DNA from: Deltaproteobacteria bacterium
GTDB taxonomy: Bacteria > Myxococcota > SpSt-1050 > JACRCP01
Reading direction: 5' to 3'
DNA: 64,000 nucleotides
Assembly (NCBI GenBank): GCA_016218965.1
Contig: JACRCP010000399.1
Location: 4,710 to 68,709, forward strand
Part shown: positions 1 to 64,000 of the stretch, in pieces
Layout of the letters: every line of letters starts with the position of its first letter
Numbering within the stretch: position 1 is the first letter of the stretch
Notes under the pieces: generated by a model
Told to the model about the DNA's origin: nothing
The model's input: the letters and a program-made list of their open reading frames with translations, nothing else
Databases searched by the model: none
Program-made: the position numbers and the translations under genes

Positions 1-1
1 G

Positions 2-901
2 CTCGCCATAGGGCAGGGGGCCGACCTCGCGTACGCCGGCCGTTCGCTTGCGGTCCGCGGGGGCGTCATCGCCGCCGACAAGGACACGCAGGCGACGAAC
101 CTCCCGGACGTGTTCGCAGGCGGCGAGGCGGTGACCGGCGCCTCCACCGTGATAGCGGCCATCGCCGCGGGCCGGCGGGCGGCCCTGGCGATCGACGCCG
201 CGCTCAGGGGCGGCAGGGCGGCGGCCGCGACTGCCGCACCCGGCGCCGCCGAAACGCGCGTCGATGTCAACGTCGAAGCACTTGTTGAGACCAAGGCGAT
301 CCAGGCGACAGTGCGCGCGCCTTTGGCCCGCGCCATCGACGCCGAGGACGTGTCCGGCGTCGATCTTCGCGCCGTCGAAGCGGAGTCGCGGCGCTGCTTA
401 AACTGCGGCTGCGTGGCGGTAAACGCCTCGGATCTCGCGCCGGCGCTCTTGGCCCTTGACGCCACGATCAAGACCACGAGGCGGACAATCGCGGCCGGGG
501 ACTTCTTCGGTGCCGGCCTCATGACGACCACCGCGCTCGCCCCGGACGAGATCGTAACCGAGATCCGGATTCCCGTCCCGCCGCCCGGGAACGTGCAGGG
601 TTATCAGAAGTTCCGGATCCGCAACTCCATCGATTTCCCCATCGTGGGCGTCGCCACGGTATTCACCCTGAAAGGGACGACAATCAAGGACGCGCGGGTG
701 GTGCTCGGCGCCGTCGCCCCGGTTCCGCTTCGCGCGCGGGAGGTCGAGCGGTTCCTTGCCGGCAAGACGTTGTGTGAGGAGACTGCCGAAGCGGCGGGCA
801 CAATCGCGGTTCGCGGCGTCCAACCCCTTGGCGGCAACAAGTTCAAGATCCAGATCGTGAAGGCGCTGCTCAAAAAGGCGATCCTCGGCTCCGCCGCTTG
901 A
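2..901 (+). CDS. FAD/NAD(P)-binding oxidoreductase (GltD-like pyridine-nucleotide domain) with C-terminal CO-dehydrogenase-flavoprotein (CoxM-like) domain; 5' end outside window
   Basis: The reading frame is open from position 2 and continuous with the 110..901 ORF. The upstream part reads ...DVFAGGEAVTGASTVIAAIAAGRRAALAID, the end of an NAD(P)-binding domain. The C-terminal ~200 aa (LNCGCVAVNASDLAPALLAL...YQKFRIRNSIDFPIVGVA) resembles the FAD-binding medium-subunit C-terminal domain. Confidence 0.6.
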   Translation, partial: LAIGQGADLAYAGRSLAVRGGVIAADKDTQATNLPDVFAGGEAVTGASTVIAAIAAGRRAALAIDAALRGGRAAAATAAPGAAETRVDVNVEALVETKAIQATVRAPLARAIDAEDVSGVDLRAVEAESRRCLNCGCVAVNASDLAPALLALDATIKTTRRTIAAGDFFGAGLMTTTALAPDEIVTEIRIPVPPPGNVQGYQKFRIRNSIDFPIVGVATVFTLKGTTIKDARVVLGAVAPVPLRAREVERFLAGKTLCEETAEAAGTIAVRGVQPLGGNKFKIQIVKALLKKAILGSAA

Positions 902-1368
902 CGGCCTTGGCGGGTGTGTTAGTTTGTGATCGGATTGTGAAAGCGAAAACCTCAAAAGAAACCGAAGCCGCGCCCGAGGTCCATGCGACGCTCGAAAAGA
1001 AGGGCGCATACCGGGTGGTCGTTCACGCCGGCGGGCGGGCGGTGTGGACGTTCGTCGAGCCGGACGACGTCAAGGATGCCCGCGTCGAGCTGAAAAAGCT
1101 AAAAACGGGCAAGGTCAAACTGAAACACATAAACGCGATCATCAGGCACCACGGTCTCTGGCTCTTCAGGGGCGAGGGCAACTATTTCTACCAGCGAACT
1201 GACGAGAATGACTGCTCGCAGAAGGTCCCACCGGCCGTGGCTGTGGACTCGGTCGGCGCGTTCGACGGCCGGACGTGGCATGCTAGGATCGACGAGGCGC
1301 TGGTCCGTTGGTATTCGACCAACGACCGCGTCGCGGCGACGCTCCTGCGGGCGAAGTACGGCTTTTAG
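898..1368 (+). CDS. hypothetical protein (start uncertain; TTG/GTG start, first ~20 codons have low GC3)
   Basis: ORF-track frame. GC3 becomes genome-typical from about nt 960, so a later GTG start (for example at the YRVVV codons) is possible. No recognisable domain. Confidence 0.35.
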   Translation: MTALAGVLVCDRIVKAKTSKETEAAPEVHATLEKKGAYRVVVHAGGRAVWTFVEPDDVKDARVELKKLKTGKVKLKHINAIIRHHGLWLFRGEGNYFYQRTDENDCSQKVPPAVAVDSVGAFDGRTWHARIDEALVRWYSTNDRVAATLLRAKYGF

Positions 1369-1399
1369 GACCGCCGGTGCGGTCCCGGGGGAACCTGTA

Positions 1400-3223
1400 A
1401 TGCGCGCTTTCGGGCCGATATTGGCAAGCACACTGTCCGGCCTTCTCGCGGCGTGCAGCGTGGACTACGCCGGCCTGCTATCCGGAAAGAAATGCGATCC
1501 ATCCGGTGCGTGCGCGGCGGACTACGCCTGTGACCGATCGACATGGGCGTGCGTGCCGGCCAATGAACTCAAACCGGGCACGACCGGCGACGGCGGCGTT
1601 GGCGCGGATTTGGGAATGCCGAACGACTCGGGCGATCAACCCAGGGATGGCGGCACAGGGGCCGACATCGCCGACGACGCAGCCGGGGCGGGGGATGCCG
1701 ATCCCGGCGGCGACACGGGCGCAACGCCTGACACCGAACCGGACGCCTCGCTTGATTCCGGGCCTGACGGGTCCTACGACACCGGACCGGACGCCTCCCT
1801 CGATTCCGGTTTTGACGGTTCGCTGGATACCGGACCGGACGCCGGGGGCTGCACGCCGACGCCGCACGCCGCGAGTGTCTGTCACAACAACGACGTGTAC
1901 TGGGTGGATTCGTGCGGCAACATCGAGGAGGTAAAGGACGACTGCGCCGGATCGCAGGTCTGCTTAGGCGCGGCGTGCTGCACGCCTGCCACGTGCGCCG
2001 GCCTGGGCAGGGAGTGCGGCGCGTGGGACGACGGGTGCGGCGGATCGGTGAACTGCCCGGCGTGCGGCGGTTCGAAGCTCTGCCGCGGCGGGAGCTGCCG
2101 CGCAGTGATATTCGTGAAGTCCGACGCCGCCGGCGCGGGCGACGGCAGTTCGTGGACGGACGCGTTCACCGTCGTCCAGGACGCGCTCGACGCGGCGGCC
2201 GACGGAAGCGAGGTCTGGATTGCGGGGGGACAGTACACGAGGAAGGGAAACAGCGCCGAGGTCGCAAGGCTCAAGCAAGGCGTGAATGTCTACGGCGGGT
2301 TCGCGGGCACGGAAACCCGTCTCGAAGACAGGGACCTTGGCGCCGGAAACGAAACCAGACTTGTGGGCCAAAACGGTGTCAGGGTCGTCGTGGGCGCGGG
2401 AAACTCGTCGCTTGACGGCATCACGATAACGGGAGGACTGTTTACGGGGGGCGATGGCGGAGGCGTGTATCTTTCGAACATCTCCCAGGTGAAGATTGCC
2501 AATTGCATCATCACCGGCAATTCCGCGCACTGGGGCGGCGGGATCTACCTCTTCCAGTCGGAGGCCGATGTCGCCGACACGGTGATCTCGGCCAACGCGG
2601 CGGTCGACGGCGGCGGCATCTTCAACCAGAACTCCGTGGTTCGGCTCACCGGGAGCACGGTCTCGGGCAACGTCTCGCAGGGGGCAATCGGGGGCGGCGG
2701 CGGGATATTCAACGACAACGCGGCGTCGACCGTCACCAACTGCGTATTCCACGGGAACAGCGCCCAGGGGGCGTTTGCAGGGGGGATCTATAACAACTAC
2801 ACGTCCACGCACACCGTGACCAACTGCACGTTTTACGGAAACTCCGCGAAGCTGGGCGGGGCCGCCATATTCAACAACATCAACGCGTCCCCCGAGATCG
2901 TCAACTCGATCTTCTGGAACGACAGCCCGGACGAGGTCTACGACTATCCCGGGTACGGGTCGAACGCGCGGGTCCGGTACAGCGACATCCGCGGCGGCCG
3001 CAACGGCGATGGCAACATCAACGCCGACCCCGCATTTGTCAACGCGGGGAACGGGAATTTCCAGCTCGCACCGGGTTCGCCGTGCATAGACGCCGCGGAC
3101 GGGGATGCGGCGCCCCCAAAGGACAAGGACGGCGCCGTAAGGACCGACGACCCGGCGATCGGCGACACCGGGAAGGGTGCTCCGCCGTACGCGGACATCG
3201 GAGCACTGGAGCGCGTGCCGTGA
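1400..3223 (+). CDS. secreted lipoprotein with Asp/Gly/Pro-rich tandem repeats, Cys-rich module and right-handed parallel beta-helix repeats
   Basis: ATG at 1400 is in frame with the 1208..3223 ORF. The signal peptide has a lipobox (LLAACS). Repeats of D-S/T-G-P-D-A-S-L-D are present. Repeated N-x-G/GGG(I/V)(Y/F) beta-helix turns are present (NSAHWGGGIYL, GNSAQGAFAGGIYN). The C-terminus reads NGNFQLAPGSPCIDAAD, typical of pectate-lyase-fold surface proteins. Confidence 0.75.
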   Translation: MRAFGPILASTLSGLLAACSVDYAGLLSGKKCDPSGACAADYACDRSTWACVPANELKPGTTGDGGVGADLGMPNDSGDQPRDGGTGADIADDAAGAGDADPGGDTGATPDTEPDASLDSGPDGSYDTGPDASLDSGFDGSLDTGPDAGGCTPTPHAASVCHNNDVYWVDSCGNIEEVKDDCAGSQVCLGAACCTPATCAGLGRECGAWDDGCGGSVNCPACGGSKLCRGGSCRAVIFVKSDAAGAGDGSSWTDAFTVVQDALDAAADGSEVWIAGGQYTRKGNSAEVARLKQGVNVYGGFAGTETRLEDRDLGAGNETRLVGQNGVRVVVGAGNSSLDGITITGGLFTGGDGGGVYLSNISQVKIANCIITGNSAHWGGGIYLFQSEADVADTVISANAAVDGGGIFNQNSVVRLTGSTVSGNVSQGAIGGGGGIFNDNAASTVTNCVFHGNSAQGAFAGGIYNNYTSTHTVTNCTFYGNSAKLGGAAIFNNINASPEIVNSIFWNDSPDEVYDYPGYGSNARVRYSDIRGGRNGDGNINADPAFVNAGNGNFQLAPGSPCIDAADGDAAPPKDKDGAVRTDDPAIGDTGKGAPPYADIGALERVP

Positions 3224-3262
3224 CGGCGACGGCGGGGCGCAACCTGAAGGAATGAGACGGGA

Positions 3263-4435
3263 ATGGGCACAATCCTGAAACGCTACGAAGACGAGCTTGT
3301 TCACTCGGTCATCCCGTTTTGGGAACGGCACTGCATCGACCGGGAGCACGGCGGATACTTCAATTCGCTCGACCGCGACGGCTCGGTCTTCGACACCGAC
3401 AAGCACCTTTGGATGCAGTGGCGGATCGTGTACATGTTCGCGACGCTCGCCGCCACGCGCTTCGCGGGGGAGCGGCGCGGGCGGTGGGTCGAGATGGCAC
3501 GGCACGGGTTCGAGTTCCTTCGCGCGCACGGGAGGGACGCGAACGGGTCGTACTGCTTCGCGTTGAACCGTGTTGGAGAACCGATCGTCGCGCCGTACAG
3601 CATTGGCGCCGATTTCTTCGCGACCATGGGGTGCGCGGCGCTCTACGGGGCAACCGGCGACGAGGTGTGCCGCGAGGCAACGCTTGAGTCGCTTGAAAAC
3701 ATGTTCGGGCGCATGGACAACCCCAAGGGCCAGTGGAACAAGCGCCTGCCCGCCGCCAAGCAGATTCTGGCGCACGAGGACCTCATGGCCACGGTGAACC
3801 TGGGCCTTGTGCTCGACGAGTGTCTTGGTCTCCCGGCCATCGAGAATCCTGTCAACGAGGCGATTGACAACATCCTCGGAAGGTTTTTCCGTCCGGAATA
3901 CGGCTTTGTCCTCGAGCATCTCAAGCCGGATTTTGCGCCGGACCTCGAATCGTGCGAGGGACGGCTGGTGAGTCCCGGCCACGGACTCGAGTCTGCCTGG
4001 TTCGTCCTCCGGCACGCCGAAAAGAGCGGGCGGCCTGACCGGATCGAGAAGGCGTGCGCGGTGATCAAATCGACGCTTTTGCGGAGCTGGGACCGGGAGC
4101 ACGGCGGCATTTTCTATTTCATGGACGTGCTCGGCAGGCCCCCCCCCGAATTGACCTGGGACATGAAGCTCTGGTGGGTTCACTGCGAGGCGCTGGTCGC
4201 GGCCATCACCGGCCACGCCCTCACGGGCGACCCCTCGCTTCTGGAGTGGTTCCACCGGATCGACGAATGGACATGGCGGCATTTTCCAGATCCGGTCCAC
4301 GGCGAGTGGTTCGGGTACCTAAACCGCCGCGGCGAGCCGACGCATTTCCTCAAGGGCGGCAAGTGGAAGACGTTTTTTCACCTTCCGCGATCGCTTCTCG
4401 AATGTATCGGCCGTCTTGAGCGGCTCGGGCTGTGA
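3263..4435 (+). CDS. N-acylglucosamine 2-epimerase (AGE) family protein
   Basis: The N-terminus (ILKRYEDELVHSVIPFWERHCIDREHGGYF) and the overall (alpha/alpha)6-barrel AGE family pattern match. Length is 390 aa. Confidence 0.85.
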   Translation: MGTILKRYEDELVHSVIPFWERHCIDREHGGYFNSLDRDGSVFDTDKHLWMQWRIVYMFATLAATRFAGERRGRWVEMARHGFEFLRAHGRDANGSYCFALNRVGEPIVAPYSIGADFFATMGCAALYGATGDEVCREATLESLENMFGRMDNPKGQWNKRLPAAKQILAHEDLMATVNLGLVLDECLGLPAIENPVNEAIDNILGRFFRPEYGFVLEHLKPDFAPDLESCEGRLVSPGHGLESAWFVLRHAEKSGRPDRIEKACAVIKSTLLRSWDREHGGIFYFMDVLGRPPPELTWDMKLWWVHCEALVAAITGHALTGDPSLLEWFHRIDEWTWRHFPDPVHGEWFGYLNRRGEPTHFLKGGKWKTFFHLPRSLLECIGRLERLGL

Positions 4436-4477
4436 CGCCAAAACCCGCTAATTTCCGGAAGTTACGTTGCACCAAAA

Positions 4478-4520
4478 AACGGATTGACAAGTCCGTCCAC
4501 TTCGTCTACTACAAAGGAGG
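4478..4520 (+). promoter_or_regulatory. putative sigma70-like promoter (TTGACA-17-TACTAC) with overlapping ACGGA-N8-TCCGT inverted repeat (possible TetR operator) upstream of the TetR gene
   Basis: Read directly from the sequence ggattgacaagtccgtccacttcgtctactac, 20-60 nt upstream of the TTG start at 4539. Confidence 0.3.
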
Positions 4521-4538
4521 GACGCGGAAGGAGCCCGA

Positions 4539-5189
4539 TTGGAAGTCTCGTTAAGCAAAAGGATCACCACGAACCTTGCACGCAAGGAGCGTTGCAAGAA
4601 GACCCTCCTCGACGCCGCCGGCCGGGTCTTCGCGCGCAAAGGATACCACGACACCCTCGTTTCGGACATCGCCGCCGAGGCCAAAGTAGGCCAGGGGACG
4701 TTTTACCGATACTTCAGGGACAAGCGCGAGATCATCGACGCGCTCTTCGACGAGTTCACTGCGGGACTTCTGGCGGGCTTCAGCGACATGAGCGCCCGCC
4801 TCCCGACGAACCAGCGGGAGTACCGGGCCGCGTCGATCGGCGCACTCAAGAAAGTCGCCGCAACGGCCGAGCAGAACCGCGCGCTGGCGCTCTTTTTCAT
4901 TCGCGAGGCCGCCGGGATTGACCGGGAGTTCGAGGCGAAGCTCCACGCGCTCTACGGGAAGTTCGCGGCGTTGGCGCAGGTCTACCTCGACCACGCAATC
5001 GCCGGGGGCTTCGCGAGGCCGTGCAACTCCGCCGTCGTCTCGCAGGCCCTTATCGGGATCGGCGTCTGGATGACCAACCAGTGGTGGAATGATCGCATGA
5101 GCGGTGTCACCGTCGATGGGCTGATCGGGGAGCTCGTGGATCTTGCGATGTATGGATTCGGGGTCGACAGACCTTTGCCGGGGGCCTAA
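4539..5189 (+). CDS. TetR/AcrR family transcriptional regulator
   Basis: N-terminal HTH reads KKTLLDAAGRVFARKGYHDTLVSDIAAEAKVGQGTFYRYFRDK. Length 216 aa. TTG start with a GGAAGG RBS. Confidence 0.85.
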   Translation: MEVSLSKRITTNLARKERCKKTLLDAAGRVFARKGYHDTLVSDIAAEAKVGQGTFYRYFRDKREIIDALFDEFTAGLLAGFSDMSARLPTNQREYRAASIGALKKVAATAEQNRALALFFIREAAGIDREFEAKLHALYGKFAALAQVYLDHAIAGGFARPCNSAVVSQALIGIGVWMTNQWWNDRMSGVTVDGLIGELVDLAMYGFGVDRPLPGA

Positions 5190-5222
5190 AAAAATCGGGT
5201 TTCGGCCCGGAAGGAGCAGGTC

Positions 5223-6056
5223 ATGGCGAACATGAAGAGCAAAAGGGTGCTCATCACCGGCGCGGCGGGCGGCATTGGTTTCTGCCTGGCCGAGGAGTGC
5301 GCCAGGGCGGGGTGCGTCCTTGTGATCACCGACATCAACGAATCGAAGCTTGACGAGGCGGCGGCGAAGCTGCGCGCCACCGGGGCGACCGCGCACGCGC
5401 GCCGGATGGACGTGACCCGAAAGGAAGACGCCGACGAGATGGCCAAATGGGTCATCGACGAGCTCGGCGGGCTTGACGTGTTGGTGAACAACGCCGGCGT
5501 CGGGTTCCTGGCCGAGCTTGCCGAGACGAGGCTCGACGACTGGAAGCGGCTCATGGATGTCAACTTCATGGGGCCGCTCTACCTTGTATATGCGTTCCTC
5601 CCGTGGATGATCGAGCACCGTCACGGCCACATCGTGAACGTGTCGTCAGGGCAGGCGTTCTTCAGGCTCCCGACGTGGGGCGCATACGCGACCATCAAGC
5701 TGGCCCTCGGGGCATTTTCGGAGCTCCTGGCGGTCGAGATCCGCAAATACGACATCCGCGTGACCACGGTGTATCCGTTCATGGTCAACACCGGGTTCTA
5801 CGGCGACATCAAGGGCGAGACGTTCATGGCAAAACTTTCCATGAAGCTCGTCCCGTACTACTCGATGTCTCCGCAGACGGTCGGGCGTATCATCTTCAGG
5901 GCGATCGAAAAACAGAAGAAGGTCGAGATGGTGAGCCTGATAAACGATCTCGGCTACTTCACGCGCTTCGTCCCGCCCATAGCCGACATCATCGGCTACA
6001 CCGCGAACCTCTTCCTGACCAAAAACGCCGACCACGCGCCGGCGCACAAAGGGTGA
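5223..6056 (+). CDS. SDR family NAD(P)-dependent oxidoreductase
   Basis: TGAAGGIG Rossmann motif, NNAG motif, and a YxxxK region. Length 277 aa. Confidence 0.9.
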   Translation: MANMKSKRVLITGAAGGIGFCLAEECARAGCVLVITDINESKLDEAAAKLRATGATAHARRMDVTRKEDADEMAKWVIDELGGLDVLVNNAGVGFLAELAETRLDDWKRLMDVNFMGPLYLVYAFLPWMIEHRHGHIVNVSSGQAFFRLPTWGAYATIKLALGAFSELLAVEIRKYDIRVTTVYPFMVNTGFYGDIKGETFMAKLSMKLVPYYSMSPQTVGRIIFRAIEKQKKVEMVSLINDLGYFTRFVPPIADIIGYTANLFLTKNADHAPAHKG

Positions 6057-6085
6057 CTCAAAACGCCGGCACAGAGGAGGATACC

Positions 6086-6295
6086 ATGAACTTGCTTCAA
6101 GAGATCAGGGAGAAGTGGCGGGAGGGACGCCTGGGATTCAAGATGGACGAGGTGATGACGGGCGCGCACTGGTTCGAGCCGGGGTGCGGGCCGGACGGGA
6201 ACCACACCGATACCGGCAGGCTCGTCTCGCGATCGCTTTCGCACTTCAAGATCCTTGACGCCCCGTCGTTCGTCAAGAGCCTGCGCTGGGCGTAG
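6086..6295 (+). CDS. small hypothetical protein (69 aa)
   Basis: ATG at 6086 is preceded by a GAGGAGGA RBS 7 nt upstream. GC3 is high. It is in frame with the tail of track ORF 5603..6295. Confidence 0.45.
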   Translation: MNLLQEIREKWREGRLGFKMDEVMTGAHWFEPGCGPDGNHTDTGRLVSRSLSHFKILDAPSFVKSLRWA

Positions 6296-6300
6296 ACACG

Positions 6301-6720
6301 TCAGGCCAGGTGCCGGGGGGAGGTTACGGTGAGCTTGCCGTGTTTGACGCCGCGGGCGCCCGTGATGTTTTCGGCAAGACCCCTGACCTCGGCATGGCGC
6401 CCCTTGAGGACCAGCACCTCCAGGCAGTGGTGGTGGTCGAGGTGGACGTGCAGGGACGAGATGATCCCGGCGTGGTGGTCGTGCTGGATTTCGGTCAATC
6501 GCTCTGTCAGGCCGCGGGTGTGGTGGTCGTAGATGAACGTGACTGTTCCAAAGACTTCCGCGTCCTCGTCCCCGATCCCCGATTCGACGATCTTGTCGCG
6601 GACAAGGTCGCGGATCGCCTCGGATCGGTTGACGTAGTTCCGTTTGGCGATCAGGCGATCGAATTTTTTTAGCAGGTCGTTTTCCATTGAAACGCCAAAA
6701 CGCGTGACGCCGGCCATCAT
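6301..6720 (-). CDS. nikR: nickel-responsive transcriptional regulator NikR
   Basis: Ribbon-helix-helix N-terminus (FGVSMENDLLKKFDRLIAKRNYVNRSEAIRDLVR) and His-rich Ni-binding C-terminus (HVHLDHHHCLEV). An AGGAGG RBS is present. Start is 9 nt after the stop of the upstream gene. Confidence 0.85.
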   Translation of the reverse strand: MMAGVTRFGVSMENDLLKKFDRLIAKRNYVNRSEAIRDLVRDKIVESGIGDEDAEVFGTVTFIYDHHTRGLTERLTEIQHDHHAGIISSLHVHLDHHHCLEVLVLKGRHAEVRGLAENITGARGVKHGKLTVTSPRHLA

Positions 6721-6728
6721 GCCTCCTG

Positions 6729-9161
6729 TTATTTCGCCGGGGCGGCGGCGCAGGCGTTGGCCTCGGTCCGCCAGTCGGCATGCCCGGGGATCTTGGCCCC
6801 CGTGAGCTCCTCGATGACGAGCAGGCGAGCAAAAAGCTCGCAGCGCTGCGGGCCGGCTGCGGTCCTGGCCTCGGCCTCTATCGTCTTCCAGTATTCTTTC
6901 GTGCGCTTTTCAAACGCCGCGCGGAGCTTGGGGGCGAGCGCGGCCGCGAGATCGGCCTCCATTTTTTCGACGGGCGGGAGCTGAAGCGGGTCGCCGACCA
7001 CGCCAAGCTGCGGCTGGGGCCGTATTACGCGATCTTCGAGCTTGAGCGAATCCGAGAAAGACTCGCGGCCAAGCGACGCGTCGCCGTGCGCCAAATCGTC
7101 AAACTCGATCTCGATTGACGCCGCGGGGACGGCGGCCCAGTACTCGACGTTGTACGGCTGTTCGGCGGCGCCCGTCACATAGGGAGGGATCGCCGCACAT
7201 TGCGCCCCGAAGGCGCCAAGCGCCTGCTGTTCGGCGGCGATCTGCTGGGACGAAGGCGGGGGCGGCGGCTGCGGGCATTGGGTCGGGGTCGCGACGTTCT
7301 CGCCCCCGAACCCGGTCCAGCCTTCGGCGGCCGGCGCGCATCTGACGGGCTGCGGCGGCGTCTTGGCCGCCTGCTCCATGGCCTGGATCTTCGTCTGGCG
7401 GTCGACGTACGCGGCGTCGCACTTCTGTCGATCGGGGTTCGGCATCTGTTGCGGCGGGCCCTGGAGCTTGGCCATGGCCTTCTCGGTCCGCTGGTGCTTG
7501 GGCGAAAAGTCCGGCGGCGCCGCCAGTTTGACTTTCACGGCAATCGCGTACGCCTCGCCGGCCCCGGCATCCGAATCGGGCGCCAGTTTCCAGCCCGGGC
7601 CGCTCCCGGCGGCCGCGGTCGCGACCTTTGCGGCGAAGCCCGCCGCAGCCGAGACCTTCCCGCGAAGACCGAGCGACGCCTTCATGGTGCGGATCTCGGC
7701 GTCGTGCTTTGCGGCGAGCGCCGCGCGTTCCGGGTCCGAAAGTCCCGGGGCTGTCCGAAACGCCACGTAGCCCGCCGCGACGTTCCCGGCGCGGAACAAC
7801 TCCTCGAAGCGTTCGAACTTCCCGGCCAGGGCCTCGTTCCGGATCGCCTCGAGCAGACCGGCGATCTCCTTGTCGCCCGGGAAGAGCGGGGCCGCGGTCG
7901 CAAGCGCATGCTCGGCGCCGGCGAGGTCCTTCTGCCTGCGCAGCGCGAGGGCGCGCTGCATGGCCCACGTCTTTGTCCACTGGCGCAAGTGTGCGACGGC
8001 CTCCAACGCGCAGTCCACGCCCGACGGGTTGAGCGCTCCGACACCGGCGGCGGTCTCGGCCTGTTTGCCCGCCGCGTACCATTCGAGCGACACTTGGATC
8101 TTGTCGCGTTCGCCCTTGTCCATGAAGGCCGACGGCCCCTCGGTCGCGGCGTCGAATGCCGCGACCTTTTTCCACGCTGCAAGCCCCTCCTTGGGGTTCT
8201 TGGCGTTTTTGAGAGCGCCAAGCAACGCGGCGCGCTCGTCGGCGAGTCTTTGCCCGAGGACCTGGCGCCTGGCCGCGAGCTTCGGATCGTCGGGCGAGAG
8301 CTTCATCGCCTGCGCGAGAAACCCGGCGGCGGCGGCCCAGTCCTTGGCCTTGACCTTCGCGTCGGCCTTCGAGGCAAGGTCGCCCGCGGCGAGCGAGCGC
8401 GCACGCTTGGCTACGATCTGGATCGCCTGCGACGGCGACTTGCCCAGCGCGTCCCATTCGGCCGCCTTGTCCGAAAACCCGCCCTTTTTTGCCGACGTGA
8501 CAAGCCCCATGACGTGGGCCTTCGGGGCGTCCGCCCCGGGCTCCCTGAGGAACGCGGCAAGCCACAAAAGCCTGTCGGCCGCCGGCTCGAACTTCGCCCA
8601 GGTCTCGGCGTTCCCGGCGTCGGCGAGCGCGCGGTCGCGTTCGGCCGGGAGCCGCGACCGAAGCTCGGACGAGAGCCAGAAAGCCACAGGCATCTGGCCC
8701 AGGATCTGCCGCTTGGCGAGCTTGTCGAGGGGCATCGGGCCCGGGGCGGCGGCTTCCTTGATTGTCTGGTTGATCTCGGCCTCGAATGCCACAGCGCGCT
8801 TTCCCAACGCGGCCGGGTCGAGCGCCGGGAGAAGGCCGGCCCTGGTCTGGAAGCCGTACCACGCCTCGTAGGCCGTGGCGTACTGCTTGAGCGTGAGCCC
8901 GGCAGCCTTGAAGATTTCGAGCGCCGCGGCACACCCCTTGGTCGCGTCCGGCGGCATCACCGGCCCCTGCTTTTTCGCCGCAGCCTCGGCGTTGAGTTTT
9001 GCAAGAAGTCCGTCGGCCTCCTGGCAGCTCATGTTTTCGATCGCGATCCGGAGCGCCGGCGGCACGGCGGCGTTGGCCTGGGCCCGGGCCTCGCCGGGGA
9101 AAATCGCGGCGGACAACAGGAATGCGCACACTACGAAGGCCGAAGTTGCAGAGCGCATAGA
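6729..9161 (-). CDS. secreted Ala-rich hypothetical protein (810 aa)
   Basis: Signal peptide MRSATSAFVVCAFLLSAAIFPGEARA. High coding GC3. Helical Ala/Lys-rich repeats and a Pro-rich segment. The long Arg-rich ORFs overlapping on both strands were rejected. Confidence 0.6.
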   Translation of the reverse strand, partial: SMRSATSAFVVCAFLLSAAIFPGEARAQANAAVPPALRIAIENMSCQEADGLLAKLNAEAAAKKQGPVMPPDATKGCAAALEIFKAAGLTLKQYATAYEAWYGFQTRAGLLPALDPAALGKRAVAFEAEINQTIKEAAAPGPMPLDKLAKRQILGQMPVAFWLSSELRSRLPAERDRALADAGNAETWAKFEPAADRLLWLAAFLREPGADAPKAHVMGLVTSAKKGGFSDKAAEWDALGKSPSQAIQIVAKRARSLAAGDLASKADAKVKAKDWAAAAGFLAQAMKLSPDDPKLAARRQVLGQRLADERAALLGALKNAKNPKEGLAAWKKVAAFDAATEGPSAFMDKGERDKIQVSLEWYAAGKQAETAAGVGALNPSGVDCALEAVAHLRQWTKTWAMQRALALRRQKDLAGAEHALATAAPLFPGDKEIAGLLEAIRNEALAGKFERFEELFRAGNVAAGYVAFRTAPGLSDPERAALAAKHDAEIRTMKASLGLRGKVSAAAGFAAKVATAAAGSGPGWKLAPDSDAGAGEAYAIAVKVKLAAPPDFSPKHQRTEKAMAKLQGPPQQMPNPDRQKCDAAYVDRQTKIQAMEQAAKTPPQPVRCAPAAEGWTGFGGENVATPTQCPQPPPPPSSQQIAAEQQALGAFGAQCAAIPPYVTGAAEQPYNVEYWAAVPAASIEIEFDDLAHGDASLGRESFSDSLKLEDRVIRPQPQLGVVGDPLQLPPVEKMEADLAAALAPKLRAAFEKRTKEYWKTIEAEARTAAGPQRCELFARLLVIEELTGAKIPGHADWRTEANACAAAPAK

Positions 9162-9183
9162 ACCCTCCTGCCGAAGGGACGCG

Positions 9184-10089
9184 TCAATCGAATTCGTAGC
9201 CGCCGCCCAGGATGACCCCGATCCCCGTGGCGTCGGCGAATGCCTCGTCCAATACGGGCACTGCGACCGCAAGGCCGAAGTGCCAAATCTTTGCCGGGAG
9301 GAAACGCACGCCCGGCGTCACGAACCCCCGGTTCTTCCCGCGATCGATGTCGCGGTCGTACGACAGCTCGACGAACACGGTGAGCTTTTCCTCGGGAAAA
9401 TGGTACGGAAGGACCGCGTCGACGGCGAAACCCCGCGACGCATCGGCGTACCACGCCCCGGCGTACGTCTTTGTTTCGAACGCGTGGTGCCATGTGACGT
9501 TGAGCTGCGGCGCAAAGGCGCCGAACCTCAAGGCCGCGATCGCGAACGGCGCGAGCGTGTGCGAGACCCCGCGGCCGGTGGCCGCCGCGTCTGTGATCCC
9601 GGCATTCAAGGCGGCGTCAAACCTCGCGCCGCCGTACAGGCGCCACGAGTCGCGCTCGACCGCGGCGGCGCGGACGTCGAGCGTCAGGACCTGCATGACG
9701 GCGTCGTCGGCGCTCCGGTCGGGGTTGAACGAAAGAGGCACGCGCACGCCCGCCGACACGGGGCCGAATTTCTTGTACGCGGAGAGCTCGAGCGGCTCGA
9801 CCGAAACTTGCGTCCCCAGCGCGCTCTTGTTCGAGTCCGGAATGGAATTGAGCCGCAGCATGGCGCCCGCCCCGTCCAAAAGCCGGGCCGGCGCCGCGAC
9901 GAACGGATCGAAGACGGCCTTGTTGGCGCTTGAAGCGGTCGCAGTTTTTTCAGGCGCGACCACCGGCGCCGGCGTTTCGGCCACCGGGGCCTTCGAAGGG
10001 GCGGCGGTCCCCGTGGGTTCCTGGCCCGCGAACGCGGCAGAGGGCGCGAGAAGGAGCAAGGCGCAGATCAGGCGATTCATGGCCGTCAT
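9184..10089 (-). CDS. putative outer-membrane beta-barrel protein (MetA-pathway/transporter-like family)
   Basis: Signal peptide MNRLICALLLLAPSAAFAG. Alternating amphipathic beta-strand pattern. C-terminus ends GGGYEF(D). Length 301 aa. Confidence 0.5.
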   Translation of the reverse strand: MTAMNRLICALLLLAPSAAFAGQEPTGTAAPSKAPVAETPAPVVAPEKTATASSANKAVFDPFVAAPARLLDGAGAMLRLNSIPDSNKSALGTQVSVEPLELSAYKKFGPVSAGVRVPLSFNPDRSADDAVMQVLTLDVRAAAVERDSWRLYGGARFDAALNAGITDAAATGRGVSHTLAPFAIAALRFGAFAPQLNVTWHHAFETKTYAGAWYADASRGFAVDAVLPYHFPEEKLTVFVELSYDRDIDRGKNRGFVTPGVRFLPAKIWHFGLAVAVPVLDEAFADATGIGVILGGGYEFD

Positions 10090-10127
10090 TTACCACCGAT
10101 CGGCCGCGCGCGGCAAGGGCGGCGAAC

Positions 10128-11006
10128 TCAAAGATGATCAACCGTCTCGGCGGCGTGGTACGAGCTACGGACGAGCGGGCCGGAGAGGACGTGGCTGAAG
10201 CCGAGATCCCTCGCGTCGGCGGCCAGCTCATCGAACTCAAAGGGAGTGCAGTAACGCGCCACCTCGATGTTGGCCCGCCGCGGCCGGAGGTACTGGCCGA
10301 TCGTCAGGACCTCGACGCCGGCCCGGTGCAGATCGCGAAAACACTCCGACAACTGCTCGCGCGTCTCGCCCAGGCCGACCATGAGGCCGGATTTCACAAC
10401 AACAGGCTGTAGGCTGCAGGCTGTAGGCTGTGGGCCGCACCTGCGGAGCAGGGCGAGCGAGCGGTCGTAGTCCGCCTGGGGGCGGACTTCGGGGTAAAGG
10501 GCGCGGACTGTTTCGATATTGTGGTTCAGGACGTCGGGGCACGCCTTGAGCACACAGCCGAGCGCGTCGACATCGCCGTGGAAATCGGGGATGAGGACCT
10601 CCACTGTTGCACCGGGCAGAAGATCGCGGCAGGCCCTGACGCACGCGGCGAAATGCCCTGCGCCTCCGTCCGGGAGGTCGTCGCGCGTGACCGAGGTGAT
10701 GACCACGTGGCGGAGCCCAAGCCGTTTGGCCTCTGCGGCCACCCTGCGCGGTTCGTCGGGATCGGGCGCGTCGGGCACGCCGTGTCTTACCGCGCAGAAT
10801 GTGCAGTCGCGCGTGCAGGCGTCGCCGAGTATGAGGAACGTGGCCGTCCCCGCGCCAAAACACTCGCCCGCGTTTGGGCACCGCGCCTCCTCGCAGACGG
10901 TGTGGAGACCCCCCTCCCGAAGCCGCGCCCGAAGTGCGTGCGTCGTTCCCCGCGGCACCTGCCGCGCGCGGAGCCAGGGGGGGAGTCTGACGTGAGGGAC
11001 AGGCAT
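10128..11006 (-). CDS. lipA: lipoyl synthase
   Basis: Auxiliary cluster CEEARCPNAGEC and radical SAM cluster CTRDCTFC. Conserved KSGLMVGLGET and LTIGQYL motifs. Length 292 aa. Confidence 0.9.
   Translation of the reverse strand: MPVPHVRLPPWLRARQVPRGTTHALRARLREGGLHTVCEEARCPNAGECFGAGTATFLILGDACTRDCTFCAVRHGVPDAPDPDEPRRVAAEAKRLGLRHVVITSVTRDDLPDGGAGHFAACVRACRDLLPGATVEVLIPDFHGDVDALGCVLKACPDVLNHNIETVRALYPEVRPQADYDRSLALLRRCGPQPTACSLQPVVVKSGLMVGLGETREQLSECFRDLHRAGVEVLTIGQYLRPRRANIEVARYCTPFEFDELAADARDLGFSHVLSGPLVRSSYHAAETVDHL
10403..10430. repeat. tandem heptanucleotide repeat (CAGGCTG/CAGCCTR x4) inside lipA coding sequence
   Basis: Seen directly: caggctgtaggctg occurs twice in tandem at 10403-10430. 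Confidence 0.8.
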
Positions 11007-11160
11007 GCCACGATTCTACGGGCAGAGGGCGTACGAAACAAGCCGGGTACGCGCAAGGGAACGGGTCCATCGACACAGGGGACCTTCCGAGCCTGCCGGC
11101 GGTGGCGACCAACAAACCGGAAAGTACCATTCTTCTCCATGTGTAGCTTCTGATGGTTGC

Positions 11161-11829
11161 TCATTTGACATAGGCTCGGATGTCTCCAGCCCAATCGAGT
11201 TTCTTCACATGGGCAAAGCAAGTATCCGGACCCAGCTTCGCAAAGTCGTCGCGCGTCCAGATGTGGGCGACGCGAGAGCCCCACCAGAACTCGGATCGAT
11301 CCTGGATGTCTCCCGGCAGCACAGAGGCCCAGAGAAGTTCGTCGTTCGGCTTGCTCACCCTTTCGCAGAAGCTTCGATCCATCGCTCCCGCCCATTGGGC
11401 ATTGGCGTAGTAGACACCGCAGTTGACTACGGCCCAGTAGTTCTGAATGTGGATGAACTTCGGCGTCCCGTGCGCGCGACACCATTTCCAGAATGCCTCG
11501 TCCGGCCTCTTGAGTTGGACGGTGTCCCAGTCCAACCACAGAAACTCGCCGAATTCTTTCAGTGCCCACCGGCACATCCAGTGCTTCATCTTGTGGGCTG
11601 AGTCCCGATGGATCTCCAAGGGTGCATCATCGAAGACGCGGTGGACGCGCAGCCCGAACCCTTCGAGCTGGCGGGCAGACCCATCGTCCCCGGCCAGCAC
11701 GAGCAGATCGTCCCGGTAACCCGGATTGATGGCCAAACTGGCGGGGATCTCGGCGAGCGTGAACTTCGGCAGTTGCGTCACTCCCCCGCGGGTGTACGGA
11801 TAGAGCCCCGCTATCGCCGGAGGCGGCAT
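11161..11829 (-). CDS. hypothetical protein (Trp-rich; possible glycosyltransferase-like fold)
   Basis: ATG at complement 11829 overlaps the stop of the upstream gene, consistent with translational coupling. High GC3. No confident domain recognised. Confidence 0.5.
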   Translation of the reverse strand: MPPPAIAGLYPYTRGGVTQLPKFTLAEIPASLAINPGYRDDLLVLAGDDGSARQLEGFGLRVHRVFDDAPLEIHRDSAHKMKHWMCRWALKEFGEFLWLDWDTVQLKRPDEAFWKWCRAHGTPKFIHIQNYWAVVNCGVYYANAQWAGAMDRSFCERVSKPNDELLWASVLPGDIQDRSEFWWGSRVAHIWTRDDFAKLGPDTCFAHVKKLDWAGDIRAYVK

Positions 11830-13160
11830 ATCGCTTCCTCTCGGACTCCCCATCCCTGGTCGGCGGCATTGTCGAATCGCTGGAGCATCCCTCGTTGCAT
11901 TTCTGCGTCCTGCTGTTCGAACACCCTCCACGCGTTTGCTTCCTCGTCGGGCGGGAGCGTATAGCACAGGTCCGCAGCGTACTTGCGCATGCGACCGATG
12001 GTGGAAAGGACATGCTTCCAATTCGTGAGAGGCTTGAGCAAAAGGATCTCGCGTCGCTCAACCGATTCGATCGCGAGAGGTTCGATGACCGCGCGCCAGT
12101 AACTATCGGGCCGATGCTCCACGCCGACGGCCGAGAGTCCAATGTCAAAGCGAGCGAGGCGGGCCTCGAGCGTGCCCGGCTCGGTCTTGCGCTGTATCTC
12201 CAGCACACGGTTCCCGATCCTGAACGCCTCCGAATACGCCCTTTCCGGGAGCACGACCGCTCCGCGTTCGACCAAGGTCTTGATCAACGCCGCACGATCT
12301 TCGGGAGAGGGTGCCCACAAATCCAGATCCCTAGGACGACGGCCGTTCAGAAGCGCCTTGAACGCGCCGCCCGCGAAGAAAAATCGAGCGGGGCATTCGC
12401 TCCCGACGATCGGAGTGAGGTCCCACTTGGCGAATTCGATGACGTCAGTCTCGTTGAGCCCCACGAGCTGGGCCTCACCCCTTGTTCGGCGGTATTCGCG
12501 ATAGACCGTATGAAGCCCTTCGCAGTCGCGCCAGAAGAAAGCCGCTTCGAGGTACCAGGGCCAATCGCGTTTCCCGAGACACACACCCGCCAGCCTCGCG
12601 ACGGTCGCGGTGACCAGCGAATCGTGCGTCACGAAAACATGCAGGCCCGGGCTGCCACGCGCCTTCGCGAGCATGTGATGAACCAGATACCGCGCCGCGA
12701 ACTCGGGCAACGTCATCCCGGGGAGTGCGTGGTCGGCCGAAACAAGTTTCGCCATTACCGATTCGTGGTCGCTCTTTTCCCAGTTTCGGTACGCCAGCTC
12801 ACCGTCCAGAACATAGATGCCGGGATGGCCCAACGTCGTGTCCGGTTGTGTTGGCAGATTGGTACCGGCTCCCACTCCGATCTCCACGGCCGTTTGCACG
12901 CAACGAAGGACCGGGCTCGCCGAAAGTGACCTCAAACGTCCCGAAATCCGCTGACCCAAGGACCGGGCAATTCGAATGCCATCATCCGTAATTGGCAACG
13001 TGAAGCCTTCTTCGCCCGCGCGCAGCGGCGGCCGAACCGAATGGCGAATGAGCATTGCGACCGGCAAATCGGCGGGCATTCGCTCAAGCCACGTGACCGT
13101 AGACGACGGCACCTGCCAGTCGATGAAATCACCCATTTGAACCTCCTCTGAGAACGACAA
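11811..13160 (-). CDS. fusion protein: histidine phosphatase (PGAM-like, RHS motif) N-terminal domain plus Pol-beta-superfamily nucleotidyltransferase C-terminal domain
   Basis: LIRHSVRPP (RHG-type motif) is followed by histidine-phosphatase-like features. The C-terminal half carries FFFAGGAFKALLNGRRPRDLDLW, matching the G[GS]-x9-13-DxD NTase motif. Confidence 0.6.
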   Translation of the reverse strand: MSFSEEVQMGDFIDWQVPSSTVTWLERMPADLPVAMLIRHSVRPPLRAGEEGFTLPITDDGIRIARSLGQRISGRLRSLSASPVLRCVQTAVEIGVGAGTNLPTQPDTTLGHPGIYVLDGELAYRNWEKSDHESVMAKLVSADHALPGMTLPEFAARYLVHHMLAKARGSPGLHVFVTHDSLVTATVARLAGVCLGKRDWPWYLEAAFFWRDCEGLHTVYREYRRTRGEAQLVGLNETDVIEFAKWDLTPIVGSECPARFFFAGGAFKALLNGRRPRDLDLWAPSPEDRAALIKTLVERGAVVLPERAYSEAFRIGNRVLEIQRKTEPGTLEARLARFDIGLSAVGVEHRPDSYWRAVIEPLAIESVERREILLLKPLTNWKHVLSTIGRMRKYAADLCYTLPPDEEANAWRVFEQQDAEMQRGMLQRFDNAADQGWGVREEAICRLRR

Positions 13161-13848
13161 CCGTCGTCCCGGTTTCGTCGATCACCTCAAGCCCTCCGTC
13201 CTGACGCTCGACCCTTGCCTGCCCGTTGTAAAACGGCTCGACCGCCGCGAACCGACGTGAATAAATAGGGCGACCTGCGAAATCGACGTGCAGCCAACCC
13301 GCTTGATCGCGCGATCTCGCAAAGCCCTTGTGAAACACGTCGAGGTCCAGAAACCAGCGACCGTGAGTTGGCCGGCCTCTGACGTCAACATGCGTCGAGA
13401 GTCCGTTGTCTGCCTGCACGACGGCGATACCGTCGCGGTAGTCTCCGGCGTACCGCCATCGCGCCTCGTAGGCCGGTTGGCCGTCCAGTTGGATGTGGAG
13501 GTAACGGCCTTTTTCGTCTCGCACGGTGCAACGGCCTCCTTGGAAGTTGCCGCACCATGCGTATCGTTGCGAGTAAGCGTCGGCCCCACCGGGGCCGACA
13601 TGATGCCAACCGTCACGCGACACAACCGCCGCCCGATCCTCATAGAATCCGAACGTGCGGGCGAACCGGCGAGCGTATGCGGGACTGCCGTCGATGCCGA
13701 TGTGCCACGCCTCTTCTCCCCGCTTCACTGGGGCGAAACCCGGTGCATGGTATGCGAGTACCTCGTCGTACCTCTCCACGTACAACGGCCTCCCCGCCCG
13801 AAGGTGATGGGTCCGGTCGGGAGCCACGTGTGTTTCAGCCCAGGTCAT
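13129..13848 (-). CDS. WG repeat-containing protein
   Basis: Four or more repeats of the type AY..RF....F.DGxAxV.....W..(I/V)D..G.P. ATG at complement 13848 has a perfect GGAGGTG RBS and overlaps the stop of the upstream gene. Confidence 0.65.
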   Translation of the reverse strand: MTWAETHVAPDRTHHLRAGRPLYVERYDEVLAYHAPGFAPVKRGEEAWHIGIDGSPAYARRFARTFGFYEDRAAVVSRDGWHHVGPGGADAYSQRYAWCGNFQGGRCTVRDEKGRYLHIQLDGQPAYEARWRYAGDYRDGIAVVQADNGLSTHVDVRGRPTHGRWFLDLDVFHKGFARSRDQAGWLHVDFAGRPIYSRRFAAVEPFYNGQARVERQDGGLEVIDETGTTVVVLRGGSNG

Positions 13849-16094
13849 GTCGTCACCTCCAAGGGTTGTCTCATGTTGCAGATTCGGCAGTTCGGATGGC
13901 TGCCCCACCCTGCGACGAACTTCCGGTACCGCTCCGATGTCCAGATATCCATGAACGAACGCTCCAACAGGTTCCCGAACTTCCCAAACGCCGCACGTTC
14001 TTTGCTGGGACAACAACAGACCTGAAAGGAGCCGTCGGCGTCGATCCACGCTTCTCTGCCGAGAAACGGACAACGGGTAGTGCCGGAGTCTGGAAGAGTC
14101 GTCTCGGGCGAAAGGCTGTCAACATTCGCCAACACGATCCTTCGATCGTTCGGCAACGTTTCCTTTGCGGCGATCCGATGCAAAGCATCCACCACGCGAT
14201 TCCAACGAGTCGCACTTTCCCGGGAGCGGCGAAGGGACTGTTCCGGAAGCTCAGGCCAGGTCACCCAAAGGTGATGCCCCTTGAACCGATCCATCCGGTG
14301 TTCGATCGCCCACAAGAGCAGCTTCGGCAGTTGGTCGAGGTTGTCCTCCATGAACGTCACCTGGAGCGTGGCGGTGCTGACGCGACCGGTCTTTTGCTCG
14401 TACCGTCGCTTCAAAGCCATGTAGTGCGCAACATCCTCCAACTGTCGAACTGGACGGAGGCCCTTCATGATGGCCTCTGCCGTCTGTGGATCGAAGCCGT
14501 TGATGCTGAACTTGACGTCGGACGCCACCGGCAGGATCTCCGCCGCCCAAGCCTCGACGCCTTTTTGGGGGAACGTACCGTTCGTGGTCAGGTTCACTTT
14601 CACGTCGGTGCGCGCCGCCAACTCCAGCATCTGGGAGAACTGTGGGTACAGCAACGGTTCGCCCATAGTCGAGGGGATGATTTCCTGCAGGCCGCGTTGA
14701 GTCAGTTCCACCACCGTTCGTTCCACCAAGGCGAAATCCAGTAGCGGGAGCGCCGCCGGCGAGTCAGTCGAAAAGTGGCTGTGAGTATCACACATGCGGC
14801 AATGCAGATTGCACAGACCCGGGTTGGTGACGAATGTAACTCGACGAGGCGCCGGACGAAGAGGCAAGATTGGCCTCTCCCTGTCCCGAAGCAGTCTCAT
14901 GTATATGCGCTCGATCGATGCGGCGTCCTCATGGATTGTTCGGACGCTCCCCCGCTGCGGACGCAAGTCCGTCAAGAGATCGGGTTGGTCGATCACCTTC
15001 TGTAGCAACGCAGAGAGGGCCTTCTTGTCGCCGAGTGGAAACAACAGACCATTCTTGCCGTCGCGGACGAGCTCCGCCATTCCTCCCGCGTGAGATGTGA
15101 TTACGGGGACCTCCGCCAACAGCGCCTCTTGGATCACCAGCGGGGAGTTCTCCGACCAAACGGACGGGACGACCAAGACGTCCATGCTTTTCAGCGCATC
15201 GTTTACCTCACCGTTGTGGTAGGCCCCGTTAAAGCGGACGCGCGGGTCGTTGTTGCACAATGCGCCGAGCCACGATCGTTGGGAATCTACCGCTCCCCAT
15301 ACATTCAGCGTCGCCGCGCCGCGTGTTGCGGTGAAGGCCCTCAACAGAAGATCGATTCCCTTCGCCGGAATGATGCGGCCCATGAAACCGAAGCGCACAG
15401 GGCTGTCGCTTTTGACCTTCGGCCGAAGGTGGATTCGTTCGACATCGAATCCGTACGGGGAAAAAATGACGCTGTCGGCGGGCACCCCCTGTGCAGTGAA
15501 AAACGACTCAAGCGTCCGCGACGGCGCAAGGAACACATCAATTTGCCTTGTCACTTCCTGCATGTGCCGGCGGTACTCTTGGACCTGCCGCAGATCGATC
15601 CAGTCTTTGAAAAAGTGCCGAGCGCACTCATAGCAGTCGGCTGTTGAAGGTCCAGCGCACAACCTCATTTCGGGTCGGAGCAGTTGGCCGCGGAAGCAGA
15701 ACATCCAGAAATCGTGGATGGTCAGGAGAGTCGGGAGGCCGAACTCCCCCTTGGCGATGGCGGGAAGTTGGGTAGAGAGGTGCGAAAGGTGGCCGAAGTG
15801 GACGACGTCGGGGTTCGTATCCCGAAGCATCGCACGAAAGGCGTCATCCATACGGGGATCAAGGTATTTGTCGCGAAACGTGTAGTCGCGCGCCGGTTTG
15901 TTGACCCGTCGCATTTCGACCCCGTCCTCGCGAGTTCCGGTGACCTCATACGGCTTGGCGTACGGGTTTTCGACACGAGTGAACACGAACACCTCGTGGC
16001 TTTTCGCGAGTTGTCGGCAAAGGTTCCACGTGTAGACCTCTGAGCCCGCCATGTAGTGTGGGGGGTAGCCGTGAATCACTTGGAGCAGCTTCAA
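13845..16094 (-). CDS. bifunctional glycosyltransferase family 4 (GT4) / radical SAM (twitch/SPASM-like) fusion protein
   Basis: TTG start with an AAGGAGG RBS 6 nt upstream yields MKLLQVIHGYPP, a typical GT4 N-terminus. GT4 EX7E motif ENSPLVIQE is present. The C-terminal half carries CNLHCRMC (CxxxCxxC) and C-x13-G-x4-C ... CRIC auxiliary-cluster cysteines. Confidence 0.75.
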   Translation of the reverse strand: MKLLQVIHGYPPHYMAGSEVYTWNLCRQLAKSHEVFVFTRVENPYAKPYEVTGTREDGVEMRRVNKPARDYTFRDKYLDPRMDDAFRAMLRDTNPDVVHFGHLSHLSTQLPAIAKGEFGLPTLLTIHDFWMFCFRGQLLRPEMRLCAGPSTADCYECARHFFKDWIDLRQVQEYRRHMQEVTRQIDVFLAPSRTLESFFTAQGVPADSVIFSPYGFDVERIHLRPKVKSDSPVRFGFMGRIIPAKGIDLLLRAFTATRGAATLNVWGAVDSQRSWLGALCNNDPRVRFNGAYHNGEVNDALKSMDVLVVPSVWSENSPLVIQEALLAEVPVITSHAGGMAELVRDGKNGLLFPLGDKKALSALLQKVIDQPDLLTDLRPQRGSVRTIHEDAASIERIYMRLLRDRERPILPLRPAPRRVTFVTNPGLCNLHCRMCDTHSHFSTDSPAALPLLDFALVERTVVELTQRGLQEIIPSTMGEPLLYPQFSQMLELAARTDVKVNLTTNGTFPQKGVEAWAAEILPVASDVKFSINGFDPQTAEAIMKGLRPVRQLEDVAHYMALKRRYEQKTGRVSTATLQVTFMEDNLDQLPKLLLWAIEHRMDRFKGHHLWVTWPELPEQSLRRSRESATRWNRVVDALHRIAAKETLPNDRRIVLANVDSLSPETTLPDSGTTRCPFLGREAWIDADGSFQVCCCPSKERAAFGKFGNLLERSFMDIWTSERYRKFVAGWGSHPNCRICNMRQPLEVTT

Positions 16095-16485
16095 GTCCGC
16101 CTCCTTTGCGGGCACGCACCCGCATCGGTTGCGAAAACGCGCCCGTTTTGGACACACGTCTCTCTTTTTTGGTTTGTGTTGCGCACGAGAGGCCTCCGAT
16201 CCTCTTTGGGGAGTCCATCCGGACAGCCATCTAGAACGCCTGGAGCACGGCGCGCCATTGCAACACTTGCTGGAATGTGGATGTTGTCAAAATGTTGGTC
16301 ACCCGATTGATCTCCGGGGTACCCACTGTCACCTGGGATGCGCTCCCGAGGTCAGCCCGACCGTGGCCAGTTTGCGCGGCGGGTACGTAGCATAAACGAT
16401 ATCCATTCGTTCTAGGCAAACTCAACTTCCGGCTTCCGGCTTGGCCTCGCCCTGACTGACGGCCTTTGGAAGTCCGGTGTCGTGC

Positions 16486-16541
16486 CGGCGAGCAAGCTCG
16501 CCGGAATGAAAGGCGCAAGCGAGCTTGCGCACTCCAAAACG
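16486..16541 (-). terminator. two tandem GC-rich hairpins downstream of the beta-propeller gene (candidate terminator, no U-tract)
   Basis: ccggcgag-caag-ctcgccgg and gcgcaag-cgag-cttgcgc stems, read directly. Confidence 0.25.
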
Positions 16542-16551
16542 CGGCGCGCGC

Positions 16552-18558
16552 CTACTTGTAGATGACTTCCACCTGCGTGTCGAGGAACTGGGGGGCGAAC
16601 TGAAAGAGGGAGGAGGAACCCGAGTAGACGACGAACGCCCACTGCCTGCCGAGGTTGATTGAATCGGCGGCCACGTGGATGTCGGTGGGCATGAACGACG
16701 CCTCGGGCGGGAACATCGCGAAGGCGTTGAAACCTATGTGGAACGAGAAGACCATGTCGCGCACCGACGGCTGCGTGCCGCTCTGCACGGTGAGCGCGAG
16801 GTGCGGCTTGTCGGTCTCGAATGCGGGCGGGAAGACGAACTGCGTCCCCGGGGCCGCACGCCCAAGAATCCCGAGCCCCTCGACGAAGACCGTCCACATC
16901 CCCTTGGGCCGCACCTGCCACGACACGGCGCCCGCGACGCATTCGGCCGAGGGCATCGGTCCCTGCACCGTCATGAGCGTTTTTTCGACGCCGGTTATCA
17001 AAAACTCCCCCGCGGCGATCGGCGAGCCGTCATCGCAAGTTGTGCGCGGCGTTCCGTCGGCGCTGGTGAGCACCAGCCAATCGCTCCCCGCCTCGACGCC
17101 CGCGAGCACGAAGTCCCTTCCGGCCTCCGAAAACGTCGCAGAGTCGGTCGCCGTGCCGGAGGCGCCCGAGATGACCACGCCTTCGTACGTCACGAAGCCG
17201 GACGCCTGGTTGACGAACTGGCGCAAAAGCGGCGAGATCGCGACGCCGTAGTTGCGGTCCGAGCGGTCCCAGCCCTCGATGCGGGGGTACGTCGCAAAGA
17301 ACTGCTCGCTCTGCGAGAGCGTCACGCCGCCGACCGAAAGCTCGGGGACCGTGATGGACGGCGCGGTGGATGCGGCCTCGACGAAAAGCCCCTGAAGCGC
17401 TGCGTCCTTCCCAAGAATCTGGACGCCCGACGCGTACGTGTGCCGCGCGCACCCCGATACGTCGAGCGCCGAGACCGAGCCGTTGATCATCGAAAGGAGC
17501 GCGACCGTCCCCGGGCAGCCCCGTGTCGCGTCGGTCGAGAGCGTGCCGCCGAGCGAGGTCGCGGGACTTAGGGCCAGCGCCTGCGGGAAGCCGAACACCG
17601 AGGGTATCATGGTGCCAAGCGGCCTGGACGGCGAGAGGCCGAAGGTCCGCGGCGTCAGCGTCGCGAGGTCAATCACCCAAAGGCCCGGCGCGGACTTCGA
17701 CGAGGCGAGCAGGATGCGGCCCGCCCCCGCCTCGTCCGGGATGGCCTTGACGACCTCGGTCGGGTAGCCGAGGTCGATCTCGGTGATGGCCTTGGTCACG
17801 GTGTCGGCTACTGCCACGGCCTTGCCGGAGCGGTTCGAGAGATAGACGGTGTCGCCGTCGGGGCTCACATCCAGCCGCCCCGGGACGCCCGGAAGGTCCG
17901 CCTCCCAAAGAAACTTGTGAACACCCGGGTTTTCGAGTCCGCCCGGAAGAAATGCGGTCGTGTCGATCACGATGAGCCGGCCCTTGTTGTCCCCGGTGTC
18001 GGCGGCGACGTAGAGCCGCGTCGTCCCGGTCGAGCGGCTGTACGCCGCGGCGAGGTCGGTCATCATCAGCCCGACCTGGATTCGCCGGGGCTTTTCGGTG
18101 ACGGAGTCGGACCGGACGAACTCGCGACCGTTCCAGGCCTCGGCCCCGGCCTCGATGTTTAAGGCCGTGTCGATCACCGATATGTCGCGCGAGGCCGAGT
18201 TGACGACGTAGACCTTCTGCTGGTCGGTCGAGACTACCATCCGCGTCGGCCGCGACCCGACGGGTATGATGAGCGGGAAGTATGGGATCGGGGCCTCCTG
18301 GAACACGCGAAGGGAGACGTCGACGACCTTCACGTTGTCCTTGGCGACGTCGCTCACGTACGCGAACGTGTGGGCGAGCGGGTCGGTCCCCGCGAAAGGC
18401 GCGGCCGCCACGACGCTGTAGGGTTCAATGAGGTTCCCCGCCGTGTACGCCGCCGGGCTCGAGCACGCGGCGCCCGTGAAGAGCGAACAGGCGCAAAAAA
18501 GCGCGACCAGAGTGTCGGGAAACCCCCGCTGAAGGCTTGAGCACGTGTGCGGGCGCAC
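16552..18558 (-). CDS. lipoprotein with YVTN-type beta-propeller repeats
   Basis: A GTG start at complement 18558 gives a lipoprotein signal (hydrophobic LVALFCACSLFTGAAC|SS, lipobox GAAC). Repeated VYVVNSASRDISVID-type blades. The upstream ATG at 18759 would add a non-coding-like Arg-rich extension. Confidence 0.6.
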   Translation of the reverse strand: MRPHTCSSLQRGFPDTLVALFCACSLFTGAACSSPAAYTAGNLIEPYSVVAAAPFAGTDPLAHTFAYVSDVAKDNVKVVDVSLRVFQEAPIPYFPLIIPVGSRPTRMVVSTDQQKVYVVNSASRDISVIDTALNIEAGAEAWNGREFVRSDSVTEKPRRIQVGLMMTDLAAAYSRSTGTTRLYVAADTGDNKGRLIVIDTTAFLPGGLENPGVHKFLWEADLPGVPGRLDVSPDGDTVYLSNRSGKAVAVADTVTKAITEIDLGYPTEVVKAIPDEAGAGRILLASSKSAPGLWVIDLATLTPRTFGLSPSRPLGTMIPSVFGFPQALALSPATSLGGTLSTDATRGCPGTVALLSMINGSVSALDVSGCARHTYASGVQILGKDAALQGLFVEAASTAPSITVPELSVGGVTLSQSEQFFATYPRIEGWDRSDRNYGVAISPLLRQFVNQASGFVTYEGVVISGASGTATDSATFSEAGRDFVLAGVEAGSDWLVLTSADGTPRTTCDDGSPIAAGEFLITGVEKTLMTVQGPMPSAECVAGAVSWQVRPKGMWTVFVEGLGILGRAAPGTQFVFPPAFETDKPHLALTVQSGTQPSVRDMVFSFHIGFNAFAMFPPEASFMPTDIHVAADSINLGRQWAFVVYSGSSSLFQFAPQFLDTQVEVIYK

Positions 18559-18765
18559 CGCCCCGGCACGCCCTTCCACCCTGTCTCGCGCAGGCTCCGC
18601 CGGCCGTCCCGTCGTTTCTGGCGCTTGACGTTGGCGAGACAGGGCTCCAGGACGCGTCCAGCCTTCGCAGCCGAAGCCGCTGCTTCGTCGGAGTAGGCCC
18701 GGGGCGGTGCTGCGTGCGTCCCTTGCCTTGCGCCATGCGCCTTGTGCCGTGTGCCTCATGCCTCC

Positions 18766-20091
18766 TCAGTACTCCCCCTTCGCCTTGATTCGCGGCGTGC
18801 CGATCACGGCGACCGTCCGGTGCGAAAGCGAAGCCGGATCAATCGAAAGGACCGCGACGGTGGAGTTCTCGAAGTTTGCTACCAGCGCCCGCTGACCGGC
18901 GCCAACGTCGTAAAACGCCATCCAGTACGGGCCGTCAAAACCGTCGCGCAGGAGCGCGATCTCACTGAGAGTCGCACCGTCGAAGACGTGCACGTAGTCC
19001 TCGTCGGTGCACGCGACATAAAGGAGGCGGCGCGCGGGCACGTCGTGCTCCCACATGAACAGCCTCTCGGGCCATATCCCGGCGGGGACATAGTCCATCG
19101 CCTCAAGATACGGTGTCCCCGCGGAATCCGTTCCGATCGACATCCTGATGAGCGCGTCGGGTCCCCTGGTGAGCAGGTACAACGTGCCGCCGTCGGGGGT
19201 GAGCACGAGCGATTTCTGCTCGCTGCCCCCGGCCACGTAGCCGATGTCAAACATCCAACCGGCGGTCCCGTTTGCGGCAAGCGCCACCGGGTCGCCCGCG
19301 CCCAGCAGATTGGCGCCCTCCAGGAGGAACCGGTTCGCGACGTACATTCGCCCCGAGGCGGCGACGGCAATGTCGCTTAGGCCCGCGGGGGACTGGCCGA
19401 GCGAAAAATCCGCCTCGAACACCGGGCCCGCCGCGGCCGGGTCGGGCGTCTCGGCCTCAACGCACGAGACTATGCCGAACTTCAGGTGGGCGACGTAGAC
19501 ACATCCGGCGGTCGCGTCGACCGGGTTGGGACCGTACGCAAGAGTGAACGGGTCGTCCGAGCCCGTCGTGATGATGTGCCCCTTGTGGCAGTCGCCGGTG
19601 AACGCCGATGCCTGATCGGCCAAGGTGTCGACGGTGGCCCCCCGGCAATCGAGACGCGCGCCGCCCTCGAGCACGTCAAGCCACGCGACGGCGCCGTCCT
19701 GCCGCATCGACACGAAAAGCCGCGACGCGGCGGGGTTGAGTACCGCGGTCCCGCCGAAGCTGCCTGTCCGCACGGTGGCATCCTCGACGATGGCGCCGGC
19801 GAAACGCGTGGCGGCGCAGGTGGCCGTTCCGCAACCCGTGCCCGACGCGTCGGCCATGATCTCGCGCTCGAGCTCTTCGAGGTCCAGGACCTTCACCGTG
19901 CCGTTTTTGTAGCCCAAGTCGAAGTTGCTCGAGACCACGTAGGCGTAGCGTTGCGACGGGTGAACGACGATCGAGGTGGGAAAGTAGAAAGTCCCCGGGG
20001 GCTGTTCGTCCTTCTCGGTGGGCGAACAGCCGGGCAAAAACGCCGCCGCGGCGGCAAGGAGCAAAAACATGATGTGGCGGTGCCCAGACAT
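18766..20091 (-). CDS. lipoprotein with beta-propeller repeats (paralog of upstream gene)
   Basis: Lipobox-containing signal peptide FLPGC|S. Blades include YAYVVSSNFD..GTVKVLDL, RMYVANR, RLLYVACTDEDYVHVFD. Confidence 0.6.
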   Translation of the reverse strand: MSGHRHIMFLLLAAAAAFLPGCSPTEKDEQPPGTFYFPTSIVVHPSQRYAYVVSSNFDLGYKNGTVKVLDLEELEREIMADASGTGCGTATCAATRFAGAIVEDATVRTGSFGGTAVLNPAASRLFVSMRQDGAVAWLDVLEGGARLDCRGATVDTLADQASAFTGDCHKGHIITTGSDDPFTLAYGPNPVDATAGCVYVAHLKFGIVSCVEAETPDPAAAGPVFEADFSLGQSPAGLSDIAVAASGRMYVANRFLLEGANLLGAGDPVALAANGTAGWMFDIGYVAGGSEQKSLVLTPDGGTLYLLTRGPDALIRMSIGTDSAGTPYLEAMDYVPAGIWPERLFMWEHDVPARRLLYVACTDEDYVHVFDGATLSEIALLRDGFDGPYWMAFYDVGAGQRALVANFENSTVAVLSIDPASLSHRTVAVIGTPRIKAKGEY

Positions 20092-20376
20092 CAGCGGCGC
20101 TATGTATCACGCCCCGGACGGTGAACGCAAATCCGTTGTCCCGCCGCCTTCCGCCTCGCCTTCGTCAAGAAACGATGAGAAGATCAGTCATCGATAGGAG
20201 CGCCTGCACATGTTCGTTCGTGCTGCACCAAAAACGACGCCACGATCCGGTTCTGAACACACCAAGCCCCATTCCTTTCCATAGATCGGCGTACGGGTTG
20301 TTCTCTTGATTTTTTTTTGGCGCCCCCAACGATCCCTGCAACGACACAACTTGCGAACACATAACGTATCTGTTAT

Positions 20377-20736
20377 ATGCCATCTGGGAGCTGGACGGTC
20401 CTCCGATATCAGGCTGCAGACGGACGGGTCCCGTTTGACGAATTCGTTTCGACGCTGGCGCCCCAAGAGAAGGCTCGAGCGGTCCGGACTGTCGAACTTC
20501 TGGAGACCTTCGGAGTGTCACTTCGCGAACCGTACGCGAAGCACCTGGCCGGCACCGAACTCTGGGAACTCAGGGTCGAATGCGCCCGAAACTCGTTCCG
20601 ACTTCTGTACTTCGCGTGGGTCAATCGCGCTTTTGTCCTTTTGAACGGGTTTCGGAAGAAAAGCCGCAGGACGCCTCCGGAGGAGATCGAACGGGCACAA
20701 AAGTACTTGAAAGATTTCAAGGAGCGGTCGCAATGA
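20377..20736 (+). CDS. type II toxin-antitoxin system RelE/ParE-family (HigB/Gp49-like) toxin
   Basis: Length 119 aa. ELWELRVECARNSFRLLYFAWVNRAFVLLNGFRKKSRRTP matches the Gp49/HigB-like signature. ATGA overlap with the downstream HTH gene. Local GC ~50%. Confidence 0.8.
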   Translation: MPSGSWTVLRYQAADGRVPFDEFVSTLAPQEKARAVRTVELLETFGVSLREPYAKHLAGTELWELRVECARNSFRLLYFAWVNRAFVLLNGFRKKSRRTPPEEIERAQKYLKDFKERSQ

Positions 20737-21080
20737 AACATGCAAGCAGAAAGAACAAGGCCCCCCGGAGGGCCGACTACAGCCGGCTCGCGGCAATACC
20801 GTTTGCCGAGATCAAGGCTCAGATCCTCAAGGATCCAGGTGCTCGCCTCGAGTACGACGCGCTGGAGCCCGAATTCGAGGTCATTTCTTCGCTCATCCGC
20901 ATGCGCATCCAACGCGGCATGTCGCAAAAGGAACTTGCCGATGCGATAGGAACGAAACAACCCGCGATCGCGCGAATCGAGGGAGGCTATCTCAAAGGGA
21001 TTTCTTTGAGCACCCTCGTCAGAATAGCCGGGGCGCTTCAGGCCAAACTGGTTCTGGTCCCTGCAGAGGGCCGCATGTAG
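20733..21080 (+). CDS. HTH XRE-family antitoxin (HigA-like)
   Basis: Helix-turn-helix motif MSQKELADAIGTKQPAIARIEGG. Start overlaps the toxin stop by 4 nt. Confidence 0.8.
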   Translation: MKHASRKNKAPRRADYSRLAAIPFAEIKAQILKDPGARLEYDALEPEFEVISSLIRMRIQRGMSQKELADAIGTKQPAIARIEGGYLKGISLSTLVRIAGALQAKLVLVPAEGRM

Positions 21081-21169
21081 GAGCGCGGCGGCCGAAAGTC
21101 CGCCGCAAGCACGCCTGCGCCTCCCGTTTCCAGCGCGTTCCGTCCCAATCGTGTCACCACTGGACGGGC

Positions 21170-24100
21170 TCAGCGCGAGGTGGACGCGGGGGTGACGCCC
21201 CCGACGGTTTCCATCTTGAAAAGGATCTCCCGCATGGTCTTGACCGCTTCGTCATTTGGGGCGATCCCCGTCGCGTCGTACGCTCCTGTGATGATGGCGA
21301 GTTCATAGGCGCCTTGTCCGAATCGGATGCCGCGACTGTTGCTCAGTACATGGTCAAGCGCCGCCCGAAGGCCTTTTGCCGCATCCTCCCTGGCACCCAA
21401 CCGAGCGAGCGTCACCACCGCGTTCATCAGCGGATGAATCGATTCCATCTCGGTGTCAGCCATTGCCACGGCAAGCGACGAGCGGGCGAGCTCGGCTGCT
21501 TTCTCCGCGCGTCCGCGCCCAGCATGCCAACGGGCGGCTTCGGTCAATACTTCGGCCAGTTCGCGACGCACCTGGTCGTTGGCAGGGTTCGTTCGGAGGA
21601 TCCTGGCGTACACCTCCTCCACCCGTTCAAAATCCCCTACCCTGTCGAAAGCTTTTGCGAGTTTGACGACCTGATAGCCCGACCAACTGCCGCCGTTTTT
21701 GAAGACGACATCGAGCACCCGTTTGAAATAGTTTTCCACCGTCGCAGTCTCTCCCAAGAGCCGATAGCCGACAGCCAGGGGGATCAGATACTCCGGACGG
21801 CGGGTCTCCTTCGCGGCTGGATCCAGAACGTCCCGCGCTCGGTCAAGGCACGCGCGAGCCCTTGCATGTTCGCCCGCGGCGGCAAGCTCCACGCCGGCCT
21901 CGGCATCCATTGAGGAGATGAACGCGTGCGCCGATTCGATTTCGTCTTGCGCTCCGCACCCGGGGTCTTTCTCGGCCTTCAGTTTCCCGATGATCTCGTA
22001 GGCCCTTTCCGTCAACTTGGCGACCGTCTCGAAGTCACCCAGTCGGGCAAAGCGCCGGAGGAGATACGCAAATCCTTCAGCCTGTTTCCTCGGTACGAAA
22101 TTTTGCCATCTGTCAGTATCTCTCGCGAGCGACGGCAGGAGATCGGTCGCGGCGAGGCCCCATCGCAGAAGATCTCTCGCCTCGTTCTTCAAGCCGTTGT
22201 CCAACAAAAGGTCGCTCAGAAATGATGCTATCTCGGCTTCTGCCCCAAAAACCGCGGTTGGGTCCAGATTCAGCACCACCCCCTGGGCTTTGCGCAGAGC
22301 CTCGATCGCCTTCTCCCGTCTGTCCATTTGGAGATAGTACAAAACCGGCTCCAGGAGGATGGTCACAGTGTCGAAGACATTTTCGCCTTCGGTGTCTGCC
22401 ATGATCCTCGCGCGAAGCGTGCGAAGAACATCGTCATGGGAGCGCGCGCCGGATCGTTCGGACGTATCGACCTCTGACTCAGCCGCGCGCCGCCCGTCGC
22501 GGGATTGTATCCAAGCTATTGCGTCCTTGACCTGCGCCGTGAGCAGACCGATCTTCCTGCGAGTCCTCGCCTCAAGAACGGCTTTCGAATCCCGCAAAGG
22601 TATAGCCCGCCGTTCGCGCAGTATTACAGGGTCGTAGAAGACCACTGCGTTCACCTTCCCCCGGGTCGCGAGAATCGCTCTGGCGTTTCCAGCAAGCGCC
22701 CCGAGGTCGTAGTCCTGGTCGTGTGACCCGCACGTGATTCCCCCAAACGACGCCGTGTCTTCCAGCGACACGTACTCGAAACCCAAGTTGTTTTCGGTTG
22801 AGTAACCATCGAGCACGAAGTCCGGCGACACTCCGGGATCGGGGCTAATTAGCTTGGCGGCATTGAGATCGAAGTCCGTCCGGTCGAACGTGATCCCTGC
22901 TTTCGCCATCTCCGCGATGATGGTCTCTCGGGCGATCTCTTCGGAGAGAAAGGTGGCGTCTCCATAGGCGAAATCACCGGTAGAACCGGCCCCTCTGCCG
23001 TGCCGGAACAGCGGCGCTACCCGTGTGGCGGAGGGCTTGTCTGCGACCGGTTCCGGACGAGTGATCCAATGGGTGCGGTGATGATCGCATCCGGTTCTGA
23101 CCTGATCGCAAGGACCTCGTGTGGCACTCACACAGACAGACGACATGAACGTCTCTCGTGCGCCTTCATCGAACAGCAAGCCATTCCTGGAAAACGCCTC
23201 GGCGATTTCAATCAGGTCGTTGGGCCTGTGCCAGTCCGCGTGCGTGTTGTTTTCGACATCGAGGACCGTCCGCAGAATCCGGGCAGCCTTCTCCTCATCT
23301 CCCAACCCGTTTAGAATCTCCGCGGCGCGGATCGCGGCACCGGGGCCATGCCCGTAGTGGTGAACGCTTGCAACAGCGACATCGACCGCCCGAGCGAGGA
23401 GCTTCTCCGTTTCCGGCGTACTGCCCCTTTTCAGATGCCAGCGGGCGGCATGAAGCATCTGAAGGGCTTTGAAGAAAAGCACCTCTCCAGAAGACTCCCG
23501 CGCCTCGACAAGGATGGATTCGATGATCTGATCCGCCTCCGCCTTGCGGCCGGCCTCTTCGAGCGCGTAGGCGATGTCCACCAACTGGTCGATTTTCTCC
23601 GCCTTGCCATGGATGGAAACCTCAAAGGCCTTGCGGGCGGAGGCCAGCCGCTTGATTGCCGTTTCGCGTTCGCCGAAAAGCAGATGCGTCTTCGCCAAGT
23701 CGAGCAGAGCCTCACCCGGACCCGGGTTGGTTTCGTCGAGGACCGCCTCCGCCTTTTTTGCGTACTCTGCGGCCCTTTTCAGATTCCCTTTCCGGGCGTA
23801 TTGGAGACCGAGTGCGGCATGCACGCCAAGGGTACAAACACCGGGTGAAAGCCCCGCCTGCTCCTTCGCGCACGGGCCTTCCCTTTGGATCTTCTTTAGC
23901 AACTCCTCCGCGAATTCGAAATCCCCAGCCTCGGCGAACTTCGGGGCAAGCCACTTGTACAACGAGAGACGGTTCTCCTTCTTTTCATCCGGTTTGCTTT
24001 CCCAGAATCGCTCTGTCTTAAATATCGCCCTGGCATCCTTGATGTCGCCGAGCCGCAGATAGATCTCGGCGGCCTGCAGGTAGTACGCCGGCTTGTAGTA

Positions 24101-24424
24101 GACGTCCTGATCGGCCCCCTCGGTCTTGAGCAGGATCAGCGCACGCGCGACATACTGCCTCGCCCGTGCCTTGTCGCCTGCGCTCAGCCACGCCTTCGCC
24201 AGTCTCAGGAAGACAGGCGAACGTCCAAACCCGCCTTTTGTCTTTTCCAAAAGAGAAGAGACCGCTTCGAGGGCGGCGCTGGTGTTTGGCACTTTCCTGC
24301 CGCTCCCTGTAGTTTCGGTCGACGGTGCATCGGCCTTCGGAGTCGACCCTTCGAGCGCGAGGGCGGGGGCGAGCATCACGGCGCATAGGGCGGAAAAAAA
24401 CGCGGACGTCGTGAGTATACGCAT
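21170..24424 (-). CDS. secreted tetratricopeptide (TPR) repeat protein, 1084 aa
   Basis: Signal peptide MRILTTSAFFSALCAVMLAPALALEG at ATG complement 24424. Many A/L-rich TPR-like helical pairs. The central ~200 aa lack TPR character. Confidence 0.65.
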   Translation of the reverse strand: MRILTTSAFFSALCAVMLAPALALEGSTPKADAPSTETTGSGRKVPNTSAALEAVSSLLEKTKGGFGRSPVFLRLAKAWLSAGDKARARQYVARALILLKTEGADQDVYYKPAYYLQAAEIYLRLGDIKDARAIFKTERFWESKPDEKKENRLSLYKWLAPKFAEAGDFEFAEELLKKIQREGPCAKEQAGLSPGVCTLGVHAALGLQYARKGNLKRAAEYAKKAEAVLDETNPGPGEALLDLAKTHLLFGERETAIKRLASARKAFEVSIHGKAEKIDQLVDIAYALEEAGRKAEADQIIESILVEARESSGEVLFFKALQMLHAARWHLKRGSTPETEKLLARAVDVAVASVHHYGHGPGAAIRAAEILNGLGDEEKAARILRTVLDVENNTHADWHRPNDLIEIAEAFSRNGLLFDEGARETFMSSVCVSATRGPCDQVRTGCDHHRTHWITRPEPVADKPSATRVAPLFRHGRGAGSTGDFAYGDATFLSEEIARETIIAEMAKAGITFDRTDFDLNAAKLISPDPGVSPDFVLDGYSTENNLGFEYVSLEDTASFGGITCGSHDQDYDLGALAGNARAILATRGKVNAVVFYDPVILRERRAIPLRDSKAVLEARTRRKIGLLTAQVKDAIAWIQSRDGRRAAESEVDTSERSGARSHDDVLRTLRARIMADTEGENVFDTVTILLEPVLYYLQMDRREKAIEALRKAQGVVLNLDPTAVFGAEAEIASFLSDLLLDNGLKNEARDLLRWGLAATDLLPSLARDTDRWQNFVPRKQAEGFAYLLRRFARLGDFETVAKLTERAYEIIGKLKAEKDPGCGAQDEIESAHAFISSMDAEAGVELAAAGEHARARACLDRARDVLDPAAKETRRPEYLIPLAVGYRLLGETATVENYFKRVLDVVFKNGGSWSGYQVVKLAKAFDRVGDFERVEEVYARILRTNPANDQVRRELAEVLTEAARWHAGRGRAEKAAELARSSLAVAMADTEMESIHPLMNAVVTLARLGAREDAAKGLRAALDHVLSNSRGIRFGQGAYELAIITGAYDATGIAPNDEAVKTMREILFKMETVGGVTPASTSR

Positions 24425-24789
24425 GGTTCCACTCCCAACGAAATGACGTGCGACCATTCTACCTGAAAACGGACGGGTGTGGTATGTGACCGAGGTCGCG
24501 CGCACGACAGGCGTCCCCGCGTGCGAGTAGGACAAACAAGGCACCTCTTTCTGCCCCGAACGGGGGATTCGGAGGCAACGGAGTGGCAAACGGTGATCCG
24601 GGGGATCGCTGCGCGGGCACGAAGCCGGCCGCGCCCGCCACTTCCCCTGCGCTTTCGCTTTTTTCCCGGGCGGACACAGTCCGGTGCCAGGGACGGGTCC
24701 GAAGCAACCAAGTCTCGACGGCTTGATATCGCGCGGGAATCTGGCGGACGCCGGTCGATGGTGGCTGGCGGTTTCGGACAGGGGGCTTT

Positions 24790-25065
24790 CTATTCAATGC
24801 GTTGGCGGGCGGATTCGAGCTTGGCAAGGAGCCGCGCGGTGGAGAACGTTTCGACGCCCAGACCCTCGAAGTCACGGTCGTTCGTCCAGAGGGGAAGCCC
24901 CAGAGCGGAGGCGAGAGCGAGGGGGTGTGCGTCGCCGGGGTCGCGGTGTTTGATGAGTTGGCGGGCTCTCGGCAGACGGCGGGCATACCCGGCTTCCGGA
25001 TACCTGATGATGGGAAGCAGTTTCCACTGCCGGCGTTCAGTGGGTGCGCCGCGTCGTGCGGTCAC
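24790..25065 (-). pseudogene. remnant of PIN-domain (VapC-like) toxin: C-terminal fragment only
   Basis: HPLALASALGLPLWTNDRDFEGLGVETF resembles the C-terminal PIN strand/helix (xAAxAxxxgxxLvTxDxDF). No N-terminal Asp-bearing strands are present. Confidence 0.3.
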
Positions 25066-25892
25066 TCGTCTTCCTTGCCGCCGACGACCGCGCGGAGCGA
25101 GGCCTTGCCGCCTTTGATGGACACCTTGAAGTCTATCGAGCCGGTCTTGTACTTTTCGCGCAGGCCCGGGATCTGCTTGTCGATCTGGCGCGCGAACCCC
25201 TCGAACGATACGTTGACGTTCCGGTCGCCCAGCGTCCGGCGGGCCGTGACGTACGCGTCGTATAGCTCTTTCACGCGTTCCTTTGGGATGCCGGCGGCCG
25301 CGGCGGGGGGTTTGGCCGTGGGCGCCGCAGGGGCGCTCCGGGGGGCGGACGGGCGGGGAGGGGCCGGGCTTGGCGGCGGCGCCGCAGGTCTCTCGGCAGG
25401 CGCCCGGGCCTTCTCCGGCGGCGTTCCTCGCGCGTGCCCGTCCCCCGCCGGCGCGGCGGCCGGGTCGCGGGCGCGCGACGACAGGGCGTCCTCGGCGGCC
25501 TTTCCGATCTCGTCGTCGAGCGCGCCGTCGAGGTATTCGCCCATCGAAACGTAGCCTTCGCCCTTGCGTTCGGCCTCGCGCGCTATGGCCATGTCGCGCT
25601 GGACGAGCTTGCGCTTGTCTATCTCGCGCTGGAACGTGCCTTCCTCCATCTGGCGGAGCACCCGGTCCCAGTACGTCTGGTACGTGGTGAGCTTGGTTGC
25701 GACCGAGCGCAGTCGGTAGATCATCGCCGAGTTCGTGATGAACGCCGTGTGAAGCTGGCGGGCCATGCGCTCTACAGCGGCGCGGTCGGTGCTGGGTTCC
25801 TTCCGCTCCATCCCCGAGAAGAAAAGCTCGTACTCCTTCTTGAGCGAATCGATCATGTGATCGAAACGATCTATGTCCTCGGCGGCGCCCAT
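25062..25892 (-). CDS. conserved hypothetical protein with central Pro/Ala-rich linker
   Basis: Coding-like GC3 begins at MGAAEDIDRFDHMIDSLKK (ATG complement 25892). The upstream in-frame ATGs at 25982 and 26039 sit in low-GC3, non-coding-like sequence. Confidence 0.5.
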   Translation of the reverse strand: MGAAEDIDRFDHMIDSLKKEYELFFSGMERKEPSTDRAAVERMARQLHTAFITNSAMIYRLRSVATKLTTYQTYWDRVLRQMEEGTFQREIDKRKLVQRDMAIAREAERKGEGYVSMGEYLDGALDDEIGKAAEDALSSRARDPAAAPAGDGHARGTPPEKARAPAERPAAPPPSPAPPRPSAPRSAPAAPTAKPPAAAAGIPKERVKELYDAYVTARRTLGDRNVNVSFEGFARQIDKQIPGLREKYKTGSIDFKVSIKGGKASLRAVVGGKEDE

Positions 25893-25980
25893 CGGCCCCG
25901 ATACTACACCATCGGCGTTTTTCCGGCCACTTATTGCCGACTTCCCGCGCGTTGTGTTATAGGTCCGGCGGAGATCTTCC

Positions 25981-27057
25981 ATGACTGTCGTCCTGGTCGT
26001 CTGCGCGGTCCTTTTTCTGCTCATCGCGCACAACTTCATTGTCGCCCGGCTCTTTCACGTGGAGCTTGAGCCCGACGAGGTCCACTACGTGTTGACCGAG
26101 GACCGCTGGCGGCTGGCCATTTCGCGTTACCGCGGTGCGCCGGGCGGCCGTGCGGAGCCGGTCATCCTGTGCCACGGCCTTGGCGCCAACCGGTACAACA
26201 TGGACTTCGGCGGCGAGTACTCGCTTGCAAAATACCTGCACGGGCGCGGGTTCGACGTGTGGGTCGCCGAGCTCAGGGGCACGGGGCTGTCGAGTCACCC
26301 CAGGCTCTTCTCGCGCCAACAGTACGGCTTCAACTTTGACGACCTCGCCTGGCGCGACGCCCCCGCCATCGTGGCCGCGGTCAGGGAAAAGACCGGCGCA
26401 GCGCGCGTCTTCTGGGTCGGTCACAGCATGGGCGGCATCCTCGCGTACGTGTTCCTGCAGGGACCGCTTGCGGACTCGGTCAAGGGCGTCGTGGCCATCT
26501 CGAGCCCGGGCCGGTTCGTGAGGACCACGGTGTACGCGCTGTTCCGCCAATGGGTGCGCATCGCGTCGCTCTGGACCGCCATACACCTCGAGGCGATCGG
26601 CCGGTTCGCGGCGCCCTACATCACCTTCCTTCCCGAGTTCGTCCTTCGGACTTCCATCAACGTCTCGAACATGGAGCCGGCCGTCGTCCGCCGGGCCTGC
26701 GCCAACCTGGCGGCCAACATCTCGCGCGGCGTGTTCTTGCAGTTTTCCGACTGGATGGAGCGCGGGGACATCTTTGACCAGTCCCTCAGGCGCAACTACA
26801 CCGAGGGGTTGAGGGGCGTAAAGACGCCGATGTACCTCTTGGCGGGTGGCGGGGACGCGCTGGTGCCCCCGGACAGCGTCGAACTGGTCTACAGACTGCT
26901 CCCCGAAGGCGACAAGACCTTCAGGCGCTTCTCGGTTGCCGACGGCGCCCGCGTGGACTACGGCCACGGCGACATTATCCTGGGCGTCACCGCGCGCGAG
27001 GAGGTCTGGCCCACAATCGCGGAGTGGCTGGAGGAACGCTCAGACCAGCGGTCGTAG
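25981..27057 (+). CDS. alpha/beta-fold hydrolase (lipase/esterase-like) with N-terminal TM helix
   Basis: Nucleophile elbow GHSMGG. HGLGAN oxyanion region. Length 358 aa. Confidence 0.8.
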   Translation: MTVVLVVCAVLFLLIAHNFIVARLFHVELEPDEVHYVLTEDRWRLAISRYRGAPGGRAEPVILCHGLGANRYNMDFGGEYSLAKYLHGRGFDVWVAELRGTGLSSHPRLFSRQQYGFNFDDLAWRDAPAIVAAVREKTGAARVFWVGHSMGGILAYVFLQGPLADSVKGVVAISSPGRFVRTTVYALFRQWVRIASLWTAIHLEAIGRFAAPYITFLPEFVLRTSINVSNMEPAVVRRACANLAANISRGVFLQFSDWMERGDIFDQSLRRNYTEGLRGVKTPMYLLAGGGDALVPPDSVELVYRLLPEGDKTFRRFSVADGARVDYGHGDIILGVTAREEVWPTIAEWLEERSDQRS

Positions 27058-27891
27058 CGCCTTTTTGCCGTCGGCGCGGGTTTCGATCTCGACGAGCTTC
27101 TGGTCTATTGCCATGTCAAGAAGGCGTTCGCGCTCGAGCGGCTCGCGGGGGAGCGCCGAGGATTTCCAGCGCGAAATGAAGTACGAGACGCCGAGGTAGC
27201 CGCCCTGCTGGTCGAAGTGGTCGTGCGCGCGCCGGATCTCGTCGACCATACCGGAGAGCGCCACGCGCGTGTCGGCCGGGCCCGGCGCCGCTTCGTTTCC
27301 CGGCTCGCGGTCCTCCTCTTCCCCGGCCGGCCCGGCGTCGGGCAGGCGGTCGGGGCGGTTCGTCTGAAACACCTCCAGTCCCTCGAGAAGGTCAATCCGC
27401 CCGAAGCAACGCGAGACAATCCGGCTGGACGCGCCGTAGGACCCCCACAGGCCCACCCACGCGCGTTTCCCGAGCTGCATCACGGCCTCGAGACCCGGCG
27501 AGTGGTCGGCGTCGCCCGACATAAGCGCCATCTCGTCAAATGCGCCGACCGCGGCGAGCCTGATCATGTCGGCGACCATCTGCGTGTCGACCTCCTTTTC
27601 GGTCGTGTACTCGATGCGCGCCGCGCACTGGTGGCAGGTCGAGAATTGGGTCTTGCGGGGTTTCCTGTGGACGAAGTAGCCGGTCGTCGTCTCGAGCGCG
27701 TCGAGAAATCCCATGATTGCCGACGCGTCGCCTGTGTAGTAGTGCGCCCCCCAGAGCACACCGTCGGAAGCCACGCGCCCGACCAGCCACTGGGCGAACC
27801 TGGCCATGTCTATCGAACGCCCGACGATCCCCGCCGATTTCATGCCTGCGTGAAAATTGCGGCCGTCGAAAAAGAGACAAACCTTGGTCAT
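27040..27891 (-). CDS. NYN domain (LabA-like) protein with C-terminal OST-HTH/LOTUS domain
   Basis: MTKVCLFFDGRNF start with an AGGAGG RBS. Conserved acidic residues of the NYN fold. The ORF-track extension to 28092 is Arg-rich junk. Confidence 0.75.
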   Translation of the reverse strand: MTKVCLFFDGRNFHAGMKSAGIVGRSIDMARFAQWLVGRVASDGVLWGAHYYTGDASAIMGFLDALETTTGYFVHRKPRKTQFSTCHQCAARIEYTTEKEVDTQMVADMIRLAAVGAFDEMALMSGDADHSPGLEAVMQLGKRAWVGLWGSYGASSRIVSRCFGRIDLLEGLEVFQTNRPDRLPDAGPAGEEEDREPGNEAAPGPADTRVALSGMVDEIRRAHDHFDQQGGYLGVSYFISRWKSSALPREPLERERLLDMAIDQKLVEIETRADGKKALRPLV

Positions 27892-27910
27892 GTGGGACCT
27901 CCTGCAATAA

Positions 27911-30526
27911 TCATTGTTTTGTATCGGGCGCGGGGGGAACCGCGTCCCAGAAATCCTCGGCGGGCCGAAGAGGCGCCGATTCGGTCGGCTCGGTCCCCGG
28001 GACGAACGGCTGGAAAACCGCCTTCTCGGCCGCCTCGCTGCCCGGTACCGCGAGCGCCCCGGTGGCCGGATCGACCAGCGCATAGACCACACCCGGCGGC
28101 GCGGTGAACTGCTCGACGGGTTTCCCCTTCTGGGCCTTCTGCATGAACGAAAGCCAGATCGGGACCGCCGTCCGCCCGCCCTGCTCGCGCCAGCCCATGG
28201 GTGCGTGGTCGTCGAAGCCGATATAGACCAGAGCCAGCATGTCGGGCGTGAACCCGCCGAACCATGTGTCGCGCCCTTCGTTGGTCGTCCCGGTCTTCCC
28301 CGCGGCCGGACGGCCGAGGGCCTTCGCGCGGACCGCCGTCCCGCGCTCGACCACCCCGCGCATCATGTCGATCGTCACGAACGCCGCGGCGGGATCGAGC
28401 ACCTGCTCCTTTGCCGACTCGAACTGCCACAGGACCCTCCCCGAAAACTCCCGGACCGTTTTCACGAACACCGGCTCGGCGCGTTTTCCCCCGTCGGCTA
28501 TCGTCGCGTATGCGCCGGCCAGCTCAAGCGGCGTCACCTCGCCGGCGCCGAGCGAGAGCGACAGGTACTTCGGAAGTTCCGAGGCGATCCCGAGCTTTCG
28601 GGCATGCGCGGCGACCGCCTCCACGCCCAGATCCTGGACCATGCGCGCCGAGACCACGTTTTTGGATTTCGCGAGCGCGTCCCGAAGCGGGATCAGACCC
28701 TCGTACTCGTTCTTCTCCGAATCGAAGTTCTCGGGCTTCCACTCGACCGCCGTCTGGGGATCGCGATAGACAAACGGGGAGTCGCTGACGAGCGTCAAAG
28801 GGGTGTACTTTTTCGAGGCGATCGCGAGCGAGTAGATCACCGGCTTGAACGCACTCCCCGGCTGGCGCTTCGCCTGCGTGACGCGGTTGAACGGGCTCTT
28901 GGCGAATTCGTCCCCCCCGACCATGGCGACGACGTCCCTGGTCGCCGGGTCGATGGCGACCAGCGCGCCCTGGACGAGCGGCTCCTGGTCGAGCTCGAAT
29001 TCCTGCGTCCCCGCCGAGAGCACGGGCGTTTCCTTCTCTTTCTTCTCCTTCTTCCCTTTCTTTCGCGGCGGATCCTTCAAGACCTTGGGTTCGACAGGCC
29101 GAAGGAGGACCACGTCGCCGGATTTGAATATCTCGCCCGCCGACTTGGGCCCTGGGGTCCATTTGGCGGGCGAGAACTTCCGCGCCCACGCAAACGTTTC
29201 GAACGGGATCACCGAATCCCCAAGCCCCGTGAACACCCGCACGCCTTCGGCGTCGACTTTCGAGACGATCCCCAGAAACGACTCGGTCTTTCTTATTGGG
29301 GCCGCCTCGATCGCGTCCTTGAAGGCCGCGGGGTCCTTGGGGATCTCGGCGCGCTCCTTGAGGCGGAACCCCATCCTTGCGCTCGAGAGCGGGTCGGCGC
29401 AACCAAGCACGGTCGCCCGGCGGGCCGAGTTCCCCTTGGCCGTCCACACCTTTTCGCGCGCGGCCTTCGCCAGGGTCTCGGCGGAGGCCGGTTCGAGGTG
29501 CGCAACGGGACCGCGGTAGCCCTGCCGCCTGTCGACCTCGCGGAGCCCGGCGTCAAGCGCCTCGACGGCAGCGTCCTGCGCCGCCGAGTCAACCGACGTC
29601 TCGACCCGCAGGCCCTGCTGCATGACCGCCTCCTGGCCGAACCTTGAAACGAGCAGGAGCCGCACGTGCTCGGCGTAGTAGTCGCGGGACGTCTCGGCCC
29701 TGCGCGGCCCGGCCGCGGGGTCTTCGCCGCGGTGGAAGACGATTTTTAGCGGCGCCTTTCGGGCGGCCTCGTGCTGTTCTTTCGTCAGGAACCCGTTCTT
29801 GTGCATCTCGCCCAGTACATAGAGCTGTCTGGTCTTGAGCCGCTCGAAGTGCCGGTACGGCGACAACAACTCGGGCCCCTGCGGGAGCGCGGCGATCATC
29901 GCGCACTCTTCGACGTTGAGCTTCGCAAGGTCCTTCCCGAAGAAAAACCGTGCGGCCTCGGCCACGCCGTAGTTTCCGTGCCCGAAATAGATCTGGTTGA
30001 GATACAGCGAGAGGATCTCGTCCTTGGTGAAGTTCTTCTCGAGCCGCCAGGCGAGCAGCATGGCCTTGAGCCGGCGCGTCACGGTGCGCTCGGGGCTCAA
30101 AAGGAACGTCTTCACGGTCTGCTCGGTTATGGTGCTCGCACCCTGCCTCACCTTTCCGGACGCGATATTGCGCCAGGCCGCGCGCACGAGCCCCAGCCAG
30201 TCTGTCCCCTTGTGCTTGTAGAAATCGGCGTCCTCGGCGGCGATGATGGCTTTCAAGAGCATCGGCGGCATCTCGGAAAGGGGTTTGGGCGTGCGACGCT
30301 CTTCGAAAAACCTGGCGAATATCCTGCCGTGGCGGTCGTGGACCTCGGTGACGGCCTTTGGCCGGTAGTCCCGGATGGAGCTCAACGGCGGGAGGTCCTT
30401 TGAGAACCAGAAAAACGCCCCCGCCGCGGCGTTGGCCGCAAGGAGTCCCATCGCGCCGAAGATGAAGGCGGTCCATTTCAGCACGGCCACGATCCTGCTC
30501 TTTCTTCGGCGGGGTTTCCTCGACAT
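27911..30526 (-). CDS. class A penicillin-binding protein (PBP1A family transglycosylase/transpeptidase)
   Basis: N-terminal TM helix. GT51 motifs EDADFYKHKG, GASTITQQ-like (GASTITEQ), RKxxE. Transpeptidase motifs SAFK ... KTGT. Length 871 aa. Confidence 0.9.
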   Translation of the reverse strand: MSRKPRRRKSRIVAVLKWTAFIFGAMGLLAANAAAGAFFWFSKDLPPLSSIRDYRPKAVTEVHDRHGRIFARFFEERRTPKPLSEMPPMLLKAIIAAEDADFYKHKGTDWLGLVRAAWRNIASGKVRQGASTITEQTVKTFLLSPERTVTRRLKAMLLAWRLEKNFTKDEILSLYLNQIYFGHGNYGVAEAARFFFGKDLAKLNVEECAMIAALPQGPELLSPYRHFERLKTRQLYVLGEMHKNGFLTKEQHEAARKAPLKIVFHRGEDPAAGPRRAETSRDYYAEHVRLLLVSRFGQEAVMQQGLRVETSVDSAAQDAAVEALDAGLREVDRRQGYRGPVAHLEPASAETLAKAAREKVWTAKGNSARRATVLGCADPLSSARMGFRLKERAEIPKDPAAFKDAIEAAPIRKTESFLGIVSKVDAEGVRVFTGLGDSVIPFETFAWARKFSPAKWTPGPKSAGEIFKSGDVVLLRPVEPKVLKDPPRKKGKKEKKEKETPVLSAGTQEFELDQEPLVQGALVAIDPATRDVVAMVGGDEFAKSPFNRVTQAKRQPGSAFKPVIYSLAIASKKYTPLTLVSDSPFVYRDPQTAVEWKPENFDSEKNEYEGLIPLRDALAKSKNVVSARMVQDLGVEAVAAHARKLGIASELPKYLSLSLGAGEVTPLELAGAYATIADGGKRAEPVFVKTVREFSGRVLWQFESAKEQVLDPAAAFVTIDMMRGVVERGTAVRAKALGRPAAGKTGTTNEGRDTWFGGFTPDMLALVYIGFDDHAPMGWREQGGRTAVPIWLSFMQKAQKGKPVEQFTAPPGVVYALVDPATGALAVPGSEAAEKAVFQPFVPGTEPTESAPLRPAEDFWDAVPPAPDTKQ

Positions 30527-30724
30527 TCCAGACGAATCACGCCCAAAGAGTTGATATCCGGCACAAGTGTTTATGGCCGCCCAGACGACGCGGCAAGTCT
30601 ACCCCCGCAGGGGGGAAAAGACAAATCCGTCGCCGCCTGCGGCTGCCGACCGGCGCGGCTGGGTCCCTGTTGCTTGCGGAGCCGCGGGCGGGTAAGATTG
30701 GGGCGTACGATCGGTCAGGGGAAC

Positions 30725-32275
30725 ATGAGGGTCAGCCGATTCATCCCGGGCGGGCTTCTTGCCGTGACAGTCGCGGCGGGCGGGTGTGCGTTTTCGCCCG
30801 ACGTCTCGGGGAGCCTTCTGGACTGCTCGGAGAAACCCTGCCCCGAGGGGTGGGTCTGTCCGGAGTCCGGCGAGAAGGTCTGCGTGCAGGTTGAGGTCCG
30901 ATCGGACGGCGGCGGGTTCTCAGATCGGCCCGATCTGTCCGATCGGACCGATCCTGACGCCGCCGCCCCGGGTGACGGCGGCGCAAAACCCGACACCGGC
31001 CCCAAAAACTGCACGGACGACTGCCCGGGCCTCGGGATCACCGAATGTACGGGCGAGAAGTCGTACCACCTTTGCGGCGAGTTCGACGGCGACGGCTGCC
31101 TCGAGTGGGGCGAGACGGTGCAGTGCCCGTCGGGCTGCTTGGGCGGGGTGTGTTCGGGATGCACCGTCGAGTGCACCGGGCGCGAGTGCGGCGACGACGG
31201 CTGCGGCGGTTCCTGCGGGACGTGCCGGAGCACGCCGCCGCCCGAGTGCGCCGACTCCCGCACGCTCAGGACCTGGAACCCCGACGGCACCTGCGGCAAC
31301 GGTGCGTGCAGCTACTCGTACACCGACAAGGAGTGCTACTTCGGCTGTGCAAACGGGAAGTGCGGCGACTGCACGCCCTCGTGCGCCGGAAAGGAGTGCG
31401 GCGACAACGGGTGCGGCGAGTCGTGCGGCGAGTGCGTGTCGCCCCCGGCCAACGCCTGCGCCGGGTCCACCCTGCGCGAGTACGACCGCACCGGCGCCTG
31501 CGGGAGCGGAGGGAAATGCTCGTACGCCTACACCGATCGCGCGTGTCCCAACGGGTGCGCAAACGCCCAGTGCATCAACTGTACCCCGAGCTGCAACGGC
31601 AAGGACTGCGGCCCCGACGGGTGCGGCGGCGACTGCGGGTCCTGCGGAGCGCACGAGTCGTGCATCAACGGCTCGTGCACGTGTTTTTCGGGCTACGGCG
31701 ACTGCAACGGCGGTTCCGACGGCTGCGAGACCGACCTCCGATCGGACGACTTCCACTGCGGGGGCTGCGGGGCGGGCTGCAACGACCACGCCTACTGCGG
31801 CGGGAGCGAGTGCCACTGCGAGCCGGACTGGGGGGAATGCAACGGGACGTTCTCGGACGGCTGCGAACGCCAGGTCGGCAACTATTCCAACAACTGCGCA
31901 AGTGCGGAGGACCCCGGGAGCGTCTGCGGCGACGACGGGTCGGACCGGGCGGGACCGGTTTCGGGGTTCGAATCCAAGTGGTTCAAGGTGCGCGTCAGGG
32001 AGTGCAGCAACTGGGACAGCAACCTCTCGGTCTACGCGACCCTCCAGTCGCCCCCGGGGGCCGACTACGACCTGTACCTCTACCGTCTATGCGGCGGCCA
32101 GCCCAAGGCGAGCTCGACGCTCGGGCCGGGCGCGACCGACAGCGCGCACGAGTACCAGAGCGACGACTGGGGAAACGACGACGACTTCGACCTGTATGTC
32201 GAGGTCCGCTTCAAACCCGGCAGCGGCTCCGATTTGTGCGGCTCGTGGACGCTCAACGTGTACGGGAACAAGTAG
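30725..32275 (+). CDS. Cys-rich repeat lipoprotein (myxo-type CxxxC repeats) with C-terminal PPC-like beta-sandwich domain
   Basis: Lipoprotein signal LLAVTVAAGGC|A. Repeats of type CGxCTPSCxGKxCGxDGCGGSCGxC. C-terminal region FESKWFKVRV...YDLYLYRL. Confidence 0.65.
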   Translation: MRVSRFIPGGLLAVTVAAGGCAFSPDVSGSLLDCSEKPCPEGWVCPESGEKVCVQVEVRSDGGGFSDRPDLSDRTDPDAAAPGDGGAKPDTGPKNCTDDCPGLGITECTGEKSYHLCGEFDGDGCLEWGETVQCPSGCLGGVCSGCTVECTGRECGDDGCGGSCGTCRSTPPPECADSRTLRTWNPDGTCGNGACSYSYTDKECYFGCANGKCGDCTPSCAGKECGDNGCGESCGECVSPPANACAGSTLREYDRTGACGSGGKCSYAYTDRACPNGCANAQCINCTPSCNGKDCGPDGCGGDCGSCGAHESCINGSCTCFSGYGDCNGGSDGCETDLRSDDFHCGGCGAGCNDHAYCGGSECHCEPDWGECNGTFSDGCERQVGNYSNNCASAEDPGSVCGDDGSDRAGPVSGFESKWFKVRVRECSNWDSNLSVYATLQSPPGADYDLYLYRLCGGQPKASSTLGPGATDSAHEYQSDDWGNDDDFDLYVEVRFKPGSGSDLCGSWTLNVYGNK

Positions 32276-32327
32276 TTGGTCTTCCCCACCATGGTCTTTT
32301 CAGCCGACTTCAACCCGGCCTTCCGGC

Positions 32328-33086
32328 TCAGATGAAACGGCCGGCGGGCAGCACCGAACGGAAGGGTTCCAGGTAGCGGGTTTCCACGGGGCGGCGGCTG
32401 ATGTGCATCCCGGCGAGTTCGCGCCCGAGTTGGTGGTCGCCGAAGCGAAGCTCGGCGGTGGGTTTCATCCGGCGCAGCGAAACGCCGAGCTGCACGGAAA
32501 TGGGGGTCAGCATGAGCTTGCCGTCCTTGATGCTGAATGTGCTGTGCACGCGGGTCTCGTCGAACTCCTTCCGGGTGTGATCCAGGGCAAGCTCCACGAC
32601 GGTCTTTCCGCCCTCGGCGAGTGTGCACTGCGTGCGGCCGCCCTTCTCCTCGAAGCCGATCTCGGCCACGAACTTGGGATAGCCCCAAAGCTCCCGTCCG
32701 GCGTCGCGGGCGATCCGTGTGGTCACCGGCAGGTGCCAGACGTAGACCCCGGAGTGTCCCAGGTACTTCTCCAGGAGCGGTGCCGCCCACGGCAGGTTCC
32801 ACCAGGCGTCGTACAGGCAGGGAAAGCTCAGCGAGACCTCGTTGTAGAGGCCGATGGAGGTCGCGCGGTACTCGAAGCAGTTGACCGCCAGCAACGATTT
32901 CCCTCCCGTCAGCCTGAAGGGCGAGAGCCTTGTCGAAGGAAGCCTTCTTTGCACCTCCTCGGTCGGCAGGGCGAAGACCGCCTGCAGGCAGCGGCAATCG
33001 GTGTAGCGGATGGGCAGGGTCACCTCCCCCGCTGTCACCCGGTGATGGGTCTCCTGTAAATTGGTGAAGATGTCTTTCATGGTCAT
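32328..33086 (-). CDS. acetoacetate decarboxylase (ADC) family protein
   Basis: Length 252 aa with an ADC-family pattern. ATG at 33086 overlaps the stop of the upstream ACAD gene. Confidence 0.65.
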   Translation of the reverse strand: MTMKDIFTNLQETHHRVTAGEVTLPIRYTDCRCLQAVFALPTEEVQRRLPSTRLSPFRLTGGKSLLAVNCFEYRATSIGLYNEVSLSFPCLYDAWWNLPWAAPLLEKYLGHSGVYVWHLPVTTRIARDAGRELWGYPKFVAEIGFEEKGGRTQCTLAEGGKTVVELALDHTRKEFDETRVHSTFSIKDGKLMLTPISVQLGVSLRRMKPTAELRFGDHQLGRELAGMHISRRPVETRYLEPFRSVLPAGRFI

Positions 33087-34273
33087 CTCCCGGCGGCGAT
33101 CTCCTCGGTGATCGCGATGCGGTTGATCTCGTTGGTCCCTTCGTAGATCTGGGTCAGCCGCGCGTCCCGCAGGCACTTCTCAACCCAAAAGTCGCGCATG
33201 TAGCCGTAGCCTCCCAGTATCTGGATGGCCTCGTTTGCGACGAAGACCGCGGTGTCGCTGGCGAACACCTTGGCCATGGCGGCGGACTTCATCGGCGGGG
33301 GAAGGCTGGTGTCGGCCAGATGGCAGGCTCTACGCACCATCAGCCTGGCCGCCTCGACGCGGATGACCATCTCGGCGATCTTCTGGGACACGGCCTGGTG
33401 CTCGATGATGGGTCTGCCCGCTTGCCTGCGCTCCTTGGCGTAGGCGACGGCGAGATCGAGAGCGCGCTGGGCGATGCCGACGGCGATGGCCCCGACCGGG
33501 CCGCGGCTCGCCGCGAGGGTTGTGCGGTTGATGAACCAGCCCGTCTTCTCCTTGCCCACGCGATTTTTCTTGGGCACACGCATGTCCTCGAAGATGAGTT
33601 CCGCCGCCGGGCAGGCGCGCTGGCCCATCTTGTCCTCGACCCTTCCCACCGAAAAGCCTTTCATGTCCGGGGTGACCAGGAAGCAGGTCCAGGCTTTGAT
33701 GCCCTCAGCCCGGTCGACGGTGGCGAAGACGGTGATGTAGCTTGCGACTGATCCGTTGGAGATGAACACCTTGCGGCCGTTCAAGACGTATTCGTCTCCG
33801 TCGCGGATGGCAACCGTCGAGAGGGCGGCGTGCTTCGAACCCTGCTCGTCCTCGACGTCGGAGCCGGCACCGGGCTCGGTGATGGCAAAGGCGGCTAGCT
33901 TGGGCCGCTCGGCCTTCTCCGCGGCCACGATGTCGCGGTAGACCCGTTCTTTCAGCTCGTCGCTGCCGGCAATGAAGAGGGGAACGAGCCCCAGGCCGTG
34001 GGCGCCGAAGATGTTGGCCACGCCGGCGCACGCCCAGCACAGCTCCTCCATCACCAACCCAGAGGCGCGCACGGCCTGTCCAGAACCGCCGTACGCCTCG
34101 GGGATGGTCATGGAGAGCAACCCGACCTCGCCCCCCTTGCGCACCAGGTCCCAGGGAAAGCGGTCTTTCGGCGCGGCGTCGAGCTCGAGCGCACGCGGAT
34201 CGATCTCGTTTCTGGCGAAATCCCGGGCGAGTTTTTTGATAGCCTGCAATTCACCGGGAAGAGTCTCGTCCAT
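33083..34273 (-). CDS. acyl-CoA dehydrogenase family protein
   Basis: ACAD N-terminal, middle (AFAITEPGAGSD) and C-terminal (QILGGYGY, catalytic-base region YEGTNEI) motifs. Length 396 aa. Confidence 0.9.
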   Translation of the reverse strand: MDETLPGELQAIKKLARDFARNEIDPRALELDAAPKDRFPWDLVRKGGEVGLLSMTIPEAYGGSGQAVRASGLVMEELCWACAGVANIFGAHGLGLVPLFIAGSDELKERVYRDIVAAEKAERPKLAAFAITEPGAGSDVEDEQGSKHAALSTVAIRDGDEYVLNGRKVFISNGSVASYITVFATVDRAEGIKAWTCFLVTPDMKGFSVGRVEDKMGQRACPAAELIFEDMRVPKKNRVGKEKTGWFINRTTLAASRGPVGAIAVGIAQRALDLAVAYAKERRQAGRPIIEHQAVSQKIAEMVIRVEAARLMVRRACHLADTSLPPPMKSAAMAKVFASDTAVFVANEAIQILGGYGYMRDFWVEKCLRDARLTQIYEGTNEINRIAITEEIAAGR

Positions 34274-34276
34274 GGC

Positions 34277-35257
34277 TCACCTCTCCTTCTGCTTGAGCTT
34301 TGCCTTTTCGGCCCGTCGCCTCTTTTGCGCCTCGACGAAGCTCTGGAACGCCTCCTCGCTGTTGTACCGGTAAGTGAAGCTGACCTCGCGAATAAGTCTG
34401 GAATTGTCCATTGTACAGGAATAGCGCAGGTAGGGAATGATCCCGGGCGGGATCTCATTTCGATCGCCGAGCTTCCACATGAACCAAAGCGCGGTCCACA
34501 TGGCCACGCGGGGCAGATACCGGACCGAATATCCGATGCGCTCCGCCTGCTCGGGCACAGACAGCATCCCGCCCCCGGCAAGGTTGTAAGCCCCCGGACT
34601 CCCGCCGAACACGAGCTGCTCGACGGCCCGCGCAACGTCTTCCTCGTGGATGTACTGGAAGCGCGCATTCGACCCCCGGATGATGATGATCGGGTTCCAG
34701 CGCATCAGTCGGGACATGAAGTTCGACACGTTGGGCCCGAATATGATGCAGGGTCGGACGATCTTGAAGTCGACGTCCGGATGCTCCCGAACGTACTCAC
34801 GGACCATCCCCTCGACCTCGACCTTCTCCGTCGCGTACTGGTAGCCCGCGTTCGCCCGCAGCGGCATGTCCTCGCGCAGAAACTCCGGGTTGTCCGGGTG
34901 GGCGCCGTATGCCGTCGCCGAGCTCGCGACAAGCAACGACTTCACCCTGGCCCGATCGCAAGCCCGAAGGAAGGCCCTGGTCCCCCCGATGTTGATCTCT
35001 CTCATGCGCCGCGAGTCGCGCATGGGGTTTACGACGAACGCGAGATGCACCGCCCGCTCCACCTTCTCGCGGACAAAGATCTCGTCGAGACCGCCCCTGG
35101 AGATGTCATGCTCGACGAAACGAAGCTTGGAGCCGGACTCCAAAGGTGCGCTCACGTCCAGCCCGATGATCTTTTCCACCTCGGCCCGTGCATCCAACAG
35201 TTTCAATAGCGAGCGGCCCAGGTAACCCGACGATCCGGTGACAGCAACGCAGGTCAT
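34277..35257 (-). CDS. NAD-dependent epimerase/dehydratase family protein (extended SDR)
   Basis: VTGSSGYLG Rossmann motif. YxxxK-type catalytic region. Length 326 aa. GGAGGA RBS. Confidence 0.85.
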   Translation of the reverse strand: MTCVAVTGSSGYLGRSLLKLLDARAEVEKIIGLDVSAPLESGSKLRFVEHDISRGGLDEIFVREKVERAVHLAFVVNPMRDSRRMREINIGGTRAFLRACDRARVKSLLVASSATAYGAHPDNPEFLREDMPLRANAGYQYATEKVEVEGMVREYVREHPDVDFKIVRPCIIFGPNVSNFMSRLMRWNPIIIIRGSNARFQYIHEEDVARAVEQLVFGGSPGAYNLAGGGMLSVPEQAERIGYSVRYLPRVAMWTALWFMWKLGDRNEIPPGIIPYLRYSCTMDNSRLIREVSFTYRYNSEEAFQSFVEAQKRRRAEKAKLKQKER

Positions 35258-35282
35258 CCAATCCTCCGGTCAGCCAAGGCCG

Positions 35283-35310
35283 CCATTATAGTCGCAATCG
35301 CGGGAAGTTG
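35283..35310 (-). promoter_or_regulatory. sigma70-like promoter (TTCAAC-16-TATAAT) for epimerase/ACAD/ADC operon
   Basis: Read on the minus strand, ~18 nt upstream of the RBS/ATG at 35257. Confidence 0.4.
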
Positions 35311-35751
35311 AAGGCCGCTTTTAATTGCCGTCGCCTGGGACAACCGACCTGGCAGTCGCCGACAGCGGCGCGTCGTATCGAGCCGTCACCGACCGGAGAA
35401 GGCGAAAGGGCTCAGTCAAACGCAGCTGACCGTTCCCCGCTGCCGCCCAACGTCTTGCGTCTGCGTGTGTCGTCATTCCGCCTCCGAATCACAGTACGGT
35501 TCTGCAACTGCCGTATGTGTCATCAACTGACAGTGTCTGACCCCCAAGGCCCCCCTTGAGAATCCCTCCGCGCCGTGCTAGAGACCGCGCATGGGCCCCC
35601 GGAGGCGCGCCTTGCGGTAATCTGGTGCGTTGCGTGCAGCCGGGTTTCAGTCCGGAGTCCGGACTGTCTGTCGTTTCCACGGCTATCACCGCGACTTGTG
35701 CCCCCCGGACGGGTCGCCAATACTGGACCCGGAGAAACAACGCGGACACCC

Positions 35752-36648
35752 ATGCACGTGCCCGTCACCACATCCGCCCGGCCCGCCGCCCGACTCGTCG
35801 TCGCGCTCGTCGCCGTTGTGTCGGCGGGGGGCCTATCGTGCGGGGACAACGGATGGGGGGACGAGGGTGGGAGCGGTGCGATCGCGGCGCGGGACGGCGG
35901 CACGGCGGCGGACGGGGGGTCAGGCCCCCCCGGGGGCCCCTTGCTGTTCGTCGTCATGAACTTTTCCGACGAGGCGGCGTTTCTCAACGCGGCCCTGAGC
36001 GCCGATGATCTCGTCGGCGTGTATGCGGCGCATGGCGCGTTCCTGTCGCTCGTGACGCGGCCTGGCCGGGCGCTCACCGGGCCGTCGATCCCCGCGCTGC
36101 AGGAGGCGCTGCTCGACCTCGGCGGGACGGCGCTCGACTACCTCGTCTACAACCCGGAGATCTACGACACGCACGGCACACCTCAGGGGGAGCTCGACGA
36201 CCCCCCCGGCGCGGTCGCGGCGCTGCGGCCGCTCACGGACGCCCTTGGGTCCGGGCTCGGCTTTTTCCCCGACCTCACGCTGCTGGAAACCTATGGGGCG
36301 GCCGTGGCGCCGCTTGTGGACCTCGCGGGGATCCAGGCCCAGCGGTATCAACTCCGCCCGGACGAGCTCCGCGCCGCCGTCGCGGCCGCGGCCGAAGTCT
36401 ACCGGGGTGCGAACCCAGCCGTGAAAATGTTCGCGCAGCTCTTCATGGCCCCGCCCGTTTACGGTGACGATGGAAAGCCGGTCCGGGACGCGAACGGGGA
36501 GAAGGTGTATCAGGCCGTCAGCGCCGAAGAGGTGATCGACGCGATCAACCTCATCACCGACCTCGTCGACGGCGTCGTCATCGCCCATTCCGAGGAGACC
36601 GAACCGGAGTTGACGCGGTTTCTCGGCCTGCTGCGCCCCGCCAGGTAG
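35752..36648 (+). CDS. hypothetical lipoprotein
   Basis: Signal peptide with lipobox (LVALVAVVSAGGLSC|G). Coding-like composition. The antisense 348-aa ORF is Arg-rich and was rejected. Confidence 0.5.
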   Translation: MHVPVTTSARPAARLVVALVAVVSAGGLSCGDNGWGDEGGSGAIAARDGGTAADGGSGPPGGPLLFVVMNFSDEAAFLNAALSADDLVGVYAAHGAFLSLVTRPGRALTGPSIPALQEALLDLGGTALDYLVYNPEIYDTHGTPQGELDDPPGAVAALRPLTDALGSGLGFFPDLTLLETYGAAVAPLVDLAGIQAQRYQLRPDELRAAVAAAAEVYRGANPAVKMFAQLFMAPPVYGDDGKPVRDANGEKVYQAVSAEEVIDAINLITDLVDGVVIAHSEETEPELTRFLGLLRPAR

Positions 36649-37050
36649 TGGCGCACCGGCTTTCCTCCGTGGAGTGCGGCGGCTTGACGCCGCCTTGTCT
36701 CGCCGGGGCTTGACCCGGCGACCGCGCCCCCGACGCCCGTCCCGTCCCAACCGCGCTTGGCACCGTGCGACGCCCTTGGGCCTTCGATGCGGCCCGGTCA
36801 ACCCGGGGTGACGGCGGGTCGCGGCTTGACCATGCCGAGGCAACGCCGCCGGCGTTCTTCGAGTCGCCGGGCAGAAACCGCGATGGAAGTTCCTTTCGAC
36901 CGACCCGGTAGACTCGTTTCGAGCGGCGCTCGTCCATGCTTGCCCGTTGTTGCCGGTCATTCGCAACCCGGCGTCGACCCTGCGGCGTCCTTGACACCGC
37001 TCCGACCCGGGGATACCGTTCTCTTGGGAACCTCAATGGAGGTGGTTGAA

Positions 37051-37299
37051 ATGACGGATCGCCAACTTCTTGAACGGATCAGGATCGACCCCAAGGTCAT
37101 GGTGGGGAAGCCGGTGATCAAGGGCACGCGCCTGACGGTCGAGTACATTTTGAACCTCCTTGCCCACGGCACCAGCGAGGAGGCCATTCTCAACGAGTAC
37201 CGAGGTCTTGCTCCCGAAGACATCCAGGCGTGTCTGCTGTTTGCATCCCGTTCACTTGACGATACCACCTTTATGCCGATGGTCGCGGAGATGCCCTGA
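37051..37299 (+). CDS. DUF433 domain protein (antitoxin-like partner of DUF5615)
   Basis: IDPKVMVGKPVIKGTRLTVEYILNLLAHGTSEEAILNEYRGLAPEDIQACLLFA matches the DUF433 consensus. GGAGGTG RBS. Confidence 0.75.
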   Translation: MTDRQLLERIRIDPKVMVGKPVIKGTRLTVEYILNLLAHGTSEEAILNEYRGLAPEDIQACLLFASRSLDDTTFMPMVAEMP

Positions 37300-37446
37300 G
37301 TGCGTTTCCTCGTCGACGAGAGCACGGGGCCGAGTGTTGCCCTGTGGCTGCGCGGACAAGGGCACGAAGTGTTTTCGATCTACGAAAATGCCCGCGGGAG
37401 CGAGTTTCGGGCCTTCGAGTTCTTGACGGCCGGAGGCCGAGGCTGA
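37300..37446 (+). pseudogene. truncated DUF5615 (PIN-like toxin partner of DUF433); only ~35 N-terminal residues conserved
   Basis: The GTG start overlaps the DUF433 stop. VRFLVDESTGPSVALWLRGQGHEVFSIYENARG matches DUF5615 N-termini. It then diverges into EFRAFEFLTAGGRG and stops after 48 aa, at the direct-repeat copy 1. Confidence 0.55.
37404..37432. repeat. direct repeat copy 1 (gtttcgggccttcgagttcttgacggccg)
   Basis: Matches 38779-38813 except for a 6-nt gagttc duplication in copy 2. Confidence 0.7.
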
Positions 37447-38778
37447 AGGCTGACAGCTTCTTTTGAGTTTTCATGGCCCCGTCTCCATTCCGCTTTCCAA
37501 GGCCCGGTTACTTCTTCCTCAACGTCCTGGCCGCAAGGAGCGCGACAATGGCGATCGTCACGCCTGCCCCAGCCAGCACCCAAACCGTCTTTCGCCCTGC
37601 CCCCTCGTCCTTCTTGACTCCGTGTTCCTGCGGTCGCCCGGCATCGCCGGCATCGCCGCCCCCGTCTTTTCCCCCTCCCGTGGTTCCTCGTTTTTCTTCG
37701 GGTGTTCCCGACGGTTCTTTCCCGCCATCTCTGGTTTCGACATTTTGCCTGCGGTGTTCCCGAGCTTTTTGGTCCTCTTCTACTAACTGTCTCATGCGAA
37801 TAGCTTCCGACAGGTCTACAGTTCCCCTCAACTCGTTGAGTCTGTTTTCCACGTATTCTCTCACAACACCCCATTCGGTTTCCTTCGCCAACTCCTCCAA
37901 CTCCCGTTCCGTGAACTGGTGTGTTTCCAAGTCTTTGCACACAATGAACACGTCACGGCAGTTGTTTTTCGTCGCATCAATTACTTCGTCCATTGTTTTG
38001 ATGTTGATCCTCGACAGTCTGATAGCGCCTTCACAGAGCGCCCTCAAGATCTCCTCGTCACCCCGGGCGTGCATGTATCGCTCACTCGGATCGAGATCAC
38101 ACTCAGCAGCGCCCCTCTTGAGAACATCGACGATCGTTCTTTCTTTGTCGTCACGAACCACTGCCGTATAGTATCCGGACCTGATGTCTGCAAACTGCCA
38201 ACACGCCTCACGTTTCAGGGAGTTTCGAAACACACGTTCATCGATCTGTCTTTCTTTGAACCTCGCTATCAGTCGATTGAGGGCATCGTAGCAACGCGAC
38301 AAGGATTCCAAGTCGAGAGGCGGTTTCGGAAGTACGATCTCCCTTTCGGCGTCAGCATCTGCAACGCCGGTCGATACGACGATTGCCAAAGCACAAATAA
38401 ACGTTGGTTTGCCGAAGCGTGGAAAAGGAATCATAGTTTCCTCTCGTAGTTCTTACCCGGTGCCCCCCAGTCATGGTCATTCAACGTCCCTGTCCCCAAG
38501 GACTTCCCATCCGGCCCCTTTTTTTGCCACGCCTTGGCAGCGCATTCGGCGACGTCTTCCTCGTCGCCACGCTTCGACACCGGATACGGAACTTTGCCAA
38601 TCCAATTGACACCCAGGATGGTGTTGCTGAAATGCATGCCCATCGGTTTTGTGGGAAAATTCGCTGCGTTGCACTGCGTCCGTCGACAGGAACTTTCATG
38701 GGGGGTTTTCCCCCTCCAGAGGGAGCATGCGGGAGCATAAAGGAAGCGGCGGGGGATTGCAAATCCGGTTTCGGGCCG
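37433..38778. mobile_element. putative inserted low-GC segment (~1.35 kb) flanked by imperfect direct repeats; no integrase/transposase recognised
   Basis: Local GC is ~50% against ~68% in the flanks. It carries one minus-strand CDS. It lies between DR copies and truncates the DUF5615 gene. Confidence 0.35.
37508..38434 (-). CDS. hypothetical secreted protein with C-terminal TM anchor and basic tail (low-GC cargo gene)
   Basis: Signal peptide MIPFPRFGKPTFICALAIVVSTGVADA. C-terminus is G/D/K-rich followed by TVWVLAGAGVTIAIVALLAARTLRKK. GAGGAAA RBS. Confidence 0.55.
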   Translation of the reverse strand: MIPFPRFGKPTFICALAIVVSTGVADADAEREIVLPKPPLDLESLSRCYDALNRLIARFKERQIDERVFRNSLKREACWQFADIRSGYYTAVVRDDKERTIVDVLKRGAAECDLDPSERYMHARGDEEILRALCEGAIRLSRINIKTMDEVIDATKNNCRDVFIVCKDLETHQFTERELEELAKETEWGVVREYVENRLNELRGTVDLSEAIRMRQLVEEDQKAREHRRQNVETRDGGKEPSGTPEEKRGTTGGGKDGGGDAGDAGRPQEHGVKKDEGAGRKTVWVLAGAGVTIAIVALLAARTLRKK

Positions 38779-38813
38779 GTTTCGGGCCTTCGAGTTCGAG
38801 TTCTTGACGGCCG
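38779..38813. repeat. direct repeat copy 2 (gtttcgggccttcgagttcGAGTTCttgacggccg), embedded in a run of three GGTTTCGGGC units (38766-38826)
   Basis: Seen directly. Confidence 0.7.
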
Positions 38814-38860
38814 CGCGGTTTCGGGCGAAGATTGGCCGCCCGTATGAGAGAGGAGAACAC

Positions 38861-40159
38861 GTGAAGCCCGAAGCCAGGATCGGCGAGATCGCGAAGTTCG
38901 AGGGGAAGGAAGTGACGCTCTGCGGCTGGGTGTACAACATCCGTTCGTCGGGGAAGATACACTTCCTGCTTCTGCGCGACGGGTCGGGGGTCATCCAGTG
39001 CGTGGCGGGAGCAAAGGACGTTTCGCCCGGGACGTTCGAGGCGATGAAGTCTCTTACGCAGGAGTCGTCGGTCATCGTCACCGGGTCCGTGCGCGCCGAA
39101 AAAAGGGCGCCGCACTGCGGTTTTGAGCTGACGCTAAAGGACGTCAAGATCCTCCAGATTGCCAAGGACTACCCCATCTCGCCCAAGGAGCACGGGCCGG
39201 CCTTTCTGCTCGACAACCGGCACCTCTGGCTCCGCTCGCTTAGGCAGGTCGCCATCATGAAGGTGCGCAACACCATAATCAGGGCCATCCGCGACTTCTT
39301 CGACCAAAACGGTTTTCTGCTCATAGACTCCCCCATCTTCACACCGGCGGCGTGCGAAGGGACGAGTACGCTTTTCGAAACGAACTACTTCGAAACCAAG
39401 GCGTATCTTACGCAGTCGGGCCAGCTCTACAACGAGGCCACGGCCATGGCGTTTGGCAAGGTCTACTGTTTCGGCCCCACATTCCGCGCCGAAAAGAGCA
39501 AGACGCGCCGGCATCTCACCGAGTTCTGGATGGTCGAGCCCGAGATGGCGTTTTACGACCTTGGTGACACCATGGACGTGTGCGAGGACTTCCTCTGCTT
39601 TGTCGTCTCGCGCGTGCTCGAACGCAACCGCGCGGACCTCGACGTGCTTGAGCGTCCGGCCGGCCCGCTCGAAAACGTCAGGAAACCGTTTCCCCGGATC
39701 ACGCACGCCGAGGCGATTGCGGTCCTCAGAAAGGCCGGCGCCGAGATCGCCGACAACGCCGATTTTGGCGGCGACGAGGAGACCATTCTCACGAAGCAGT
39801 TCGACCGGCCGATCATGGTCCACCGCTACCCCGCCGAGGTCAAGGCGTTCTACATGAAAGGGGACCCCGCCGACCGCTCGAAGGCGCTGTGCGTGGATGT
39901 TCTTGCGCCCGAGGGGTACGGCGAGGTCATCGGAGGCGGGCAGAGGGAGGACGACCTCGACACGCTCGTAGCCGCAATAAAAAAACACGGCCTCCCCGAG
40001 GAGGCTTTCACGTGGTACCTCGACCTGCGCCGCTACGGGTCGGTCCCGCACAGCGGGTTCGGCTTGGGCGTAGAGCGCACGGTGGCGTGGCTCTGCGGCC
40101 TGCACCACGTGAGAGAAACCATTCCGTTCCCGAGGATGATGGAGCGCGTCACCCCATAG
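38861..40159 (+). CDS. asnS: asparagine--tRNA ligase
   Basis: GTG start with a GAGAGGAG RBS. Class II motifs [21 protein letters not shown] and [13 protein letters not shown]. Anticodon-binding OB N-terminus. No GAD insertion, so AsnRS type. Confidence 0.88.
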
Positions 40160-40165
40160 GCCAAG

Positions 40166-40549
40166 ATGATTTGCCCCAAGTGCGGCAGCGACAAGGTCTA
40201 CCCCTCGCGGCTGAAGAGCGATAATGAGTTCTTCATCGTCATCATCACCAATTTCGACCCGTACCGTTGCATGACCTGCCGGCGGCGGTTCTGGCGATTC
40301 AGGTGGCGGCCCCGGCGGAAGCAGGGCGGCGGTTTCGGTTTCCCCGACGTGGGCGGCGAGCTCAAGCGCCTCTCCCGGTCGATCAAGGAGTTTTGGCCGC
40401 AGAACCGCGGGCGGATGATCCCGCTCGTCCTCAAGATGCTGCTCATCGGCGCGCTCGCGGTGGGGATAGCGACGATCATCGGGTACTCGACCGGAAAGAT
40501 GAAATCCCAGCCTGATTTCGCGAAACCGACGGAGGCGGCGAAAAGGTGA
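40166..40549 (+). CDS. zinc-ribbon (CPxCG...CxxC) small membrane protein
   Basis: MICPKCGS ... CMTCRR followed by a C-terminal TM helix. Length 127 aa. Confidence 0.5.
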   Translation: MICPKCGSDKVYPSRLKSDNEFFIVIITNFDPYRCMTCRRRFWRFRWRPRRKQGGGFGFPDVGGELKRLSRSIKEFWPQNRGRMIPLVLKMLLIGALAVGIATIIGYSTGKMKSQPDFAKPTEAAKR

Positions 40550-40796
40550 GGGTGCGTTTTGCGAACCCGGGCCGCCTGCCGCACGGACGCGACCCGGTTG
40601 CGCCGTAGCGGCGTTTTCGGGCCTCACTGGGCGTCCGGACGGGCGCCAACAACGGACGGCGCGTCCGAAAACGATGCGGAGGCGCGGCCGGGGAGCAAGA
40701 CGTGCGGCCCCCGGGACTATTCAACGCACCTCCGCAAGAACGCGGGTTGAGGACGGGAGTTTGCGTTTCGTCCTTCGGTTCTTTATAGTCGCCGGC

Positions 40797-41675
40797 ATGC
40801 ATCCTGTTTCGCATACGCGAGCACAGGTCATCGCGTTCATCGCGGCGGCTCTGGCATTGCCCGCGACCATGAACGCAGCCGAGGCTCCGACGCTAATCGT
40901 GTTCGATCTGGTCCCCGAAAAGGGCGTTGAACGCGGCGCGGCCAACCTGCTCACCGAGATCGTCATCAACGAAGTCAGCCGGCTCGGCCGATACACGGTC
41001 ATCGGCCAGAAGGACCTCGACAAGATGCTGACGTGGGAGCAGAACAAGCAGCTCAAAGGCTGCAATGACACGAGCTGTCTAATCCAGATAGCGGGGGCGA
41101 TGGGCGCCAGCTTCTACATGGAAGGGTCGCTCGGCGTCATGGGCGACCAGTTCGTCGTCACGCTCAAGCTCATGGACGCGCAGAATGTGAAGATCCGGGC
41201 GCGGGACACGCTCATCATCGAAAAAAACGAGAGCGTTTTGGTGAAAGCGATGCCGGGGCTTGTCCAGAAAATCGCCTCGCCGGTCGAGGCAAAAACGGCG
41301 CCGACGGCGACGGCGGCCAAGGAGCCCGCACCCGCGGTGGAGAAACCGGCGCCAGGCGACGGCCGCGGCGCGTATCGGCTGGCCGGCTGGATTGCCGCCG
41401 GCACGGGGCTCGCGGTGCTCGGGGCCGGCGTCTACTTCTGGCTGAACGCGGGGACCACATACAGCGACCTCGCCGCCGGGAAATACCCGGGGGCGGACCG
41501 AGGTGACAAGATCGACGAGGGGAAACTCAACGACAAGCTCGGCCTCGGCGGCATGATCGGAGGAAGCGTCACCGCGGCGCTGGGCGGGGTCCTCTTGTAC
41601 TACGGCTACTCCGGCGGGACGGTCGCCGTCGGGATGGACCGCGGCGTGTCGCTCCGCGTCGGGGGGACGTTCTGA
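40797..41675 (+). CDS. secreted hypothetical protein (CsgG/LpoB-like N-terminal fold, Gly-rich hydrophobic C-terminus)
   Basis: Signal peptide MHPVSHTRAQVIAFIAAALALPATMNA. Resemblance to the CsgG/LpoB N-terminal alpha/beta domain is by pattern only. Confidence 0.5.
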   Translation: MHPVSHTRAQVIAFIAAALALPATMNAAEAPTLIVFDLVPEKGVERGAANLLTEIVINEVSRLGRYTVIGQKDLDKMLTWEQNKQLKGCNDTSCLIQIAGAMGASFYMEGSLGVMGDQFVVTLKLMDAQNVKIRARDTLIIEKNESVLVKAMPGLVQKIASPVEAKTAPTATAAKEPAPAVEKPAPGDGRGAYRLAGWIAAGTGLAVLGAGVYFWLNAGTTYSDLAAGKYPGADRGDKIDEGKLNDKLGLGGMIGGSVTAALGGVLLYYGYSGGTVAVGMDRGVSLRVGGTF

Positions 41676-42568
41676 TGCGACGCCTTGTGACGCGAAGCAT
41701 GGCACTCGGTGCAGTGGCGCTCACAGCCGTGCTCGTGCTTGCGCTCTCGGCATGCCGCGACTTTGACCAGTTCCGCGAAACCGACGCCGGGACCGACGCG
41801 GGCACAGTCGAGATCACGGGTCCGTGCACCCCCGATTGTCCCGCGGTCGACATGGTCACCGTGCCGGCAGGCGAATACCTGATGGGGTGTAACGACCTCA
41901 TAGATATCGACTGCGAGGACCACGAGCGCCCCGGGCACAAGGTGACGGTTTCGGAGTTCATGATAGACCGGACCGAGCTCACGGTGGCCGATTACGACCT
42001 CTGCGTCAAGGCCGGCGAATGCCTCCCGCCCGATCCCAACGAGGGCTGCAACTACGGGGTCGCGGGACGCGATCGGTATCCGGTGAACTGCGTGACGTGG
42101 CAGCACGCCGACCGGTATTGCAAGTGGGTCGGGAAGCGGCTTCCCACCGAGGCCGAGTGGGAGAAGGCGGCGCGGGGCAAGGACAGCCTGAAGTACCCGT
42201 GGGGGAACACACCGGCGGCGGACTGCGACTACGCGGTCATGTACACGGAGATCGACGGCGGCGGCGTGAACGGCTGCGGGAGGGGCGGGCTCTGGCCTGT
42301 GGGAAGCAAGCCGAAAGGCAAAAGCCCCTACGGCTGCGAGGACATGGCGGGAAACGCCGGCGAGTGGGTCGCCGACTGGTACTCGGCGGACTACTTCGCG
42401 CAGTCTCCCAAGACCGGCCCGACCGGCCCCGCCACCGGCACCGAGAAGGTGATCAAGAGCGGCGCGTTCGTCGACTCGGCTGCGCGCGTGCGGACCTCAT
42501 TCCGGCACCACACCAGCCCCAACGACGCCCCCGACTACGCAAGCTTCCGCTGCGCATTTTCCCGTTGA
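41675..42568 (+). CDS. formylglycine-generating enzyme (SUMF1/FGE-sulfatase) family lipoprotein
   Basis: Lipobox LALSAC. FGE-sulfatase fold signature (GxWEWT-like RLPTEAEWEKAARG, ...GNAGEWVADWY, RGG...S). TGATG overlap with the upstream gene. Confidence 0.85.
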   Translation: MRRLVTRSMALGAVALTAVLVLALSACRDFDQFRETDAGTDAGTVEITGPCTPDCPAVDMVTVPAGEYLMGCNDLIDIDCEDHERPGHKVTVSEFMIDRTELTVADYDLCVKAGECLPPDPNEGCNYGVAGRDRYPVNCVTWQHADRYCKWVGKRLPTEAEWEKAARGKDSLKYPWGNTPAADCDYAVMYTEIDGGGVNGCGRGGLWPVGSKPKGKSPYGCEDMAGNAGEWVADWYSADYFAQSPKTGPTGPATGTEKVIKSGAFVDSAARVRTSFRHHTSPNDAPDYASFRCAFSR

Positions 42569-42708
42569 CGCGGTCGTCCGCGCGTCCGGGCGGGATCCGC
42601 TCCCGCAAACGGCGGAATCGGACCTTCGCGCTCCCCGGGGCTTACGCATAATCCACTGAAATCACCCGTTTTTTGATGTGGCACGGCGCTTGAAGTTCAC
42701 GCCGCGCC

Positions 42709-43152
42709 ATGAAGTTCCGCCTTGAGCGAATCCGTCACATCGAACACCTCCGTGCCGAGGTGTCGCGGCGCTCGCTCGCGCACGCGGCGGCCGACGAGAG
42801 CGCGGCCCGCGCGGCGGCAGGCGAGTCGCGGAACGCGTTTGTCGTAGCTGGCGCCGAGCGCGAGGCGGCCATACGGCCCGGCGGGCCGGTCACGGACCTG
42901 GCGCTTTTCGAAAGGACCCTGTTGGCCAACCGCGTTGACAGAGCACGCGACACCCTAATGGCCGGGCTTTCCAGCCACGCCGCAGCCGAAAAGAAACTTG
43001 ACGGCGCCCGCGTCGAGTATTCGGCAAAACGCAGGCGAGAGGAAGGCTTCGACCGCCTCCGCGAACGGTTCGTCCTTCAAAAAAAAAGAGACGCCGAAAA
43101 GGCCGAGGAAGGGGACACAGATGATCTCTTCAGTTCAACGCGTCGCGGTTGA
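42709..43152 (+). CDS. FliJ/SctO-family type III export stalk protein
   Basis: Length 147 aa. All-helical coiled coil with FliJ/YscO-like charge pattern. It is first in the T3SS-ordered operon. Confidence 0.55.
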   Translation: MKFRLERIRHIEHLRAEVSRRSLAHAAADESAARAAAGESRNAFVVAGAEREAAIRPGGPVTDLALFERTLLANRVDRARDTLMAGLSSHAAAEKKLDGARVEYSAKRRREEGFDRLRERFVLQKKRDAEKAEEGDTDDLFSSTRRG

Positions 43153-43651
43153 GAAGATGGCGGGCGCCGGCGCCCCCTGCGGGCCGGGGCCGGCCACGGC
43201 GTTCGGATTGCTTCTCGGCAGGCACCGCCGGGATCTTGAACCGCCGACGGAACTGGATCCTTTGCGGAAGGTGCCGTCCGCATCCGGTGGAGGGTTCCGG
43301 CCCGAATCGCTCGCGGCCGCCAATGGTGGGATACCGGTCGTGCCCCACGCAGTCGACGTGAAAAACTCGATCGAGTGCTCTTCTCCCATGCCGGTAGCGG
43401 CCGCCGTCGAGGTGCTGGCCGTTGAACGCGCGATGGACGCGGTGCGCTCTTTCGGGCCGGTCCAGTGCATGAGGCTCGACGTGGGCGGCGGCACTGTCAC
43501 GGTGCGGGCCGGCGCATGCGGGAGCGGCTTGTCGGTCGAGGTGACAACCGATTCGCGGGTCAGCCCCGAGACGCGGCGCGCAATAGTTGCCGCGGTCCGG
43601 CGCCGGGCGCCCGGCGCCGCCGTGACCGAGCGAAGAAGGGGCGGCAGATGA
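43121..43651 (+). CDS. FliK/SctP-like protein (hook/needle-length control C-terminal T3S4-like domain)
   Basis: C-terminal MRLDVGGGTVTVRAGACGSGLSVEVTTDSRVSPETRRAIVAAV resembles Flg_hook/T3S4 domains. The start is uncertain, with a 32-nt overlap if ATG 43121 is used (alternative ATG at 43157). Confidence 0.4.
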   Translation: MISSVQRVAVEKMAGAGAPCGPGPATAFGLLLGRHRRDLEPPTELDPLRKVPSASGGGFRPESLAAANGGIPVVPHAVDVKNSIECSSPMPVAAAVEVLAVERAMDAVRSFGPVQCMRLDVGGGTVTVRAGACGSGLSVEVTTDSRVSPETRRAIVAAVRRRAPGAAVTERRRGGR

Positions 43652-44691
43652 CCCGCGACGATCTGCAAATCCACAACGCGTGGTGCGCGTTTGCCGCTTC
43701 GGAAGGGTTTGCCGGGCTTGTCGAAGCCATGTGCGCACGCCTCTCGAAAACGCTCGGGACGCCGGTCGAGCTCCGGACCGCCGTCGTCGCCGTCGTCGAG
43801 AGCGCCCGAATCGAGAAGCTCTTCGCCGCGGGGCAGTTCGCGTTCGCCATCGAGGCGGGCGCGGGCAAGCGCGCGGTCGCGGTCGCCTCACGCCTGCTCC
43901 CGGCCCGCATGCTCAAGCTGCTCTCGGGCTCGGACAAACTCTCGGTCTCGCACTCGTTCTGCCGCGCGGCGATCGAGCTTTTGCTCCTTGACGCGGCCGC
44001 GGCCATCTCGGAGACGACCGGGACGAACATCCTTGTGAGTCCCGCGCCCTCGGGCGCCGCTTTCGACGCCGACGCCTTCGTACAGCTCCGCGTGGCCGTG
44101 CGCATCGGCGAACCGGCAGGGGACCTCGCGCTCTTTGTTCCCGCGCGGCTGCCTCCCGCGGGGGACCGGTTTCCGGCGTTTCTGCGCCGGATTCGGATTC
44201 CGGCAAACGCGGGGTTGGAGATCGAACCGCTGGAGGTCGAGCGGCTCGAAGGTTCCATGCCCGGGGACGTGTTGAACCTGTCGGCGGCCGGCACGGGACC
44301 CCGGGCCGTTTTGAGGCTTGAACTCGGCCGCGAAACGGCAAGGGAGTACCGAATCGACTTGGACACGTTCCTGAACGACGGGACCATCAAGATAGACGGG
44401 GGACCGATGGAGGCGACAATGGCCGAGGTGGACACGAAATCTGCTTCAGACGCACGGATGGGCACCAATCCGGTTTCAACCGGGCGTTTCAGGCTCCCCG
44501 TGAGGCTTGAGATCCTCGCTTTTGAAATCCCGGCGGCGGATCTCGAAAAACTCGCCCCCGGGCAGGTGCTTGAGACAAAGGCCGAGCCGGGCCGCGCCGT
44601 AAAAATGTACGTGTGCGGCGAGCTTTTTGCCCAGGGGCACCTTGAACACCTGGAGGGTTTCGATGGATTCCGCATTGAGAAGATTTTCTGA
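43648..44691 (+). CDS. type III secretion cytoplasmic-ring protein SctQ/FliN family (two SpoA-like domains)
   Basis: C-terminal SpoA/FliN domain VRLEILAFEIPAADLEKLAPGQVLETKAEPGRAVKMYVCGELFAQGHLEHLEGFDGFRIEKIF. A second SpoA-like segment lies upstream. Confidence 0.7.
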   Translation: MTRDDLQIHNAWCAFAASEGFAGLVEAMCARLSKTLGTPVELRTAVVAVVESARIEKLFAAGQFAFAIEAGAGKRAVAVASRLLPARMLKLLSGSDKLSVSHSFCRAAIELLLLDAAAAISETTGTNILVSPAPSGAAFDADAFVQLRVAVRIGEPAGDLALFVPARLPPAGDRFPAFLRRIRIPANAGLEIEPLEVERLEGSMPGDVLNLSAAGTGPRAVLRLELGRETAREYRIDLDTFLNDGTIKIDGGPMEATMAEVDTKSASDARMGTNPVSTGRFRLPVRLEILAFEIPAADLEKLAPGQVLETKAEPGRAVKMYVCGELFAQGHLEHLEGFDGFRIEKIF

Positions 44692-45028
44692 AACGGCCGC
44701 GGCAAGGCTCGGGCGGGGCCGGGCGCTTGCCGTGGTCTGCGCGGGGGTTGCGCTGATTGCGGCGGCGGCCATCGGCGGTTCGGGGGCCGGCGTGCTCGCG
44801 GTCCTCGGGGCGTGCGCGGTTTGGGCATGGATCGCCCGCCGGAAGGCCGCGGCCGATTCCACCGGTGAACCGGGACTGAGACTCATGTCGTCGATTTCAC
44901 TCCCCGGCGGCGCCCGAATTCACGAGGTCGCGTGCGGCAGCCGCCGCGTCCTTGTCGGGACGCATGGCGGGAGGCTCTGCGTAATCGACAGGACCGAGGA
45001 ACGCGGCGAGGAGGATCCCGATGAGTAG
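44663..45028 (+). CDS. FliO-like small membrane protein
   Basis: Single TM (ALAVVCAGVALIAAAAIGG) followed by a FliO-like motif (EVACGSRRVLVGTHGGRLCVI). Its stop overlaps the fliP start. Confidence 0.45.
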   Translation: MDSALRRFSETAAARLGRGRALAVVCAGVALIAAAAIGGSGAGVLAVLGACAVWAWIARRKAAADSTGEPGLRLMSSISLPGGARIHEVACGSRRVLVGTHGGRLCVIDRTEERGEEDPDE

Positions 45029-52660: not shown

Positions 52661-55009
52661 TCACCAGAAGGTCACGTCGGGGCCGATATCTTCGATCAGG
52701 CACTCGGCCGGGTCGCGGAAATCCAGCGAATACGCGAACCCGACGGGCGCGTATTCGACGGGCAGCGGGTCGGTCCCGTCTCCGAGGTCAATATCGAAGC
52801 CCTCCGCCTCCCAGTTCGCGTGCACGGTGTCGTTCCATTCCGCCGCCGCGCGAAGCCGGGCGAGCATGGCCTGCGGAGTCTCGTCCGGGACGGTCGAATC
52901 GAGGAGGTTCGAGACAATCCTTTTTCGCGCCGCCGTGACGAACGCGGCATCGACCACCGACACGTTTGCCTCGCCCTCGTAGAGCAGTCCCCGGTTGTTC
53001 TTGTTGCACGACCCGACGCTCATGTAGAGGTCGTCGACGATCAGCATCTTCGAGTGGACGTCCATGTCTGCAAACCTCGACTCGGTCTCATCCACCCCCC
53101 ACGTGACCACGGTATCGAACGATCGAAGTTGAAGCATGAGATACCGGTCGGGGAACTCGGAAACGAACTTCAGGTGCGATTCGGCCGTCCAGCGGCACCC
53201 CGGATCGGTCCACTCGGAGACCGGCTTGGTTATCACGATGAGCACAAGACCGGGCACGTCGCGCATCCGGGCGGCCATCTCGTCAAAAAGGAGCGGCGCC
53301 CGAAAATACTGGTCTTCGATGAATATCAACGAGTTGGCGTGCCGCACGGCGCTCACTTGGCTTTCCCAGATGGAGTTTTCGTCAAACGGCGAAGGGAGCG
53401 TGGCGGTCATCTGGACGGCGACACCGCCCGGGGTTTCCGCCGAGGGCGCGGGGACCAGAAAATCCGTGCTGTATTGCGCAAACTCGGCGCCGCTGTCGAG
53501 CAGGTATTTCCAACGGCGGTGAAAGACGTCAATCACGTCGGCCGCGACCGGCCCCTGCATGAACAGCATGTAGTCCTTCCGGGGGCCAAGATCCGGCTCG
53601 CGCGCCTTGTCGATGACCTCCTGCCGCGCGGCGTTGTCCGTCTCGAACTCCATCCGGCGGTGGTCGTAGACGAGATGTGCGATCGAGTCCCAGTCGGTGG
53701 ATTTCACGTTCATCCCGCCCACGAACGCCTCGCGCCCGTCGATGGTCAGGAATTTCTGGTGGAAAGACGCGATCTGGACCGAGAGCCCGCCGGGAAAATC
53801 GGTCATGTCAACCGTATACGGGTCGATCCCGGGTCCCACGGGTTCCTCGGCGTCGAATGAGCGTGAGGCGGCCTGCGCCACGGACTCCTTCACGCGGGCC
53901 GAGAAACGCACCGGCGGCACGGCCACCTCGAACACACCCTCGCTCTCGTTGGCCTGCCCCATGAACTCGAACGAGTCACGCGGGTCTTCGGCCAGGGCCT
54001 TGAGCTCGGGGTCCGCGGTGAGCCACTTGAGCATGCCGTCCTGGCCCCAGAACTGCCCGACCAGGAGCCGGATCCGCGCGGGTATGGACATCAGCACCCA
54101 AAGGATGGTGTTTTCGCGACGTTCGTCCGCCGTCATCTGCGCGTGCGCCGCCCACGGCCTTTCAAGCTCGAAGTCCGACTGCCACCACCACGTCGCGAGC
54201 ATGACTTCTTCGCGGGCCGAAAGGAGGCGCTCGTGGACCCTTTGCCACGCCTCTTCGCCGTCCATGAGGAGCTCGGCCCGGGTGCCTTCACGCGGCGGGC
54301 GACCCGAGGTCGCAAAGTAGTGGTGCTTGAGGCCGACGTACACGGTGTGCGCCCACTTGCGGATGCCGCCCCTGTCCCGCCGGTCGTGGCTCACCGACAG
54401 ACCGAAAGCCGCGGCGCCGGCCGGTGCGGCCGCGTGGAGCGCCGAGGGTGAATCGGCGCCGTCGTACGAGATCTCGATGCTGGCCCCGTCGTGGTGCTCC
54501 GATTCGAGCGTGACCGAGTACTTGCCCGCCGTGACAAGGTCCATCGACGCGATGGGGAATCCCGAAAACGCCTGGGGCGCGCCGTCCGGGCGCGTGACGG
54601 TAAGCTTGCCCGCGGCCAGCGGCCGGGCCCAGATGTCCAGCGCGTAGATCTCGACAGGCGCACCCACTTCGGTCGAGCCGGCGTCCCCGCCTCCGCCGTC
54701 CGTGCCCGCATCCGTCCCCGAATCCCCCGAGATCCCGGAATCAGACGGAGCGTCGGCGCCGTCGCCGGCGTCTTCGGCCGGGACGTCCATCGTCCCCTCG
54801 TCCCTCGTCCCTCCGTCCGGCCCCGGCCCGGCGTCGGCCCCGCCCCCGTCTTGATCTCCAGGATCTTTCCCGGTGTCCTCACCGGGGTCAATAATGTGAA
54901 GACGCACGTCGGACCCCGCCGCGTCTTCGGCGAAATCGCCGCCCGGTTCGTCGGCGCAGGCGAACACCGCCGCCAAAAGCGCCAACATCAAAAGAACCAG
55001 CCTTGACAT
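52661..55009 (-). CDS. secreted phospholipase D-family protein (two HKD motifs), lipoprotein
   Basis: HKD motifs SFHQKFLTIDGREAFVGGMN and VHSKMLIVDDLYMSVGSCNKNNRG. Signal peptide/lipobox LLAAVFAC. Acidic Asp/Gly-rich N-terminal region. The start coordinate may be off by 1 nt (manual reading versus track frame). Confidence 0.8.
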   Translation of the reverse strand: MSRLVLLMLALLAAVFACADEPGGDFAEDAAGSDVRLHIIDPGEDTGKDPGDQDGGGADAGPGPDGGTRDEGTMDVPAEDAGDGADAPSDSGISGDSGTDAGTDGGGGDAGSTEVGAPVEIYALDIWARPLAAGKLTVTRPDGAPQAFSGFPIASMDLVTAGKYSVTLESEHHDGASIEISYDGADSPSALHAAAPAGAAAFGLSVSHDRRDRGGIRKWAHTVYVGLKHHYFATSGRPPREGTRAELLMDGEEAWQRVHERLLSAREEVMLATWWWQSDFELERPWAAHAQMTADERRENTILWVLMSIPARIRLLVGQFWGQDGMLKWLTADPELKALAEDPRDSFEFMGQANESEGVFEVAVPPVRFSARVKESVAQAASRSFDAEEPVGPGIDPYTVDMTDFPGGLSVQIASFHQKFLTIDGREAFVGGMNVKSTDWDSIAHLVYDHRRMEFETDNAARQEVIDKAREPDLGPRKDYMLFMQGPVAADVIDVFHRRWKYLLDSGAEFAQYSTDFLVPAPSAETPGGVAVQMTATLPSPFDENSIWESQVSAVRHANSLIFIEDQYFRAPLLFDEMAARMRDVPGLVLIVITKPVSEWTDPGCRWTAESHLKFVSEFPDRYLMLQLRSFDTVVTWGVDETESRFADMDVHSKMLIVDDLYMSVGSCNKNNRGLLYEGEANVSVVDAAFVTAARKRIVSNLLDSTVPDETPQAMLARLRAAAEWNDTVHANWEAEGFDIDLGDGTDPLPVEYAPVGFAYSLDFRDPAECLIEDIGPDVTFW

Positions 55010-55019
55010 CTCCGCTGCC

Positions 55020-57635
55020 CTACTTGTCCTTGCCGTCCTTGTTGTCCTTTTGGTCCTTTTTCGCCGACTTGCCAAGATTGCCGAACACCTCGGCGATTTT
55101 CGCCTGGGCTTTTTTGACCTTTTCGTCGCTCGACGGCGCCAAGGTCAGCACGGTCCCGGAGCTCACGTGTTCGACTGCCGATTCGCCGAAGATGGCCTTG
55201 CGCTTTGCCGCCCCCTTGTCGGCCTGCCCGGCGTCGCCGTATTCGCAGACCGTAAACCCGGCGCCCCCGGCGGATGCCTGTATGCAAAGCCCCGCCCCGA
55301 CCAGCTTTCCCAAGACCTCGGTCCTGTCCTTGACCTTTAGGCCGGCCTCGTTGAGCTTCTTTAGAAAGCTTTCGGCCGTCAGCGCGCCCTTGGCGCCGCC
55401 GGATTTCACGTTGGAGATCTCGTCGATCCCCGTCTCCTGGATGCCCGTCTTTGAATCGTCGGCAAGGCCAAGCGTCGTGCACCCGCACCCCTTCGATGAC
55501 TCGTCATCCGGCGCGTTGTCGCTTGTCCCCGCATCCGGCGCGGGCCCGGCGTCGGGCGTGCCCGCATCGGGCGCAACCGGTTTCGCGCACACGGCCGCGA
55601 CGCACTCAAGCCCCGCCGCGCAGTCGCCCTCTTCGTAGCAGGTGCCGCCGGCCGACTGCACGCACTTCGACGAGACGCACGTGCGGCCCTCCCTGCAGTC
55701 GGCGTCGGACTCGCAGAACCCGATCCCCAAGGCCATCTTGACCGCAGGGAGCGCGCGCACCTTGCCGGCGCCCCACGTGTAGTTCTGGTCGGTGCCGGTA
55801 AACGAATCGCGCGCGGCCGTCTTCATGATGATCCGCCGCGCCTTTTCGACCGTGAGCTGCGGGTCGGCCTGGAGCATGAGCCCCACGATCCCGTTGACGT
55901 GCGGGCAGGCCATACTGGTCCCCTGCATCATCACGTGCGTCCGGTCGATCTGAGTGCCCGGCGAAAGCACAATCCCGTCGTCTGCGAGCGCGGCCGCTAT
56001 GTACTGTCCGGGCGCCGCGACCTCGGGTTTGAACCCCGTGCGCGCCTCGTCGCCGCTGGGGCCTATGCTCGAAAAGAACGCAATCGCGCCGACCGTCCCG
56101 GGGACGGTCTTAAACTCGCCTTCAATGTCCTTCCATGTGTTCTTGGTCATGTAGGCGGCGACCGAGATGATCCCCGGGGACGTGGCGGGCATCCCGACCG
56201 AGCCCGAATTGTCGCCGGGGACAATCCCCGCTCCCGCCTGGTCCGAAAAATTCGACCCGGGCGCCAAAAACCCCTGGCTTGCCGACCACGCGTCAAAACG
56301 TCCCTTCCCGCGGACCTTGAGGTACCACTGGAAGCCGCCGGCGTTCCCGTAGGCCGTGTCGGGGTTTCCGGTGTTCGGCTCGACGTAGACGTCGATGAGC
56401 ATCTTGCCGTTGGGTTCGTAGATTCCCGACTGGAACCCGACGGTGCCCATCCTCATGTTGTCCTTGACGAGTTCGGTCTCGAACCACGCCTGGCCCCCCT
56501 TGAACCAGTCGGTTTCGATGAGCTCTTCGCCGGCGTCGACGCCGATGCCCACGGCAAACTCGATCTCCGAGGCCGCTTCGGACCATGTGTTGAAGACCGC
56601 CGTGTCCCCGAACTCCCCGGTCCGAACCTCGAGCATCGTCTTCTGTGGGTCCGCGGTCGCCGTATAGCCCAGGTGGATCACGTCCGAACCCTCGTTCCCC
56701 GCCGCCGCGACGATGATGTGCCCCGGTGTTTTTGTGAGCTCCGAGAGGCCGATCTCCTCGCCGCTCGTGCCGTCGTGGGGGCCGTAGTGCCCGCCAAGAC
56801 TCATGTTGATGGTGCAGGGCATCCCGAGTTGATCGGCGCGCGCGAAGACGTACGCCGCGGCGTCGATCAGTCTGTCGAAACGATTGCTCTTGGCCACGAC
56901 GAACGTCGCGCCCGGCGCCATCCCCGGGTACTTGTGGCCGTCCCCGCCCATTGTCCCCGAAACGTGCGTCCCATGCCCGATGATGTCCGGGGCGTTGCAG
57001 GTCGCCTCGTCGAGGGCGGCCCCCGTGCACTCGAGGCCATACCCGTACTCGGGGGGCGGGCTCTCGGCGGGGTCCACGTCCTGGTTCCAGAGGTATTTCA
57101 CGCGGCTGGTCCCGTCGTCGTTTTTCATCTCGGGGTGCGAAAGGTCAAGGCCCGAGTCCACGAGACCCAGGACCACCCCCGAGCCATCGAGGTCCATGGG
57201 AAGGCCCTTCCCGTTCTCCACGTCCAACGCCCCAACCTCGGGGTTGCTGACGTTTAAGCGCAGGAACTTCCCTGGCGGCACCTCGACGAAGCGGACCGAT
57301 GGCTCGTCGAGGAGCGCGACCGCCGACGCAAGCGGCATTGTCACCGAGAGCACGATCCCCGCGCGTGTCCCGACCCTGCCCCCGTTCCGGGCGACGGCAT
57401 CGGCGGCGGCTTCGGGGTCGTGCGTCCGGACCAGAAGCGGCACGGCGGCGGCGGGCTTGTCGGCAAGCCAGCCGGAGATGATCGGCCGGAAACCGGGCGA
57501 AACGAGGTAACCGTGGCGGGCGGCCAAACGCGCGAGCAGGACGTCGGATTTGTGAAGGGCGGGTTCGGCGGCCGTGGCCGCGACAGCGGTCAGGACGGTC
57601 GCGGCCGCAAAAAGAACGCACGCGGCGGTTCGCAT
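55020..57635 (-). CDS. secreted S8-family (subtilisin-like) serine peptidase with C-terminal Cys-rich repeats and Lys-rich tail
   Basis: Catalytic triad contexts DSGLDLSHPE, HGTHVSGTMGG, GTSMACPHVNGIVG. Signal peptide MRTAACVLFAAATVLTAVAATAA. GGAGGAG RBS. Confidence 0.85.
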   Translation of the reverse strand: MRTAACVLFAAATVLTAVAATAAEPALHKSDVLLARLAARHGYLVSPGFRPIISGWLADKPAAAVPLLVRTHDPEAAADAVARNGGRVGTRAGIVLSVTMPLASAVALLDEPSVRFVEVPPGKFLRLNVSNPEVGALDVENGKGLPMDLDGSGVVLGLVDSGLDLSHPEMKNDDGTSRVKYLWNQDVDPAESPPPEYGYGLECTGAALDEATCNAPDIIGHGTHVSGTMGGDGHKYPGMAPGATFVVAKSNRFDRLIDAAAYVFARADQLGMPCTINMSLGGHYGPHDGTSGEEIGLSELTKTPGHIIVAAAGNEGSDVIHLGYTATADPQKTMLEVRTGEFGDTAVFNTWSEAASEIEFAVGIGVDAGEELIETDWFKGGQAWFETELVKDNMRMGTVGFQSGIYEPNGKMLIDVYVEPNTGNPDTAYGNAGGFQWYLKVRGKGRFDAWSASQGFLAPGSNFSDQAGAGIVPGDNSGSVGMPATSPGIISVAAYMTKNTWKDIEGEFKTVPGTVGAIAFFSSIGPSGDEARTGFKPEVAAPGQYIAAALADDGIVLSPGTQIDRTHVMMQGTSMACPHVNGIVGLMLQADPQLTVEKARRIIMKTAARDSFTGTDQNYTWGAGKVRALPAVKMALGIGFCESDADCREGRTCVSSKCVQSAGGTCYEEGDCAAGLECVAAVCAKPVAPDAGTPDAGPAPDAGTSDNAPDDESSKGCGCTTLGLADDSKTGIQETGIDEISNVKSGGAKGALTAESFLKKLNEAGLKVKDRTEVLGKLVGAGLCIQASAGGAGFTVCEYGDAGQADKGAAKRKAIFGESAVEHVSSGTVLTLAPSSDEKVKKAQAKIAEVFGNLGKSAKKDQKDNKDGKDK

Positions 57636-57940
57636 TCGCACAACTCCTCCGTCGTGATGAGGTCGTACTCGCGCTCGCCCAGATAGACCGTCCACCGGGC
57701 GGCGATGCTGTCGTACCTGAAGTGCAGCGCCACCCCCCCGCCCCGGAGGCGTTCGACCGTGTACGTCCCCGCCCCTTGGTCACACGCGTTCAACGCCCGC
57801 CGGACCGCGGCTAGGTGCCGCGCGAGTTTCAGCGCCCGGTGCGATCGCGGGTCGGCAAAATCGAAGAAGGCGCGGTTCCGGCTCCAGTCGCCAAGCGACA
57901 GGTACAAGCCCTTCACCCTGTCGTACGTACGCGTGTCCAT
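57590..57940 (-). CDS. hypothetical protein (overlaps S8 peptidase start by ~46 nt)
   Basis: ORF with protein-like composition and high GC3. No homology recognised. Confidence 0.3.
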   Translation of the reverse strand: MDTRTYDRVKGLYLSLGDWSRNRAFFDFADPRSHRALKLARHLAAVRRALNACDQGAGTYTVERLRGGGVALHFRYDSIAARWTVYLGEREYDLITTEELCECEPPRAFFLRPRPS

Positions 57941-58079
57941 GACCGCCTCCGGAACCATTTGGAAGTGTACCGGACGGAAATGTCATGTGCAACGCAAAAC
58001 AAAAGAAATACGTTTGCCAACGGGGGTGCCCCTTGTGATATAGTGCACCAAAAGGTCGACCCACACGGAGGGCAAAGCG

Positions 58080-59630
58080 ATGAAGTCAAGGACGGTGCTG
58101 TTCGCTTGGTGTCTGGTGACCGCGGGTCTTTTTGTGTTCGCGTGGTCCGGCTGCGACACGGCCTCGGCCCCCGGCGGCGAGGAAGGTGATTCCGGCACGC
58201 CCGGGAACGGGGACGGCGGCGGGGGAACCGACGAAGACGGAGGCGGAGGCGGCGCCGACGGCGCCGCTGGCGACACCGGCGGCGAAGAGCCGGAGTGTCT
58301 TGAGGACCGCGACTGCACAGGGGACGGGAAGAACGTCTGCGACACCGGGAGCGGGAAGTGCGTCGAGTGCCTCGAGGACGGCGACTGCGCGGCCGGGACG
58401 TGCCAGGACAAGGTGTGCGTGGCGCAGGGGTGTGCGGACAGCAGCCAGTGCGAAAAAGGCAGCAAGTGCAAGGACGGCGGATGCGTCCCGGGTTGCGATA
58501 GCGCCGACCAGTGCCCGCCCGCCGACAACGCCGCGGCGGTGAAGTGCAAGCCAGACATCGGCTCGGACGGCAAGTGCGTCGAATGCACCGAAAAGGCAGA
58601 CTGCGCCTGCGCCTACGCCGACTGCGACGTCAACACGTGGACATGCAAGGCCACCGGCTGCTGTGCCGACGGCGACTGCACCGACGTCGCGACGCCACGC
58701 TGCGATCTCTCCGACGGCAACTGCTACCAGTGCGTCGAGGACGGCCACTGCGACGCCAACTTCGAGTGCAAAAACCACCTCTGCCAGCCCAAGCCGACCG
58801 GCGACTGCACAATAGATGGTTGCACCAACCAGAACCAGGGCTGCGACCCGGGGACGAAGAAGTGCTACACCAAGTGCATGTACGGCATCTGCCTGCAGGG
58901 GGCGTGCGACACGAACCTCGGTCTCTGCTTCGACTGCGCCCAGAACACCGACTGCAACGGCCAGATCTGCGACACGACCTTGCACGAGTGCACCGCCTGC
59001 ACCGACACCGCGCAGTGCGGTGGGACGCTCAAGTGCGACGCGAGCTCGGGCAACTGCGTCGAGTGCATGCAGAAGACCGACTGCACAGATCCGGCCCGCC
59101 CCGCCTGCAACTCGGACGGCAAGTGCGTCGCCTGTGCGACCGACGGCGACTGCACCTCGCCGGAGAAGTGCGACCCCGTGTACTTCAAGTGCACCGACAC
59201 GACCGGGATCGTCCCTTGCAAATCCTGCGCGACCGACGCCGAATGCGGCTCGGGCAAGTTCTGCATCACAAACAAGCAGGGCAACAAGGTCCTCGAGCAC
59301 GTCTGCGCCTGGGGGTGCGGAAGCGACGCCGAGTGCGAGAAGGGGTTCTCGTGCCAGGACGTGGGCGACCCGGTCCACAAGGTCTGCTACCCCGGCTACG
59401 GCAACATCATGTACACGGCGACCTGCGCGGGCTCGAACAGCATCGGGACGATGGGGTGCAACGACCAGACCAACCCGTGCACGGCCACCGGCGCCGACCC
59501 CAAGGACGCCGAGTGCTTCGCGTACCAGGGCTACTCGATCTGCACCGTGCCGTGCCAGGACGACCTTGATTGTCCCGGCGAGAACAAGTGCCGCTCGTTC
59601 CAGGCCTTAAGCTTCTGCTCGCCGTTTTAG
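58080..59630 (+). CDS. Cys-rich repeat lipoprotein (about 70 Cys; repeated C-x-x-C/ DGDC / KCV(E)C modules)
   Basis: Lipoprotein signal LFVFAWSGC|D. Gly/Asp-rich linker. More than 12 repeats of D-x-D-C-...-G-K-C-V-x-C type. Confidence 0.7.
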   Translation: MKSRTVLFAWCLVTAGLFVFAWSGCDTASAPGGEEGDSGTPGNGDGGGGTDEDGGGGGADGAAGDTGGEEPECLEDRDCTGDGKNVCDTGSGKCVECLEDGDCAAGTCQDKVCVAQGCADSSQCEKGSKCKDGGCVPGCDSADQCPPADNAAAVKCKPDIGSDGKCVECTEKADCACAYADCDVNTWTCKATGCCADGDCTDVATPRCDLSDGNCYQCVEDGHCDANFECKNHLCQPKPTGDCTIDGCTNQNQGCDPGTKKCYTKCMYGICLQGACDTNLGLCFDCAQNTDCNGQICDTTLHECTACTDTAQCGGTLKCDASSGNCVECMQKTDCTDPARPACNSDGKCVACATDGDCTSPEKCDPVYFKCTDTTGIVPCKSCATDAECGSGKFCITNKQGNKVLEHVCAWGCGSDAECEKGFSCQDVGDPVHKVCYPGYGNIMYTATCAGSNSIGTMGCNDQTNPCTATGADPKDAECFAYQGYSICTVPCQDDLDCPGENKCRSFQALSFCSPF

Positions 59631-59789
59631 AAAGCGTCGGGGGCTTCCACGAGCATCCCCGCGCGCCTGGATGCGGGCGGCGCGGCGGTTTTTCCCGGAC
59701 CGCCGGATATCCGAGGGTGGGCCGGCCCTCCGGGGCGGGGAATCCGCGGCAATTCCGCGGGCATGCGCGGGCATGGCGAGCTTGCGTGG

Positions 59790-59805
59790 TGGCACCGGGG
59801 TTGCT
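59790..59805 (+). promoter_or_regulatory. sigma-54 (-24/-12) promoter TGGCAC-N5-TTGCT
   Basis: Exact consensus tggcaccggggttgct, 15 nt upstream of the GTG start of the 59820 gene. Confidence 0.4.
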
Positions 59806-59819
59806 AGTATCGGGGTGAC

Positions 59820-61196
59820 GTGAGAAACCGGGGTTTCATCGCAACGGCGGTCCTGTTCATCGTGGCCGGCATTTCGTGCGGGGGCGGGCAGCGGATTGAG
59901 ATCGGGTCCATCTACGAGATGGTCGCGGCCCCCGTCGACCGGGTCGAGATTACCTCACCGATACTCACGGGGGAGGCGGCGCGGCTCACCGTCAAAGGGA
60001 TTTTTGAAGACGCCTGCACGGTGCTCGATCGTTACATCACCGCAATCGAAGGCGGCACCGTGGACATCACCGTGTACGCCAAAAGAAGCATCTCGGGGTG
60101 CGATGCGGCGCCGACCCCGTTCGAGGGCAACTACTACTTAAGCGGGCTCGCGTCGGGCGTTTACACGGTCAGGGTGAACGACGACGACACGCTCACGGTG
60201 GAGCTGGCCGTCGTTCAGAGCAGCGGCGCCGACCCCGTCGGCACCGAGTGCGAAGAGACCCGCCTCGGGTTCGACCCCGAAAGCGTCGTGTTTCCGGATA
60301 CGGTGATGGAAGGACAGGACCTCACCATCTCGGTCAACGCGCTGGCGCCCGACACGTGCACGACGTTTTCGGGGATCGACGCTGCGGTCGAAGGGACCGG
60401 GATCGTGCTTTCCATCAACGGCCAAAGCTGCCGGCTCGCGAGCGCGTGTCAGGAGATCCTCCAGTATGTCCCGGTCGAACAGCGAATCTTAGGGCTTGCC
60501 CGGGGGGTCTACGCCGTGTTCATCAACGGCACAAACGTCGGGGTCGTGAGGGTTCTTGAGGTCTCGCAGTGCGCCGTTTCGCTTGCCCCGGTGGCGGCCG
60601 TCGGCGCACCGGCATCGATCCGCGAGGGCGAAAGCTGCGTCGTGACCGTCTCGGGGTCCATGCCCGAAAACTTTTCGCTTGCTCCTTTCGCCGAGGCGCG
60701 CACCGAAGGGGCGGTCGCCATCACGCTCGAGATGTACGGCTGCGCCGAGGACCCCTCCGGGAACACCCCGTTCGAAACGTCATATGGCCTTTCGGGCCTT
60801 GCCGCCGGGACGTGGGTGATTGGCGTCAACGACATGGCGTCGGCCGCCGTTGCCGTGCTTCCCGCGTGCGAGCGAAGGTTCGCCTCGATCGAGTTTGCCG
60901 ACATCTACTCTTCGCTGTGGGAGTCGGGGAACGGGCAGGAGGTCCCCGTCGGGACTCCGATCGACGCGGTCGTCGGCGGGACCTTCCCGAACGGCTGCTT
61001 TGGCTTCGACGGGTTCGAGTATGTGCTGGAGGGCACGACCATCGCCCTCAACGCAATGGCGCTTTACTGCTCGGGGGTGTGCGGCGACAAGCCCGTGGAC
61101 TTCCGCGAAACCTACACCATTCTGGGCCTCGGCCCCGGACACTACACCATCACGATCAACACGGCCTGGACGTTCGAATTCGACGTGGTGGAATAA
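59820..61196 (+). CDS. lipoprotein with four tandem ~100-aa repeats
   Basis: Lipobox VAGISC|GG. Four repeats each ending in a G(L/I)xxGxY/W(T/V)(V/I)x(V/I)N-like strand, with conserved Cys pairs. Confidence 0.6.
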   Translation: MRNRGFIATAVLFIVAGISCGGGQRIEIGSIYEMVAAPVDRVEITSPILTGEAARLTVKGIFEDACTVLDRYITAIEGGTVDITVYAKRSISGCDAAPTPFEGNYYLSGLASGVYTVRVNDDDTLTVELAVVQSSGADPVGTECEETRLGFDPESVVFPDTVMEGQDLTISVNALAPDTCTTFSGIDAAVEGTGIVLSINGQSCRLASACQEILQYVPVEQRILGLARGVYAVFINGTNVGVVRVLEVSQCAVSLAPVAAVGAPASIREGESCVVTVSGSMPENFSLAPFAEARTEGAVAITLEMYGCAEDPSGNTPFETSYGLSGLAAGTWVIGVNDMASAAVAVLPACERRFASIEFADIYSSLWESGNGQEVPVGTPIDAVVGGTFPNGCFGFDGFEYVLEGTTIALNAMALYCSGVCGDKPVDFRETYTILGLGPGHYTITINTAWTFEFDVVE

Positions 61197-61200
61197 ACGA

Positions 61201-62406
61201 TCACTTCCCGTACAGCTCTTGATACTGCCTGCATATCTCCAGCCAGTCATACCGCTCGACGAAGCGCCTGGCGGCTTCGCCCAGTGCCCGGGCGTGAGCG
61301 TGGTCATCCATCATGCGGCACACGGCATCGGCGATGGCGCCGGCAGTCGAGGCGAGGACCAAATCGCGCCCGGGCGTCGCCGGAATCCCTTCGGCCCCTT
61401 TTGGCGTGGAGACGACAGGCAGCCCCGCGGCGAAGTACTCGAGGATCTTCATCCGGGTCCCCCCGCCGCCCCTGAGAGGCACGACCGCGGCGTCCGCGGC
61501 GGCGAGGTGCGCCGGCAGATTGGGCACGGCGCCGGTGGTGACCACGCGGCCCGCGGCCGGCCCGGCTGTGCATTCCGCGGGGGCGTTCATCCCGACGAGC
61601 AAAAGCCAAACGTCGCGGCCGCGCCGCAGGAGCTCCGGCAGGATCTCCTGCGCCAGCCACAGGGCCGCATCGCGGTTGGGGCCGTAGTGGAGCACCCCGT
61701 GGTATACGATGACAAAAGCGGCGGCTGGGACCCCGAGCCGCTCGCGCACCCCCGCGCCGTCGAGGCCCCGGTAGTTCTCGAGATCCACACCGTGCGGAAT
61801 CACAGCCACCTTCCGCCGCGGCACCCCCGCCGAGACCAGGCTGGCCTGATCGACGGGTGATACCGCCACCACCCGGTTGCAAAGCGCTATCATTGCCTTC
61901 TCGATGCGCCTGAGGTTCCGCTCTGCGCGGCGGTCGACCTGTGACGACTGCGGTATCCGGAGGAATTCGACGTTGTGTTCCACAAGCACGACCATCGGCC
62001 GGCGCGGAACGAGAGCGTTCTTCGCGACGTAAGCGGGCATCACGTAGCCGGGGAACTCGGCCTGGATGACGCGAAAGCGGTGTCTTCGCGCCGCCCACGC
62101 CGCGCGCGCCCAGAAGTTTCTGTCGAACATCGGCTGGTAGAGAAACGCGTCCTCGGGCGGGACGCCCATTCTGCAAAGGCGCTTCCGGATCGCCGGGGCG
62201 TCAAAACCCACCTTGGCGAGCCACGCCGGATACGCCTCTTCGCGCCGCACACCCCCGTAAAACACGTGGTAGGTCTTCGGGTCGTCGGTGAGCAGGACGA
62301 CCTCGTCCCCGAGCCGCGAGAGGTACTTGGCGGTGTTGACGATCTTCGCCGCCGCACCGTGGTTGGGCGGGAATATGTCGCCTCGTGAGATGATGCAAAC
62401 CTTCAT
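61201..62406 (-). CDS. glycosyltransferase family 4 protein
   Basis: N-terminal MKVCIISRGDIFPPNHGAAAKI. C-terminal GT4 core (GGTRMKILEYFAAGLPVVST). The ORF-track N-terminal extension is Arg/Ser-rich non-coding-like sequence. Confidence 0.8.
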   Translation of the reverse strand: MKVCIISRGDIFPPNHGAAAKIVNTAKYLSRLGDEVVLLTDDPKTYHVFYGGVRREEAYPAWLAKVGFDAPAIRKRLCRMGVPPEDAFLYQPMFDRNFWARAAWAARRHRFRVIQAEFPGYVMPAYVAKNALVPRRPMVVLVEHNVEFLRIPQSSQVDRRAERNLRRIEKAMIALCNRVVAVSPVDQASLVSAGVPRRKVAVIPHGVDLENYRGLDGAGVRERLGVPAAAFVIVYHGVLHYGPNRDAALWLAQEILPELLRRGRDVWLLLVGMNAPAECTAGPAAGRVVTTGAVPNLPAHLAAADAAVVPLRGGGGTRMKILEYFAAGLPVVSTPKGAEGIPATPGRDLVLASTAGAIADAVCRMMDDHAHARALGEAARRFVERYDWLEICRQYQELYGK

Positions 62407-62410
62407 GACG

Positions 62411-63283
62411 TCACAGCCCTCTCGACCATTCGGGCCGGAGCGGGTACGTCGTCGGGTGGGCGATCGCCTCGTCGAGCGTCTTGAGCAGGCGTGCCCGGTC
62501 CTTGGACAAAACGCCCTTGAGCGGGAGGTAGTTGCTCGCGTGGTTGGTCCTGAACACGCAGCCCGCAAGTTCGATCCCCGCGACCAGCCCCCGAATCTCC
62601 TTGAGCGTCTCGACGGCGTTGAGCGGGGTCCAGTCTCCGCCCATCATTCTCCTGTACTCATCCATGAACGGCATCATGAGCGTCAAGGCGCTGGCGTACT
62701 CGGGCCCGATGCGATTGAGCACGTCGACGGTCCCCGACACGTGCCGCGCAGACCCCTCGCGTCCGGCAAGGCCCAGGAGCACGGTGGCCGAGATCGCCAT
62801 CCCCGCCTCGTGCGCCTTTTTGCACCCCTTGACCATCTCGTCGGGCGTCGCCCCTTTTTTCACGAGGTCAAGCGTGGCCGGGTCGCCCGACTCCACGCCG
62901 TAATATATCAGGTCGAGACCCGCCTTGCGGATCTGCGAAAGCTCGGCGGTGCTCTTGACGATCAGGTTGCGAGGGCTGGCGTACGCCGAGACCCGCTCGA
63001 GCCGCGGGAACGACTCGCGCAGGAGTTCGAGGATCGAGAGCAGTGTCGAGGTGCGCGCAACCAGCGCGTCGCCGTCAGCCAAAAACACCCGCCGCGCGTA
63101 CGGCTCCTCAAGGGCCATCTCGCGCACGTCGCGCCTGATCGCATCGAGCGAGCGGACGCGGAACTCCTTGCCTTTGTACATGAGGCAGAAGCGACAGGTG
63201 TCGTTGCTGCAGCCCAGAGTGACCTGGAAGATGAGCGAGTCCGCCTCGGACGGCGGCCGGAAGAGCGGTTGATCGTAGGTCAT
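62411..63283 (-). CDS. radical SAM protein (290 aa)
   Basis: CSNDTCRFC (CxxxCxxC) cluster near the N-terminus. Its stop is 4 nt upstream of the GT4 start. Confidence 0.85.
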   Translation of the reverse strand: MTYDQPLFRPPSEADSLIFQVTLGCSNDTCRFCLMYKGKEFRVRSLDAIRRDVREMALEEPYARRVFLADGDALVARTSTLLSILELLRESFPRLERVSAYASPRNLIVKSTAELSQIRKAGLDLIYYGVESGDPATLDLVKKGATPDEMVKGCKKAHEAGMAISATVLLGLAGREGSARHVSGTVDVLNRIGPEYASALTLMMPFMDEYRRMMGGDWTPLNAVETLKEIRGLVAGIELAGCVFRTNHASNYLPLKGVLSKDRARLLKTLDEAIAHPTTYPLRPEWSRGL

Positions 63284-63888
63284 GGCTTCGCCTTGATGCG
63301 TTCGAGGCGACCTTTTGCCTCGACGAGCATCGACGCGCGGCGCCGCGACGGCTTTTCTCCCGCGAGCGAAACGAACTTTTCGAGGTGAGCCGCGGCCTCT
63401 TCGCCCTGACCCGCATCATCGAGTATCGACCCGAGAGCCGCGTGCGCCTCGGGATCGTCGGGCGCCTTTGCGATCACCTGCCGGTACGTCTCGGCCGCCT
63501 CGTCCGCCCTGCCCGACGCCCAGAGCGCGTTGGCGATCTCCGTGAGCGCGTCGGTGCCTTCGGGGTTCAATCGGAAGGCGCCCCTGAACGCGGCCTCCGC
63601 GGCGGGGAAGTCCTTGCGCTTTTTTTGAAGGTAGCCCAGAAACAGGTAGCCGGTCTCGCAGTCCGGGTAGCGGTCGATCATCTGCTGGTATGCCTTGGCC
63701 GCCTGGTCGAGCTTCCCGTCAAGCTCGAGCTTCTGGCCAATCTTGAGCTCCGAGCAGGTTAGGGGGTCCATCGCCGATTGCTTTTTTGCCGCCGAGCGCG
63801 CAATCGAGCCGCCCGCGCGCACCCCGAAGAATATGACCAGGAGGGCGACGCCGATCCATATGTATGTGTCGTTCCAGAATCCTTCCAT
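63280..63888 (-). CDS. TPR-repeat protein with N-terminal TM helix
   Basis: TM helix YIWIGVALLVIFFGV followed by 3-4 TPR-like helical pairs. Its stop overlaps the radical SAM start. Confidence 0.65.
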   Translation of the reverse strand: MEGFWNDTYIWIGVALLVIFFGVRAGGSIARSAAKKQSAMDPLTCSELKIGQKLELDGKLDQAAKAYQQMIDRYPDCETGYLFLGYLQKKRKDFPAAEAAFRGAFRLNPEGTDALTEIANALWASGRADEAAETYRQVIAKAPDDPEAHAALGSILDDAGQGEEAAAHLEKFVSLAGEKPSRRRASMLVEAKGRLERIKAKP

Positions 63889-64000
63889 GGTCTGCTCGAC
63901 GCACCGGACTGTACCACTCAGAATCGGCAGACGGCAAGCGCCGGGGCGTTTTGGGGCAGGTGCCGGAGGCTCACGGGTCTCAGGGTGCGGTTGTTTGCCA

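Follow-up and report, generated by a model that had tools for sequence, protein, structure and literature searches.

A fusion of a GT4 glycosyltransferase with a radical SAM domain, accompanied by a WG-repeat partner, was noted in the Wolbachia prophage WO in papers of 2015 and 2022 as WD0613/WD0614 of the Undecim Cluster, WD0611–WD0621 (PMC4701759; PMC9203015). A role in envelope glycan synthesis was suggested for WD0613 (PMC9203015; PMC4701759); as of December 2025 its function was still called unknown, with no product, substrate or phenotype known (PMC12801941). The Undecim core is also carried by the Rickettsia plasmids pREIS2 and pREIP, a plasmid of R. asiatica and Arsenophonus plasmids.

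In this work we analyzed an operon of four genes (g1–g4) in a 64,000-nucleotide stretch of DNA, hereafter the window, from a deltaproteobacterial assembly [JACRCP010000399.1]. The first-pass annotation regarded it as a candidate undescribed system, but g1 and g2 have counterparts already described in prophage WO, UC3 (WD0613) and UC4 (WD0614), respectively (PMC4701759; PMC9203015). Along its full length g1 is homologous to WD0613 (37% identity, 99% coverage, E 3e-160), with the same domain order (GT4, radical SAM, SPASM), and g2 is homologous to the N-terminal half of WD0614, which consists of WG repeats (45% identity over 210 aa). Both gene sets are tightly packed and operon-like and bear signs of horizontal transfer. 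The window operon is a relative of the Undecim core from a free-living bacterium. It differs in that it lacks UC2 (epimerase), the O-methyltransferase half of UC4, UC5 (PhyH), UC6 (ABC exporter), UC7/8 (aldolases), UC1, UC9, UC10 and UC11, while its histidine phosphatase::nucleotidyltransferase and GT-A glycosyltransferase are both absent from the Wolbachia island. Furthermore, it comes from a MAG of a free-living, high-GC bacterium of Myxococcota type, and g1 belongs to the type A subtype (~750 aa) whereas WD0613 is of type B (778 aa).

Small-molecule pathways are also known in which a glycosyltransferase is paired with a radical SAM enzyme that has a sugar as its substrate (BtrM/BtrN, BlsD/BlsE, TunA/B/D/G). 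The butirosin/neomycin pair BtrM (GT4) and BtrN (twitch radical SAM dehydrogenase) shares with g1 the combination of enzymes and the single auxiliary cluster, and serves a sugar-like small molecule. The pattern C-x17-C...C-x2-C of g1 resembles the auxiliary-cluster ligands of BtrN. The similarity is remote only, with BtrN aligning on the SPASM/twitch region alone (E 0.034); the two activities are fused in g1 and separate in BtrM/BtrN, and 2-deoxy-scyllo-inosose synthase or aminotransferase was found in no cassette locus examined. The aminoglycoside cluster of R. buchneri (PMC8770908) is a different locus from the cassette. The tunicamycin core set comprises TunA (SDR), TunB (radical SAM), TunD (glycosyltransferase) and TunG (histidine phosphatase) (gene list from PMC6965331). 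Compared by class, the same four enzymes constitute the set that is best conserved across the cassette family, and TunB (338 aa) is close in size to the radical SAM part of g1. However, the cassette SDR resembles UDP-hexose 4-epimerases, TunA ranking only 20th, and acyltransferase, deacetylase and acyl-carrier genes are absent from the cassette. In the blasticidin S pathway BlsD makes cytosylglucuronic acid, and BlsE, a SPASM-type radical SAM decarboxylase, alters the sugar ring of that glycoside. BlsE is among the weak structural-sequence matches of g1 (E 0.007) and the Wolbachia island carries a UDP-glucose 6-dehydrogenase, but the similarity is very weak and the window operon lacks a uronate-forming gene. 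Finally, the SPASM peptide maturases (MftC, PqqE, SuiB, anSME) also combine a radical SAM core with a C-terminal Cys-rich auxiliary-cluster domain; g1 differs from them in having a glycosyltransferase as its N-terminus, five invariant auxiliary cysteines instead of about seven, and neither a peptide-recognition domain nor a precursor gene.

Structure of the operon and its proteins

The four tightly overlapping minus-strand ORFs are all present in the window, with junctions read directly in the sequence, and form a real operon, as the first-pass annotation had described. The start codon of g1 (13845..16094) is TTG 16094, preceded by AAGGAGG at a distance of 7 nt, and the gene encodes 749 aa, identical to the product in the NCBI annotation (P0001). 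Its stop codon (13847–13845) forms an ATGA overlap with the ATG of g2 at 13848 (g2, 13129..13848; 239 aa). For g3 (11811..13136; 441 aa) the start at ATG 13136 is more likely than that at TTG 13160, since it has GGAGG upstream, overlaps the g2 stop by 8 nt and yields the 441-aa NCBI product (P0241). The 32-nt overlap with g2 proposed previously corresponds to the TTG start, which is possible and would give 449 aa; in this long form, the alignment with homologues begins only at about residue 9. g4 (11161..11829; 222 aa) begins at ATG 11829 and overlaps g3, whose stop codon ends at 11811, by 19 nt; its homologues start with MPPP.IAGLYPY. Thus, the previously noticed overlaps at 13845/13848 and 11811/11829 are both real.

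The operon is preceded by a spacer of ~420 nt (16095..16512, minus strand), which presumably contains its promoter and 5' leader and is bordered by a terminator-like hairpin of the upstream gene (16530–16513). The spacer has no Rfam match, and the ORFs in it are unconserved, none being a credible conserved small ORF. Inside the operon there is no room for a precursor ORF because the genes are packed with overlaps.

Pfam scores for g1–g3 were judged against the curated cut-off of each family. g1 is a bifunctional protein with an N-terminal GT4 (GT-B) domain and a C-terminal radical SAM and SPASM/twitch part: Glycos_transf_1 (87.5 bits), Glyco_transf_4 (61.9), Radical_SAM (42.8) and, in the C-terminal half, SPASM (40.6) all exceed their cut-offs. 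This agrees with the domains that had been proposed from motifs, and the single polypeptide is not a frameshifted pair of genes, as more than 120 protein clusters contain the fusion at full length, as do the best 80 of the genome matches. The GT4 domain (residues 17–378; 14961..16046; Glyco_transf_4, Glycos_transf_1 and Glyco_trans_1_4) contains E315-x7-E323 (ENSPLVIQE) and G-R-x4-K245-G, at least 97% conserved among 78 homologues. The first of these motifs and C428-x3-C432-x2-C435 (CNLHCRMC), both pointed out earlier, are invariant in this set. The half of the GT domain on the acceptor side carries an insert (15624..15698) with four cysteines, C133/C146/C154/C157 (C-x12-C-x7-C-x2-C), which are invariant in 78/78 homologues of both cassette types and probably form a Zn or Fe-S site.

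The radical SAM core occupies residues 428–545 (14460..14813), with the CX3CX2C motif at 14790–14813 and the Cys428 codon tgc at 14813–14811. In the SPASM/twitch region (residues 675–740; 13875..14072) the motif is C675-x12-G688-x4-C693-C694...C736-R-I-C739; the extra cysteines and CRIC had been recognized correctly, but the first spacing is x12 and not x13. Five C-terminal cysteines are invariant in the 78 homologues and C695 is found in only 22 of them; the five are spaced as in a single auxiliary cluster.

The second protein is a WG-repeat module, as was supposed (WG_beta_rep, 27.1 bits, cut-off 25.6), composed of six repeats of ~35 aa with one invariant His per repeat. g3 combines a histidine phosphatase domain (residues ~20–220; 12477..13079; His_Phos_1, 29.5 bits, above cut-off), in which R31-H32-S33, R78 and H171 are retained, with a class II nucleotidyltransferase-like domain (residues ~229–441; 11814..12452) resembling the head and neck of CCA/A-adding enzymes and containing the motifs GGAFKxLLxGxxPRD270-L-D272 and RFD331-I-x-L-S-A. 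The previously reported RHS and GGAFKALLNGRRPRDLDLW motifs are both there. The product of g4, left as unknown in the first-pass annotation, has no Pfam family but contains an invariant DxD motif (D100-W-D102) and is a GT-A DxD glycosyltransferase.

Distribution and mobility of the cassette

The fusion was found at 44–65% identity in the protein clusters, and species-representative genomes gave 586 matches to g1. Its hosts include Sorangium, Polyangium, Myxococcus, Azospira oryzae, Fibrobacter succinogenes, Bacteroidales, Treponema, Rickettsiales and one Asgard archaeon MAG. We surveyed the neighborhoods of the best 80 of these matches, and the gene context proved to be conserved, as the first annotators had thought worth checking. 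A WG module is located near g1 in 78 of the 80 loci, a histidine phosphatase in 53, a UDP-hexose 4-epimerase-like SDR in 51, a nucleotidyltransferase domain in 16, a NodU-like carbamoyltransferase in 15, a g4 homologue in 8–9 and a uronate-forming gene in only one. Among the ORFs of at least 90 aa in the 80 loci, no conserved cluster was detected beyond the cassette genes. The WG gene directly follows g1 in most type-B loci and is several genes away in type-A loci. In most relatives its module is the N-terminal domain of an enzyme (O-methyltransferase, phosphatase, dioxygenase or GT4), with the fusions WG::O-methyltransferase, WG::OMT::His-phosphatase, PhyH::WG::OMT, WG::OMT::GT4 and WG::His-phosphatase, and the triple fusion WG::His-phosphatase::NT in one protein (P0343).

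The cassette occurs in mobile contexts: with TniQ in Azospira, with type I restriction genes in another locus (L083), in phage WO and on plasmids. No phage or plasmid genes were seen beside the window operon itself. Its GC content is 60.4% versus 64.8% for the window, and GC3 is 67–75% versus 80–86% in the flanking genes. g1 shares 65% identity with the locus L001 and ~40% with type-B loci, while g2–g4 share 60–72% with type-B loci and ~41% with L001. The window copy is a mosaic variant, without epimerase and methyltransferase.

Possible product and alternative readings

The GT4::radical SAM fusion and the WG-repeat module are the two-gene core of the cassette. The window operon is a horizontally acquired variant of a widespread mobile cassette, which we propose to produce a small, radically modified glycoside; together with the mechanism below, this reading has in our view an even chance of being correct. 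We consider a modified, sugar-containing small molecule, and not a peptide, to be the most likely product. The GT4 domain of g1 would use a nucleotide sugar, probably a UDP-hexose or UDP-uronate, to glycosylate an acceptor from primary metabolism. The fused radical SAM domain, with one SAM-cleaving and one twitch-type auxiliary cluster, would then take hydrogen from the same intermediate, and the ensuing radical chemistry on the sugar may be oxidation or epimerization, decarboxylation or dehydration, or C–C coupling. The WG protein would be an obligatory partner that binds the intermediate or docks tailoring enzymes. g3 might next remove a phosphate and transfer a nucleotidyl group, either in processing a phosphorylated intermediate or in making an activated sugar, and g4 would add a second sugar. 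In relatives, the small glycoside may be further O-methylated, carbamoylated, hydroxylated and exported.

The BtrM/BtrN, BlsD/BlsE and Tun enzymes are precedents for such a product. The accessory genes of relatives encode sugar or small-molecule tailoring enzymes, and the symbiont versions, with their additional ABC exporter, PhyH dioxygenase, threonine-aldolase-like PLP enzymes and UDP-glucose 6-dehydrogenase, correspond in gene content to a cluster for a small molecule. Against the glycoside stand the lack of exporter, epimerase, methyltransferase and carbamoyltransferase in the window copy, the CCA-like nucleotidyltransferase, whose fold is not normally used for making nucleotide sugars, and the separate binding module fused to several tailoring enzymes, which is more typical of macromolecule or peptide pathways.

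That last feature would suit a polymer, but it is rather unlikely that g1 and g4 add sugars to exopolysaccharide, LPS or a lipid-linked glycan, the radical SAM domain altering a sugar residue of the polymer and the WG module serving as a carbohydrate-binding domain that brings an end-modifying methyltransferase or phosphatase to the glycan. For the Wolbachia genes, such an interpretation has been published (PMC9203015; PMC4701759). The named GT4 families nearest to g1 are exopolysaccharide and LPS transferases, which also speaks against the glycoside (EpsE, the PEP-CTERM-associated stp2/stp3, TuaC, WcaL); the heterocyst-envelope protein Alr3699 is among its best solved relatives, and the Wolbachia island contains a GlmU-like gene besides UDP-glucose 6-dehydrogenase. 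However, the matches to these families are all far below cut-off (67–69 bits vs 400), and the conservation of g1 would be unusual in an envelope transferase (38–65% identity, with conservation of at least 97% at ~155 positions, in a range of hosts that extends from Bacteroidales to Rickettsiales and the Asgard archaeon MAG). As no further conserved ORF cluster was detected, the 80 loci have no recurrent gene for a polymerase, flippase, lipid-carrier transferase or polysaccharide exporter; moreover, the cassette moves on 20-kb plasmids and in phage together with the ABC exporter and PLP aldolases.

It is improbable that the WG protein or another protein is the substrate, glycosylated and radically modified by g1, for example at the invariant His of the repeats. 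The nearly constant association of the two genes, their translational coupling in the window, the higher conservation of the WG module than of g1 across type-B loci, and the closeness of the radical SAM/SPASM part to anSME, its nearest solved structure (E 2e-6), from a family that often targets proteins and peptides, would all fit such a role. On the other hand, an N-terminal domain of diverse enzymes would be an odd substrate, the distance between the two genes in type-A loci argues against it, and the O-methyltransferase of relatives belongs to Methyltransf_2, a small-molecule family.

Slightly less probable again is a conflict or RNA-end-modification system in which g1 makes a modified nucleotide or nucleoside sugar, and in which an RNA end or a nucleotide is the target of the CCA-like domain and the phosphatase, as well as of the methyltransferase and the occasional P-loop domain seen in relatives. 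The C-terminal domain of g3 is structurally closest to CCA/A-adding enzymes, but it lacks the tRNA-binding body or tail, the base-reading EDxxR motif was not found on reading the alignment, and its presence in only 16 of the 80 loci marks it as accessory. The match of g1 to GT4-conflict (35.4 bits, cut-off 26), the weak matches of its radical SAM domain to viperin and MoaA, which act on nucleotides, the mobile contexts and the enzyme classes shared with tunicamycin-type nucleoside-sugar pathways also speak for such a system; however, PADLOC gave no system match beyond generic viperin similarity, and the SDR of relatives is not TunA-like.

Maturation of a RiPP-like peptide, crosslinked by the SPASM radical SAM domain and glycosylated by the GT4 domain, is the least probable reading and a very doubtful one: the SPASM match and the weak similarity to MftC (1e-6), ScmF (2e-10), SuiB, PqqE and YydG (E 0.004–0.007) agree with it, but the conserved small ORFs in the 80 loci are all shadow frames inside conserved genes and none is intergenic, the upstream spacer of the window offers no credible precursor, the window genes include no RRE/PqqD, protease or peptide-exporter family, and the conserved partners are epimerase, phosphatase, carbamoyl- or methyltransferase and glycosyltransferases. 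Of the products suggested initially, a modified peptide or an unusual glycoconjugate, the former has found no support and the latter was the better half of the guess.

Organization of the operon and predicted functions of its genes

The operon (11161–16094) consists of four overlapping minus-strand ORFs. Direct reading of the sequence at the junctions confirmed the four-gene arrangement reported in the first-pass annotation, with small corrections. The first gene, g1 (16094–13845), starts with a TTG codon with AAGGAGG 7 nt upstream, and its 749-aa product corresponds to the NCBI call P0001. The ATG codon of g2 (13848–13129) overlaps the stop codon of g1 as ATGA. A start of g3 at TTG 13160, as initially proposed, would give a 32-nt overlap with g2; most likely, however, translation begins at ATG 13136, since this codon is preceded by GGAGG, reduces the overlap with the g2 stop to 8 nt and yields the 441-aa product called by NCBI (P0241). 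The last gene, g4, extends from ATG 11829 to 11161 and overlaps the end of g3 by 19 nt; lipA (10128–11006) is located directly downstream. On the other side, g1 is preceded by a spacer of about 420 nt, in which an Rfam search revealed no riboswitch or other catalogued RNA, and the upstream gene is closed by a terminator-like hairpin (16530–16513). Two large minus-strand ORFs of 735 and 441 aa (16552–20091) lie directly upstream; the former belongs to no Pfam family and the latter has a sub-threshold match to Lactonase (beta-propeller). Since they adjoin the cassette in none of 80 related loci, we place them outside it.

The g1 product's N-terminal half (residues 17–378) is predicted to be a GT4 glycosyltransferase of the GT-B fold. 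It exceeds the Pfam cut-offs for Glyco_transf_4 (61.9 bits) and Glycos_transf_1 (87.5 bits) and matches Glyco_trans_1_4 at 100.8 bits, and its E-x7-E motif (E315/E323) is conserved in at least 97% of the homologues. The C-terminal part belongs to the radical SAM superfamily (PF04055, residues 428–545, 42.8 bits with a cut-off of 29.5) and contains the triad C428-x3-C432-x2-C435, invariant in 78 of 78 homologues, followed by a SPASM domain (PF13186, residues 675–740, 40.6 bits with a cut-off of 21.5). All motifs quoted in the first-pass annotation are present, but the spacing of the C-terminal one is C-x12-G-x4-C and not x13. A full SPASM domain contains about seven cysteines that hold two auxiliary clusters, and a twitch domain about four that hold one. 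In the 78 homologues, which represent both subtypes, only five C-terminal cysteines are invariant (C675, C693, C694, C736 and C739), and their number and spacing suggest a single auxiliary cluster of the twitch-like type.

Four more cysteines (C133, C146, C154 and C157) form a C-x12-C-x7-C-x2-C insert in the acceptor-side half of the glycosyltransferase domain (residues 133–157, window positions 15624–15698). None of the four varies among the 78 homologues, which cover both subtypes, and together they look like a metal-binding site. Such a site, metal or Fe-S, would be unusual within a GT4 domain and might connect the two halves of g1 electronically or structurally.

No close solved structure was found for g1. 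The best match of the radical SAM part was anSME (E 2e-6), while those of the glycosyltransferase part were Alr3699, sucrose-phosphate synthase and MshA-type enzymes; BtrN aligned to the SPASM part only. None of the curated NCBIfam families reached its cut-off for g1–g4 or their conserved neighbors, and for g1 none came near it, the best being the "tungsten cofactor oxidoreductase radical SAM maturase" (73 bits versus 380).

The g2 product belongs to the WG_beta_rep family (PF14903, 27.1 bits with a cut-off of 25.6), and its homologues reach 45.6 bits. Its alignment revealed six repeats of about 35 residues with one invariant histidine each. The WG module has no relatives among solved structures, even at E 10. 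The protein stops after this module, and Pfam detected no methyltransferase in it. The structure of g3 was predicted confidently (pLDDT 91.6) and combines a histidine phosphatase of superfamily branch 1, with an RHG-type motif (here RHS) that bears the nucleophilic His, the second catalytic His and Arg and the corresponding fold, with the head domain of a class II nucleotidyltransferase. Of the motifs that mark this class (GGxxRDxLLGxxxxDxD and RRDxTxNA), g3 retains the DxD and an RRD-like form. The nucleotidyltransferase domain ends after the neck, at about 210 aa in all, so that the tRNA-binding body and tail are absent; the base-selecting EDxxR before the RxRRY segment was not found on reading alignment A2. 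Therefore, this domain should not be filed as a CCA-adding enzyme. g4 has the Rossmann-like GT-A fold and the DxD metal/nucleotide-sugar site of GT8-like glycosyltransferases.

Conservation and gene content of related cassettes

Full-length g1 proteins form more than 120 clusters with 44–65% identity. In a scan of one genome per species we confirmed at least 586 g1 matches, the best 80 of which are all full length. These data rule out a frameshifted pair of separate genes and indicate that the glycosyltransferase–radical SAM fusion is a conserved family rather than an accident. The carriers among the best 80 include Sorangium, Polyangium, Myxococcus, Pyxidicoccus, Azospira oryzae, Ectothiorhodospira, Ramlibacter, Pseudodesulfovibrio, Fibrobacter succinogenes, rumen Bacteroidales and Treponema, Rickettsiales, Planctomycetota, a cyanobacterial sponge symbiont and an Asgard archaeon MAG. 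The archaeal copy (locus L022, Promethearchaeia MAG, contig JAZGEW010000084.1, 8001–10968) encodes a full-length g1 homologue with 42% identity, immediately followed by a WG gene; the contig, 136 kb in length, is assigned to an Asgard archaeon, and either inter-domain transfer or a binning error would account for it.

The partners of g1 were counted over the same best 80 of at least 586 matches. The WG module was found in 78 of the 80 loci, a histidine phosphatase in 53 and an SDR protein resembling UDP-hexose 4-epimerases in 51. Less common were the nucleotidyltransferase domain (16 loci), a NodU-like carbamoyltransferase (15), g4 (8–9) and a second small radical SAM/SPASM protein (4). The last is a stand-alone 271-aa protein in some Bacteroidales and Fibrobacter cassettes (L081, 12900–13715; also L009, L014 and L019). 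It may be a paralogue performing a second radical step, since its best NCBIfam models are the same as those of the radical SAM part of g1.

Two cassette layouts were distinguished. In type A, g1 of 735–750 aa is followed, in this order, by an optional g4 and the phosphatase, carbamoyltransferase, WG and SDR genes. In type B, g1 of about 780 aa is preceded by the SDR gene and followed by a WG::O-methyltransferase and a phosphatase, often fused to the nucleotidyltransferase, and sometimes by g4. As a rule, the WG module forms part of a larger enzyme, most commonly of this WG::O-methyltransferase (WG::OMT). Other fusions are WG::OMT::phosphatase, PhyH::WG::OMT, WG::OMT::GT4, WG::phosphatase and WG::phosphatase::nucleotidyltransferase; the last comprises the counterparts of g2 and g3 in one chain. 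The 698-aa database protein P0343 is of this kind and not, as was considered, a fusion of g3 with g4.

Relationship to the Undecim Cluster and possible product

Literature searches by domain names returned nothing on the fusion, and its link to Wolbachia was found only through tblastn of phage records, in which g1 matched phage WO of wMel (37% identity, 99% coverage, E 3e-160). It is also 35% identical to genes of Rickettsia plasmids. The phage WO match belongs to the Undecim Cluster (WD0611–WD0621), annotated as a GlmU-like gene, an epimerase, the glycosyltransferase–radical SAM fusion (WD0613), a hypothetical gene (WD0614) that contains a WG module and an O-methyltransferase, a PhyH dioxygenase, an ABC exporter, two threonine aldolases, a transporter, UDP-glucose 6-dehydrogenase and a DMT permease. 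The Undecim Cluster occurs in most arthropod Wolbachia, is highly expressed and moves between unrelated insect symbionts.

WD0613 has been described as a fusion of GT1, radical SAM and SPASM domains and WD0614 as a KWG-repeat::O-methyltransferase fusion, with WD0612 and WD0613 being the most abundantly expressed proteins of the WD0611–WD0620 region and syntenic homologues in Desulfovibrio hydrothermalis, Haliangium, Capnocytophaga and Saprospira (Baldridge et al., 2015; PMC4701759). The island was later named, and envelope glycan synthesis, methylation and antibiotic export were guessed as its roles (Bordenstein and Bordenstein, 2022; PMC9203015). A paper of December 2025 still states its functions as unknown and reports its duplication in an obligate strain (PMC12801941). 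Thus, contrary to what had been supposed, the window holds no undescribed system, since both the fusion and its WG partner were already known from Wolbachia (PMC4701759; PMC9203015).

The window shares with the Undecim Cluster the fusion of the WD0613 type, whereas g2 corresponds only to the WG half of WD0614 (45% identity over 210 aa). The remaining genes of this contiguous island are absent: tblastn with the epimerase, PhyH, ABC exporter, aldolases, Ugd and others gave no match in the window at E 1e-5, and the sole SDR-like match is weak and lies 19 kb from the operon. Thus, the operon is a divergent free-living variant of the Undecim core with different accessory genes. The core, joined by PhyH, ABC exporter and aldolase genes, is likewise carried by the Rickettsia plasmid pREIP and by 20-kb Arsenophonus plasmids, and it also occurs in the insect symbiont Symbiodolus. 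The "aminoglycoside cluster" of Rickettsia buchneri is another locus, with PIG-L, btrR, hemL and other genes, and the terms radical SAM and glycosyltransferase do not occur in the paper describing it (PMC8770908).

Across the relatives, the cassettes encode a nucleotide-sugar epimerase, two kinds of glycosyltransferase, methyl or carbamoyl hydroxyl-capping enzymes as alternatives, a dioxygenase, PLP aldolases and an exporter, which is the gene content of a sugar-based small-molecule pathway. What is shown is which classes of enzyme take part, that their genes are linked and that they are mobile; the chemistry that we infer would most likely be as follows. In many of the 80 loci g1 and WG occur alone, hence the acceptor must come from primary metabolism. 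The GT4 domain would join a UDP-sugar to this acceptor, the radical SAM domain would abstract hydrogen from the sugar part of the same intermediate, g3 and g4 would process and extend it, and the WG module would bind the intermediate or dock tailoring enzymes. We tentatively propose, with less than even confidence, that g1 and WG form a minimal machine for a radically modified sugar or nucleoside-sugar metabolite. Such a metabolite would be what the Undecim Cluster makes, and it would be common to hundreds of free-living bacteria, the Asgard archaeon MAG, phage WO and plasmids of Rickettsia and Arsenophonus; glycosyl transfer and radical chemistry would be coupled in one polypeptide alongside a new kind of histidine-rich beta-repeat partner.

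Glycosyltransferases paired with sugar-directed radical SAM enzymes include BtrM/BtrN, BlsD/BlsE and TunD/TunB (with TunA and TunG); they are analogies to g1 and not demonstrated homologies. The tunicamycin pathway has the same enzyme classes as the cassette family, but the SDR of the relatives is of the ordinary UDP-hexose 4-epimerase type, TunA ranking only 20th. We keep a tunicamycin-type pathway as an analogy only.

An envelope-glycan role, the guess published for the Wolbachia genes, would agree with the names of the nearest GT4 families, but polymerase, flippase and lipid-carrier genes do not recur among the 80 loci, and the conservation of g1 across phyla is unusually high. Alternatively, the WG protein might itself be the substrate of g1. 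The WG gene is its near-constant companion and has invariant histidines in the repeats, yet the module is usually part of an enzyme. A nucleotide- or RNA-end-directed system, a further competing explanation, is suggested by the CCA-like domain of g3 and by weak similarity to viperin and MoaA. This domain, however, is a truncated accessory, present in 16 of 80 loci, and no defense model was matched: the PADLOC models gave just a generic similarity of the radical SAM core to viperin (E 1.7e-8) and nothing for g2, g3 and g4, and a known anti-phage defense system was rejected. Finally, the suggested maturation of a RiPP-like peptide fails, because a conserved small ORF outside the conserved genes was found in none of the 80 loci and no credible precursor ORF in the window spacer, and peptide-recognition (RRE/PqqD), leader protease and peptide exporter families are absent from g1–g4 in Pfam and NCBIfam. 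The first-pass interpretation, which combined glycosylation with radical chemistry, is supported in part.

The differences in accessory genes (methyl- versus carbamoyl-transfer, second sugar, phosphatase-nucleotidyltransferase, exporter) make several related metabolites more likely than a single compound. To our knowledge, Wolbachia is not genetically manipulable, and we know of no published assay of a glycosyltransferase–radical SAM fusion. Our comparison shows, at the level of sequence, that the two-gene core of the Undecim Cluster is a self-standing cassette in free-living bacteria, and the genome survey places it in culturable, genetically tractable taxa (Azospira oryzae, Sorangium, Polyangium, Myxococcus and Fibrobacter succinogenes). 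A long-standing Wolbachia puzzle is thereby tied to a cassette of culturable bacteria, which offer a direct route to the product and chemistry of the fusion.

Mosaic origin and mobility of the cassette

The g1 gene of the window shares 65% identity with the type-A g1 of L001, an uncultured Myxococcales MAG, and about 40% with type-B genes. The identity of its partners to type-B genes is 60–72% for g2, 50–58% for g3 and 59–71% for g4 (about 70, 56 and 70%, respectively, in Polyangium jinanense, L069), and with the WG gene of L001, the locus of the closest g1 relative, g2 shares only about 41% identity. SDR, methyltransferase and carbamoyltransferase genes are absent from the operon. Its GC content is 60.4% versus 64.8% for the window, and its GC3 is 67–75% versus 80–86% in the flanking genes. 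Taken together, these features indicate horizontal acquisition and recombination between cassette types, and the operon is a recombinant with a type-A g1 and type-B g2–g4. Therefore, the core enzyme and its partners appear to be interchangeable between the two types.

The cassette tends to be found in mobile or island contexts. A TniQ/HTH gene (Tn7-like) is located upstream of it in Azospira oryzae DSM 21223 (L031, 4421–6331), and in a Sandaracinaceae-like metagenome contig (L083, 5749–9976) its immediate upstream neighbors are type I restriction-modification genes (HsdM and the HsdR N-terminal domain). It should be mentioned that the 20-kb Arsenophonus plasmids with the cassette also bear the pantothenate genes panB, panC and panE (L086, 3286–5965), so that in louse-fly symbionts the cassette moves jointly with a nutritional trait.

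Two other low-GC stretches were noticed in the window. One (0.595–0.599 at 20–24 kb) contains an ORF for a 1139-aa TPR-repeat protein (21170–24589). The other (0.59 at 38–40 kb) contains three minus-strand ORFs in a row (308, 244 and 497 aa; 37508–40627), which belong to no Pfam family and may represent another acquired island.

Follow-up and report, generated by a model that had tools for sequence, protein, structure and literature searches.

How did a segment of low GC content, framed by two copies of a short direct repeat, come to lie between a toxin-antitoxin (TA) module and the asparagine--tRNA ligase gene asnS? The question was raised by a stretch of 64,000 nucleotides of a deltaproteobacterial contig (the window; all positions are counted from its first letter), for which an initial annotation had proposed that an insertion between the repeats destroyed the toxin gene. 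The sequence does not show that such an insertion caused the loss of the toxin. In the best explanation, to which we give a probability of roughly 0.55, an accessory islet specific to this strain lies at a site prone to rearrangement directly upstream of asnS. Two or more separate events would have built it, and it lacks any machinery of its own. We regard the locus as a product of ordinary wear and tear in a genome, not as a new system.

The left part of the locus keeps a bicistronic arrangement in the order antitoxin, then toxin. The DUF433 (COG2442) gene (37051..37299, forward strand) encodes a protein of 82 aa, predicted to act as an antitoxin or to bind DNA, and was intact, as first described: it covered profile positions 1-56 of the 56 in Pfam PF04255 (E=5.9e-22, 77.7 bits, above the cut-off). 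Its homologues, also of 82 aa and 73-81% identical, were counted in the thousands and came from many phyla. The PDB entry 2GA1 was a weak match, and DUF433 alone had a match in PHROGs, to a family of unknown function. The second gene (37300..37446, forward strand) is a truncated DUF5615/PIN_10 toxin gene. Of its 48 codons, only codons 1-34 were homologous to the family, and codons 35-48 were read from the left repeat copy (R1) and the insert. The stub matched positions 1-31 of the 110 in the DUF5615 profile (19.7 bits, cut-off 23.8) and positions 1-35 of the 84 in PIN_10, below the gathering score; the intact partner in relatives matched DUF5615 positions 1-109 of 110 (E=1.6e-23, 83 bits). The length of 48 aa and the match of about 35 residues given in the initial annotation stood, while the overlap with DUF433 did not, the stop TGA (37297-37299) being followed directly by the toxin GTG at 37300. 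In relatives, this junction reads TGATG. The third-position GC of DUF433 (0.73) and of the toxin stub (0.74) were both under the host level.

The end of the toxin homology was located in two ways. The full-length partner from relatives aligned in tblastn to stub residues 1-33 only (67% identity, E=7e-12), with toxin homology ending at 37399-37403, a few nucleotides from the start of R1, and nucleotide homology to the modules of five relatives ran from 37051 and ended at 37366-37399, just before R1. In the same search, toxin residues 34-115 (about 82 codons) were absent from the whole 64-kb window, so that a remainder of the toxin beyond the insert was rejected and the view of DUF433 as an orphan antitoxin-like gene was borne out. 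Because the stub matches only 31 of 110 profile positions and stays below the cut-off, the module is, judged by its sequence, a TA remnant and not a working pair; a stub without more than 70% of the domain cannot be a nuclease. A consensus scan called a terminator-like hairpin with a T-run just past R1 (37439..37470, forward strand). It may end the DUF433 transcript, although its fold was no better than that of shuffles (z=-1.1).

The missing codons bear directly on the proposed insertion. When the insert and one repeat copy are removed, what is left is DUF5615(1-34)-R-asnS, which is still truncated, and as the missing codons lie nowhere in the window, the truncation needs a separate or a non-conservative deletion. 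Moreover, one identical DUF433 protein was found on four contigs, in which the toxin was apparently intact in one, frameshifted in another, and carried different internal deletions in the remaining two. The toxin has decayed independently in three of the four (L087, L089, and L090); in this subfamily it decays on its own, with no insertion. The locus is thus an example of a TA toxin that decays while its antitoxin survives.

DUF433 proteins have been predicted to be antitoxins of PIN toxins (PMC2701414; PMC5499597), and the DUF433/COG4634 modules were predicted by Makarova et al. 2009 and classified by Matelska et al. 2017; toxicity and its neutralisation are, for this family, functions known from prediction only. 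The present remnant resembles these DUF433-COG4634/DUF5615/PIN_10 modules in its full-length DUF433 and in its first 33-34 toxin residues, 67% identical to the intact partner, and differs from them in that its toxin is cut after codon 34. It is also of the type of VapB45-VapC45 (Rv2018-Rv2019) of Mycobacterium tuberculosis, with the antitoxin before the toxin and a start codon that abuts the stop; Rv2018, however, has an extra winged-HTH domain that DUF433 here does not. Stand-alone DUF433 genes, ssr2784a and ssl5025, are on record in Synechocystis sp. PCC 6803 (PMC4963859). Like them, and like the DUF433 genes on L087, L089, and L090, the gene studied here is predicted to have no functional toxin partner. 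Unlike in the Synechocystis orphans, a toxin stub can still be recognised here together with its breakpoint, and it is fused to duplicated asnS upstream DNA.

That fusion is made by the direct repeat. R1 (37404..37432) is a 29-bp sequence, GTTTCGGGCCTTCGAGTTCTTGACGGCCG, that codes for (E)FRAFEFLTA(G), so the breakpoint codons EFRAFEFLTA had been assigned correctly to it. As also described before, it recurs upstream of asnS as R2 (38779..38813), which consists of the 29 bp with a 6-nt duplication, an extra TTCGAG. The 29-mer had no further match in the window at up to three mismatches and none in 100 shuffles, and self-BLAST of the window returned the R1/R2 pair only. Each 19-nt exact half of the repeat, taken alone, was at the edge of chance (a length of 19 nt was reached in 3 of 200 Markov simulations), but the two collinear halves are well beyond it. 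The annotation had named a common REP-like repeat as an outcome that would speak against it. Such an interspersed repeat was rejected, the sequence being unique in all data scanned, namely the 64-kb window of the genome, metagenome contigs, and viral contigs: no true copies were present in JGI metagenome contigs and none in viral contigs, and the 16 metagenome matches to a 19-mer of the repeat, none with similar flanks, are chance. What tells the copies apart is a pair of perfect micro-tandem arrays (38765..38803; TRF) that lie within R2 or next to it and occurred at R2 only: an 11-nt unit repeated 2.2 times (38765-38788) and TTCGAG repeated 2.5 times (38789-38803). They look like slippage products. 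The motif GGTTTCGGGC occurred three times, in copies 11 nt apart.

The right half of the repeat belongs to asnS. This gene (38861..40159, forward strand), a conserved anchor, starts with GTG and matched Pfam tRNA-synt_2 at E=2.8e-70; its homologues have 429-433 aa and the same start. In the closest relative (L081/L082; AsnS 92% identical in amino acids, 84-86% in nucleotides), homology resumed at 38800, inside R2 at GTTCTTGACG, a -35-like box, and continued through the asnS start, and the repeat's 14 rightmost nucleotides (GTTCTTGACGGCCG) stand at the onset of this homology to the relative's asnS upstream region. Therefore, R1, which has a second copy of the TTGACG box at 37423-37428, holds a copy of asnS promoter-proximal DNA and not toxin sequence. 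We infer an asnS promoter at 38804..38832 (forward strand), with TTGACG (38804-38809), a spacer of 17 nt, and GAAGAT. This putative promoter is conserved with the relative (L081 3346-3402), its -10 element is weak, and it was uncalled by the consensus scan. The 15 nt that form the left half of the repeat (GTTTCGGGCCTTCGA) had no counterpart in the closest relative; with one half matched there, the comparison cannot show that the whole 29 bp were native before the insertion.

The interval between the repeats was of another composition. Its GC content was 55.1% and that of the cargo coding sequence 53.8%, against 69.5% in the left flank (36000-37050), 62.3% in asnS, and a window mean of 64.8% (sd 3.3, 1-kb windows). 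The description of a low-GC segment held, and the check by windowed GC and tetranucleotides agreed with it, since the lowest-GC 1-kb window of all 64 kb was 37751-38750 (52.8%) and tetranucleotide deviation reached its maximum at 37801-38800 (z=3.5); the figure of about 50% for the interval did not hold. The third-position GC of the cargo gene was 0.59 versus 0.82-0.90 in host genes. In composition, the cargo operon is foreign.

One gene had been reported in this interval; there are probably two. The cargo gene (37508..38434, reverse strand) encodes an orphan protein of 308 aa, and its strand, secretion, and C-terminal transmembrane (TM) anchor were as annotated. Hydropathy gave an N-terminal hydrophobic segment at about residues 10-27 and a C-terminal one at 283-306, followed by RKK. 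From the N-terminus onward, a signal-like segment is followed by a helical domain, a linker rich in Gly and charged residues, a TM helix at the C-terminus, and the RKK tail. Six cysteines lie in the helical domain and a seventh (C14) within the signal-like segment. The protein is thus predicted to be secreted and anchored in the membrane at its C-terminus. An ORF of 70 aa (38431..38643, reverse strand) lies upstream of it, overlaps its start in ATGA, has coding-like GC by codon position (0.54/0.45/0.69), and was also called on the independent Logan contig of run SRR12113407. It had no family match and probably leads the cargo operon, which is transcribed away from asnS.

The search for relatives of the cargo protein, which had been suggested as a check, returned very little: itself only among 5.8e9 clustered proteins, and two remote homologues among 1.84e9 representatives, one of which, the paralogue P0243, is in the same genome bin. 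It had no Pfam, NCBIfam, PADLOC, PHROG, or PDB match; a PDB profile search with the family gave noise only (E>0.1); tblastn against plasmids and phages had no match, and the family was not found in viral contigs. The single-sequence AlphaFold model (mean pLDDT 47.7) was too poor for a fold search. The cargo thus belongs to a family of three members, all predicted to be secreted and C-terminally anchored. Because a paralogue is present in the same bin, the cargo DNA may be lineage-specific and have moved within the genome rather than being foreign. For annotation, the 48-aa ORF should be treated as a pseudogene fragment, the 70-aa ORF added, and the cargo described as a three-member family.

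The whole region upstream of asnS is variable. When 30000-46000 was compared by blastn with L081/L082, 30687-32274 corresponded to L081 1547-3124 (86%) and 38800-40545 to L081 3346-5098 (84%), and in place of 32276..38799, a segment of 6.5 kb, the relative has 221 unrelated bp. According to Pfam, the left side of this segment holds ADC-like, acyl-CoA dehydrogenase, and epimerase genes and one for an unknown 298/357-aa protein, all four with third-position GC like that of the host (0.82-0.86); the TA remnant comes after them, and then the cargo operon. Each of four more distant relatives has a different gene upstream of asnS, making five genes in five relatives, while downstream synteny was kept, with flagellar-type export genes in the relative. 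The comparison supports accessory DNA at a variable site, an example of how small orphan genes gather where a site next to an essential gene is prone to rearrangement. A 24-nt patch common to the relative's intergenic region and window positions 35624-35647 was also seen and set aside, as it did not extend into an alignment. An uninterrupted DUF433-DUF5615-asnS arrangement, which the initial annotation had expected in close relatives, was found in none of them in the genome, metagenome, and protein collections, which also yielded no relative closer than L081/L082. The genome contig scan with AsnS gave nothing beyond 68% identity, a metagenome scan for the conserved pattern upstream of asnS had 0 matches, and AsnS, the cargo protein, and DUF433, each looked up as an exact protein, led to no contigs; P0243 was also unrecorded.

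These comparisons weigh on the idea of an old, immobile arrangement, in which the repeats and GGTTTCGGGC would be regulatory sites of divergent cargo and asnS promoters and of the end of the DUF433 operon, and the low GC would mark a young, lineage-specific orphan family. The cargo paralogue in the same bin, the conservation in the relative of GGTTTCGGGCG, which lies between the -35-like box and the start codon, and the 11-nt spacing of the motif copies would all suit it. Yet the closest relative is without the whole segment, R1 lies within a gene stub with no obvious target for a regulatory site, and a recent duplication is favoured by the 100% identity of the repeat halves, given that the flanks differ by about 15% between relatives. 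We therefore consider great age very unlikely.

A further reading, which we take to be very improbable, is an assembly artefact, in which a low-GC piece of another genome or replicon was joined into the contig at the repeats. The contig is metagenome-assembled, and the sole independent assembly (L092, an identical Logan contig from SRR12113407) spans 37623-38770 and crosses neither repeat junction, as an artefact would allow. But the exact stretches shared by R1 and R2 are of at most 19 nt, which is below the smallest k-mers that assemblers are known to use, and the copies would therefore not be merged in a k-mer graph. The same host-derived sequence would also have to be present at both ends of a foreign piece, the micro-duplications at R2 set the copies apart, and the cargo has its paralogue in the same bin.

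The accessory islet is best explained by the following history. A module of the widely mobile kind, with a DUF433 antitoxin and a DUF5615 toxin (COG2442 with COG4634, a Mut7-C-type PIN-like nuclease), would first have been present. Its toxin gene would then have lost everything past codon 34, leaving a stub fused to the DNA just upstream of the asnS -35-like box and the antitoxin gene intact as an orphan DNA-binding protein. In a second event, the 1.35-kb low-GC operon, with the 70-aa ORF and the 308-aa protein, would have entered that junction and duplicated 29 local bp, through recombination of a circular or linear piece across the sequence or through a long staggered break. The R2 copy would keep the asnS upstream region intact, and R1 would supply the last 14 codons of the toxin stub. 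Later, R2 would have gained its slippage duplications of 11 nt and 6 nt. Since no relative with an empty site (DUF5615 stub-R-asnS) was found, this two-step order is one that we infer; the closest relative is without the insert, but also without the 6.5-kb left flank and the left 15 nt of the repeat.

A single non-conservative event, in line with the initial annotation, could have had the same outcome: a double-strand break in DUF5615 followed by illegitimate recombination or template switching, in which the 3' part of the toxin and the old spacer were deleted, the cargo was captured, and 29 bp of asnS-proximal DNA were copied as filler. The toxin breakpoint at 37399-37403 falls at the left end of R1, the neighbours scanned from 27.9 to 42.6 kb include neither a recombinase nor a transposase, and the R2 region, with GGTTTCGGGC three times and the 11-nt and 6-nt arrays, is a patchwork of short duplications, of a sort typical of slippage or template switching. 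It would take deletion, capture, and a clean 29-bp duplication at once, which the sequence does not demand, and the toxins of relatives decay with no insertion at all. Only an ancestral allele would separate it from the two steps, and we regard it as unlikely.

Small islets and integrated elements with att-like direct repeats exist, including integrase-less elements that are mobilisable in cis, and two features of integrative elements were present here, the flanking 29-bp direct repeats and the host-deviant composition. The islet upstream of asnS resembles att-flanked ones in its direct repeats of tens of bp around atypical DNA, in a repeat that extends over the end of a conserved feature of the host, which one copy leaves intact, and in DNA that is missing in the nearest relative. 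Unlike them, it lacks an integrase, a tRNA target, a second copy, and a free form; its target is promoter-proximal and not the 3' end of a gene, and the insert measures only 1.35 kb. In agreement with the initial annotation, neither a recombinase nor a transposase was found among the neighbours scanned from 27.9 to 42.6 kb. The window had no tRNA or tmRNA genes and no Rfam family at the gathering score (none at E<=1 in 36600-38900), PADLOC found nothing, and the ends of the R1-R2 interval, as read from the sequence, had no terminal inverted repeats.

It is highly improbable, though conceivable, that the 1.35-kb operon is a recombinase-less cassette mobilised in trans, whose 29-bp att core overlaps and regenerates the asnS -35-like region, a promoter-targeting analogue of integration at tRNA 3' ends. 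If the repeat were indeed the attachment site of such a cassette rebuilding a host promoter, the locus would be more important; nothing found requires that. A possible second recognition feature would be an imperfect inverted repeat of 41 nt (36869..36909 and 38673..38713), which brackets the TA remnant and the cargo together and which the islet history does not cover. Its arms matched at 31 of 41 positions, a score not reached in 300 simulations (maximum 28), and its core, ATGRAAGTTCCTKTCGACSGAC, is paired at this locus only and unique in the window. We also considered whether 36869-38713 is the remnant of a non-autonomous transposable cassette with these terminal repeats, moved in trans. The strength of the pairing and its bracketing of exactly the lower-GC genes would fit. 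Against this, the arms have no adjacent target-site duplication and no transposase, the window holds no second copy, the arms share only 76% identity and the pairing does not continue beyond them, and R2 lies outside the right arm, so that the direct repeat, whose positions the pair does not share, would be left unexplained; there is little chance that this account is right. Folded as RNA, the hairpin past R1, the 3' end of the cargo gene, and the two arms were not clearly above shuffles, the best being the left arm (z=-2.2). Since an ATG is present in each arm and the short leaders are similar, a duplicated 5' leader or a shared operator would explain the pair just as well.

We found that the DUF433 gene (37051-37299) encodes the whole Pfam domain PF04255 (E=5.9e-22), so it is intact, as the initial annotation had stated. 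The partner toxin had been described as cut short, and this was also evident. Its ORF (37300-37446) begins directly after the DUF433 stop codon, has 48 aa and covers positions 1-31 of 110 in the DUF5615 profile and 1-35 of 84 in PIN_10, below the Pfam cut-offs of both. An intact partner toxin of the subfamily was reconstructed from related contigs (about 115 aa, DUF5615 positions 1-109, E=1.6e-23) and searched for in all six reading frames of the window. Its residues 1-33 aligned to 37300-37398 with 67% identity (E=7e-12), and the remaining 82 codons were absent from the entire window. The nucleotide homology of five related modules spans 37051 to 37366-37399; thus, the toxin homology ends a few bases from 37404, where the left copy (R1) of a 29-bp direct repeat starts. 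DUF433/COG2442 is a predicted DNA-binding antitoxin for PIN-type toxins (PMC2701414), and COG4634/PIN_10 proteins are Mut7-C-type PIN-like predicted toxins (PMC5499597); the antitoxin role of DUF433 and the toxin role of DUF5615/PIN_10 at this locus are predictions that follow these studies. Stand-alone DUF433 genes are on record in Synechocystis (PMC4963859).

Four related contigs all encode one and the same DUF433 protein (P0129). The toxin beside it was apparently intact on L088, where the contig end cuts the gene, and frameshifted on L090; on L087 and L089 it has lost internal segments that differ between the two. The four contigs thus form a natural series in which the toxin decays and the antitoxin is kept. 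Judging from them, the DUF5615 toxin of this subfamily decays readily on its own.

The surroundings of asnS (38861-40159) were compared among relatives. No close relative was present among species-representative genomes, in which the top AsnS match had 68% identity. A large protein collection contained AsnS proteins at 92, 86, 81, 81, 80, and 78% identity, and contigs were fetched for five of these six relatives. In the closest one (L081/L082, from JGI metagenomes), positions 1547-3124 of L081 correspond to 30687-32274 of the window at 86%, and the alignment restarts at 38800 (L081 3346), continuing through asnS and the downstream genes. The 6.5 kb between them (32276-38799) has no counterpart in L081/L082, where 221 unrelated bases are found instead. 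The left part of this segment carries genes for an ADC-like protein, an acyl-CoA dehydrogenase, an epimerase, and an unknown protein, with host-like third-position GC; the right part consists of the toxin-antitoxin remnant, followed by a cargo operon. The gene upstream of asnS differs in each relative (L081-L086): carB, proB, rpsB, an aspartyl-protease-like gene, or a gene for an unknown 513-aa protein. Synteny in this lineage thus breaks in the DNA upstream of asnS, whose ancestral state is not polarisable. Flagellar-type export genes downstream of asnS are syntenic in L081-L084, and an RHH_1 gene pair lies just downstream of asnS in L086. A 24-nt patch (GGTGCGTTGC.TG.A.CCGGGTTT, 21/24 identical) is shared by 35624-35647, an intergenic region within the 6.5-kb segment, and L081 3139-3162, in the asnS-upstream spacer of the relative. 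The patch may have been left over from the ancestral spacer; no extension to a longer alignment between the window and L081 was obtained.

The 29-mer of R1 (37404-37432) is GTTTCGGGCCTTCGAGTTCTTGACGGCCG, and it does recur before asnS with the 6-nt duplication reported earlier, an extra TTCGAG in the right copy (R2, 38779-38813). No further match to GTTTCGGGCCTTCGAGTTCTTGACGGCCG with up to three mismatches exists in the window, so the repeat is not REP-like within these 64 kb. Searches of viral contigs and of contigs from JGI metagenomes gave no true copies either. One exact 19-nt repeat in 64 kb is borderline (3/200 simulations), but chance is not a plausible source of two 19-nt halves in collinear order. 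Misassembly of the contig at the repeats is unlikely because the longest exact stretch common to R1 and R2 is 19 nt, shorter than the smallest k-mers that assemblers are known to use. The homology to L081 restarts within R2, at GTTCTTGACG, and continues over GGTTTCGGGCGAA-ATTGGCCGCCCGTAT and the ribosome-binding site up to the GTG start of asnS. Thus, asnS-proximal host DNA makes up the right 14 nt of the repeat, and R1 includes another copy of it, directly after toxin codon 34. These 14 nt include a -35-like TTGACG, which marks a putative asnS promoter with a weak -10 that a consensus scan did not call. The left 15 nt have no counterpart in L081; GTTTCGGGC inside them echoes GGTTTCGGGCG, which is conserved and lies after the -35-like box and before the start codon. 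What sets R2 apart from R1 is a pair of perfect micro-tandem arrays (TTCGAG x2.5 and an 11-nt unit x2.2), which look like later slippage. We regard the repeat as duplicated asnS upstream sequence and not as a mobile-element end seen elsewhere.

Between the repeats, a gene for a 308-aa protein (37508-38434, minus strand) is preceded by a 70-aa ORF (38431-38643, minus strand) that overlaps its start by ATGA and whose GC pattern resembles that of coding DNA. This ORF, without a family match, was absent from the initial annotation and is added here as a probable second insert gene. The two overlapping genes make the insert a complete small transcription unit directed away from asnS. The ORF was also called on a Logan contig (L092, run SRR12113407) that is 100% identical to 37623-38770 and ends short of both repeats, so the insert interior is independently confirmed and the repeat junctions are not covered. 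Both ends of L092 adjoin perfect micro-tandem arrays (37638-37658, 38765-38803) whose periods are 9, 11, and 6 nt, a hint that copy number varies in the population or that coverage drops there. The 308-aa protein matched only itself among 5.8 billion clustered proteins, and when 1.84 billion representatives were searched in full with HMMER, two remote homologues emerged. P0242 (324 aa, Poribacteria MAG) has the full architecture in common with it: the N-terminus is a hydrophobic signal-like segment, the helical domain contains conserved cysteines, the linker is rich in Gly and charged residues, and a C-terminal TM helix is followed by a basic tail. The alignment of P0243 (212 aa, HY897_09860, from the same MAG as the window, on a contig of 4.4 kb) starts at the helical domain, its N-terminal part missing; it is a cargo paralogue elsewhere in the bin with a nearly identical C-terminal anchor. 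No match to the cargo protein was found in Pfam, NCBIfam, PADLOC, PHROG, or PDB, and no relatives on plasmids, phages, or viral contigs; its single-sequence structure model was too poor for use.

The window comes from a 74.8-kb metagenome-assembled contig labelled 'Deltaproteobacteria bacterium' (locus tags HY897_*) and has 64.8% GC. The GC content was 55.1% in the R1-R2 interval, 53.8% in the cargo CDS, 57.4% in DUF433, 62.3% in asnS, and 69.5% in the left flank. The GC contrast described earlier therefore stands, 37751-38750 having the lowest GC of any kilobase in the window, but the value then given for the interval was too extreme. Third-position GC was 0.59 in the cargo gene and 0.82-0.90 in native-looking genes, and tetranucleotide deviation peaked at 37801-38800 (z=3.5).

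If an insertion between direct repeats was conservative, deleting the insert and one repeat reverses it. In silico, this deletion gave the order DUF433, DUF5615(1-34), R, asnS, in which the toxin is still truncated. Since the 82 codons are missing even then, either a prior cut and fusion or one non-conservative event is required. The earlier interpretation of the locus as an integration scar is supported in part: the DNA is accessory, it lies at a variable site, and it carries a dead toxin beside an orphan antitoxin. The data do not, on the other hand, demonstrate that the toxin was killed by the insertion. We prefer the order in which the toxin would first have been cut and fused to asnS-proximal DNA, and the low-GC operon would have arrived later at this junction, because ordinary events suffice and the toxin decays readily by itself (L087, L089, L090). 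A single non-conservative event, cutting the toxin as the operon arrived, would also account for the missing codons and is less preferred. Every component of the locus is of a known kind.

As noted initially, no recombinase is present: neither recombinase nor transposase was detected among the neighbours scanned, from 27.9 to 42.6 kb, and the window has no tRNA genes or Rfam matches. An imperfect 41-nt inverted pair (36869-36909 and 38673-38713, 31/41 positions matching) encloses DUF433, the toxin stub, R1, and the cargo operon together. Its core ATGRAAGTTCCTKTCGACSGAC occurs in the window only at these two sites, and this match level was reached in 0/300 simulations. No target duplication flanks the pair, and its positions differ from those of the direct repeats. 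Possible origins are a terminal inverted repeat that has decayed, an operator shared by both sites, or a leader sequence duplicated in inverted orientation. Between an unknown 298/357-aa gene and DUF433, 400 bp (36649-37050) have 67-74% GC without a convincing ORF, and the left edge of the lower-GC zone lies at ~36900-37000. A candidate DUF433 promoter was seen by eye (TTGACA at 36991, a 17-nt spacer, TACCGT). The strongest tetranucleotide outlier of the window (z=4.4) is 58080-59630 (plus strand), which encodes a Cys-rich repeat protein (516 aa, N-terminus signal-like) and contains an exact 20-nt internal repeat (58562/59111).
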